Source: a virus (Duplodnaviria > Caudoviricetes). From it: a stretch of 35,985 bases of DNA. Below the pieces are notes generated by a model. It had not been told where the DNA came from and did no database searches. It worked only from the letters and a program-made list of their open reading frames with translations. Location of the stretch: the IMG/VR virus record IMGVR_UViG_3300033067_000400, positions 1 through 35,985 of that record, one strand, 5' to 3'. Of the stretch, positions 1 to 35,985 are shown in pieces (the first letter of the stretch is position 1; every line of letters starts with the position of its first letter). A program made the position numbers and the translations under genes.

Positions 1-279
1 CTCGTCAAGCGGGTCAAAGAGCTGGGCGGGGAAGTGCGCAAGGTGACGTGGATCGGTCGCCGTGGTGCGCCCGATCGCTTGGTCATGCTGCCTAACTGGG
101 GCGGCCAGATCATCACGGTCTACGGCGTGCAAGTGCCCAACCAAATTTGGGTCGAGCTCAAGGCGCCGGGCGTGGAGCCCGAGGACTACCAGCTGCGCGA
201 GCACAAGCGCATGCGCGCGCTCGGCCAACGTGTAGAAGTCATTGACTCCCTCGAGGGGGTAGAAAGAATTTTGAAATGA
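1..279 (+). CDS. VRR-NUC domain nuclease (5'-truncated by the window edge)
   Basis: Frame is open from base 1 (LVKRVKELGGEVRK...). It has the GAPDRLV...WVELKAPG...Q..EH..MRALG..V.VIDS motifs of phage VRR-NUC PD-(D/E)xK nucleases and lies upstream of an SNF2 helicase. Confidence 0.9.
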   Translation, partial: LVKRVKELGGEVRKVTWIGRRGAPDRLVMLPNWGGQIITVYGVQVPNQIWVELKAPGVEPEDYQLREHKRMRALGQRVEVIDSLEGVERILK

Positions 280-707
280 AAGGCACCTTACACCGCAGGC
301 TCCGCGAGCTGCTTCGTGAAAGCCCAGAGCCGCTGAGCATTCTTGAACTCAGCAACCGCACAGGCGCGCCGTACACCAGCGTGCAGCGCTGCCTCTCTCA
401 AGTGATGGACGATGCCTACATCAAGGCGTGGTGCGTCCGCGCGGGCTACCGCCCCACCAAGCTGTGGGCCGTGGCGGTTGTGCCGCCCGATGCGCCCTTT
501 CCCAGTGACATCGCGCTGGGCCTGCCTGCTATTGAGCCGCGCACACGCCCAGCACCAAGACCGCCGCGTGCGCGCCCCGCACCAGAGGCGCTGCGCAAGA
601 AGCACAGCAAGCAGGTGCAAGAGTCCAAGGCGCGCAAGAAAGAGCGCGACACCCGCCCCGTGCAGGGTCTGACCGTCATCCGTGGACCGTGGCCGACCCA
701 TGCGTAA
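276..707 (+). CDS. Hypothetical protein with a putative N-terminal winged HTH and basic Pro-rich tail
   Basis: ATGA overlap with VRR-NUC. LSILELSNRTGAPYTSVQRCL resembles an HTH. Confidence 0.55.
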   Translation: MKGTLHRRLRELLRESPEPLSILELSNRTGAPYTSVQRCLSQVMDDAYIKAWCVRAGYRPTKLWAVAVVPPDAPFPSDIALGLPAIEPRTRPAPRPPRARPAPEALRKKHSKQVQESKARKKERDTRPVQGLTVIRGPWPTHA

Positions 708-2106
708 GCCCTTCACCCCCCGCCCCTACCAAAACATCGGCATGGCCCACCTTGCCAACGTCGAGCGCTGCGCGCTGTGGGCGGGCATGGGCATGGGTAA
801 GACCGTGACCACGCTCACCTTCTTGGACCACCTGCACAACTTGGCAGGCGAAGATCGGCCCACGCTCGTGCTCGCCCCCTTGCGCGTGGCGCGCACGACG
901 TGGCCCGAGGAGGTGACGAAGTGGGACCACCTCAGTGGCCTCGAGGTGGCGTCAGTCACGGGCGATGCCAAAGAGCGCGAGGCCGCACTCAAACGCGACG
1001 TGCCCGTGTACGCCATGAACTACGACAACATCGTGTGGCTGCGCGAGTGGTACGCCAAGAACAAAAAGGCATGGCCCTTCGCCACCGTGGTGGCGGACGA
1101 GTCGACCAAGCTCAAAGGCTTTCGCCTGCGCCAAGGTACCGTGCGTGCGCAGGCGCTCGCTGAGTTCGCGCACAGCGAGGTCGAGCGTTGGATCAATCTC
1201 ACGGGCACGCCCTCACCCAACGGCTTGGATGACCTGTGGGGGCAGACGTGGTTTCTCGATGCGGGCGTGCGCTTAGGGCGCACCTACAGCGCGTTTCAGA
1301 GCCGCTGGTTTCGCCCCAACAAGGGCTACCAGTTCACGAACTGGACGCCTGCTGAGCACGCGCAGGAGGAGATCCAAGAGAAGCTCGCCGACATCTGCCT
1401 CACCATCGACCCCGCTGACTGGTTCGACCTGCAAGCGCCCATCGTCAACGTGATCAAGGTCGACATGCCAAGCCGTGCGCGCAGCCTCTACCGCGACATG
1501 GAGAAGGACATGTTCATGGAGCTCGAGGCAGGCGTGGAGGTCGAGGCCTTCAGCGCTGGTGCCAAGAGCTCAAAGTGTTTGCAGATCGCCAGTGGTGCGG
1601 TTTACCTCGACGCTGAGCGCTACGGTGAGGGCGAATGGATAGAGGTGCACTTTGAAAAACTCGACGCTCTGGAATCGATTCTCAACGAAGCTGCGGGCGC
1701 GCCCGTGTTGGTGGCCTATCACTTCAAGTCGGACTTGGCGCGACTGCAGCGAGCATTTCCTAAAGGTCGGGTCTTGGACGCTGACCCGAACACGATACGG
1801 CAATGGAATAAGGGCGAGATACCTCTTCTGTTCGCCCACCCTGCAAGTGCTGGTCACGGCCTCAACCTGCAGGACGGAGGCAACATTATTGTTTTCTTCT
1901 CGCAGTGGTGGGACCTCGAGCAGCACGACCAAATCATCGAACGCATAGGCCCTGTGCGCCAGCTCCAAGCAGGCCACAACCGCCCCGTGTTCATCCACTA
2001 CATCGTGGCTCGCGACACCGTCGACGAGCTGGTGATGGCGCGACGCGAGACCAAGCGCGAAGTGCAAGACCTGTTACTTGACTACATGAAAGGAAAATCA
2101 AAATGA
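700..2106 (+). CDS. SNF2-family (SF2) DNA helicase
   Basis: PRPYQ Q-motif, MGMGKT Walker A, VVADES Walker B, LTGTP motif III, HPASAGHGLNLQ motif V, QIIERI motif VI. Start placed at ATG 700. Confidence 0.95.
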   Translation: MRKPFTPRPYQNIGMAHLANVERCALWAGMGMGKTVTTLTFLDHLHNLAGEDRPTLVLAPLRVARTTWPEEVTKWDHLSGLEVASVTGDAKEREAALKRDVPVYAMNYDNIVWLREWYAKNKKAWPFATVVADESTKLKGFRLRQGTVRAQALAEFAHSEVERWINLTGTPSPNGLDDLWGQTWFLDAGVRLGRTYSAFQSRWFRPNKGYQFTNWTPAEHAQEEIQEKLADICLTIDPADWFDLQAPIVNVIKVDMPSRARSLYRDMEKDMFMELEAGVEVEAFSAGAKSSKCLQIASGAVYLDAERYGEGEWIEVHFEKLDALESILNEAAGAPVLVAYHFKSDLARLQRAFPKGRVLDADPNTIRQWNKGEIPLLFAHPASAGHGLNLQDGGNIIVFFSQWWDLEQHDQIIERIGPVRQLQAGHNRPVFIHYIVARDTVDELVMARRETKREVQDLLLDYMKGKSK

Positions 2107-2396
2107 AAGTCTGTGACTGCGGCAAAAACGAGACCTGCCGCGAGTGCCTCCCGCCCGGTGGCTTCAAAGAGATGCCCAGCGCGTTGGACGTGCAGGTGGC
2201 AGGCGGCCACTACAAGACCAAGCGCATCCAGCCCGTGGAGTACATCGCGGCGAACAACCTCAACTTCCTCGAGGGCTGCGTGGTCAAGCGCATCACGCGC
2301 TGGCGCGACAAGAGTGCAGCCAACCGCTTCGAGGATCTCGAGAAGATCAAGCACGAGATCGACCTGTTGATCGAGATGGAGAAGCGCTATGGGTGA
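2103..2396 (+). CDS. DUF3310 (SaV / T7 gp1.7-like) protein
   Basis: QVAGGHYK..IQPVEYI..NNLNFLEG.VVK...RWRDK......EDLEK..H signature. Confidence 0.85.
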   Translation: MKVCDCGKNETCRECLPPGGFKEMPSALDVQVAGGHYKTKRIQPVEYIAANNLNFLEGCVVKRITRWRDKSAANRFEDLEKIKHEIDLLIEMEKRYG

Positions 2397-2598
2397 CTTC
2401 ATCGTGAAGGCGGTGGAGGCCTACATCCAAATGGAAAAAGACGCCCGCGTGATCGACCTCATGCGCAAGGACGTGATCAAGGGAGTGACCCGTCTGATCG
2501 GCGGGCAGTGGCGGGTCGACACGTCGGCGCAGTTCTTTGTGGCTGACAAGCTCGAGGAGGCGCTTGCCAAAGCGTTGGAGGCCGAGCGCAATGGATGA
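2389..2598 (+). CDS. Hypothetical protein
   Basis: Overlaps both neighbours in the operon and has typical codon usage. Confidence 0.6.
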   Translation: MGDFIVKAVEAYIQMEKDARVIDLMRKDVIKGVTRLIGGQWRVDTSAQFFVADKLEEALAKALEAERNG

Positions 2599-2776
2599 GG
2601 CGGACCGCGCCGCGCCCGAGATCGAGCGCGCGCTGGCCGAGGCGCTGCGCAACGTGTGCCTGCACGCGGATCTACCCGTGGGCGAGCAAGGCGAATGCGA
2701 CCTGTGCGGAGAGTGGTCGGGGCGCTTGATCGGTGGGGCCTGCGCGCCCTGCCGCGACAAGTACCACTTGCCGTGA
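2591..2776 (+). CDS. TraR/DksA-like C4 zinc-finger protein
   Basis: Starting at ATG 2591: MDEADRA acidic tip, a helix, then CDLC...CAPC. Confidence 0.75.
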   Translation: MDEADRAAPEIERALAEALRNVCLHADLPVGEQGECDLCGEWSGRLIGGACAPCRDKYHLP

Positions 2777-2797
2777 TTTGTCAAACGCAGAAGGCTC

Positions 2798-2851
2798 GTG
2801 CATCATGCACACAGCAGCGCGGGGCGTTATAGCAGCTGGTGCACGATGCAC
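2798..2851. promoter_or_regulatory. Two GTGCA-N3-TGCAC palindromes (putative operator or accessory sites)
   Basis: GTGCAtcaTGCAC at 2798-2810 and GTGCAcgaTGCAC at 2839-2851, 41 bp apart. Confidence 0.5.
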
Positions 2852-2883
2852 GGGTTAAGTGCCTGACCCAAAAGGGAACAGGC

Positions 2884-2911
2884 ATTTGACCAGTGATAGA
2901 TTATGCGAAGT
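2884..2911 (-). other. dif-like XerC/XerD recombination site (putative attP)
   Basis: Minus strand reads ACTTCGCATAA-TCTATC-ACTGGTCAAAT in 11-6-11 format. Against E. coli dif GGTGCGCATAA-TGTATA-TTATGTTAAAT it matches 8/11, 4/6 and 6/11. It is intergenic and next to a DUF3653 gene. Confidence 0.7.
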
Positions 2912-2957
2912 AGCGCCCCGTGTTGCCTTTATCGTCTGCTAAAGGTAGCCTTGGCAA

Positions 2958-3470
2958 ATGCTAACTCGCGAGATCGAAGACCTCATCGACAAGGCTGGCG
3001 GCGCTGGCTTTGTCATGCAGGCTTTAAACATCCACCGCACAACCCTCATGCGCTGGCGCACGGGCAAGGCGGTACCCAGTCAAGCCACCATCGATCTGCT
3101 GCGCGGGTTCGCAGGCACCAAGTTGCCGTGGGCTGACAAGAGCTGGACGGGCTGGCACTTCGACGGCAAATACCTGCGCGGGGATGAGGGGGAATGCTTC
3201 GAGGCGTGGGAGATGAAGGCGCACTGGATCACGGTCCAGATGGTGCCGATCCTGCAGCGCGAGAACGCCAAGCTGCGCGCGATGGTGGAAGGCCTCGCCA
3301 AGGACGTCAAAACGATCGACACGGCGGCCAATGATCTGACTGCATGGGAGGCAGACCCTCGGGCAATTAAAGCGCCCAGAGAGCCTGCCGTTGCCCCGAG
3401 GCCGGGGCTCAACAAACCCGAGCCCGAGGTTAGGCGAACGGGCGGCCGCCGGGGGTCGTGGAGTCGATGA
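2958..3470 (+). CDS. HTH + DUF3653 protein, XafT-like (putative Xer recombination activation factor)
   Basis: N-terminal HTH (VMQALNIHRTTLMRWRTGKAVP), then W.GW.F.G..L....G..F...E (DUF3653-like) and a coiled coil. Confidence 0.75.
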   Translation: MLTREIEDLIDKAGGAGFVMQALNIHRTTLMRWRTGKAVPSQATIDLLRGFAGTKLPWADKSWTGWHFDGKYLRGDEGECFEAWEMKAHWITVQMVPILQRENAKLRAMVEGLAKDVKTIDTAANDLTAWEADPRAIKAPREPAVAPRPGLNKPEPEVRRTGGRRGSWSR

Positions 3471-3912
3471 TCATCTTCGACTTCATCGGCACATCACCCT
3501 CGTGGGTGGTGATCGCCACGTGGGTCCAGCGATCGAACTCGCGGATGACCTGCTGATACGGCAGGTTGCTCGCAATGATGGCGCGCACCACTTGATCGGG
3601 CGTCATGCCCGGCACGCGGATGTCGGCCGCGCAGCCGCGACGGTGATCGCTGTGATCGCCCGAGCCCACGGCGGTGTTCACGTCGTGGCTGCGGAATGCG
3701 CTGTTGATGATGATCGGTTTGCCGCCCAGCAGCGCCTTGATCTGCTCGAGGAAGTTTGCCAAGCGCGGCAGGTTTGCCACTGCGTTGATCTCGACGTACT
3801 CGCCCCCGCGCTTGAGCTGGCAGCGCTCGCGCTCAGTGGGGGTGTTGTCCAACGTGCGGTGGTCGGTGTGGGTGAGCTCCTCGAGGGTGAAGTGAGGGGT
3901 GAGGTTGGTCAT
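3430..3912 (-). CDS. Endolysin, peptidase M15A family
   Basis: LTPHFTLEELT N-terminus and SAFRS...N..VG.....S.H..G.AADI...WTHV Zn-binding motifs. Confidence 0.9.
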   Translation of the reverse strand: MTNLTPHFTLEELTHTDHRTLDNTPTERERCQLKRGGEYVEINAVANLPRLANFLEQIKALLGGKPIIINSAFRSHDVNTAVGSGDHSDHRRGCAADIRVPGMTPDQVVRAIIASNLPYQQVIREFDRWTHVAITTHEGDVPMKSKMIIDSTTPGGRPFA

Positions 3913-4413
3913 TTACTTGCCTTTCAGTTTTTCTAGTTCAGCGTTTTTATCTTTGCTGCCTTGGCTCGAGCCACGGTGGAAGTTGAGCACGGTGCCGCAC
4001 ATGGTGAGCAGCGAACCGAGCGCCATGTAGACGAGCTCCTTGTTCTCGGGCGGCACACCTTTGATGAAGGCGAACCACGACAGGAACAGCGTCGCCAGCA
4101 CGATCACCACGTCGATCACGTAGGCGATGTTTTTCGCCAGCCACGAGGCGCTCGCCGAGAGCTGGATCTCGGCGTTCATCTTGCGTGCACTGTCGGTGTT
4201 GGCGTTGTGCAGCTCGAGCTCTTTGGTGTCGATCTCTTTGAGCTTGAGCGCGAGCTCGGGGTTGCCCTCGAGCGCTGCGGTTACCGCCGAGATCGACGCG
4301 GGAACGCCGAGCTTATCGGCGATCGCATTGACTGCCGCGCCACCCAGAGGGCCAGCGACAGCAGTAGCCAAAGCAGGTGCCGCACCCTTAAGGATGTCAA
4401 GCAGCTTGTCCAT
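3913..4413 (-). CDS. Putative holin / membrane protein
   Basis: Gly/Ala-rich N-terminus (APALATAVAGPLGG), two C-terminal TM helices and an FHRGSSQGSKDK tail; adjacent to the endolysin. Confidence 0.7.
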   Translation of the reverse strand: MDKLLDILKGAAPALATAVAGPLGGAAVNAIADKLGVPASISAVTAALEGNPELALKLKEIDTKELELHNANTDSARKMNAEIQLSASASWLAKNIAYVIDVVIVLATLFLSWFAFIKGVPPENKELVYMALGSLLTMCGTVLNFHRGSSQGSKDKNAELEKLKGK

Positions 4414-4690
4414 CTTCGGCTTTCGGTTTGCCCGAGCTCTTGCGCCCAGAGATCGCGCCCATCGCGCCTACGCCCATGAAGGCGATCGCTTTGAGGATCT
4501 CTAAGAACACCGCATCGATGGGTGCGAGCACCTCGTCTTGCTTTTCAAAACCGATGAGCCACAGCACGCCAAAGGCGATGACCAACACCATGATGGTGAT
4601 GGACTTGACTACGAAGGACCACGTGTCGATCTCGATCTCATCTTCGCTACGACGTGGGCGATTGATCCATTGTTGAATTAACTCTTTCAC
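4397..4690 (-). CDS. Two-TM membrane protein (holin/antiholin candidate)
   Basis: GTG 4690 overlaps the upstream stop (GTGA). Two hydrophobic helices and a basic C-tail. Confidence 0.65.
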   Translation of the reverse strand: MKELIQQWINRPRRSEDEIEIDTWSFVVKSITIMVLVIAFGVLWLIGFEKQDEVLAPIDAVFLEILKAIAFMGVGAMGAISGRKSSGKPKAEDGQAA

Positions 4691-4911
4691 TCCTTGCCTT
4701 TCTCGGTGTCGTGCACCGTTCTCAATAAACGCTCGAGCTTCTCCCGCTCTTCGCGCAAAACCAGCGCCGCCTTCTCGGCCTCGCGCTGTTGCCGCTGGAA
4801 CTGGCCGTCGCGTTGCCACAACTTCAGGCCCAGCCAAAACGTAAACGTGCACAGGCACAGGATGAGTACGCCCAAGAACACGATCACGCCAAGATTTTCT
4901 GGTTTAGACAT
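4687..4911 (-). CDS. Single-TM protein with C-terminal coiled coil
   Basis: LGVIVFLGVLILCLCTFTFWLGL followed by a charged heptad region. Confidence 0.6.
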   Translation of the reverse strand: MSKPENLGVIVFLGVLILCLCTFTFWLGLKLWQRDGQFQRQQREAEKAALVLREEREKLERLLRTVHDTEKGKE

Positions 4912-5647
4912 TTGCAATGATCCCGATCAACAACCAAAAGTACGCCACACCCAGCAGCGTGAAGAACACCGTCACGTTGCGATCGATGCGGTCGTGGCGC
5001 TCACGAAACGCGATGGCATCGCGCTTGGCTTTCTCGCGCTTGGCCTTCATCTGCCGCGCCGCCTGCCCTGCCTTGACCTTGTCTTGCATCTCGCGGAACT
5101 GGGTCCAGATGGGACCGAGCTGCCACGGCGCACCGCTCATGAGCGTGCTCAGCGTGGGGTAAGCGGCATCGAGCTCGGCCTGCAGCTGCGTGAGCTCGAG
5201 CACTTCCTTTGAGTTGATCTCGTCCTTTCCAAAAACTTCGGCGTAGCGCTTCTCGGTGAACGCCTTTAGGTAGGCGTACTTCTCGAACCACTCGCCCATG
5301 TGCCCGATGAACTGTTGGACGACTTCGTCTTGTGTGGGGATGTGATCGACGTAGCCGTCGTCACGCTTGGGTTTCTTCTTCGCGGGTCGCTGCTCTTCTG
5401 CGGGCTTGGCGGCATCGGGAACGGCCACACTGGGCGCTGCGGACTTGGGGCGAAAGAGCCCCTGCAGCCAACCCCATAGACCCGTGACTTCGGTGTAGAG
5501 CTTCTTGGCGTCAGCCACACCGCCTTCGACGGTTTTCTTAACGCGCTGAATCTCGACCGTGCCCTCACGCAGCGCCTCGCAGCAATACTGAATGCCGCTG
5601 TAGGCGGCTCGCATTGCTTGCAGGGCGAGCATGATCTCTGGCCCCAC
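4904..5647 (-). CDS. Helical protein with a C-terminal TM anchor
   Basis: 247-aa ORF in the lysis operon ending in VTVFFTLLGVAYFWLLIGII. Confidence 0.7.
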   Translation of the reverse strand: MGPEIMLALQAMRAAYSGIQYCCEALREGTVEIQRVKKTVEGGVADAKKLYTEVTGLWGWLQGLFRPKSAAPSVAVPDAAKPAEEQRPAKKKPKRDDGYVDHIPTQDEVVQQFIGHMGEWFEKYAYLKAFTEKRYAEVFGKDEINSKEVLELTQLQAELDAAYPTLSTLMSGAPWQLGPIWTQFREMQDKVKAGQAARQMKAKREKAKRDAIAFRERHDRIDRNVTVFFTLLGVAYFWLLIGIIANV

Positions 5648-5648
5648 A

Positions 5649-5888
5649 TCACGTGCCTTTGTCTTGCTTGTTGTCGAGCTTGTCGAAGATCTGGCGCAGC
5701 AGCTCTTTGACTTCGCGCATGTCCTCTTTGTAGTCGAGTTTTTGCACGTACTCTTTGGGCAGCTCGTTGGTGAGCGTCTCGATCTTGTCTTCGGCTTTTT
5801 GCAGGCGTTGCGTCAGCGAGTTAAGCACCCACAAGGCGAGACCCCCTGCGATCGAGATGGCGATGTTGAAGAGAACTTGGCTATCCAC
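5649..5888 (-). CDS. N-terminal TM plus coiled-coil protein (XhlA-like lysis accessory)
   Basis: LFNIAISIAGGLALWVL TM helix, then a coiled coil ending IFDKLDNKQDK. Confidence 0.65.
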   Translation of the reverse strand: MDSQVLFNIAISIAGGLALWVLNSLTQRLQKAEDKIETLTNELPKEYVQKLDYKEDMREVKELLRQIFDKLDNKQDKGT

Positions 5889-5899
5889 ATGTTACTTTC

Positions 5900-6064
5900 T
5901 CAAGCCTGCGGGCTTGCGTCTGCGGGCTCTGGCGTGTTGCCTTCTTCCAGCCACTTCAAATAGGCTTGGTAGTCTGTGTTGGCGGGGTCGAATGGGATAT
6001 GCACGCCATCAGAAAGACGCTGCACAAAATCTTGGTTGAAAAAGTTTTTAATTAACTTGTACAT
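5900..6064 (-). CDS. Small tail-fibre-associated protein (54 aa, not in ORF track)
   Basis: [49 protein letters not shown]..., a common phage fibre-chaperone-like sequence. ATG abuts the upstream stop. Confidence 0.8.
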
Positions 6065-6943
6065 TTAAAGCTCCGCATCCGCAGTGATTGATGTTGCGTA
6101 CCCGCCCGTGTATCCAGACAAGAACATCTGCACTACGTTTGGTGCTGCATACGCATAAGATAAAGAGCCTCCGGGGGCAGTCCCTGACATTGTGGGGGTA
6201 CTACGGTAGGCCGCAGGGTTGTGCCACATGGCAGCAGAAGATCCACCGATTGTGCAAGCATAGACGTTACCGCTGTTTCTATAAAAATACCGCTTGCACA
6301 GCAAATCCTCGACACCAATCGGGCGCCGCTCAAACTGCTCGACCTCGCTGCCGAGCGTGAGCTGGATGTCGCCGATGGCGAAGCTCTTAGTGGTCACGCT
6401 GACAGCGTCGTGATACATCACGATCTCGAGGCCGTTGTCGGCGTCTGTCGAGCCGAGGTTGTATGTGGCACTGACAACGGTTTGCGTGCCCGTGGCAACG
6501 GCCACAGTGGCGTCTGTGCCAATAACCGAGGTCGATGCGAAGTTATCCGACGCGCTGGGTTTGCGCAGGCCGATCTTGACGTTGGTCGTGCTGCCATAGT
6601 TGTGGAGGACTTTGGCCGACACGGTCACAGTCTGGCCGCTCAAGTCGAGTGTGTTGAGCGCCTCGATGCGGTGGCGGAATGTGACGTAGCCAGATGACAG
6701 CGTCACGTTGTAAAACTCCAAGCCGCGCTTGAATGTGCCGATGCTGCTTGTGTTGGTCAGCGTGCCAGCAGAGCCGTTCACATAGCTGCCCATCATGCGG
6801 TCGACTACGCCGAACTGGTTGCTGGTGGTGAGCGATACAGCGCTGCGCTGGCTCACGCGGCAGCAGCCGTTGATGACGCGGTTGCGCATGGTTGTGCCAC
6901 CAACGATGTCAGCCATTGAGAGGGGTACTTTAGTGAGTGCCAA
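6065..6943 (-). CDS. Tail fibre / receptor-binding protein with a carbohydrate-binding-like domain
   Basis: TTG start; RNRVING...VSQR and QL..GS....FERRPIG.E..LCKRYF motifs typical of fibre domains. Confidence 0.75.
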   Translation of the reverse strand: MALTKVPLSMADIVGGTTMRNRVINGCCRVSQRSAVSLTTSNQFGVVDRMMGSYVNGSAGTLTNTSSIGTFKRGLEFYNVTLSSGYVTFRHRIEALNTLDLSGQTVTVSAKVLHNYGSTTNVKIGLRKPSASDNFASTSVIGTDATVAVATGTQTVVSATYNLGSTDADNGLEIVMYHDAVSVTTKSFAIGDIQLTLGSEVEQFERRPIGVEDLLCKRYFYRNSGNVYACTIGGSSAAMWHNPAAYRSTPTMSGTAPGGSLSYAYAAPNVVQMFLSGYTGGYATSITADAEL

Positions 6944-6961
6944 ACATCGGCCCTACCTTTC

Positions 6962-7132
6962 TTAGTTGGTGGCAGCGAGCTGCTCGTCAGTGGGACGAGC
7001 GAGGGTCGGGTGATCCCATGCAGCGATGTAGTCGCCACGGCCATCGCTGTCGTTCTGCAAGCGGATGGTGGTCATGAAGTCTGCGTCTTGCAGCTCGGGG
7101 TAGATGGCTTTGACTTTTTCGTAGAGGGTCAT
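6962..7132 (-). CDS. XkdW-like small protein (56 aa, not in ORF track)
   Basis: MTLYEKVKAIYPELQDADFMTTIRLQNDSDGRGDYIAAWDHPTLARPTDEQL, with a GGAG RBS upstream. Confidence 0.8.
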   Translation of the reverse strand: MTLYEKVKAIYPELQDADFMTTIRLQNDSDGRGDYIAAWDHPTLARPTDEQLAATN

Positions 7133-7141
7133 GGTTGCTCC

Positions 7142-7672
7142 TTATTCGTACATGATGTTAATTGAGCCAGCATCGAAGGTGTCTGTGCCGTTGACTGTGG
7201 TGACACGAACTTGTGTCAATGGCCCCGCTGAAAGAGCTTTAACGCCTGTGCCAATCTTTGTGTGTGTTTGACCGACACCCGCAAGCGACCCGCTGACGCA
7301 CCAAGTATTTACGTCAAAGCAATCTAGAACTACAAAACCGCTATAAGTTGATGCTGCTGTATTGCTATTGTTATCCCCAATTCCAAAACCAGCAGTGTAG
7401 TTTGAGGAGCCTGCGGAAGTAGGAGAAAGAGACGAGCCTGTGCAAACATAGCCTGCGTTTTCAATGCCGCCGCTATCACCAATTTGAACAAGAAACGTAG
7501 ATACTCCGCTTGAACTCACTCCGTTAAAAAGAACAGTAATACGCTTCACCCATGAAGGGATGCCCGTGAAGTCGATGCTAGTGCCGCTGGTCGACGCGAC
7601 AGCAGTGCCAGAGACAAGAACGCTTTGTCCGTTGCTCGTGCCGAGCGCTGCTAAGTTTGCTGCTTTTGTCAT
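7142..7672 (-). CDS. Tail-fibre tip-like beta-sandwich protein
   Basis: STSGTSIDFTGIPSWVKRITV...TFDAGSINIMYE; Ser/Thr/Gly-rich; TAATG coupling to the upstream gene. Confidence 0.7.
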   Translation of the reverse strand: MTKAANLAALGTSNGQSVLVSGTAVASTSGTSIDFTGIPSWVKRITVLFNGVSSSGVSTFLVQIGDSGGIENAGYVCTGSSLSPTSAGSSNYTAGFGIGDNNSNTAASTYSGFVVLDCFDVNTWCVSGSLAGVGQTHTKIGTGVKALSAGPLTQVRVTTVNGTDTFDAGSINIMYE

Positions 7673-8643
7673 TATGCTGCCCTCACGAGTGCGCCGTTAA
7701 ACCAAGTCACAACTTGGCTAGGTGTGGTGTTCCAAGTTGAGCCGAAGTTGTGATAGACGTAAAGTTCGACATAATCAGTCGTGCCGTTGAGATAAACCAC
7801 ACCAGAGACAGTCATGAAGTTCTGGATGGTAGTAAATGCAGGAGAACACGAACCGAGGAAGAACTGACCGCCGTTCTTCCAGATCGAAATAACGCTTAAC
7901 TGCGATGCAGAACCAGCAGCCATGCCGCAAGCGCCAGAGATCTGGTAGTAGCCAGCTACGTTCGGTGTGAATCGGTAATTCGTTGCGCTGTCGAAACAGT
8001 TCGCCGTGTCGAACAATTCATTGTTCAAGATGATTTTTGTGTTTGCGCCAGTTGTGCATGCTTGAACAGTTGATCCCCACGCACTAAACGCTGGCCCATT
8101 ACCCGCCACGTTGGGCGCGAGGTTGAGCTGCGTCACCGAGCCGTTGGTGTTGGCGATGGCGTTCAACACGCTCGACACATAGAAGCTCTCGGTCGTGATG
8201 AGGTCGCCAGCAGCAGCGCCAACAGCCAGCACGACGGTCGTGCCGTTGCTTGCCGTGTAGTCGGCAGAGCCAAGCAGCACGCCGTTGCGGAACACGCTGA
8301 TATAGCCGACCGTGTAGCTCGGCACGCTGAACGCGGTCTGAGCTGCGGTGGCCGTGAACTCTGTCACCGTGCGGTAGGCAGTGGTCGTGACACCAGCAGC
8401 AGGGATGCCGAGGTAGCGCACAGAGATGTTGCCTGTCCCGCTTGGCGGTGCAGCAGAGAACGTCAGCGTCGTGCCCACCACCGAGTAGGTCGATGGGTCT
8501 TGCAGCACGCCAGAGACAGCAACGATCACAGAGGCTGTGTTCGCTGGAGCCACCGACATGGTGAACGCTGTGGTGCTGCCGTTGCCGCTGAACTGGTCAG
8601 TCAGGAAGGCCACCGAGTTGATTGGGTTGCCGATATAACTCAT
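7672..8643 (-). CDS. Tail fibre with FSGNGSTTAF adaptor domains and a C1q/TNF-like tip
   Basis: Start MSYIGN at 8643 (ATGA overlap). GPAFSA...FD......YRFTPNVAGYYQI...YLNGTTDYVELY is C1q-like. Confidence 0.75.
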   Translation of the reverse strand: MSYIGNPINSVAFLTDQFSGNGSTTAFTMSVAPANTASVIVAVSGVLQDPSTYSVVGTTLTFSAAPPSGTGNISVRYLGIPAAGVTTTAYRTVTEFTATAAQTAFSVPSYTVGYISVFRNGVLLGSADYTASNGTTVVLAVGAAAGDLITTESFYVSSVLNAIANTNGSVTQLNLAPNVAGNGPAFSAWGSTVQACTTGANTKIILNNELFDTANCFDSATNYRFTPNVAGYYQISGACGMAAGSASQLSVISIWKNGGQFFLGSCSPAFTTIQNFMTVSGVVYLNGTTDYVELYVYHNFGSTWNTTPSQVVTWFNGALVRAA

Positions 8644-8918
8644 GGCTTGGGGTACTCCAGTTTGACTGCTTCGATCGCTTCCTTCCATGCGTCCATGCCG
8701 CCGTGGTAGAGCAGGTCGAGCTGGTCAGTGATGCTTGGGTATGCGGCTGCGCGTTTCTCTGCGTAGGTCATCGCGTCTTGCGATGCCTGCACCGCTGCTG
8801 CGCGAATCGCATCAGCCTCGGCATCAGTGATGGGTGTGCAGTCGGGCAACCACCGTGCGTGGTCGTCACCTTCATCGAGCCAGAACAGTTCGTTGTTTGC
8901 GTTTTTGAAGTGTGGCAT
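8640..8918 (-). CDS. Tail-fibre assembly chaperone-like protein
   Basis: YAEKRAAAYPSITDQLDLLYH...W...I.AVK..YPKP motif. Confidence 0.75.
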   Translation of the reverse strand: MPHFKNANNELFWLDEGDDHARWLPDCTPITDAEADAIRAAAVQASQDAMTYAEKRAAAYPSITDQLDLLYHGGMDAWKEAIEAVKLEYPKP

Positions 8919-8927
8919 TTTTTATCC

Positions 8928-9308
8928 TCAACGAAGCTCTGACCATTTATAGATTGAAATATTATTGACCAATTGAAGTGAATACGTACCACCTGCTGGG
9001 ACAACAATTGAAGCAAACCAAGCTCCTAATGTGTTCGCCGACGAACCACTTAACTGTCCTAAATACGCGACACTGACACCGTTAACAATGACGTATGCGT
9101 AATTTAAACCCGCAGCATTGGTTGTGGCTGTAATATCAACGTAAATAGGTCTACCTGTGGAGTTTGTGTAAGTTGTGGCGGCAGCGCGAGAAGCCGTTAA
9201 GTCTTGCCAAGTCTGACCAACGCCAAGCGGCTGCATCAGCGTTTCGGCTTTTGCTGCTGTGACACCAGCATCAGCAAGGCTGTTCGTGTTGATTTTGCTG
9301 ATAGGCAT
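8928..9308 (-). CDS. Short tail-fibre tip protein
   Basis: Start MPISKI at 9308 (TAATG overlap). LGVGQTWQDLTASRA..TTYTNSTGRPI...WSELR is a typical fibre C-terminal domain. Confidence 0.75.
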   Translation of the reverse strand: MPISKINTNSLADAGVTAAKAETLMQPLGVGQTWQDLTASRAAATTYTNSTGRPIYVDITATTNAAGLNYAYVIVNGVSVAYLGQLSGSSANTLGAWFASIVVPAGGTYSLQLVNNISIYKWSELR

Positions 9309-9571
9309 TACGCGGCTCCCATGCGTGCAGCTTGCTCGGCCACCTGCGCTTCGTAAGCAGCGATGACTTCGGGTGTCCAAGCAGCGCGTGCGATCGCAGC
9401 CACCTTCTCTGGCACACCTGTCAGGTCTTGGGCTGGTGCGAGGCTGGTGCGATGAAACGTCTGTGCTGCGATTTCCCCATCACGCAAGATGCGCGTAGCC
9501 TCGCGGAACAACACCGTGCCGTTCTCAGTGACCGTGATCTGGTCGATGACTTTGGTTTCTGTGAGTGACAT
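9308..9571 (-). CDS. Small tail-fibre-associated protein
   Basis: MSLTETKVIDQITV.ENG.V..REATRI..DG.....FHR.SL.P; AAGGA RBS. Confidence 0.7.
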   Translation of the reverse strand: MSLTETKVIDQITVTENGTVLFREATRILRDGEIAAQTFHRTSLAPAQDLTGVPEKVAAIARAAWTPEVIAAYEAQVAEQAARMGAA

Positions 9572-9582
9572 GGTTTGTTCCT

Positions 9583-10344
9583 TTAAGCGTTTGTGATGTA
9601 AGAGAGAGTGCCGTTCCATGCAAACTGCGCGTTACATGCGGATGAGTTGTCATATCGAATAATCGAGCAAGTGTTTGCACCACTATTACCAACAATTTCC
9701 CACATATTTCCAGCAGCAAACCATTCACGCGAAGCGCCAATAGGAGTGGTCGTGTTAATTACAAAAGGCAATCCTGTTAGCTGCGAAATCGCCGTCATAG
9801 TTCCAGTAAGCGATTGAGCATTGAATGTCACCGTCACTAAACGACCAACCTTTACGTAGCTACCACTACAAGTTTGAGAGGTAATAGTTCCAGCGCTTGG
9901 GGTTAGCACAGGCGTCCAAGTCCCTTCCTCATAATCGTCGAGTGTGTTTGCGTCAGAGCTCGGGACTTGAGTTGCAGGGAAGGACACGCCGTTCAATGCG
10001 AACACCTGACCAGAGGCCAGCTTTGCTGCGGTCACTGCACCAGCGGCCAGTTGGTTTGTGCCCACGCTGCCATCGCTCGGCTGGATCACCTGAGTGATCG
10101 GGCTGGTGTAGCGCACATAGATGTTGCTCGAACCAGAAGGTGGTGCGCTGGTGAACGTGATGGTGTTGCCGCTGACAGTGAACGCATCCACTGGGCTTTG
10201 AGGCACGTTCTCGATGAACGCCTGCACCTGCGCCACCGACGCCACAGGGCGCGACAACGTGAAGGCCGTGGTCGATCCATTGCCGCTGAACACGTCAACG
10301 GCTGGCGTGAACGCCTGCTGGGTTGGAGAGTTGCCAAGGTACAT
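9583..10344 (-). CDS. Tail fibre with FSGNGSTTAF adaptor and distinct tip
   Basis: N-terminal adaptor paralogous to 7672-8643, then ANTLDDYEEGTWTP...G.YVKVGRLV...GLPF. Confidence 0.75.
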   Translation of the reverse strand: MYLGNSPTQQAFTPAVDVFSGNGSTTAFTLSRPVASVAQVQAFIENVPQSPVDAFTVSGNTITFTSAPPSGSSNIYVRYTSPITQVIQPSDGSVGTNQLAAGAVTAAKLASGQVFALNGVSFPATQVPSSDANTLDDYEEGTWTPVLTPSAGTITSQTCSGSYVKVGRLVTVTFNAQSLTGTMTAISQLTGLPFVINTTTPIGASREWFAAGNMWEIVGNSGANTCSIIRYDNSSACNAQFAWNGTLSYITNA

Positions 10345-10354
10345 GCGTGGCCTC

Positions 10355-10681
10355 TTAGGTGATGTTGAGAACGCTGGTCACTGCATCGATCGAGGCAGCA
10401 GCCGAGGACACCACCTTCAACACGTCGGCTGCGGTGAGCACGACCTTCTGATCGCCACCGACGATGACGAGTGCGCCGCCCACTGGCACTGTCGCGCCTT
10501 TGATCAGGTAGTAGTTCACAGCCGAGCGCGTGATGTACGCATCGACTGTGACAGGCGAAGTCGTGGTGTTCGCGCAAGACATGCCGATCACGGTTGTCTG
10601 AGTGCCAGCACCAACAGTGACCACTGTCGCTGCGGATGTGCCAACGTCCTTGTTGGCGTAAGAGGTGAATGTGTTTGCCAT
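10355..10681 (-). CDS. Small beta-rich tail-associated protein
   Basis: MANTF...; follows the fibre-anchor gene; AAGGA RBS. Confidence 0.7.
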   Translation of the reverse strand: MANTFTSYANKDVGTSAATVVTVGAGTQTTVIGMSCANTTTSPVTVDAYITRSAVNYYLIKGATVPVGGALVIVGGDQKVVLTAADVLKVVSSAAASIDAVTSVLNIT

Positions 10682-10693
10682 GATGATTTCCTT

Positions 10694-11602
10694 TTAGCCT
10701 AGAGCGATAGCCATCGCGAGCGCAGCACCACTGGCAGCGGCAGCGCTCGCTGCAGCGGCGGCTGCTTGATTGGGGGCGTCGATGATTGAGGCCATGTTGG
10801 CGACGCACTCGTCGATGTCAGCCACGTTGTCTGCGACCGTCGACACATCTGCGCTGATACCCGCAACGGTGTCGATGTTGGTTTTATTCGCATTGACCGC
10901 ATTGATGTTGGTAGCGTTGCCTGCGACAGCGTTGATGTTGGTGGCGTTGCCCGCAACCGCGTTGATGTTTGTAGCGTTGCCCGCTACAGCGTTCACGTTG
11001 CTGATGTTGGTGCCCACCGCGTCGACGTTCGCGATCGATGTCGCGACCGTGTTGATCTCGCTCGTGGCCTCGTTCAGATCGCTGGCGACAGTCTGGATGT
11101 CGCTGATGTTGTCCACGATGATCTGCAGGCCAGCGATGTTGTTGGCCGCCACCAAGATGGCCTGCGTCAACGTGTTAGCGTCTGCAGCGTTGGTGATCGG
11201 CACCTTCGCGGCGCGGCTAACCGCCTCGGCCAGCTGCTGCGTCTGCATGCTCAGCTTGTCGAGCGCGTTCTCAAGCACGGTCGGGTTGAAGTTGCCGCCC
11301 GTTGGGATGTCGGTCTCTTGCTCGTAAGCGATGGCGCCAGCGATGCTGAGCTTCTCGCCTGTGGCGAGCGCAGCGCCGCTGATCGGGTAGGTGATCGTGC
11401 CGCCGGGTGTGGCGTCTTGGTCCGAGTTGAGAGAAACAGAGTAATCGGAGTCGAGCTCGAGCACGGTCTCGATGCCGTCAGCATCGGCGACAACGATCTC
11501 GACGTCAGCAGTCGTGAAGACTTTGAACTCGAATGGGAATGAGGTGGTAGACCCGTTCCCGTTGAACGGGCCAGCCTTTCGCTCGGCGGCAGGTACAGTC
11601 AT
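10694..11602 (-). CDS. Tail-fibre anchor protein (T7 gp17-like N-terminus plus coiled coil)
   Basis: GNGSTTSFPFEF...E.ALDKL....QQL N-terminal domain, NINAVAGNAT repeats, C-terminal ALAMAIALG. Confidence 0.8.
   Translation of the reverse strand: MTVPAAERKAGPFNGNGSTTSFPFEFKVFTTADVEIVVADADGIETVLELDSDYSVSLNSDQDATPGGTITYPISGAALATGEKLSIAGAIAYEQETDIPTGGNFNPTVLENALDKLSMQTQQLAEAVSRAAKVPITNAADANTLTQAILVAANNIAGLQIIVDNISDIQTVASDLNEATSEINTVATSIANVDAVGTNISNVNAVAGNATNINAVAGNATNINAVAGNATNINAVNANKTNIDTVAGISADVSTVADNVADIDECVANMASIIDAPNQAAAAAASAAAASGAALAMAIALG
10901..10990 (-). repeat. 30-bp tandem coding repeat (AVAGNATNIN x3)
   Basis: Three near-identical 30-nt units differing mainly at synonymous positions. 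Confidence 0.85.
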
Positions 11603-11628
11603 TGTTTTGGCCCTCGGGTGTTGGTGTG

Positions 11629-11661
11629 ATTATCAAAAAGTAGGTGTCTCATATCCGCACC
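11629..11661 (-). promoter_or_regulatory. Putative late promoter (tail-fibre/lysis operon)
   Basis: GGTGCGGATA-17 nt-GATAAT, intergenic. Confidence 0.7.
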
Positions 11662-11662
11662 T

Positions 11663-14600
11663 TTATTCCTTGGGCGCGCCCAGCAGCAGCGCCATTGGGT
11701 TGGACGTCTTGCCCTCGTACATGGCGTTGAACCCCTCCACCGTGCGGTTGACTTGGCCCGCTGGGTAGTGGAAGAGAATGCCCGCCGCGTTGTTGAGGCG
11801 CTTGAGCAACGGCGCGTCGACCTCGCCCTGCTCCACTTGCTTGCCGAGCTTGGCAACTTCACTGAAAAAGCGCGTACCCGCTGGGCCTTCGTAGCCGTAG
11901 AAGCCGTTGATCGACGCGCCCAGTTCGCGCAAGCCAACCATCGTGCCGAGCAGGTAGTTGAGTTGTTCGCGGATGAGCTTCTCGATGAGCTTGTCATCGT
12001 CTTCGCCACCGCCCTTGAGCGCCTCTTTCATCGCGAAGCCAACCACGGCTGGCACCGTGTAGAGCATGAGCATGTCGACCATGAAGCGGCCAACTTGCAG
12101 CGGATCCTTGAAGCTCGTGGCGTTGTAGCGCTCGGCCGTCAGGTTGTAGGTCGTGCTGAAGTACGAGTAGAAGTTGGTGAAGAGCTTTTGCAGTGGGCCG
12201 CCGCGTTGCACGCGAGCGAGGTCCATGATCTGGCCGCCGCCTTGCGCATCGCGCACAGCTTGGTCAGCCTGCGCAATAGCGCCCGCCTCGTCCGCGCCTG
12301 CAGCGATCGACTTCTCGTACTGGCCCAGCCACGTGGGCAAGTCAGCGATCATCTGCGCCTTCTGGATCAGGTAGAAGTAGGTCTCCTTGACGGGGCCTGC
12401 CATCTCGCCTTGCACCTTGTTGCGGATCTCGTTGATCTCGCGCTGCATCGTTTCACCGCGCAGGCGCATGAAGTCAGACTTCGCGTACACCTCCTTGGCG
12501 GTGTTCTCCATGCGGGTCGCGTCGCCAATCCAGCGGGCCAAGCCCTTGCCGACCCACTTCGGCCCGACGCGCACGATGGACTGTGTAAGGCCCAGAGGCT
12601 GCATGAGCGAGGTCATGAGGTTCCAGCCCATGCCAGCGATCGTGGTACCCACGCGCAGGTGGTTGATGGCTGCCTCAAACTCAGACTGCGCAGGCACGTC
12701 ACCCGCAGCGATGTCCTCGAGCGCGCGCTTGAACTCGCGCAGCACTTCGTTGCCAGCGGTCTCGCGGATCGCCGACTCGATAGGGCCTGCGCGCAGGATG
12801 CGCGTGGCGTCGATGAGCCACTCGTGCCATGCCAAGTCGTGGATGACTTGGTCGACGTGTTGGAAGATCACGCCGAGGTCTTTGCGCACAGCGCGGTTGA
12901 CCGTGTCGACACGGCCCTTGGTGTGGCCGCGTCGTGTGGTGGCGCGCGTCATCTGGCCCAGCATCATTTGCTTGGTCAGTTCCGCAGCGGTTTGGCCTTC
13001 GGCCTTGCCAGAGCGGTCTGGGTCGTACTTGATCGGGTAGTAGCCGCCGCGCATTGGCACCACGGTGCCGTCTGCAGTGGTGACCGTGAACGCGCTGGCC
13101 TGCACCTTCTCAGGCGCCAAGCCGCTCACGCGCTCTTCTTTGGCCGAGATCTCAGGCCAGTAGGTGTTGATGTGGTCCCACGCCTTTTGCACGAAGTCGA
13201 GCTGCTCAGGCGTGAGCGTGGACAGGATCGCCTCGACCTGCGCCGAGCTCCACTTGTCGCCGTCCATCACGCGCTGGCGGTTGGCCTCGTTGCCCCAGTT
13301 CAAGGCCACGGCCAAGCGGGTCTCGAGCGAGAGGCTCATGTTGATCGCAGGGATGAACGCCATCGTCTTGAGCTTCTCGCCCTTGATGATGGGCTCGAAG
13401 ATCTTCGACAAGGCCTTGGTGGCCTTCTCGCGCATCACGGCTTCTTTGTCGCCTGCTGCGTTCATCGAGCGGTTGAACACCGTCCAGAACACGCCGCCGT
13501 CCTTCATGCCGTCGAACTGACGGATCAGGCTCGAGAGCTTGCGGTGCGAGCTGAAGAAGCCGCGCACTGCGTCGGTGGCCTTGTCTACCTTGGTGGGCGC
13601 GTTGATGCGCACAGGGCGCTCGCTCGTGGCGTTCTCGCGGATCGATGCCTCGAGGTCGGCGATGACAGCTGCGAATGCGCGCTTGTCCTGCAGCGTGAGC
13701 AGCTTGTCTTTGAGGCGGCCCAAGTGCTCGATGTTGCGCACTGTGTCAACTAAACCACGGAACTCCTCGAGCGTCATGTTCTTGTAAGAAACAAGCTGTA
13801 CGTCTTCGAGCAAGTAGTCGGGGATGTTGGGGTCGAGGCCGAGCTCCTGCTGGGCGGTGATCCACTCGGCGAGCTTGGCTCGCTTGTCGATCTCCTTGAG
13901 CGAGGTGCCACGGTGCAGCTCCACGCGCTCGAGCAGCTTGTCGATCTGAGCCATGTACTCAGGTGGCAGCTTGCTGCGCACGCTGTCCTTGTCGAACTTG
14001 CGCAGGTAGTCGAGCTTCTTGTCCACCTCGGCGAGCGCTTCGGTGGTGTACTTGGCCGCGTAGTGGTTCAAGAGCTGGTCGCGCTTAGCCGTGACCGCGC
14101 CTGTCGTGTCGCCCTCGGCCATCGCGCGCTCTGCCTTGAGCGCAGCGCGCGACTCGGCAGCGGTGTGTGCGCCTGCCTTGAGGTCACGCACTTTGCGTTG
14201 GGCGATCAGATTGCCCGCGAACTCCTTGGCAGCGGCCAACACCGCGTTGATCGTCTGCTTGTACTGCACCTTGGTCGTGGTGCCGTCCTGAGCCGTGCGG
14301 GTCGCGGTGATCGTCTTGCCTGTCTCCACGCGCACGTTCATCGCGTCTTGCAGGGCGCGCAGTTCGCTCGCCACAAAGCGGGCGCGGGCCTCGTTGTGCA
14401 CGGCCTCGTTGGCTGCGCGCTCGATGCCCTTGTCGGTTGCCAGATCGCCGTAGCGCTCGAGCAAGCGTTGGTCGGTCATGCCGTCGATGGTGGTGTCTTC
14501 AGGCATGGCGCCCACGATCGCGCGCACCATCTCGTCGCCGTTGGCAAAGCCGAAGAGCTCGGCCACCATGTTGGGGTGCAGGCCTGTGTCGGCTTCTTTG

Positions 14601-17600
14601 GTCACCATGTTGGTGGCGATGTAGCGCCAAGGGGCTGCAGGGCCTTCGCCGTACATCTCTTTGAGCACAGGCAGGGAGAGCTTGCCGCCCTCAACCTTGT
14701 TGCCCTCGAGCTCGCCGAACTTCAAGAAGCGCTGTACCGCGTACTCGGGCATGGCGCGCACTTCGGCGGTCACCTCTTCTTTGACCACCTTGCGCTTGTC
14801 GTTGATGTCGCGCTGCAGCTTGCTGAGCATCTTGCTGCGGGCGTTGACCACCCACTTCAAGTCACGCAGGCTGCGCGCCTGCAGCTGCTCGATGGCAGCC
14901 TCAGTGCCCTCGGCGCCTTGCTGTTGGTAGTTGACCCATTCCTCATCGGTCATGAAGTCGGGCTTGGTCTTGAACACGGGCGCGAAACCCGCCACGCGCT
15001 CGGCCTCTTTGATCTGCGCGTCGGTCGCCAGCATGCGGTCAAACACGCTGCGCACCTCGTCAGAGAGGTCGTTGTTGTAGCGCGCCATGAAGTCCTTGAG
15101 CGACTTGTAGACGCTGGTCAGGAACTGGCGGAAGCGCTGGAACAGGGGCTTGAGCTCGGCGCTTGGGGCCTTGCCCTCGAAGAGGTATTGCTCGAATGAC
15201 TCGGCAAACTTCTCGTGGTGTGGGCGCTTCTCGTCGAGCGTGTAGCCCATCCACGTCTGCGCGTCGGCAACGCCGAACCACTTGAGCAGCGCGTTCATGT
15301 CCTCGACGACATCCGCTGGCGCGCCCGGCTGGGTCGCGAGGTCGGCCATCACCTCGAGGAAGAAGTGGCCTGTCTCGTGCAGGAACGTAGAGAGATCTGC
15401 GTCTTTGAGCAGATCGATGCGCAGCTGGCTAGGGCTGAAGGTGCCGCGCTTAGGTTGTAAGACGGGCTGGCTTTGGTTGAGGACGTCGCTTTGAGGAGCG
15501 ACACCGAGCGCGCGCTGAACGGCGGCTCGGTCTTCGGGTGTTAATCCGAGGTTTGTGAGCTCGTTGTCGGAGAGGGCGGCAATGCCTTGGACAGTGCCCC
15601 GAGCGCGGGATGCGACAGGTGCTCCAGCACCAGCTCCTTGATCCCCTGCAGCTCCTCCGTTGTCGGCGCTGGCTGCTTCTGCATCCGCTGCGCGAGCAGT
15701 GTCTCGAAGCTCGCGCATTGTTGATCCGTCAGCGCCATCAGCTCGTCCTGCGAGAAGACCTGCGAGGCCGCCTCGGAGATAGCGGTTGATAATGTTTTGT
15801 CGATCGGCATCGGTGCCCTTCCATTTCATGATCACCAATGGCGGGTAGCCATCGGTTTCTGGATTGTACCCGGGGGTACTGTCCTGCCAGAATTTTATAG
15901 CATCTGCTAACTTCTGTGGCGAATAATACTGCGGATCGAAGGGGACTTCGGCCACTTTCTCGAAGCCAAACGCGGCGTACAGCGATGGCAGAAAACCGTC
16001 GGGGTACTTGGCGTTCTTGACCGCGAAGGCGTCCAACACCGTGGCGCCCTCTTGCAGCGCCTTGAGCACGACGGCAGGGCCGCCGATACCACGAGCGCCC
16101 GGCTCGTTGTTGATCACGGAGGTGAGCAGCACCTCGTTGTTGGTGATGCCGGGGGTCTCGATGCCGTAGTCGGCCGCGTAGCCGGGGTCGCCCTTCTTGA
16201 GCGCGAAGAAGATCTGCCCGTCAGCGCCGAGCTGGTAGATCTTCATCGACTTGTCTTTGATCGCCTTCTTGACCTGTGGCAGCGTGTACTCGCTCAGCGC
16301 CACCTTGGCGGGCGAGTTGTCGATCGCGTCGAGGAACTCTTGAGGCGACACGCCGCCTTGCTTCACGGCGTCGTCCGAGGTGCTCCAGTTATCCGCAGCG
16401 AAGTCGGCGGCCAAGCGGGCTTGGCGTGCGCTCTCGATGTTGTCTTGCTTGATCGGACCGATGCGGTCGATCAGATCCTGCGTCACTTTGACGATCGGCT
16501 TGGAGAGCTCGAAGGCGCGGCGTGGGGAGTCCTTGTCGCTGTTCTCAGCGAGCCAGTCCTGCCACAGCAGCTGCCAGTTGATGGCTGCCTCGAGCTTGCC
16601 TACGACCTTGCCGCGCACGCCCACGGGGAAGTCTGGGTGCGCGGTCGTACCTTGCGTGCCGAGCTCGACTTGTGGGCTCTCTTGGTCCACCTCGACCAAC
16701 AGGACGCCGTCGCCCCAACGGTGACCTGCAAGGCTGGGCTCGCGGGTGGCGTCGAGGATTCGGTTCATGGGCGGTGCGCCCAGCTCGAGCGCTTGCTTGG
16801 ACGCCATGATCTCGAGCACGCGCTTGCGTGCGTCAAACGAGATGCCATCCATGTAGGTGTGCATCGTGTCGTGGTCGTCGAAGCCGGGGAAGTAGGTCAG
16901 GTACTCCTTGACCTTGCTGGCCTTGGCGCCTGCGCCTTCCATCTTCTCGCCCGTGGTGCGCACGAGGTCGCCCAGCGCCTTGACGTTCTCAGGGGAGATG
17001 CGGCCATCACGGGCCCACGCCTCGAGCGTAGCCATGAAGGCAGCGGCCACGGTGCTGTTGGACTGGTGCATGTTTGCGTCACCCATCACCACCAGCATGT
17101 AGTTGGCGCCAGCCTTGAGCTTGGCAGCCTTCTGGGCGATCACGCCCTTGCCACGGTTGGCCCACACGATGCCAGCCTGCACGTTGCTCTCGCGCAACGG
17201 GAAGAGCGGGCCGCCCAGCAGCGGGATCGCAACGCTCACGCCCGAGGCGTCGATGCCCGTGTACAGCGCAGCGGCAGCGGTACGGTCGGCGATCGTAGGG
17301 AACACGTCGAAGCCGAGCATGTCCTGCAGCGTGATGATCGGCACGTCCTTGCTGTCGATCAGCTGATCGATCTGCATGACGTCCTGCACTTCGCCGCCCG
17401 CGTCGGTGATCGCCTGCTCGAGGTTCTGCACCTGCTGCGCGTAGCTCTGGTTCATCACATCTGGCCCCATCGTGGGGGCCGTGTTGAACACCGACTTGAC
17501 TTGGTTGGGGTTGTAGATGGCGAGGTTTTTCTTGCGCGCCTCTTTCACGTAGAAGCCGTCAAAGCCTGCTGCCTTGATGGCCGCCTGCGTCGTGGGTTTC

Positions 17601-20185
17601 TCGATCTCTTCCCAGTTGCCTGACTCGAGGTAAGGCTTGGACTTGTCGCCACGCGGCTCGCCCCACGAGTTGGTGTTCTTGTTGAGCTCGGCCACCACGG
17701 CAGCGATGTGCTCGGGGTTGTCGTAGTCGAACGGATTCTGCGCACTGACGTACAGCGGCATGATGTTGGGGCCCGAGGCCATTTGATCGGCCAGTGCCTT
17801 GGTGAACTCGCTACGCACAACGGCGTTGAGCACGGTCTCGCGCATGCGCATGCGGTGCACCAACACGTCGACCTTATCGGGGTCTTCGTTCGCCAACTTC
17901 GAGCGGATACCCGCTTCGGCGTTGTCCAACGCGATGGCGATTTTGTCCTCGGAGAGCAGCTCCTCGTAGTTCTCGACCATCCAGTCTTTGCTCATCTCCG
18001 AGAAGTCCTCGGCAAAGCTCGGGTCTTCGGTCACGAAGATGGCGCCAGCTTGCTTGGCGCGGAACACGGAGATGTCTTGCGCTGTGCCGTGGTACATGCG
18101 CTTGGGCGTGCCGTCGGCATTGGTGATCTGGCTGTTGCCAAACCACGCAGCGAACTCGGGCGTGCCTGTGCGCAGCTGACCTGTCTGGTCATACTGGTCG
18201 TATTGGCCTGCCTCGAGGGACACGCCCTCGGCGCGCACGGTGAGCGGATAACGCTCGTACATCTGCTCAGGCGTCATACCTGTGCGCTCGCTCATCACGG
18301 TGTAGAAGTCGCGCACGAGGCTCGCGTAGCCGTCGTTGACGTCAGCGGTGAAGCGCCCACCAGCGGTGAGTTGCTCGAGCACTTTGCCTTTGACCACCTC
18401 GGCGCTGGCCGCCACAGCAGTAGCGTCGCTGGCCTCGGCCACGACGGTCTTTGCCATCTGTTGCAGGTACTCGCCTGCAAGCTCGCTGGCTTGCTGCGCT
18501 TCGATCTGGCTCAGGCCGTCTTCGGTTGCGCGCAGGTGTGGCAGCAACGCGGTCTCGAGACCCGTGCCAACAACGTGGCCCGTGAACTCGCCGATCGGGA
18601 TAGCGATCGACTCGCCTGCTTCAGAGGCGCGCTGCAGGTTGTCGGCCACGCTGGGCACGCGGCCCATGAACTCGATGACATCGAAGCCAGACTGGTCGAG
18701 GGTCTCCACCAGCGTGCGCGCGTCGATGTAGACCTCGGTGAGCGCACCTTCGGTCTGGTCGGCCACGCTCTGCACGAACTGAGCGAACGTGTCGGGCGCG
18801 CGCTCGCGCAGCTTGGAGGCTGTGGCGAGCTGCACGATCTGGGTGAGCTTGGCGAACTGCTCTTGCGAGTCGCGCACTTTCGCTGCGTCGCTGGTGAGCT
18901 TGCGCGCACCGCTTGTGACAGCAGCCCATGCCACGTCGGTAGGGGCGCCAAAGCCCTCGCCTACGGCCTCGAGGAAGAGCTCAGCGGGGCTTGCTGTCTC
19001 ACCGACAGCGGCAGCAGCTGCAGCAGCGCCTGTGGCGCCTGCGGTGCCTTGCTTGACCACCTCGCCTGCGATGTTGCCGACCTTGCTCGCAAACGATGCG
19101 CCCTTGCCACCGCCGGGCACAGGGATGAATGCGAAGGCTGCGTTGACGCCGCCCTCGGTCAGTGCCTTGGTGCTGGCGTATTCCCACGCAGCCTCGAACG
19201 GCTGGCCTTCGGCAATCTTTTGCGCGATCTCGCCCGCGAGCGTTGGGCCGTAGTTGCCCGTGAAGTTGACGCCTGCCATCGTGGTGGCGCCAGCGATGTA
19301 CTGGGCGAACTTCTGGCTTGCGATGCGTGTGGCGATCGCGTCGCCCACAGCGCCACCTGCTACGCCACCGATCGGTGCGAAGGGCGCGGCCTGCACGCCC
19401 ATCTCGATCATGAAGTTGACGGCGGCATCGGGGTTGCGCACGATGTAGCCCAACGCGTCGATCGCGCCGTTGACGCCCTTGTCGTTGTTGTAGGCCTGCT
19501 CGTAGATCTTGCCTGCGATGTCGAGGCGCTTGTCACGTGGCAGGGACGCGTAGAGGTTCGCCACGTCGGTGAGCGAGCTCTTGGCGGTTTGGTTGGATGC
19601 GTCCACAGGCCCGCTTGGGGCAAGCCCCATCGGACCCTTCTTTGGCTCAGGCAGGAACGTGGTGCCGATGGATGTCAGCAGCTCGTCGACCTTGAGCGCG
19701 GCGGCATCGCCAAACACGCCCAGCGCGGTGATGCCGCGCTTGAACGCAGCGCCCATCGAGTCGTCTTGCTTGCCGGGCATGCGCTGCACAGCAAGCGCTT
19801 GGTCGGCCTTCTTCGAGAAGTCGAGGCCGCGCTCCCAGCTTGCGAGGTTGCCTGTGTCATCCTTACTCAGGTTGAACAGGTCGGTGTTCTTGACGAGCTC
19901 AGCGGCAGCCTTCGGCGAAAGCTGCTCGAGCGTTGACCAGTCGGGCTCATTTGCCAGATCCGCTGCCTTCGCGGGGTTGTTCTGCACCGTGGGCATGGGC
20001 AGCCCCGTAGTGCGTGACAGCTTGCGCGCGTTGGCGAAGTCGTCAGGCTTTACCGTCTGCTGACGGTAGAGGGAACGTAGGGTGTCGGCATTCGTATCTG
20101 GCAAAAAATCCAGAGAGGAACCAACATTCTCACGCGCTACACCACTAGGAGTTGCAGACTTATCGGGAAGGTTGTTGAGATCCAT
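11663..20185 (-). CDS. Giant internal virion/ejection protein of polyvalent type (ART-like, GNAT-like and HExxH zincin-like domains)
   Basis: 2840 aa at the gp16-equivalent position. Motifs: FAAWFGNS...MYHGT...IFVT...MPLYV...GFDGF (ART-PolyVal-like); LDAF...FLPSLYAAFGF (GNAT-like); ADLSTFLHETGH...HEKFA (zincin-like). Confidence 0.8.
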   Translation of the reverse strand: MDLNNLPDKSATPSGVARENVGSSLDFLPDTNADTLRSLYRQQTVKPDDFANARKLSRTTGLPMPTVQNNPAKAADLANEPDWSTLEQLSPKAAAELVKNTDLFNLSKDDTGNLASWERGLDFSKKADQALAVQRMPGKQDDSMGAAFKRGITALGVFGDAAALKVDELLTSIGTTFLPEPKKGPMGLAPSGPVDASNQTAKSSLTDVANLYASLPRDKRLDIAGKIYEQAYNNDKGVNGAIDALGYIVRNPDAAVNFMIEMGVQAAPFAPIGGVAGGAVGDAIATRIASQKFAQYIAGATTMAGVNFTGNYGPTLAGEIAQKIAEGQPFEAAWEYASTKALTEGGVNAAFAFIPVPGGGKGASFASKVGNIAGEVVKQGTAGATGAAAAAAAVGETASPAELFLEAVGEGFGAPTDVAWAAVTSGARKLTSDAAKVRDSQEQFAKLTQIVQLATASKLRERAPDTFAQFVQSVADQTEGALTEVYIDARTLVETLDQSGFDVIEFMGRVPSVADNLQRASEAGESIAIPIGEFTGHVVGTGLETALLPHLRATEDGLSQIEAQQASELAGEYLQQMAKTVVAEASDATAVAASAEVVKGKVLEQLTAGGRFTADVNDGYASLVRDFYTVMSERTGMTPEQMYERYPLTVRAEGVSLEAGQYDQYDQTGQLRTGTPEFAAWFGNSQITNADGTPKRMYHGTAQDISVFRAKQAGAIFVTEDPSFAEDFSEMSKDWMVENYEELLSEDKIAIALDNAEAGIRSKLANEDPDKVDVLVHRMRMRETVLNAVVRSEFTKALADQMASGPNIMPLYVSAQNPFDYDNPEHIAAVVAELNKNTNSWGEPRGDKSKPYLESGNWEEIEKPTTQAAIKAAGFDGFYVKEARKKNLAIYNPNQVKSVFNTAPTMGPDVMNQSYAQQVQNLEQAITDAGGEVQDVMQIDQLIDSKDVPIITLQDMLGFDVFPTIADRTAAAALYTGIDASGVSVAIPLLGGPLFPLRESNVQAGIVWANRGKGVIAQKAAKLKAGANYMLVVMGDANMHQSNSTVAAAFMATLEAWARDGRISPENVKALGDLVRTTGEKMEGAGAKASKVKEYLTYFPGFDDHDTMHTYMDGISFDARKRVLEIMASKQALELGAPPMNRILDATREPSLAGHRWGDGVLLVEVDQESPQVELGTQGTTAHPDFPVGVRGKVVGKLEAAINWQLLWQDWLAENSDKDSPRRAFELSKPIVKVTQDLIDRIGPIKQDNIESARQARLAADFAADNWSTSDDAVKQGGVSPQEFLDAIDNSPAKVALSEYTLPQVKKAIKDKSMKIYQLGADGQIFFALKKGDPGYAADYGIETPGITNNEVLLTSVINNEPGARGIGGPAVVLKALQEGATVLDAFAVKNAKYPDGFLPSLYAAFGFEKVAEVPFDPQYYSPQKLADAIKFWQDSTPGYNPETDGYPPLVIMKWKGTDADRQNIINRYLRGGLAGLLAGRADGADGSTMRELRDTARAADAEAASADNGGAAGDQGAGAGAPVASRARGTVQGIAALSDNELTNLGLTPEDRAAVQRALGVAPQSDVLNQSQPVLQPKRGTFSPSQLRIDLLKDADLSTFLHETGHFFLEVMADLATQPGAPADVVEDMNALLKWFGVADAQTWMGYTLDEKRPHHEKFAESFEQYLFEGKAPSAELKPLFQRFRQFLTSVYKSLKDFMARYNNDLSDEVRSVFDRMLATDAQIKEAERVAGFAPVFKTKPDFMTDEEWVNYQQQGAEGTEAAIEQLQARSLRDLKWVVNARSKMLSKLQRDINDKRKVVKEEVTAEVRAMPEYAVQRFLKFGELEGNKVEGGKLSLPVLKEMYGEGPAAPWRYIATNMVTKEADTGLHPNMVAELFGFANGDEMVRAIVGAMPEDTTIDGMTDQRLLERYGDLATDKGIERAANEAVHNEARARFVASELRALQDAMNVRVETGKTITATRTAQDGTTTKVQYKQTINAVLAAAKEFAGNLIAQRKVRDLKAGAHTAAESRAALKAERAMAEGDTTGAVTAKRDQLLNHYAAKYTTEALAEVDKKLDYLRKFDKDSVRSKLPPEYMAQIDKLLERVELHRGTSLKEIDKRAKLAEWITAQQELGLDPNIPDYLLEDVQLVSYKNMTLEEFRGLVDTVRNIEHLGRLKDKLLTLQDKRAFAAVIADLEASIRENATSERPVRINAPTKVDKATDAVRGFFSSHRKLSSLIRQFDGMKDGGVFWTVFNRSMNAAGDKEAVMREKATKALSKIFEPIIKGEKLKTMAFIPAINMSLSLETRLAVALNWGNEANRQRVMDGDKWSSAQVEAILSTLTPEQLDFVQKAWDHINTYWPEISAKEERVSGLAPEKVQASAFTVTTADGTVVPMRGGYYPIKYDPDRSGKAEGQTAAELTKQMMLGQMTRATTRRGHTKGRVDTVNRAVRKDLGVIFQHVDQVIHDLAWHEWLIDATRILRAGPIESAIRETAGNEVLREFKRALEDIAAGDVPAQSEFEAAINHLRVGTTIAGMGWNLMTSLMQPLGLTQSIVRVGPKWVGKGLARWIGDATRMENTAKEVYAKSDFMRLRGETMQREINEIRNKVQGEMAGPVKETYFYLIQKAQMIADLPTWLGQYEKSIAAGADEAGAIAQADQAVRDAQGGGQIMDLARVQRGGPLQKLFTNFYSYFSTTYNLTAERYNATSFKDPLQVGRFMVDMLMLYTVPAVVGFAMKEALKGGGEDDDKLIEKLIREQLNYLLGTMVGLRELGASINGFYGYEGPAGTRFFSEVAKLGKQVEQGEVDAPLLKRLNNAAGILFHYPAGQVNRTVEGFNAMYEGKTSNPMALLLGAPKE

Positions 20186-21833
20186 CGCTTGGTGAGCCTT
20201 TCAGTTGCTGAATCACGGCGTTGATGTTCGCGGGCGTGATGGGTTTGTTGTTCTGTTTAAGGATCGCGTAAGCGGCTGCCCGCGTACCGTTGATTGGCTC
20301 GTTTCTCGCGCTGAACCAGCGGTTCGCGTCGAGGAAGTAGTTGGTGTAAAAGTCGTCCGCTGCCGAGGCGCCAGTTGGCACAGCTGCGTTTGACTTCTTC
20401 AGGAGTGTAAGGGCGCCGTCGACGTCGCCTTTGTTGGCCTCTGGGGTCTTGATGACAAAGTCCTTGCGGCCCTTCGTGCGTGCCTCCCCAAACGTGTCTG
20501 GGTCGTTACGGAACATGCTGTCGTCTTTGCCGTAGCCCGACATGAACCATCGGTCAGCCAAGGCTTCGACGTCTTCGGGGCGCTTTTTCTCGCGCACATC
20601 GTCTTGGATGTACTTCTTGAAGGCGATCCACTGCTTGGCTTTGGATTCGTCCTTGATCCACTTCGCGCGGGTCTCACCCGTGCGCTCGCTGTAGACGCGC
20701 TCCATCTCCTTCTCGGAGATCTCACCGCGCTTGTCGAACGACTTGCGCAGCGTGCGGAATGTCTCTGGGCGCAGGAATGGCGCGTAGCGATCGAGGTCGC
20801 GCTCGCTCTGAATGTCGCCTTGTTGGATGGCTTTCTCCGCCATGTCGAGGGCTTCGTAGTTGTCCTCTTTGGCGTGCAGGCGACCGTCTTTGGCCTCGGC
20901 CTTGGCAAGCGCCTTGAAGTAGCCGCCTACCTCTTTGACGGCCTTCTCAGGGTTCATCATCTTGAGGTCGACTGCGCTTGGTTCTTTGCCGTCACGGATG
21001 GCGGCCCACACGCGTTTCTCGGCGGCGCTCTCGTTTGCGCTCACCGCAGCTTTGGCCTTGGCTTCAAAGCGGATGCGTGCGTTCTCGATGCTGTCTTTGA
21101 TGGCGTCGCGGCGCGTGCCGTCGAACTCATCGGTGGGCACCGAGGCAAAATACTTCTCAGCGGCAGCAGGGTTCTTGTCGGCCATCTGTTGGATGACGCT
21201 CGTGTGCAAGATCGTCATGTCCTTGAGGTTGGCGACCTTGAGCTGGTCAGCGTCCCAGCCTTTGCGCGCACCTTGGTAGGCGTTCTTGTCCTTGATCTGG
21301 GCGATGCCGCTTGTGATGTTGTCGGCCGTGGGGTTGGTGGCCGTGTCACTGATGATCACAGCCTTGCTCGCCTGCCAGCTCTCGTCGTGCGACTTCTCGA
21401 GCTGCATGTCTTGGTACTGCGCCATGTGCGCAGAGCTTTGCAGCTTCAAGCGCGAAGCAGACTTTGCGAGCAACGCGCGCTGGCGGTCGTTCAAGTTCTC
21501 GGTGAACTTGGTCTCAGCGTCTGACCACCACTTGTCGTTGTCATCCACCACGCCTTCGGCGTAGCGCCCTTGGCGTGACTTCTTGACATCGGTCTCGAAC
21601 TTGAGGTACTCAGCGCGCAGGTTGGTCTCGGCGCGGAAGACGATGTCTGCGTCTTCACGTTGCTGCTTTTGCTCGAGCATCACGGACACTCGGGCGGCGG
21701 CGTTCGCCACGTCACCGAGCTGGCGCGCTTCAACGCCGCCAAAGGCCGCGTCGGATTTTGCGTATTCTTGGAAGCCACCCTGCAGGGGGGCTTGCCTTAC
21801 TTGAGCGCCGTCATAGACTGGGATTGTTGCCAT
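20160..21833 (-). CDS. Internal virion (ejection) protein, gp15-equivalent
   Basis: 557-aa helical protein starting MATIPVY, between the gp14-like and giant proteins. Confidence 0.7.
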   Translation of the reverse strand: MATIPVYDGAQVRQAPLQGGFQEYAKSDAAFGGVEARQLGDVANAAARVSVMLEQKQQREDADIVFRAETNLRAEYLKFETDVKKSRQGRYAEGVVDDNDKWWSDAETKFTENLNDRQRALLAKSASRLKLQSSAHMAQYQDMQLEKSHDESWQASKAVIISDTATNPTADNITSGIAQIKDKNAYQGARKGWDADQLKVANLKDMTILHTSVIQQMADKNPAAAEKYFASVPTDEFDGTRRDAIKDSIENARIRFEAKAKAAVSANESAAEKRVWAAIRDGKEPSAVDLKMMNPEKAVKEVGGYFKALAKAEAKDGRLHAKEDNYEALDMAEKAIQQGDIQSERDLDRYAPFLRPETFRTLRKSFDKRGEISEKEMERVYSERTGETRAKWIKDESKAKQWIAFKKYIQDDVREKKRPEDVEALADRWFMSGYGKDDSMFRNDPDTFGEARTKGRKDFVIKTPEANKGDVDGALTLLKKSNAAVPTGASAADDFYTNYFLDANRWFSARNEPINGTRAAAYAILKQNNKPITPANINAVIQQLKGSPSDGSQQPSR

Positions 21834-21836
21834 GTG

Positions 21837-22421
21837 TTACCACCCCACCGATGATGGTGTCGCCTTGAGACCCACGCCGCCCGTCGAGCCAGAGCCGAAC
21901 ACGCTCCACTTGTCTGACACGCCAGTCGTGCCAGTCTTGCCCATGAGTGAAGCGCTTGCGTAGGTGCTCGCGCCTGCTGCAGCGGCAGAGAGCAGCGGGC
22001 TCTCGGAGTCCGCAGCGTTTTGGTACATCGTGGATTCGGTCAGGAAGTTGGCGGCCTGCGCCTTCTTGGCATAGGCCTCTTTGCCTGCGTTGCCACGGAT
22101 GGTGCCTTGGTCCACCTTGCTGAAGTAGTCGGTCTGGTCGAGCAGGGACAGCGCTGTGCCCTCGCCTAAGTCGAGGCCGCGCGCAGCCATCGTGGCGCGC
22201 TGGTCACTTTTGATCGCAGCGGCCTTGCGGCGTGCGTTGATCGCGTCCACCTCGCCGCGTTGCACGGCGTCTTCGGCTTGGTATTCGGCCATCTTCGCGT
22301 TGTTGCGTGCGATGACGGCGTTGTACTCACCCTGCTCCTTGCGAGCCTCAGACTGCTGATAGGCAGACGTAGCAGCGAGCGTAGCAGCAATGTATGCAGC
22401 GGTTACTGGGTCGAGGCACAT
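21837..22421 (-). CDS. Internal virion protein, gp14-equivalent
   Basis: MC start, Ala/Gln-rich, QRA.MAA.G.DL..G.AL motif. Confidence 0.75.
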   Translation of the reverse strand: MCLDPVTAAYIAATLAATSAYQQSEARKEQGEYNAVIARNNAKMAEYQAEDAVQRGEVDAINARRKAAAIKSDQRATMAARGLDLGEGTALSLLDQTDYFSKVDQGTIRGNAGKEAYAKKAQAANFLTESTMYQNAADSESPLLSAAAAGASTYASASLMGKTGTTGVSDKWSVFGSGSTGGVGLKATPSSVGW

Positions 22422-22423
22422 GG

Positions 22424-22885
22424 TTACGCTTTCATCTCGAACGGGTGGAATGGCAAGTCGGCGCGGCCATACGGCATTGGGTCCATCACGTTAAAACCTG
22501 CGCGCTTGAGCCAGCGAATGGCTTTGGTGTTGCGCGCGTCAACGAGGTTGAACAAATGCGGATAGGCCTCCAACATGAGAGGAATGTAGATCAGCGTTTG
22601 TTTGATAAACGCACCCGCGTGGCGCGCCACGGCGTCGCTGCCCAAGAGCCACGGGCAGCCGATGCCGCCGAGGATCGACACGGGAGTCACGCCCATCAAG
22701 CAGGCGAGCTCGTCATCGATCTCGACGGCCCACGAATGAGTCGAGGAGGCGACGCAGCGGGTTAGTGCGTCAACGGGCGCCCGCCCGTTTACAGCCTCTA
22801 TCTCATCGAGATCGGCTTGGCGTAGGCGTGGGGCGAGCTCCTCGGCGTCGCCCGGCTGTACCGAGCGCACGAGGACCTTAGCCAC
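22424..22885 (-). CDS. GNAT-fold protein (DUF2833 / T7 gp13-like)
   Basis: LRQADLDEIEA...PWLLGS...L.NLVDARNTKAIRWLKRAGF. Confidence 0.85.
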   Translation of the reverse strand: MAKVLVRSVQPGDAEELAPRLRQADLDEIEAVNGRAPVDALTRCVASSTHSWAVEIDDELACLMGVTPVSILGGIGCPWLLGSDAVARHAGAFIKQTLIYIPLMLEAYPHLFNLVDARNTKAIRWLKRAGFNVMDPMPYGRADLPFHPFEMKA

Positions 22886-24926
22886 CTGTTGCCACCTCCA
22901 GCGTCATCGACAGGATGGTCAGCGGCAGTGGCTCGGTCTGGCGCACGCACACTCCGCCGTCGGTGTTCCAGCTCGGGCCGATCGCCAGCGACAGCTCGCC
23001 TGTGCGCAGCGCTGGGGGCGAACCGTAGGGGTCGTCCACAGAGCGCGCTGGGTAGGTGGTGAGGCGCGAGAACGAGGGGCCAGCTTGGACGCCAGAGCTC
23101 TGGTACACGCGCAGGTGCACCTTGTTGACGTTCTTGAGCACGCCCTGCCCCGAGGCCTGCACGCCCTCGAAGGCCAGCGGCAAGGTCTTGATGTCGGCCA
23201 CGATCGGCAAGCCGATGTGGATCTTGCTCGCCTCATAGTCGAGCGTGATCGAGCCGCCTGTCACCACGCGTTGGGGGTGCACGGCGCCGTCGGCCAAGAT
23301 GTTGACCGTCTTGCCCTCGAGCCAAGTCAGCCCGCTGATCGTGTCGTTGGGCACGCCGTCGTAGGTAGCGCCGCAGTCGACCATGTAGGCGTCTTCGAGC
23401 TGCGTGAACAGGCGCGACTCGAGGCGCTCGACAAAGCGCTTGGTGCTGCCGTTGATCGTGCGCTTGACCACGGCGTAGAGCGCGTCTTCTGTGCCCTCTG
23501 CCACCGTGCAGATGGACTCGAACTCGCCGTCGGTGTCGTGCTTGGCCCATGCGTAGACCTGATGCTCGGGCACGTAGGTCATGGACAGCAGAGCGCCGTC
23601 GCTGCGCACGGCCCAGAAGATCTGGTCGGGCGCGCGTGAGTAAGCGATGTCGACGATGGTGTAGCCGTTGGCGATGTGAGGCGCCATGATCGTCATGTCG
23701 ACCGAGCGGTAGGCGCTGCTTTCCCAGTTGTACGCCAGCTCGCGCACGCGTGAGCCTTGGGCTTGCACGTACAGGATCGAGCCAGAGGTGACCACGGGCT
23801 GCACGTTGCTGGCGCCCGAGTAGCCTTGTGGCTTGATCGAGATGCTGGTGGGCGTGATCGCCTCAGCGCCTTGGTTGAAGATGCGCCACTCACCACCTGC
23901 GGTGAGCGCGATCAAGTCGGACAGCGGCACCAAGTGGCGGATACGGTTTTGCTGCTGGGCGGCCAAGCGCACCTCGATCGCATCGTCAGCCAAGCTGGGG
24001 ATGGAGCTGGTGAGGTTTGCCTCAGTCGCAGTGCGCGTGGCAAACACCGTTTGGGGCTTGCTGTCTGTGCCTGCAAACCAGCGGCGCTGCTCGTGGTAGG
24101 TGACCGTCGAGGGGTACTCGCCAGCGGTGCTGTTGAAGTCGATGAACGACTCAGGCGGCACCTTGGCTTGATCGCCGAGGAAGTTGTCGTCGGTGAACGA
24201 GCGCGTCAAGTCGGACTGGCCGACGTAGGCGTACACGCCGCCCGTCTTCTTGTAGACGTTGTAGCGCGCGGCGCCCGTGACCGCACTCCACGTGATGGTG
24301 TTGGAGTTGCCTGCTGTGCTCAGGTTGTTGGTGGTGCTCACCTCGGCCGAAGCGACTGACTCATCGACGCCGTTGTCGGCCAAGGCGGTGACGACGTACT
24401 TGTACGTGATCGAGCCTGTGCCCACCTTGCTGATCGACAAACCAGTCGGGGCCGACAGCGCAGGCGCAAACGACACCGTGGTGATGGTCCAGTTGGTGGC
24501 GCCTAAGCGTCGCACTTCGCGGATGCCGTAGGCGGGGTGCGTGATGGTGAGCACGTCTGCCGACTGCGTGAAGTGCAGGTCGCGCAGGTGCGCCGTGGCG
24601 AATGGGGTGACGATCTCGTAGGGCGAGCCGCCCGACATGAGCGTGCCGCCCTGCGTGTGAAAGCGCAGGTACAGGTTGCCGAACTCGAGCACCATTGTCT
24701 GGTCCGCGCTGAAGGCGAACGGGATCAGGCGCGTGAAGTTGGCGCTGGTCTTGACCTCACGCACGTACTTCGTGCCGGGGCGACGCGTCACTGGCCCGTG
24801 GGGCAGCGGGAAGAAGTTGCGGCAGGTCGCAAGGCCTGTCTGGAACTTGCCTAGATCAAGGCGGCCAAAGAGCTCTGGCGTGATCTCACCGCCAGCGAAC
24901 GATCGGGTGAGGGACTTGACGCTCAT
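22878..24926 (-). CDS. Tail tubular protein B (nozzle)
   Basis: SFAGGEITP.L.GR.D...RRPGT.YV...RLIPF.FS; YP..V.YHEQR; AWAKHDTDG. Confidence 0.9.
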   Translation of the reverse strand: MSVKSLTRSFAGGEITPELFGRLDLGKFQTGLATCRNFFPLPHGPVTRRPGTKYVREVKTSANFTRLIPFAFSADQTMVLEFGNLYLRFHTQGGTLMSGGSPYEIVTPFATAHLRDLHFTQSADVLTITHPAYGIREVRRLGATNWTITTVSFAPALSAPTGLSISKVGTGSITYKYVVTALADNGVDESVASAEVSTTNNLSTAGNSNTITWSAVTGAARYNVYKKTGGVYAYVGQSDLTRSFTDDNFLGDQAKVPPESFIDFNSTAGEYPSTVTYHEQRRWFAGTDSKPQTVFATRTATEANLTSSIPSLADDAIEVRLAAQQQNRIRHLVPLSDLIALTAGGEWRIFNQGAEAITPTSISIKPQGYSGASNVQPVVTSGSILYVQAQGSRVRELAYNWESSAYRSVDMTIMAPHIANGYTIVDIAYSRAPDQIFWAVRSDGALLSMTYVPEHQVYAWAKHDTDGEFESICTVAEGTEDALYAVVKRTINGSTKRFVERLESRLFTQLEDAYMVDCGATYDGVPNDTISGLTWLEGKTVNILADGAVHPQRVVTGGSITLDYEASKIHIGLPIVADIKTLPLAFEGVQASGQGVLKNVNKVHLRVYQSSGVQAGPSFSRLTTYPARSVDDPYGSPPALRTGELSLAIGPSWNTDGGVCVRQTEPLPLTILSMTLEVATGG

Positions 24927-25552
24927 GAGCGGAAACTCATCATGCCCGGCACTTGGATGCCGACAGCGTTTTCGATCGTGATGGGCACCGCGCCGTGGGT
25001 CTCGGAGCTGCGGTTGGCGTCACCTGCGGAAGCCGAGCGGGTCTCGGCCACAGCGCGCTCGCGCAGCTTGATGGCCGCGTTGGCGCCCTCGTTGCCTTTG
25101 ATGATGGGGCCTGCCAAGTAGGAGGCGATCATCCAGCTCAGCGCGGAGATGAACTCGGGTGTGTATTTGGTGGTGTCAGTGATGTCGCGGGTGTAGACCA
25201 GCGTGGCCTCGGCCTCGTTGGTGTAGATCACTCCGCCCTCGATGGTGAACGAGGCGCCGTCTTGCTCGTTGGTGGCACCAGCCTTGAGCACGCGGTAGGG
25301 TTTGATGCAGTCGGCGGGTTGCGAGTAGGCAAACAACCACACGACGCTGTTGTTGGCGACCTCTGCGAGCTGTGCGCGCTTGGTGGCGAATGACCACTGC
25401 GCCAGCGAGATCGTGAGCTTGCGGGCAAGCGGGTAGTAGCGGGCACAGTAGCCCGACTCCGCGCTGCCGTCAGGAGGCGAAATAGACGCGATGTTCGCGT
25501 CGGAACCAATGTGGCCCAAGGCCAGATTACAAATTTCGACGGCGTTTGCCAC
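24923..25552 (-). CDS. Tail tubular protein A (adaptor)
   Basis: VEICNLALGHIG...WSFATKR..L...W.FAYSQPADC. Confidence 0.9.
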   Translation of the reverse strand: MANAVEICNLALGHIGSDANIASISPPDGSAESGYCARYYPLARKLTISLAQWSFATKRAQLAEVANNSVVWLFAYSQPADCIKPYRVLKAGATNEQDGASFTIEGGVIYTNEAEATLVYTRDITDTTKYTPEFISALSWMIASYLAGPIIKGNEGANAAIKLRERAVAETRSASAGDANRSSETHGAVPITIENAVGIQVPGMMSFRS

Positions 25553-25574
25553 GGCTTCTCTCCAATCCTTACGA

Positions 25575-25599
25575 ACAGGGCCGCTCGTGGCGGCCCTGT
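25575..25599 (-). terminator. Hairpin after the capsid genes (probably a leaky terminator)
   Basis: Perfect 10-bp stem ACAGGGCCGC/GCGGCCCTGT with a 5-nt loop and only a weak U-tail. Confidence 0.65.
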
Positions 25600-25622
25600 G
25601 TCTTTGCTGTAGGCCTAGCGGA

Positions 25623-25871
25623 TTAGGCTAGGTCTGCGTCGCCTTGAGCACCGCCGTTTTGCTCGGGGTTGCCCTCGGTGGACTTGGCATCGGCAGACTT
25701 GCCTTTGCCCTTGCCGCCTTTGGATTCAGCCTTGGGGGCTGCTTTCTCCTCAACGGCTGGGTCCATCCAGCTGCCTACGTGTTTGCGGTCTTCGACCTCA
25801 AACTCTTCGCCAGCTTGATAGACTCGTCCACCGTAGTAGCCACGTGTAGTTGCGCGTACTTTGATGCTCAT
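25623..25871 (-). CDS. Small head-associated hypothetical protein
   Basis: KVRA...GYYG......GEEFEV......GSWM followed by a Lys/Ala-rich tail. Confidence 0.7.
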   Translation of the reverse strand: MSIKVRATTRGYYGGRVYQAGEEFEVEDRKHVGSWMDPAVEEKAAPKAESKGGKGKGKSADAKSTEGNPEQNGGAQGDADLA

Positions 25872-25885
25872 GGTCTACCCCTTAC

Positions 25886-26302
25886 TTAGACTGCGTTGGG
25901 GTATGCACGTTGACGGTTGTAGTCCATCACCACTTGGGCGCTGAACTTGCCAGCGGTCAGAGGACCAGTGGCGACCGTGTAGTACACGCGAACGTAGCGG
26001 CGCAAGTTGGGTGGCAACTTGAACACAGCGGCTTGAGTGCCTGCGGTCAACGAGGCCTTGCCGATGGCGGCCGAGGCCACCACGTCAGCGAAGCTGGAGT
26101 TGTCAGCAGAGTCTTGCAAGCTGAAGGTCACAGTCGCGGCGCCGACAGCAGTTGCGCTCTCGTCCACGGTGATGACAGCTGCGAGGCTGGTCACGTCGCC
26201 GATGGCGCGGTTTGCAACGCCCGTGTCGATGACGTCTGTCGAAGCGGCAGAGCTGGTAACAGCCTGCGCGTCGGACACTTGGAGTGCTTTATCGATGATC
26301 AT
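25886..26302 (-). CDS. Capsid cement/decoration protein (Bbp16-like)
   Basis: MIIDKAL..SDAQAVT..AASTDVID...LQDSADNS.F...RRYVRVYYTV..GP.TAGK.SA. Confidence 0.85.
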   Translation of the reverse strand: MIIDKALQVSDAQAVTSSAASTDVIDTGVANRAIGDVTSLAAVITVDESATAVGAATVTFSLQDSADNSSFADVVASAAIGKASLTAGTQAAVFKLPPNLRRYVRVYYTVATGPLTAGKFSAQVVMDYNRQRAYPNAV

Positions 26303-26330
26303 TTGGTTGTCCTTTCGGTCAGGCGGTTAA

Positions 26331-27326
26331 TTAGGAGATCGCGGCTTCTGTGTTCAACAGAGCGTCAGTGCGCTTGAACGGGATACCGTCGAAGCTCAAC
26401 ACTTTCTTGCCAGCCACATCGTCCATAGTCAATGTAGAGCCAGCGACCTTGTTCGCGATTTGGCGACGCAAGAAGCTAGTGATGGTGCGGTTCGCGTAGA
26501 ACACAGCGCGGCCCATGTTGAGGTTAGGTGGAATTTCCACAGCTTGGCTCAACAAGTCGATCAAGTCGGCGCCAGAGGCAGCGTTCTTGGTCAAGTCGCT
26601 GATGTCGATGTTCGCGATGCGAACGACATAGCGCCAGTCGCGCAAGGTCACGCCGCAGTCCCACTTGTAGTGAGTGCGGTAGCCTTGGTAGCGGCCGCCA
26701 GCAGCGTCGAGCAATGTCTCTTCGCCGAGGTCTTGCACGTCCAAACCAGCCTTAGAGCCTTTTGGATAGATGCCGTGGATGGTGTTGTCACCCCACACGA
26801 CCAAGTAGATCGATGTGTTGTCGGAGCCAGAGCCGCCACCCAACAGGATGTTCTCGCCGTTTTCGACGCCAGACTTTTGGCTGTAGCGAGCGGCCAAGCC
26901 AGTGAACTTCTCGGGGTCGAGAGAGCTGTCACCGTAGAACAAGGTGCTTGCCATTGTCTGGTTCATGCCTTCGATGAAGGCGCGGTCTTCAGACAGACGG
27001 AATGCAGCTTCGTTGCCGTTCAACTTCACCAAAGCCTTATCGACTTCAGCGTAGCTTTCCAGCATGCCGCAGGTGTCAGTGACTTGCACGGTGGTGCTCT
27101 TCTCAGGTTGCACACCGTAGTTCAGCTTGCGCCAAGTACCAGTTGGCAAGCCAGAGCGGATGGTCGTCTTGTGACCTGTGGGCAGGTTACCTTCGACCCA
27201 GCTCATGTCTTCCAAGATGGGGTTGGTTTGATTCAGGAGCTCGATAACTTTCGAGACCGAACCATCGGGATCCATACGCGTTGCCAAGTCGGCGAGCGTA
27301 GGCATGAATGTATTGAGAGTTGCCAT
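26331..27326 (-). CDS. Major capsid protein (BPP-1 Bbp17-like)
   Basis: TLAD...R.DP....IELL.QTN.IL.D....EGNLPTGH.TT.R.GLP..TWRKLN.GV...LRDWRYVVRIANID; strongly biased codon usage. Confidence 0.92.
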   Translation of the reverse strand: MATLNTFMPTLADLATRMDPDGSVSKVIELLNQTNPILEDMSWVEGNLPTGHKTTIRSGLPTGTWRKLNYGVQPEKSTTVQVTDTCGMLESYAEVDKALVKLNGNEAAFRLSEDRAFIEGMNQTMASTLFYGDSSLDPEKFTGLAARYSQKSGVENGENILLGGGSGSDNTSIYLVVWGDNTIHGIYPKGSKAGLDVQDLGEETLLDAAGGRYQGYRTHYKWDCGVTLRDWRYVVRIANIDISDLTKNAASGADLIDLLSQAVEIPPNLNMGRAVFYANRTITSFLRRQIANKVAGSTLTMDDVAGKKVLSFDGIPFKRTDALLNTEAAIS

Positions 27327-27337
27327 GATTTAGCCTT

Positions 27338-27997
27338 TCACTTTTTTGCCATTGAGGGGTACATGATCTCTGCTGCCGAGCGAGGTGAGCTGGTGTTGCC
27401 ACCGCGCACAAAGCCGTCATCAGAAATCGCTTTGCCGATTTTGTAAGCCATCTTCACGATCTCGGGATGGTTGCCAATCCCAGTCACGTTCAGCATTTGC
27501 TTCAGCTCGGGGGAGCCAAAGGTGTCAATCGTCTTGCGAGCGATCGCCAAGTTCTCGTTGAGCTTATCGCCCCCGATCTCCTTGTCGGTCTTCACCGCGT
27601 CGACCCACGTCTGCACTTGAGCTTGATGCGCTTCGGCTTGACGCTGGACCATCTTGGCCCCGATGTCAGCAACCTTTTGCGCCTGCTCTTGTGTCAGGCC
27701 GTACTCTTTCGCGATGCCCTTGAACTCTTCGGCGGCTGCCGTGTCGAGTTCGACGCCCTCTGGCATTTTCAAGTCATAGGACTCTGGGGCTTTCGTACCC
27801 TTGTCGTCCGCAGGCTTGGTGCCATCAGGATTCGCGCCGTCTGCGCCCGCGTCAGGCTTTACGCCATCGGTGTTCGCGTCAGGTGCATTGCCACCAGTGG
27901 GCTGTGCGCCCGTGCCGTCAGGCTTTACGCCATCTGCACTTTGTTGTCCCCCGGCATTAGGTGTGTCTTGGCCGGATACCAACGATTCAGTTGTCAT
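27338..27997 (-). CDS. Capsid scaffolding protein
   Basis: Start MTTESL at 27997. Low-complexity N-terminus with DGVKPD twice; APESYDL...GLTQEQAQK...GNHPE.VK....IGKAISDD. Confidence 0.8.
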   Translation of the reverse strand: MTTESLVSGQDTPNAGGQQSADGVKPDGTGAQPTGGNAPDANTDGVKPDAGADGANPDGTKPADDKGTKAPESYDLKMPEGVELDTAAAEEFKGIAKEYGLTQEQAQKVADIGAKMVQRQAEAHQAQVQTWVDAVKTDKEIGGDKLNENLAIARKTIDTFGSPELKQMLNVTGIGNHPEIVKMAYKIGKAISDDGFVRGGNTSSPRSAAEIMYPSMAKK

Positions 27998-28298
27998 TTG
28001 ACTCTTGCTCCTTGAGCATTGTCGTGTACACATCGGGACAGATCTCGTGGATCTCTCGAATCAACAAGAGGCCCATGTTGCGCTGTCCCTCCAAGAAGAA
28101 CGTCTGGCTGGTGCCCGTGAAGCTCGAGCGATAAACGCCCGCCTCTTCAAGTAAGCGCCAGATGAATCGACGGCCTTGCTTGGTACGTACAACCTCTTTG
28201 AAGTCCTCGATCTCCTTGTCGCGTTTCGCTTTGGCGGCGCGCTCATCGCGCTGTGCTTCTTGCTCTTGACGACGAAGGTCGGTCGGATCTCTTCGCAT
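27987..28298 (-). CDS. Bbp19-like protein
   Basis: D...V..T..GRRFIWRLLE.AGVYRSSF......FF.EG.RN.GL. Start placed at ATG 28298, downstream of the promoter -10. Confidence 0.8.
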   Translation of the reverse strand: MRRDPTDLRRQEQEAQRDERAAKAKRDKEIEDFKEVVRTKQGRRFIWRLLEEAGVYRSSFTGTSQTFFLEGQRNMGLLLIREIHEICPDVYTTMLKEQESNDN

Positions 28299-28314
28299 GC
28301 TGTTGTTGTGGTTG

Positions 28315-28347
28315 ACTTTACTCATTGAGAATTACCTTATCCGCACC
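28315..28347 (-). promoter_or_regulatory. Putative late promoter (scaffold/capsid operon)
   Basis: GGTGCGGATA-17 nt-TAAAGT. Confidence 0.72.
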
Positions 28348-28348
28348 G

Positions 28349-28837
28349 TCACTCGTTCGACTCGAACATGGTGGGGTACATGATTTTGTGTTGCGCTTCC
28401 ATCTCGGCCATTGCCTTGAGGTGGTTGAACTTGCCGTCGGTGATCGGGCCACCGGGCTCCCAGTCGTCGCAGGTACGGCTGGCAGTGCAAGGAATGTCGA
28501 ACTCGTCGCAGTAGCCCCCGCCCTCGCCCGTGTCCACCCAGCTGGGGTCGACCTCTGGTGGCGTGGGTTGTGGGTGGCTCTTGATGCAGTCGTCGATCAG
28601 CTTGGTCTTCCAGTAGTGACCGCAGTTGGAGCACAGCATGTGCTTGGCCGCCTCGACGGGCACGTTCCACTTTTCCGACTTGTTGAGCCAGAACATCTCC
28701 TCGGGCGCCTTGGGGTTGGCTGGGCCGAGCGCTGCCTTGTTGATGCAGATGATGTGGTTCTGGATGTTGAGCGCTTTGTCGGTGAGCACCACGGGGCAGG
28801 CCCCGGTGGTGAAGTCGCCCTCTGGCAGTTCCATCAT
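28349..28837 (-). CDS. Cys-rich, HiPIP-like hypothetical protein
   Basis: CSNCGHY...GYCDEFDIPCTASRTCDDW; AAGGA RBS. Confidence 0.65.
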   Translation of the reverse strand: MMELPEGDFTTGACPVVLTDKALNIQNHIICINKAALGPANPKAPEEMFWLNKSEKWNVPVEAAKHMLCSNCGHYWKTKLIDDCIKSHPQPTPPEVDPSWVDTGEGGGYCDEFDIPCTASRTCDDWEPGGPITDGKFNHLKAMAEMEAQHKIMYPTMFESNE

Positions 28838-28846
28838 GGCCTGTCC

Positions 28847-30532
28847 TTATTGCTGGGGGATGGTGTCGCCATAGCCCTGATACATGTTCATGATCTGGGC
28901 TAGGTTCGCTTGGTCGGTGTCGCCTGCCGTCTTCGCAGCGTCTGCGAGCTGTGGCGCGGCGGCCATCGCTTGCTGCGCAGCCTGTTGCTTGGCGCGCTCT
29001 GCACGCACTTGGGCCACGGCGTCGTCGGGGATGATGAGCTTGGGGTTCACGCCGAACATGTCGCCCGTGTCATCGATCATCTGGTCGAAGTTGATCTTGT
29101 CGATGATGTCTGGCTTGACCGCAGCGATGTTGCCCACACGCACCAGCAGCTGGTCCATGCCTTGGGCTGCCACGGCGCGCTGTGCCTGTGCCAACGTGGA
29201 GATGAACTCGATCTCGATCTCCATGCCCTGCAGCTCTTTTGGAGGCGGTGGCAGGATGCCAGCCTCTTTGCAGTAGTCGAAGGTCAGGTCGATCATCGGG
29301 CTCAAGAGCTCGTTGTGCAGACGCTCGAGCACGGGGCCGAGCATCAACAGCTTCTCTTCGTGGCGCTCGGCCACCTCGGTCGCGGTGATACCGCTGCGGG
29401 TGTCGTTCGCCAACATGAGGAACAGGTCGGCGTAGTAGGCCGAGCGGATGCGCTCGCGCACGTCTTGAATGTCCATCAGCAAATGCTGCAGGTTCAAGTT
29501 GACCTCAAAGGCCGAGCGCACGCCCTGCCCCGCTGCCGTCGTGTCGACGTGGAAGACGCCGCCCGGCAGGCGGGCCTTCGCGTAGTCCTTGTAGGCGCTT
29601 GGCACCTGCAGAGGTGGGTTGGTCTGGTAGTCGATGCCCTGCGCCTTGCGCAGCTGCTCGTGCTGGAGCTGCTTGACGTCGCCCAAGCACTCCATGCCCG
29701 GCGACTGGCCGTAGATGTCGTTGCCCGTGACCACCCAGCGGGGAACCAGAGCGGGGAAGCGATCGAAGCCCGACTCGCGCAGGAACTTGTCTGGGTTGTC
29801 GTTGGCGGGCTCGAAGTAGCATGAGCTGAACTTCTTGTTGAGCGCGTCCTTCTTGGTCAAGTCGCGGTCAACGCGTGGCTCGACCATGTGCATGATCGTG
29901 ACCCACTGGTCGAACTTGCCCATGTCGAACATGTTCTTGACCGTGCCCGACACGTTCTTGATGCCGAACTGCTCGACGAGCTGGCCCACGGTCATGTCGA
30001 CTTCGCGCACGATCGTGTTCACGTTGCCCTTGTGATCGGTCGAGATTGCGTACTCGCCCACCGTCATCGGGTAGTGGTGGATCACGTTGTCGAAGTCAGG
30101 CAGCACGAAGGTGGCCGCAGTGCCGAAGGCGCCGAGCTCCTCGTACAGGCCGTGCAGCGCACGGTAGGTGTTGCTCGCAGCGTAGATCGCGCGGATCAAT
30201 TCGCCCGTGTCGTGCAGCCATGCCTTGACTGCGCTCGACTCCATGAGGTCCTTGTCGGAAATGCCGAGGCGGAACCACGGACGCGCTGGGCTGGTCATGC
30301 CAGCCATCATGCCCGCAGAGAGCGTGCGCAACGCAAACATCGCCGTGTTGTCGTAGATGTTGTTGTGGCGCTTCTTGCCTTGGTTGCGGTCGCTCGTGAA
30401 GAAGCGCCCCGCACGCGGCAGTTGATACTCGCTGATCTCTTTCCAATGCGAGTCCCAGCTCGACCGCTCCGTGTAGAGGGCCGCCTTGCGTTGCAGTTTG
30501 CGATCGCGCGGGGTCTGGTATTGCATGGTCAC
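28847..30532 (-). CDS. Portal (head-tail connector) protein
   Basis: L..ERSSW..HW.EI..Y.LPR; GMTSPARPWFRL; YG.SPGM..LGD.KQLQ; TATEVAERHEEKLLMLGPVLERL. Confidence 0.95.
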   Translation of the reverse strand: MTMQYQTPRDRKLQRKAALYTERSSWDSHWKEISEYQLPRAGRFFTSDRNQGKKRHNNIYDNTAMFALRTLSAGMMAGMTSPARPWFRLGISDKDLMESSAVKAWLHDTGELIRAIYAASNTYRALHGLYEELGAFGTAATFVLPDFDNVIHHYPMTVGEYAISTDHKGNVNTIVREVDMTVGQLVEQFGIKNVSGTVKNMFDMGKFDQWVTIMHMVEPRVDRDLTKKDALNKKFSSCYFEPANDNPDKFLRESGFDRFPALVPRWVVTGNDIYGQSPGMECLGDVKQLQHEQLRKAQGIDYQTNPPLQVPSAYKDYAKARLPGGVFHVDTTAAGQGVRSAFEVNLNLQHLLMDIQDVRERIRSAYYADLFLMLANDTRSGITATEVAERHEEKLLMLGPVLERLHNELLSPMIDLTFDYCKEAGILPPPPKELQGMEIEIEFISTLAQAQRAVAAQGMDQLLVRVGNIAAVKPDIIDKINFDQMIDDTGDMFGVNPKLIIPDDAVAQVRAERAKQQAAQQAMAAAPQLADAAKTAGDTDQANLAQIMNMYQGYGDTIPQQ

Positions 30533-30741
30533 ATACCCAAGAGGGATGGCTTCGAGATGTCCAGTGCGCCCGGCTGCAAGCCCGCTGGGCCTGTCAGCAA
30601 CGTGCCGCCTGCCATTTCGCCTGCAGCCTTGCGTGACTTGCGGTCAACGCGGATCGCGTCGACGGTCTCAGGTTGCTTGACCTCTGCTGGTTTCTCGGGC
30701 GCTGCTGGCGCTGCTGGTGCTGATCCGCCTCCAAGACACAT
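30529..30741 (-). CDS. Small virion protein (T7 gp7.3-equivalent)
   Basis: MCLGGG..P..P...GTLLTGP.G......K.SLLG, immediately upstream of the portal; AAGGAG RBS. Confidence 0.8.
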   Translation of the reverse strand: MCLGGGSAPAAPAAPEKPAEVKQPETVDAIRVDRKSRKAAGEMAGGTLLTGPAGLQPGALDISKPSLLGM

Positions 30742-30752
30742 GGCGTACTCCT

Positions 30753-32291
30753 TCAGATTGATTGGTAGGGATCGTAGGCGAGCGTCTGCGCGTTATCCGC
30801 ACCGCGATCGAGGTTGTGCCGTTTGGGCGAATCCATGAGCGCGAGGATGTAGGCGGTCGCCAAGTCAGGGCTGCGGCCAATGCGGTCGACGATCTCTTGG
30901 CGTGACTCGACCTTGATGGTCACCCCAGACATCGACCACTTGGGTGCGCACAGCTCGGCGGCCAGTTGCTTGTCGGGTGGCAGGGCGATGCCCGTGTCGT
31001 TGGCTGGGTCGAGCGCCTCGCGCATCTTCCACCACAGCTGGCTGCGCAGGTTCATGAAGCCCAAGCGCCCCGACTTGTCCATCGTGGTGGCCTTCTCGGC
31101 CACGTTCACGCCGAACACGTCTTGGCGTGCGGTCTTCAAGAAGTCGTAGGGCGATGCGCCCACGCCGATCACATCGAGGTGGATCGGGGCGCGGTCACGC
31201 ACGGTGCCGATCACAAGGCCTGCGACCTTGGGGCCATCGGGGGTCTCGGTGCCGGGGTAGACCTGCGCGCGGTCGAACCACATGCCCTCGTGGCGGGCAG
31301 CGATCGTGGTCTTGTCCTTGCCCCCGCGTGCGACGTCCACGCCGACGCTCATCATCTCGCCCTTGGGTGCGCGCTCTTTCCAGCGTGCCATTGCGATGTC
31401 GACCCACGCGGTCGGGATCACCTGCCACGGGTCGTCCTCCATGCCTGCATGGAAGTCGCCGTACAGCATCTGCGAGCGCAGTGGCTCGGGCATCGCCTGC
31501 AGCGTGGTCATGTAGCCCGTGCCCATGAGGAATGGGTTGTCGCTGATCCGCGAGGGGATGAACGTGCGTGACTGGGGCTTGATGATCTCGCCGTTGTGGT
31601 CGATCTCATCGCCTGTCTCGACCCAGACGTCCTTGCCATCGATCACGGCCACGTAGCGCAGCTCGCCGGGCGCGGTGGGGTACAGGTGGTGCTTCTTGTC
31701 CAGCCAAGGCCCGAAGAAGTCGATGATCCATCGGCCCTCTGCGTTGGTTGGCGGGTTGAAGGTCATGAGCGTTTGGCAGTGCTGGCCGGGGATCGTCGTG
31801 CGCACCCAGCCCATGAGAAAGCGCGCCTGCTGCTCGAGGAAGTTGGCCGCCTCATCGAGCACGAGGAAGTCCTTTGGCCGCCCTTGGTGCTTGGTCTCGT
31901 CGCCCAAGTTGGGCACGGAGCCGAACTCGATCTGCACCTTGCGCGGTCCAGCTGCACGCCAGATCTTGTCTTGGCCGTTGTAGCCGTCCTTGTTGCCCAG
32001 CAGCTCGGTGAGTCGGTCGATCACGCCCGTGAGCTGCGTGGCTTCACGTCGGAAGATCGCGACCTTGGTCTGCTTGGTGAGCGACTTGCCCACCGCGAGG
32101 TCGGTCTTGCCACCGCCCGCAGCGCCACCGTAGCCGATGACGTCTGCCTTGGACTCGAAGGCCTGCGTCTGTGGGCCCGGCAGTGGGCGCCACACGCTCA
32201 CGTTCATGTCGGCAGCCAGCAGACCGTCGAGCTCGGCCAGCTCCTCGGGCGTGAGGTACTTGGCGAGGTCGGCTGCGTCCTTCGCGTTCAA
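30753..32291 (-). CDS. terL: Terminase large subunit
   Basis: GGAAGGGKT Walker A, LVLDEA Walker B, TFNPP, GVDVARGGKD RNase H-like motif, RSPDLA. Confidence 0.93.
   Translation of the reverse strand: MNAKDAADLAKYLTPEELAELDGLLAADMNVSVWRPLPGPQTQAFESKADVIGYGGAAGGGKTDLAVGKSLTKQTKVAIFRREATQLTGVIDRLTELLGNKDGYNGQDKIWRAAGPRKVQIEFGSVPNLGDETKHQGRPKDFLVLDEAANFLEQQARFLMGWVRTTIPGQHCQTLMTFNPPTNAEGRWIIDFFGPWLDKKHHLYPTAPGELRYVAVIDGKDVWVETGDEIDHNGEIIKPQSRTFIPSRISDNPFLMGTGYMTTLQAMPEPLRSQMLYGDFHAGMEDDPWQVIPTAWVDIAMARWKERAPKGEMMSVGVDVARGGKDKTTIAARHEGMWFDRAQVYPGTETPDGPKVAGLVIGTVRDRAPIHLDVIGVGASPYDFLKTARQDVFGVNVAEKATTMDKSGRLGFMNLRSQLWWKMREALDPANDTGIALPPDKQLAAELCAPKWSMSGVTIKVESRQEIVDRIGRSPDLATAYILALMDSPKRHNLDRGADNAQTLAYDPYQSI
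30771..30803 (-). promoter_or_regulatory. Putative late promoter (portal operon), inside the terL 3' end
   Basis: GGTGCGGATA-17 nt-TACGAT. Confidence 0.7.
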
Positions 32292-32827
32292 GCCAGATCC
32301 TCGAAGTCTTTGCGCTGCTTAGCCAACGCCATGAGCTGTGCCACACGCGCAGCGCGTGCGGTCTCGTCGATCGCCACGGGCCCGCCGTCCTTGCCTGTGA
32401 GCTCGAGCTTCTCGCCGAACTTGCGACGGCGGTAGCCCTTCAACAGGAACTGCGCGAGGCCGTCGCTGTACTTGCGCACGGTGAGGAACTTGAGCGAGCC
32501 GTCTGGGTTGCGTGCCTGAATCCAGTTGCCCTCGTCGTCGACCTCGTACTTGCCGTTCTCATCGCGCTCGTAGACGGGCGTGAGGTGGCCTTGGTAGACC
32601 ACGGGCTCCTCGACGCCCTCGAACGCACGGCGCCGCGCTTCGGCCTCGAGGTAGTCGTAAGCGTCCTCGAGCGCGTCGTCCCACGCAGCTGCGAAGTCTG
32701 CGTCCTTGTCGCGCAGTGCGTACACCGCAGCGGAGCTAATGCCGACAGCGCGGCACGAGCCCGCGACGTTGCAGGACGTGCGCAGGTGATCGAGGAATGG
32801 GGTAACCCAAGGTGCGTATTGGCTCAT
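32288..32827 (-). CDS. terS: Terminase small subunit
   Basis: N-terminal HTH, FAAAWD.A......LEAEARRRA.EG, KYSD.L..FLLK, ELTGKDGGP; overlaps terL. Confidence 0.85.
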   Translation of the reverse strand: MSQYAPWVTPFLDHLRTSCNVAGSCRAVGISSAAVYALRDKDADFAAAWDDALEDAYDYLEAEARRRAFEGVEEPVVYQGHLTPVYERDENGKYEVDDEGNWIQARNPDGSLKFLTVRKYSDGLAQFLLKGYRRRKFGEKLELTGKDGGPVAIDETARAARVAQLMALAKQRKDFEDLA

Positions 32828-32833
32828 GTGACG

Positions 32834-32866
32834 ACTCTACGGTTTGGTGGTGCGGTTATCCGCACC
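32834..32866 (-). promoter_or_regulatory. Putative late promoter (terminase operon)
   Basis: GGTGCGGATA-17 nt-TAGAGT. The box is part of the palindrome GGTGCGG-N4-CCGCACC (32849-32866). Confidence 0.72.
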
Positions 32867-33004
32867 CTCAGCCGCGTGGCGCAGCATGCCCAGCCCGATA
32901 CCCGCGATGACCAGCCCGCCGTCACTCACGGCTACGCTGTCAAAGCACACGGCCATAGCCACGCCGATCATGAACACGAACAGCCCAGTGTCGACCTTGC
33001 TCAT
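32837..33004 (-). CDS. Small two-TM protein (55 aa)
   Basis: MSKVDTGLFVFMIGVAMAVCF...GLVIAGIGLGML; ATGA coupling. Confidence 0.55.
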   Translation of the reverse strand: MSKVDTGLFVFMIGVAMAVCFDSVAVSDGGLVIAGIGLGMLRHAAEGADNRTTKP

Positions 33005-33174
33005 TGCTTCGCCTTTCTTGTTTCCATGCAGAACGAGCCGTCGTGGCGCGCGTGCTTGGTCACCACCTTGTGCAAGCGCACGCACTCTTCGCGGGTTGCG
33101 ATGTTGTCGATGTGGCCCTTGTAGATGCCCGTGTCGGTGACCAGCATCAAAACCCAGACTGTGATGGCCGTCAT
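33001..33174 (-). CDS. Small hypothetical protein (57 aa, not in ORF track)
   Basis: MTAITVWVLMLVTDTGIYKGHIDNIATREECVRL...FCMETRKAKQ; ATGA overlaps at both ends. Confidence 0.6.
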   Translation of the reverse strand: MTAITVWVLMLVTDTGIYKGHIDNIATREECVRLHKVVTKHARHDGSFCMETRKAKQ

Positions 33175-33416
33175 GCCTCACCGCCTTTCGCTTTGACCCA
33201 GAACTCGGGCGTCTGGGCTCTGGTCTTGTACTGCACGATGTCACGCACCGTGCGCTTGCTCACGTTGTATTGCTTCGCCAGCGTGCGATACCCGATCCCC
33301 TGCTCCTCGTGCAGCTCGCGCATCTCATCGACCTGTGCGTCGGTGAGCTTGGCGCGATGATGCGATTCGCCGATCCTGTACCGCCGTTCATTCAGCGTCA
33401 GCGTCTTCTGCTCCAT
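33171..33416 (-). CDS. HTH DNA-binding protein (candidate late-gene activator)
   Basis: GE.H..AKLT...V.E.R.L....G.....LA.QYNVSKRTV..IV..K.R HTH. Confidence 0.75.
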   Translation of the reverse strand: MEQKTLTLNERRYRIGESHHRAKLTDAQVDEMRELHEEQGIGYRTLAKQYNVSKRTVRDIVQYKTRAQTPEFWVKAKGGEA

Positions 33417-33430
33417 GCCATTGCCTTTCT

Positions 33431-33721
33431 CGCAAAATATTGCGTGTAACCCTTGTAACCCTTGAACCCTTCTTTTCCATAAACCCCCTACACTCTCCCT
33501 TAGTTAGTGTTCACTAACTTATTTACGTTTTATTCCTTTCCATATACAAACAAGGGTTACAAGGGTTACAAGGGTTACAGAGCGCATAAACACTAGGTTT
33601 TTCTGTAACCCAACTTGCAATTTGTAACCCATTCAAGAGGGTTACAACCCCCTCAAGCAAGATCGTCGAGGTCAACTAACTCGCTTTTTGCCCTCTGCCA
33701 ACCCTTGAAAACGTGTAACCC
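33431..33721. repeat. Putative replication origin with iterons
   Basis: TGTAACCC/GGGTTACA iterons in both orientations around an AT-rich core containing the palindrome AGTTAGTG-TT-CACTAACT, directly downstream of the primase-helicase. Confidence 0.8.
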
Positions 33722-35848
33722 ATCTCGCACCAGCTTCTTCTCATAGCCCAGTGTGCGGAGCACCCGCCCTGCCCTCAGCTCGTCCCTACGTGCAATGTTT
33801 TGCACGTTCATGCCCAACGCAGAGACCATGACGTCTTGCAGCTTGAAGGGTCGATCGCCTCGTTTGGGGCCATCCGAGCCGTCCATCTCATCCGCCTCGA
33901 GCCACCCGAGGATGGCCGACTCCCACGTGTCGTGCACCTTGTAGTTGGCGTGCTCATCCTTCGCCAAGGTCTGGGCTGCCCGCCACTGCACGCCGCTCTT
34001 TTTGAAGATCTCGATGCCCTCGGCCCACAGCTGATCGCGGTCGCGCTCGATCGCGGCCACGTCAACCTTGCCTACACGGATAGGAAGCCAGCGGCGCTCG
34101 CCCGTGGCGTCGCCCAAGAACTCGTCGTCGTTGGTGGTGCCGATGAACACCAGACGGCGCGGAAAGCGCGTGGCGAACTCGCGGTACTTTGGGATCCACT
34201 CTTCGTGGGTGCGGGTCATCCAAGCCTTGATGGCCTCGGCCTCGCGTGTCATCAGGCCGCGCAGCTCACCGAGCTCGCCGATCAACTTACCGCGTAGGGC
34301 ACGGGCCAAGTTGTCGTCGCGGTGCTCGAGGTTGACCTCGACGAACGAGCCAGCCTCTGGGGCCAGCGCCTCGACGCCGCGCGTCTTGCCTGCGCCCTGA
34401 TCGCCAACCAAGATGGGGGTCATGTCGGCCTTGACGCCCGGCTCTAAGCATCGCCCCGCGAGCGCTGACCACAGGTACACGCTCACGCTCTTGGTGTATT
34501 CGGCAGACTCGCAGCCAAAGTAGTTTTGCAGGAAACCCTCAACGCGGGGCACGCCGTCCCATTGCAGGCCCTTGGCCCACTCGATGGCCGAGTCAAACGA
34601 GTTGACCTCAGCCACGTGGTGGACGCCTTCGCGGATGATGTCCGAGCCCGGCTTCTTGAACCCGCGACGCTCGAGCTCGATGCGCAGGCGGAAGTAGTCG
34701 GTGTCACGCAGTGGGCGCCACTCACTCTCGCCCTCGTAGGCCAAGAGCACGAGGTCCTTGAACTCGTCGTAAGCGATCTTGGCGCCGCAGATGTCGGCTC
34801 GCATGAGCGCCTTCTCCACGTTGCCCGCTGTGCTCTCGATCTGGCCCTGACGATCGCGTGTGAATGAGGGCCAAGGCTCGTCCTCGCCAGCCACAGTTGG
34901 CAGGTTCTCGAAGTCCTCAGCCAAGTAGCCGATCGCCTCGAGAAAGTCGCCGTCTGTGCGTGAGGCGCAGTGCGCGTGCAGGCACTTGAAGTGGCCCTGC
35001 TCGAAGCCGCCCACGCCCGCTGGGAACCAGCTCGTGGAGCTGGGCCCTGTGTCGCTGGTGTGTTGGTCTTCCCACGGGCACTGCACGTGCACGCGGCCAT
35101 CGCGTGACCACTCCTTGACCCACCCGTTGTCCTGCAGGTACGCCACCACTGGGTCTTGCATGTCGTCGCGCAGGCGGGGCTTGACTGGGGCCAAGCCGTT
35201 GCGTGTGCGCACGTCGCCGTCTGGCAGCGCGAAGGCCTCGACTAAGGCCTGCCACACCACCTCGAACTCGGCGGGCGTTACCTCTGGGAGCTCAGCAGGT
35301 AGCCCGCCCTCCCACTCATAGGTTGCACCGCTTGGGTGTGTGCCGATGGCGATGAACTGTTGGCCGTTCGCCAAGAACTCGATCGCGCCGTGCTCGGTGC
35401 GAATGATGCGCTTGGTGAACTCGCCAGCCATGCGAAAGGCGAGCAGGCGCTTGCCCGTGTTGTTGCGTGAGCGGCAAGGCAGCGAGCCCAGCGCCAGCTC
35501 TACCATGTCCTGCACCGCCTGCGCGTGCACGGGTTCACCGATGTCGATGTCGAAGGCGCGCACGACGCGTGTCTGCAGGCAGATGCCAAGGTCACTGTCA
35601 CGCTGCCACCGCGAGATGTCGCGGTCGCTCGAGATGTTCTGTGTCCACTGCGGAATGCCAACGACTTGGCGTTGCTTGTCGTAGCGCGAGGGCGTCTTGC
35701 CCAAGTCGCGCATCTTGCTGTTGGGGCTGATCTCTGCCTTGGGGTTACTCACCACTGGCAAGAGGTCTTCGCGCAGCCCGAGCGCGTCAGCGAAGTGGGT
35801 CCAATCCCCCGCCGCTGCACCCCACGGCTTTGTTGTTGTATTGGTCAA
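33653..35848 (-). CDS. Primase-helicase (Prim-Pol + Zn-binding + VirE/VapE ATPase)
   Basis: AFDID and IGTHPSGATYEW (Prim-Pol); CPW...H...FKCLHAHC (Zn-binding); GDQGAGKT, ELGEL, FIGTTN, GERRWLP (VapE). Confidence 0.92.
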   Translation of the reverse strand: MTNTTTKPWGAAAGDWTHFADALGLREDLLPVVSNPKAEISPNSKMRDLGKTPSRYDKQRQVVGIPQWTQNISSDRDISRWQRDSDLGICLQTRVVRAFDIDIGEPVHAQAVQDMVELALGSLPCRSRNNTGKRLLAFRMAGEFTKRIIRTEHGAIEFLANGQQFIAIGTHPSGATYEWEGGLPAELPEVTPAEFEVVWQALVEAFALPDGDVRTRNGLAPVKPRLRDDMQDPVVAYLQDNGWVKEWSRDGRVHVQCPWEDQHTSDTGPSSTSWFPAGVGGFEQGHFKCLHAHCASRTDGDFLEAIGYLAEDFENLPTVAGEDEPWPSFTRDRQGQIESTAGNVEKALMRADICGAKIAYDEFKDLVLLAYEGESEWRPLRDTDYFRLRIELERRGFKKPGSDIIREGVHHVAEVNSFDSAIEWAKGLQWDGVPRVEGFLQNYFGCESAEYTKSVSVYLWSALAGRCLEPGVKADMTPILVGDQGAGKTRGVEALAPEAGSFVEVNLEHRDDNLARALRGKLIGELGELRGLMTREAEAIKAWMTRTHEEWIPKYREFATRFPRRLVFIGTTNDDEFLGDATGERRWLPIRVGKVDVAAIERDRDQLWAEGIEIFKKSGVQWRAAQTLAKDEHANYKVHDTWESAILGWLEADEMDGSDGPKRGDRPFKLQDVMVSALGMNVQNIARRDELRAGRVLRTLGYEKKLVRDGLHVFKGWQRAKSELVDLDDLA

Positions 35849-35868
35849 AACGAATCTCCGGGTTTGGT

Positions 35869-35985
35869 TTAGTCAGTGGCGCCGCCTTCGGTGTCTTCTG
35901 ACACCAGTGGGAACTCAGCGCGCATGGCAGCAGGGCCAAGGCACTTCTGGGCGAACTCGCAACCCGCACACGCCGTCGCCAAGTC
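35869..35985 (-). CDS. C-terminal part of a truncated small Cys-containing protein (possibly a Cro-like regulator)
   Basis: Open frame from the window edge: DLATACAGCEFAQKCLG...GGATD*. Confidence 0.5.
   Translation of the reverse strand, partial: DLATACAGCEFAQKCLGPAAMRAEFPLVSEDTEGGATD

Follow-up and report, generated by a model that had tools for sequence, protein, structure and literature searches.

A dif-like attachment site and a distant XafT relative in the integrase slot of a BPP-1-like podophage

Xer-dependent modules and the podophage locus

In TLC-phi of Vibrio cholerae, attP is a double-stranded dif-like site with a good XerC arm and a poor XerD arm that keeps G5 (PMC6744903, PMC9226527), and an HTH-DUF3653 gene, XafT (VC1465), lies on the XerC side of this site in an element without a recombinase of its own (PMC6744903). 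XafT has been described as letting dif recombine with nearly any attP that keeps base 1 or 5 of the XerD arm (PMC9226527). The XafT-type modules on record belong to a satellite, to inoviruses and to double jelly-roll phages. In Vibrio, dif-type double jelly-roll prophages and CTX-I inoviruses carry a dif/XafT lysogeny module by their lysis genes, which is reported to consist of P15/XafT, P16/RstR and a dif-like attP, to alternate with an integrase module at one and the same location and to move between phage groups (PMC12715192). XafV, a structural relative of XafT whose gene also adjoins attP, has been associated with XerC-started reactions (bioRxiv 10.64898/2026.06.12.731946). A DUF3653 domain with the W-x-G-F/W-x-F motif is likewise found in PSB15 of Xanthomonas filamentous phages, but this protein lacks an HTH fusion, attaches to a packaging signal in single-stranded DNA and is described as dispensable for integration (bioRxiv 10.1101/2024.03.19.585677), so a DUF3653 domain by itself need not mean Xer activation.

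A preliminary description of the locus studied here held that elements of this kind (IMEX) are mostly non-tailed. This stands, yet a short-tailed (T7-like) temperate phage of Legionella, LME-1, has already been published that enters the host dif via host Xer (PMC9765430, PMC12407071), and because this short-tailed phage counts as an IMEX of the XerL/dif type, tailed IMEX as such have a precedent. Unlike the locus described below, LME-1 relies on a single recombinase, XerL, and on a near-identical att site, the accessible text of these papers reports no XafT-like gene (PMC9765430, PMC12407071), and the 2022 paper leaves open whether the phage encodes an activator (PMC9765430). Our literature search, which covered the main texts of largely open-access papers, found neither an XafT-like gene paired with a XerCD-type attP nor Xer cassette arrays reported for any tailed phage; the supplement of PMC6744903 holds 179 DUF3653 proteins, which may include tailed-phage entries.

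The present locus lies in a 35,985-base piece of a podophage genome, which makes up the whole record and is called the window here. It encodes capsid, portal, terminase, T7-like internal and tail proteins, a primase and an SNF2 helicase, and its major capsid protein, portal and terminase identify it as a tailed podophage. Kinship to BPP-1 (Rauchvirus) rests on capsid identity and on gene order, which the window mirrors. The genes needed for this comparison are:

703..2396, plus strand: genes for an SNF2 helicase and DUF3310, which also stand ahead of xis-int-attP in BPP-1
2591..2776, plus strand: DksA/TraR-like zinc-finger gene, left neighbour of the site-gene block
3430..3912, minus strand: peptidase M15 endolysin, with which the converging late arm ends
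26331..27326, minus strand: major capsid protein, 71% identical to the capsid of Bordetella phage BPP-1
28847-30532: portal, part of the podophage gene set
30753-32291: terminase, part of the podophage gene set

In BPP-1, xis, int and attP come after the helicase gene and bbp48 and before the lysis genes, whereas in the window the helicase, DUF3310 and zinc-finger genes are followed by a dif-like site, an XafT-like gene and the endolysin, and the two gene arms converge at this site-gene block. BPP-1 and its kin share with the window the position of att at the arm junction after the helicase and DUF3310 genes, as the preliminary description had stated for BPP-1-type phages, and BPP-1 differs in carrying xis, a tyrosine integrase and an attP that matches His-tRNA. 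TLC-phi is a small satellite of filamentous phages and the Vibrio double jelly-roll and CTX-I systems are non-tailed, while the module here sits in a lytic-cycle podophage whose complete relatives measure 42-46 kb. About 7 kb are missing from the window contig, and the immunity, exonuclease and polymerase region of BPP-1 is absent from it. The relatives aligned to the stretch come from public freshwater or wastewater metagenome runs. Elsewhere in the window, a minus-strand gene at 11663-20185 encodes a polyvalent virion protein of 2840 aa that carries LPD22 and ART-PolyVal domains, and repeated TGTAACCC/GGGTTACA motifs at 33430-33650, by the end of the primase gene, are perhaps an origin or a primase-binding region.

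No integrase-like gene was found in the window among 385 six-frame ORFs or in the 33 ORFs scanned, as previously noted, and because the contig is without about 7 kb the lack of an integrase in the phage's own genome is not proven by this. Among related records, a tyrosine integrase (PF00589) was found in none of 15, 7 of them complete, with control profiles matched in 12-14 of 14 genomes, and BPP-1 int/xis had no match in six complete relatives. BPP-1 synteny, conservation of the module, the seven integrase-free complete relatives (7/7) and the clean absence of the block from close relatives together support the proposal that int/attP has been replaced by a dif-like site and an XafT-like gene.

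The dif-like site and the XafT-like gene

The two components of the block and the parts of the site are:

2884..2911, minus strand: dif-like attachment site (predicted attP), recognised by its sequence, a dif weight matrix, and the same place and orientation in relatives
2911-2901, minus strand: XerC-type arm, good and intact
2900-2895, minus strand: centre of the site, TCTATC
2894-2884, minus strand: degenerate XerD-type arm, with G kept at position 5
2958..3470, plus strand: HTH-DUF3653 (XafT-like) gene, recognised by profiles, homologues, the ESM Atlas and a structure model

The minus strand at 2884-2911 reads ACTTCGCATAA TCTATC ACTGGTCAAAT, an 11-6-11 layout. On a weight matrix built from 21 chromosomal dif sites this 28-mer scored 20.5 bits, against -1.3 for the runner-up position, and none of 200 shuffles in two-base blocks equalled it (best shuffle 13.2); the window contains no second dif-like site. 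All four inner bases of the XerD arm depart from the dif consensus, to which bases 5-11 conform, and the site thus has the arms of the TLC type, that is, a good XerC arm and a degenerate XerD arm with G5 or T1, here G5. Both the 28-bp site and the four degenerate base pairs of its XerD arm had been read correctly in the preliminary description. The centre has two differences from the commonest dif centre, TGTATA, which the preliminary description passes over, and shares 5 of 6 bases with the best candidate host dif, TCTATA, the mismatch adjoining the XerD arm. A strain that is 96% alike (32 differences in 851 bases) has no change listed inside the 28 bases, an outcome that luck would give about one time in three and that is weak evidence of conservation. 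The exact window site had no match in IMG/VR. A pattern of the window-type XerC arm plus operator gave 12 matches, all due to chance, and contigs of run X24 that break at 2882-2920 have no loose ends, which made them unusable as a junction.

The plus-strand ORF at 2958-3470 encodes 170 aa and its ATG begins 46 bases past the 28-mer. A structure model of the protein (mean pLDDT 86.8) has a four-helix HTH (2-51), three short strands (67-82), a long helix (83-124), an AAND motif and an unstructured tail; the model, the Atlas and the position of the gene by the XerC arm agree with the architecture of XafT, an XRE-type HTH fused to DUF3653. The position and architecture attributed earlier to this HTH-DUF3653 gene therefore stand, but the family cut-offs are missed: the profile search that had been proposed gave a weak match to DUF3653 (PF12375; E 0.0098, 16.5 bits against a cut-off of 22.4) and a sub-threshold one to the NCBIfam VC1465 (XafT) family NF040522 (E 1.1e-5, 25.4 bits, cut-off 70). 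The 12 proteins from this phage group that were scored on NF040522 all stayed under 70 bits, the best at 63.9. Homologues numbered 73 among cluster representatives plus 2 by word search, and DUF3653 homology is supported despite the missed cut-off because the two closest distinct homologues (50-55% identical) reach 42-44 bits and 49 of the 74 homologues scanned (hand count; 74 of 75 found) pass. The ESM Atlas placed the protein with DUF3653 clusters by features (0.93) and with VC1465 clusters by structure (TM 0.55-0.63). Taken together, profiles and model predict that the product of 2958-3470 is a distant HTH-DUF3653/XafT relative.

At the C-terminus, an A(A/S)N(D/E) motif is present in 37 of 50 aligned proteins; this end presumably resembles the SspB-binding part of the ssrA tag and hints that the XafT-like protein may be short-lived. 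A co-fold of two phage proteins (residues 1-125, 50-row alignment) with the XerD of genome G788 (2-row alignment) gave a score of 0.01, which speaks neither for nor against a contact. Direct searches of IMG/VR with the window protein or P0003, and of GenBank phages with the window protein or a relative, returned no match, and neither a solved structure of a relative nor an RNA family was found. The PHROG 1668 label 'tail assembly protein' (E 0.004) was set aside, since position and fold suit a regulator.

It could be argued that the window site has decayed and that the gene encodes a transcription regulator or another DNA-binding protein without a role in recombination. The off-consensus centre, the family scores below threshold and the precedent of PSB15 all speak for such a reading, but the XerC arm is intact and the same as in candidate hosts, the 28 bases carry no listed change in the 96%-alike strain (the weak, one-in-three observation given above), and gene and site move as one block, and we regard this possibility as highly improbable.

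Four further elements surround the site:

2778..2806, plus strand: promoter-like site P1, TTGTCA-17-CATCAT (promoter scan: 1 found, 0.2 expected)
2798..2810, no strand: palindrome GTGCA-N3-TGCAC, which overlaps the P1 -10 and lies 86 bases away from the XerD arm
2923..2951, plus strand: possible promoter P2, TTGCCT-17-TAGCCT, read by eye and omitted by the promoter scan
2928..2943, no strand: predicted repressor operator, palindrome TNTAGCA-NN-TGCTAAA with two mismatches, in the spacer of the XafT-like promoter

P2 stops 6 bases short of the XafT-like ATG, which lies 12 bases past a TGCTAAAGG motif in 28 of 32 sites. In all or most of six complete genomes, TNTAGCA-NN-TGCTAAA occurs in the cI/cro region, after the polymerase gene and in the XafT-like promoter spacer, and in one complete genome (G001) it stands between a repressor-like gene (phrog_12107, E 6e-15) and a small divergent gene opposite. 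These positions suggest that the palindrome is bound by the phage repressor, whose operator likely covers the promoter of the XafT-like gene. The locus would differ in this respect from TLC-phi, since it combines a cI/cro-type switch with a predicted operator over the activator promoter and a distant protein (25 bits vs 70 on the XafT family), and from the double jelly-roll and CTX-I systems, in which the repressor is within the module and not far away as here (PMC12715192). Further operator copies were seen inside the large virion gene of the window (15896-15911, two mismatches) and, with one mismatch, within the late regions of G006 and G008.

P1 faces the att site from the XerD side. The palindrome over its -10 has a second copy at 2839-2851, and in 29 of 32 sites GTGCA-N3-TGCAC is found no more than 260 bases away from the XerD arm, usually at -85/-86, with L007, L094 and L102 lacking it; exact copies exist nowhere else, be it in the window, six complete relatives or BPP-1. 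The contig of one close relative (L001:6188-6253) stops past the palindrome, about 20 bases short of the expected att start. Such conserved palindromes could be accessory elements, which we take to be comparable to those at cer or psi, and they bear on the suggestion that a plasmid prophage resolves its dimers via host Xer at the site, with the XafT-like protein instead of FtsK. That suggestion, which the preliminary description had kept as its alternative, would also suit the missing integrase and the fact that the free form alone has been observed. It has lost ground, since neither a ParA-type ATPase (PF13614) nor a serine resolvase (PF00239) was found in 5/5 complete relatives (one partition family searched), the module fills the int/attP slot and homologous bacterial genes are mostly situated at chromosomal dif; we consider it very unlikely.

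Related phages, site arrays and chromosomal homologues

A related helicase was encoded at 389 IMG/VR loci; in the best 80 of them, the XafT-like gene was downstream in 6, and 5 of these 6 had a dif-like site 45-60 bases ahead of the gene with the XerC arm facing it; L033 had the gene without the site. A DNA pattern that combined the dif centre with a portion of the XerC arm and a 9-base motif close to the start codon, and that used no protein input, matched 31 stretches on 30 viral contigs, all with the helicase or DUF3310 gene of the group, and the XafT-like gene was on 28 of the 30, L098 and L109 having the site without it. Two further patterns matched 24 and 41 stretches, mostly overlapping, with the gene within 2.5 kb in 33 of the 41. 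The module was found in this way in about 50 related podophage records, and the site, whose conservation beside homologues had been named earlier as a test, keeps the same place and orientation in related phages. The patterns fixed the centre and the inner XerC arm, so agreement there proves nothing; the XerD arm was free in two patterns and partly fixed in one, which contributed two further records, both with arm types already known. The 20 distinct first XerD arms from 51 records have G5 in 19 and G5 or T1 in 20, a pyrimidine at position 7 in 20 and T4 in 18, and they match dif at position 6 in 1 and at position 11 in 2. All 20 distinct arms, judged by their sequence, obey the published XafT arm rule, but XerD arms of shared ancestry amount to one strong pattern and not to 20 independent tests.

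The helicase tree has site-bearing phages on at least 5 branches, interspersed with integrase-bearing ones; the integrase labels are rough, coming from a four-sequence profile that missed many, and two labelled loci upstream of the helicase were omitted. In L004, the closest IMG/VR relative (helicase 83% identical), the zinc-finger gene is joined directly to the endolysin, and a 43.4-kb contig whose left side is about 97% alike skips 2714-3462. The block at 2777-3462 is thus missing in close relatives, and its clean absence means that site and gene are gained or lost as a unit. Site and gene form a real, mobile lysogeny-type module.

The mismatch beside the XerD arm of the window centre would hinder XerD strand exchange under the homology rule for tyrosine recombinases, and therefore either the true host has a different centre or a XerC-first route is used. 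Under the latter, the phage would integrate at dif as VGJ-phi/XafV or CTX-phi do, with the junction resolved by replication, and the gene would boost XerC or be a regulator only; we judge this route, and that role for the gene, unlikely. The agreement of the window centre with a TCTATA dif on the XerC side and its difference beside the XerD arm fit it, as does XafV, the structural relative of XafT that acts on XerC-started reactions and whose gene adjoins attP (bioRxiv 10.64898/2026.06.12.731946). On the other hand, the centres of the relatives equal the commonest dif at 6/6 bases, partly because the patterns fixed them, and the relatives keep G5, the XafT/XerD signature. A lytic tailed prophage also requires clean excision, which the XerC-only route is not known to yield.

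Two to three sites in direct repeat, 598-1438 bases apart, were present in 10 of 50 related loci (L082, L085, L087, L106, L108, L109, L292, L298, L318 and L320), two of which share an identical cassette; the window carries one site. Each array unit has a promoter-operator head and a shared tail of 130-170 bases, and the cargo, a single gene per cassette, includes DNA methyltransferases, a Rv2179c-like exonuclease and a Vut transporter plus a phrog_887 gene. The overlap of this tail with the operator gives many cargo proteins an AKAA ending. The first site of an array has the usual phage XerD arm and later sites a different one (the same in 10 of 13), an order that would be expected if a phage sat at dif, a small element entered the working dif beside it and both were excised jointly. 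Stacking at dif and joint excision have been described for TLC-phi and CTX-phi (PMC6744903).

The order of the arrays also fits direct capture by a free phage. In that case the phage would stay off the chromosome and use the site to capture and drop cassettes, or to resolve dimers of circular DNA, during lytic growth. The site-bounded cargo and shared cassette ends in 10 of 50 relatives, the finding of no prophage in the genomes searched and the persistence of close relatives without the block are in its favour. Against it, direct capture would join partners whose XerD arms are both poor, while stacking always pairs a poor arm with a good host arm; the site centres copy chromosomal dif, and a repressor switch without integrase or partition genes requires some lysogenic state. 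We consider an existence off the chromosome quite unlikely. Cassette DNA had no match in the chromosomal loci examined.

Homologues of the gene were located at 54 bacterial chromosome loci, 38 with a dif-like site immediately upstream whose inner XerD arm is canonical and 16 without any. The XerC arm points toward the gene in 25 of those 38 sites, the orientation predicted for a prophage end, and is reversed in 13, one of them doubtful. Profile searches matched 6/201, 20/401, 27/401, 9/141 and 1/38 genomes in overlapping samples, and portal or capsid genes of the phage group were present in 2/24 and 1/26 such genomes, never beside the homologue. In G769, a related capsid region is on a different contig from a weak homologue and the two are unlinked. 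The chromosomal homologue loci look like small elements. A poor XerD arm like that of the window was seen in G137; G180, G668, G873 and G672 have no G5. Tiny elements of 0.8-2 kb at chromosomal dif, namely L152 (G180:C1:1474429-1477644), L145 (G137:C205:310-1173) and L180-L184, hold little beyond the XafT-like gene between dif and a poor-arm site, and in G180 two 1.6-kb units stand in tandem.

A prophage of this group at dif was found neither in pattern scans nor in sampled genomes nor in IMG/VR records with the commonest arms. Junction patterns had 7 matches in GTDB and 4 in metagenome contigs; the gene accompanied none of these, and they are chance or plain dif sites. The absence of junctions is weak evidence, because samples held one genome per species and many were fragmented. 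Every viral record is a free form, whereas prophages at dif have been shown for the double jelly-roll and CTX-I systems (PMC12715192). Lysogeny at chromosomal dif, proposed in the preliminary description, remains the best explanation, but the genomes searched yielded no prophage junction or hybrid site, and the arrays of the relatives lend it indirect support.

In a sample of 401 genomes from the order of G165, with 80 sites with a canonical inner XerD arm, the dif centre was TGTATA in 50, TCTATA in 2 and TCTATC in 0 (hand count, leaving out 10 non-dif matches and genome G988). The family of G165 is an unlikely host for its atypical XerC arm, which at its dif-like sites (L158-L172, with XafT-like genes adjoining) ends in ACGA and not ATAA. 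Among 13 dif loci of the genus of G788 (38 genomes), the centre was TCTATA in 6, the exact XerC arm of the window was present in 5 and a XerD arm ending GTCAAAT in 12, and on these sequence matches the genus is a candidate host of the window phage. No related prophage or spacer was found in the genus, nor any related prophage DNA when window positions 16000-35985 were compared with its 38 genomes. A 30-base match in the candidate host G1040 is inside a coding gene and not in a CRISPR array. The dif centres of the G788 genus vary (TCTATA, TCCGTA, TCCATA, TCCTTA, TACTTA and TCAGCA in L245-L257), which could reflect escape from dif-targeting elements. The site at L279:287-314 (G1027:C178), near the contig start and at the end of a repressor-like ORF, has the centre TCTATA and a poor XerD arm that keeps T1 and G5; it is another element using the dif centre of the G788 genus.

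Probable lysogeny at dif and its meaning

Integration at dif by one Xer route or the other is quite likely in our view, and host XerC and XerD probably insert the phage at dif with the XafT-like protein as a predicted activator, in the manner of TLC-phi. Neither the rank of a proven IMEX for the element nor a place for its protein in the curated XafT family can be claimed yet. The XafT-like protein would be made from the circularised genome; XerC would bind the good arm and XerD would engage the poor arm with the help of the phage protein and free of FtsK, a step modelled on the action of XafT for TLC-phi. After a single crossover, the helicase arm would adjoin a poor hybrid site that joins the XerC arm of the host to the XerD arm of the phage, and next to the XafT-like gene there would be a working dif with its XerC arm from the phage and its XerD arm from the host. 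The reversible reaction would then halt through the repressor on its operator and through the separation of P1 from the gene by integration. Induction would free the gene and the prophage would excise, sometimes with small elements stacked at the same dif, a joint excision that would produce the site-cargo-site arrays of the relatives.

More tentatively, since the joint claim is somewhat more doubtful than probable, a widespread group of BPP-1-like phages may have exchanged its integrase on several branches for a repressor-controlled XafT-like activator plus a TLC-type attP and become dif-integrating phages that use host XerCD and are fed with cargo by an integron-like cassette pump, in which the centre names the host and the GTGCA-N3-TGCAC palindrome is a binding site that fixes the direction. 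Small promoter-bearing cassettes with shared ends would stack beside the prophage and leave with it, and a housekeeping recombinase of the host would thereby supply methyltransferases and other cargo to tailed phages.

If true, integrase-less tailed phages that are labelled virulent can be temperate, and a 28-base site with a small gene would flag temperate phages and indicate their host. Dozens of natural activator-site pairs would become available for studying FtsK-independent XerD switching, and a repressor operator together with a promoter severed by integration would give direction to a reversible reaction, a point left open by the XafT paper. With the cassette arrays, tailed phages would have a new way of acquiring genes, and the strategy of activating XerD would reach full-size tailed phages, beyond small satellites and tailless phages.

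Follow-up and report, generated by a model that had tools for sequence, protein, structure and literature searches.

A dif-like site beside a XafT-like gene in a tailed phage, with predicted plus-strand helices kept in many relatives

Genome setting and the XafT-like gene

The stretch of DNA analysed here, referred to as the window, comprises positions 1 to 35,985 of IMG/VR virus record IMGVR_UViG_3300033067_000400. Terminase, head-tail adaptor, major head protein and primase-helicase genes identify the record, which is 82% complete, as that of a tailed phage. The region of interest is a gap of 181 bp that separates the replication operon, which encodes an SNF2 helicase, a DUF3310 protein and a DksA-like zinc finger, from a 170-aa gene at 2958. 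The last gene of the operon (2591-2776, + strand) is assigned as a small zinc-finger (DksA/TraR-like) protein by a 72% DNA match to annotated DksA-like phage genes. Beyond the 170-aa gene, lysis and virion genes converge on the opposite strand. In related podoviruses, the integrase and attP occupy this position. Elsewhere in the window, positions 11663-20185 encode a 2840-aa virion-module protein with apparent inserted domains, and the replication operon of a complete relative encodes an Acb2/Tad1-like anti-defence protein (L229:8861-9115).

The 170-aa gene (2958-3470, + strand) had been called XafT-like in the original prediction, and the call was borne out by the family profile, a match to PM2 P15 and the modelled architecture. 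On its own, the protein falls below the DUF3653 cut-off (E 0.0098), and a single-protein search returned no viral loci and only two close proteins. A family alignment of 40 members was built from this protein and 39 of 73 protein matches; 32 of the 40 match PF12375 (DUF3653) at E<=0.01, 14 match an HTH family, and the family profile aligns with PM2 P15 (hhalign, 97%). The structure model contains an HTH, a DUF3653-like beta-hairpin and a long helix, which as modelled is the XafT architecture. A structure search returned only uncharacterised phage proteins and HTH repressors, and no annotated phage or plasmid relative was found other than PM2 P15, weakly. XafT promotes both integration and excision, and the accessible part of the report on it leaves open how direction is set, suggesting XafT levels and the DNA around attP (PMC6744903).

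The dif-like site

A dif-like site, which the original prediction had placed within the bracketing structure, was confirmed on the - strand at 2884-2911. It has a good XerC arm (2901-2911), a centre (2895-2900) and a degenerate XerD arm (2884-2894), and is double-stranded and intact, of the TLC type. A canonical dif pattern allowing 3 mismatches gave no match because the XerD arm is degenerate. XafT-driven integration follows a rule of G at the fifth or T at the first innermost XerD-arm position, as worded in the accessible part of the source (PMC9226527). Here the first position is A and the fifth is G; a G at position 5 is found in 52 of the 53 related loci assembled below and in 25 of 26 distinct arms, and was not part of the search pattern for these loci.

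Five of 401 bacterial genomes have a dif that matches five of the six centre bases, and none of the 401 has the exact centre. Two close variants, X7 and X8 (depth under 5), differ in the centre at 2895-2898, and X8 (depth 3) has exactly the centre of those bacterial dif sites; these sequence differences hint at tuning to different hosts. A tyrosine integrase (PF00589) was found in none of five relatives, four of them complete, and a resolvase-type recombinase (PF00239) in none of five records, this one among them. Among 185,579 species genomes there was no integrated copy with this architecture, and the 14 matches were all from Psychrobacter with another spacing. A bacterial homolog of the XafT-like gene is present in 11 of 400 scored genomes. 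In nine of these 11, a near-canonical dif lies within 1.5 kb of the homolog, and in seven the gene follows the XerC arm, as here (positions derived from tables). We conclude that the site is very probably an attP used by Xer.

Small XafT-like elements of 0.8-1.8 kb are integrated at bacterial dif sites (L200, L204, L205, L207, L212 and L223, with a tandem arrangement in G170), and the box described below is not present in bacterial XafT-like elements. On three contigs of about 11 kb (L056, L058 and L085), XafT-like genes adjoin a P2-type replication nickase gene, with tail or lysis genes in two; their att regions are variant, and L058 has two XerC arms 34 bp apart.

Related loci and spacing of the boxes

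Upstream of the site lie two copies of the palindrome GTGCA-N3-TGCAC, the only exact copies in 36 kb. Box 1 (2798-2810), likely a protein site, is 86 bp before the XerD arm. Box 2 (2839-2851) is an inverted copy at +41, perfect here and degenerate in most relatives.

Relatives were collected in two ways. The protein-selected set contains 40 viral loci, 33 of them full-length and some of them duplicates. A dif-like site lies upstream in 26 of the full-length loci, and in 23 the box is found 84-87 bp ahead of the XerD arm (a count that leaves out L067, which also has the box); all 23 carry G5 and the TTG of the promoter predicted below. The pattern-selected set contains 107 matches in three collections, obtained with box spacings of 73-101 bp allowed; the box is at 84-87 bp in all 50 viral matches. 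Together with earlier loci these give 81 distinct rows, 57 of them at 84-87 bp, and 53 remained after four near-duplicates were dropped. The 24 rows that differ in spacing were left out (12 at 97 bp, the Psychrobacter type, five at 75 bp and seven others), and the one Psychrobacter genome tested has no XafT-like gene. The loci are related to one another, and p values given below are optimistic for that reason.

Two other patterns were discarded. One built on the XerD arm of this phage gave 12 matches, of which L044 was true and 11 were unrelated, and a two-box pattern gave 42 matches with a dif-like site in L041 and L006 only. L006 and L044 share the two boxes and their spacing, along with a 9/11 inverted XerC-arm copy, and are without a XafT-like gene after the site. 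Longer TTGTGCA-N3-TGCACAA arrays occur on unrelated viral contigs (L004, L018, L020 and L027) with no nearby dif-like site.

The rigid 84-87 bp spacing resembles DNA phasing, and boxes 1 and 2 are four helical turns apart. The spacing speaks for a DNA accessory region, in which boxes and operators bind proteins that control the promoter P1 and support Xer synapsis on a poor XerD arm, as at cer, and in which the folds are mostly by-products of inverted protein sites. We regard this as rather unlikely as the main role of the region; the XafT of TLC requires no flanking DNA, according to the accessible part of its description (PMC6744903), and further evidence on both sides is given below.

Predicted promoters and operators

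A sigma-70 promoter, P1, is predicted on the + strand at 2778-2806, with a -35 element TTGTCA (2778-2783), a 17-bp spacer and a -10 element CATCAT (2801-2806). A TTG lies 17-18 bp before the -10 element in 52 of the 53 pattern-selected loci and in all 23 protein-selected box-bearing loci, and the spacer is unconserved. The search pattern held the A and T of the -10 hexamer and not the TTG. Judged from this sequence conservation, P1 is very likely a real promoter. Its -10 element falls within box 1, which puts the predicted RNA start at ~2813. No U-tract terminator was seen between the zinc-finger gene and P1. An antisense promoter in box 2 was considered and rejected, as by-eye inspection found no conserved -35.

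A second promoter, P2, is predicted at 2923-2951 (+ strand; TTGCCT, 17 bp, TAGCCT) and ends 6 nt before the ATG of the XafT-like gene, a leaderless geometry. The lambda cI mRNA is a precedent for a leaderless repressor-type message. A P2-type promoter ends 6-7 nt before the ATG in all 16 rows with the gene directly after the site, 15 of them with TTGAC; the scan was limited to 5-10 nt upstream, so that the distance from P2 to the ATG is partly built in. The original prediction had suggested that the XafT-like gene has the structured region as its leader. With a leaderless promoter predicted for the gene itself, this role survives only as a second route, by read-through.

Operator-like palindromes of the form TAGCA-N2-TGCTA overlie P2 and the gene start at 2930-2941 (two mismatches) and 2952-2963 (one mismatch), and recur at early promoters of complete relatives. 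There they overlap the -10 element of several early promoters (G001:2844, 3994 and 8655; G002:26445 and 27014; G003; G005). Sequence matches of this kind suggest a multi-operator regulon, and with palindromes over both P2 and the early promoters, a phage repressor likely controls both. The XafT-like protein was dropped as sole repressor; complete relatives have other weak HTH matches, some near early operators, and none of these relatives has an S24 domain. Recurrence of the palindrome at early promoters, together with its place at the core of two hairpins described below, is a further point in favour of a DNA accessory region.

Stems at the locus

The original prediction described a pseudoknot-like structure on the + strand, and a base-by-base check found each of its stems. 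Stem 1 pairs 2797-2810 with 2839-2852 at 13 of 14 positions, with a G-T extension to 2793/2856. The long stem pairs 2814-2830 with 2910-2926 at all 17 positions, four of them G-T; the predicted start (~2813) is its first base, so its 5' strand makes up the first bases of the predicted transcript. A hairpin at 2857-2865/2879-2887 has a CCC-AAAA-GGG tip and extends to 2853/2891, and its 3' arm covers the outer XerD arm (XerD-arm hairpin, 2853-2891, + strand). The reading of the deviations as + strand wobbles was correct for the four G-T pairs of the long stem but not for the stem 1 mismatch, A2805-C2844, which wobbles on the minus strand. The arms of stem 1 are the two boxes, and cross-pairing is therefore built in, as expected of two copies of one palindrome.

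Folding of 2780-2940 as RNA gave z -6.05 for the + strand and -5.93 for the - strand, and as DNA -3.36 and -3.97, with none of 200 shuffles as good in any case. The minus strand fold uses stem 1 and the plus strand fold uses the other two stems; stem 1 is absent from the + strand minimum-energy fold of the full region, computed with a program that cannot draw pseudoknots. From the predicted start, the + strand folds at -64.4 kcal/mol against -43.1 kcal/mol for the - strand (z -8.5 versus -3.6). Among 896 segments of 120 nt, 2813-2932 folds most strongly (z -8.0, next -5.7) on a grid deliberately set to begin at 2813. A scan against Rfam, covering the region and eight related loci, gave no match at the gathering score.

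We consider it very unlikely that the folding strand is DNA, either single-stranded during replication or transcription or extruded as a hairpin, and serving as a CTXphi-like substrate or hiding the XerD arm to time recombination. DNA folding gives the + strand no advantage here, and the double-stranded site is intact, of the TLC type. The best inverted copy of the XerC arm matches at 5 of 11 positions here and at most at 8 of 11 in 23 of 25 rows, and terminase, portal and capsid genes mark the genome as that of a tailed phage. The folded substrate reminiscent of CTXphi that had been suggested for the region thus finds no counterpart at this locus. On the other side are the 9/11 inverted XerC-arm copies of L006 and L057 and the pairing of the XerD arm and the boxes in relatives, described in the following section.

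Conservation of the fold in relatives

From the predicted start, the + strand is the more stable in 46 of the 53 loci, with a mean z of -3.0 against -2.0 for the - strand. Strand-blind scoring of internal mismatches counted 20 G-T against 6 A-C (p 0.009; shuffles 157:172). Most relatives form three hairpins, the second and third with several two-sided changes. The second has a C-rich loop able to pair with a G-run just past the XerC arm, which gives a true pseudoknot around the site. The three family helices are 75.7% paired, against 37-48% in slid controls, with two-sided changes in 19 of 21 pairs. The XerD arm pairs with its own upstream DNA in 49 of 59 loci (p 1e-4 over 19 lineages), an observation that a folded DNA strand would also account for. 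The G-T excess and the compensated helices uphold the original prediction of selection on a + strand fold. A fixed-register count of G-T against A-C on the XerD-arm hairpin is weak (38 versus 28) because registers shift. Two of the family hairpins fall on the operator palindromes, and RNA is thus not required for part of the pairing. RNAalifold found no fold common to all 53 loci, which agrees with a DNA accessory region. Such a region does not account for the two-sided changes that compensate one another in the bracket helix and in the outer arms of the hairpins, nor for the one-strand G-T excess. On balance, the selected single strand is probably RNA.

The prediction that a helix brackets the dif-like site was likewise supported, by alignment of relatives. 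The bracket helix pairs 2849-2854 (CACGGG here, a C-run in most relatives) with 2917-2922 (CCCGTG here, a G-run in most relatives), the latter being the core of the long stem 3' strand at 2910-2926. In this phage it is paired at six of six positions in register with G-C swapped to C-G. L060 pairs five of six with its own letters, L146 has a T-A swap at one pair, and L111 is paired once shifted by one base. Roughly one in three distinct rows is unpaired in this register, with L129, L131, L195, L059 and L067 among several that use another 5' partner. Lineage permutation gave p 0.002-0.003 with this window and 0.034-0.045 without it. Among six held-out loci, L059 and L067 alone clearly beat the non-cognate mean, and L061 was worse. 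Stem changes in close variants at 2885, 2913 and 2915 all weaken helices and are uncompensated (two at depth <5), and the bracket core is untouched by them.

The pairing at the two ends also bears on a possible small RNA. A discrete ~115-nt RNA from P1 might terminate just past the bracket helix and work in trans, in the manner of Rcd of ColE1 cer, to signal that the phage has not integrated, with the DUF3653 domain as a possible partner. The two ends of the predicted RNA pair in this phage and in L129, L059, L060 and L067, a weak terminator-like site was called at 2910-2926, and the G-run is followed by a T-run in many relatives. Binding of a DNA hairpin by a DUF3653 protein, through a motif resembling the WTGWHF of the protein encoded here, is described in the accessible part of one study (10.1101/2024.03.19.585677). 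With a poor T-tail here, no Rfam match, and sequence and fold more variable than is usual for a trans-acting RNA, this reading is quite unlikely.

The long stem behaves differently from the bracket helix. Over the 53 relatives 44.7% of its cells are paired, a value inside the slid-control range of 32-52%, and in two close variants it is weakened at positions other than the conserved core. Judged by these alignments, the 17-bp stem is lineage-specific. Here the fold with the long stem gains 21 kcal/mol over one with the family helix, and this lineage thus seems, from its sequence, to have gained a stronger bracket.

Stem 1 lies in part upstream of the predicted start, which excludes its 5' arm from a P1 transcript. 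Its columns are 70% paired, against 22-50% in slid controls, and the centres of boxes 1 and 2 covary as inverted copies (37 of 69 versus 25 expected, p 0.0007), with one pair retained in 52 of 53. As box 1 is upstream of the predicted start, this covariation is a point for a folded DNA strand. In a nascent read-through RNA, stem 1 forms first, with probability 1.0 here and >0.5 in 18 of 59 loci. In full-length folds it persists in seven of 59 loci, not including this one. We read stem 1 best as an alternative helix in read-through RNA or as two co-evolving protein sites.

These results do not sustain the specific pseudoknot first proposed, in which stem 1 and the 17-bp stem form together in read-through mRNA of the replication operon and gate the XafT-like gene. 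The two stems do use different bases, no U-tract terminator was seen ahead of the region, and both the nascent folding and the column pairing of stem 1 agree with such a structure. The long stem is not conserved, stem 1 is lost from most full-length folds and its palindrome copies cross-pair by construction; from topology, 17 bp wound inside a closed 28-nt loop would need threading. We judge this pseudoknot highly improbable. What the relatives keep is the spacing of the box from the site, the hairpin over the XerD arm, the bracket helix and the + strand G-T excess.

Cassettes inserted at the site

Two or three sites are present in 16 rows, of which 15 are phage relatives, some of them the same phage. 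In 15 of the 16, one-gene inserts of 0.4-1.4 kb lie between direct repeats of the centre and XerC arm. Seven of 15 cassette ORFs have Pfam matches: four DNA methyltransferases, two Mom proteins and one exonuclease. The commonest cassette end carries a box of its own and a hairpin, C-rich in its loop, that covers the XerD arm; a G-run stands at the cassette start, so that each of the two junctions regains a bracket. At cassette ends the box is retained, at 124 or 135 bp, and has no obvious -35, which again favours a DNA accessory region. The cassettes are the best indirect sign that Xer acts on the site.

Arrays of one or two cassettes were recorded at L063:2075-2770, L065:1506-2782, L073:2232-2923, L078:1139-2783 and L112:1586-2908, and further arrays in L144, L149, L156, L158, L163, L193 and L139. 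Most have a conserved att end of ~135 bp and an extra XerD-like half-site right after the box.

Interpretation

The site, the boxes, their fixed spacing, the compensated + strand helices, the inserted cassettes and the lack of an integrase gene in four complete relatives are direct observations; transcription, read-through, integration and XerD activation we infer. Our leading reading, a tentative one, is that the region is the attP of a tailed phage that borrows host XerC/XerD, and that it is crossed by a predicted transcript whose fold could form only before integration.

As long as the phage DNA is free, P1 would fire from ~2813. The RNA would form a hairpin over the XerD arm and a helix that closes on the far side of the XerC arm, and would continue into the XafT-like gene or the first inserted cassette, its folded 5' region protecting or gating the RNA. 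A burst of activator could follow infection. After a crossover in the centre, one end of the prophage would carry P1 with the 5' strands, and the opposite end would have the gene together with P2 and the 3' strand. With only the operator-controlled, leaderless P2 left, the activator would drop, the reversible reaction would be biased against excision and the prophage would be stable. The geometry of an integration-state switch, proposed in the original prediction, is supported in that recombination would split the predicted fold and P1 from the gene; that such a switch is the job of the fold is a possibility we put forward with some reserve.

A broader version is more speculative and, in our estimation, not likely. 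It supposes that a pseudoknotted RNA across a Xer attP senses integration and thereby determines how much XerD activator is made, and that the DUF3653 domain of this activator perhaps binds the RNA; that the same promoter is an integron-like driver of anti-restriction cassettes stacked by Xer, comparable to an integron cassette promoter; and that these phages form a family of integrase-less tailed phages.

Comparison with known systems

The closest parallel is attP and XafT of TLCphi from Vibrio cholerae, as far as the accessible parts of two reports describe them (PMC6744903; PMC9226527). Shared with it are a double-stranded site with a good XerC arm, a host-like centre and a degenerate XerD arm with G5, and an adjoining HTH and DUF3653-like gene. 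The locus differs in belonging to a tailed phage of ~44 kb, where TLC is a small satellite, in having no partner repressor gene beside the site, and in what lies on its XerD side, namely a conserved predicted promoter, boxes and helices with compensated changes; TLC has no need of flanking DNA there. By sequence, the locus has the site architecture, G5 and adjoining XafT/DUF3653 gene of a TLC-type IMEX. The RstR/P16-XafT/P15-attP module of CTX-I inoviruses and PM2-like phages shares the protein family and variable cargo near xafT. Here the cargo consists of cassettes bounded by site repeats, and no attP-crossing transcript is described for that module in the accessible part of the paper (PMC12715192).

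ColE1 cer, with Pcer and Rcd, resembles the locus in having a promoter in the flank of a Xer site and a short structured RNA tied to recombination state, both promoter and RNA being predictions here. In the accessible parts of the sources, cer resolves plasmid dimers with ArgR and PepA (PMC4393325; PMC5357621), whereas the site here is likely an attP, its flank is on the XerD side, and its predicted RNA crosses the crossover point and has no Rfam match. The folded attP of CTXphi likewise encloses a dif-like site in a one-strand fold of ~120-150 nt, judging by the part of the paper that is accessible (PMC5357621); it differs from the locus, which has no usable inverted XerC arm, a complete duplex site and a tailed-phage genome. 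Lacking both the inverted XerC arm and a filamentous genome, this is not a CTX-type folded site.

Control coupled to integration is likewise known from lambda sib retroregulation, which concerns the phage integrase and decay of int mRNA. In the integration-dependent immunity of mycobacteriophage BPs, recombination at attP similarly splits one transcription unit and reports integration. BPs uses a phage integrase and acts on a repressor tag, as accessible in the source (PMC9262239), in contrast to the host Xer, predicted promoter and RNA fold here.

Two reports, in the parts accessible, treat non-tailed elements (10.64898/2026.06.12.731946; PMC12715192). A search of literature mostly outside subscription journals yielded no paper on a tailed phage with XafT, on transcription across the attP of a Xer-dependent element, or on cassettes inserted there; the supplements of PMC6744903 may list tailed prophages. 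The predicted promoter and fold are new parts of this XafT/dif module. They offer a concrete candidate answer to the question of XafT direction, a promoter and RNA fold that would be cut apart by recombination, and the locus would extend Xer hijacking to common freshwater tailed phages, in which the same site appears to be an entry point for anti-restriction genes.
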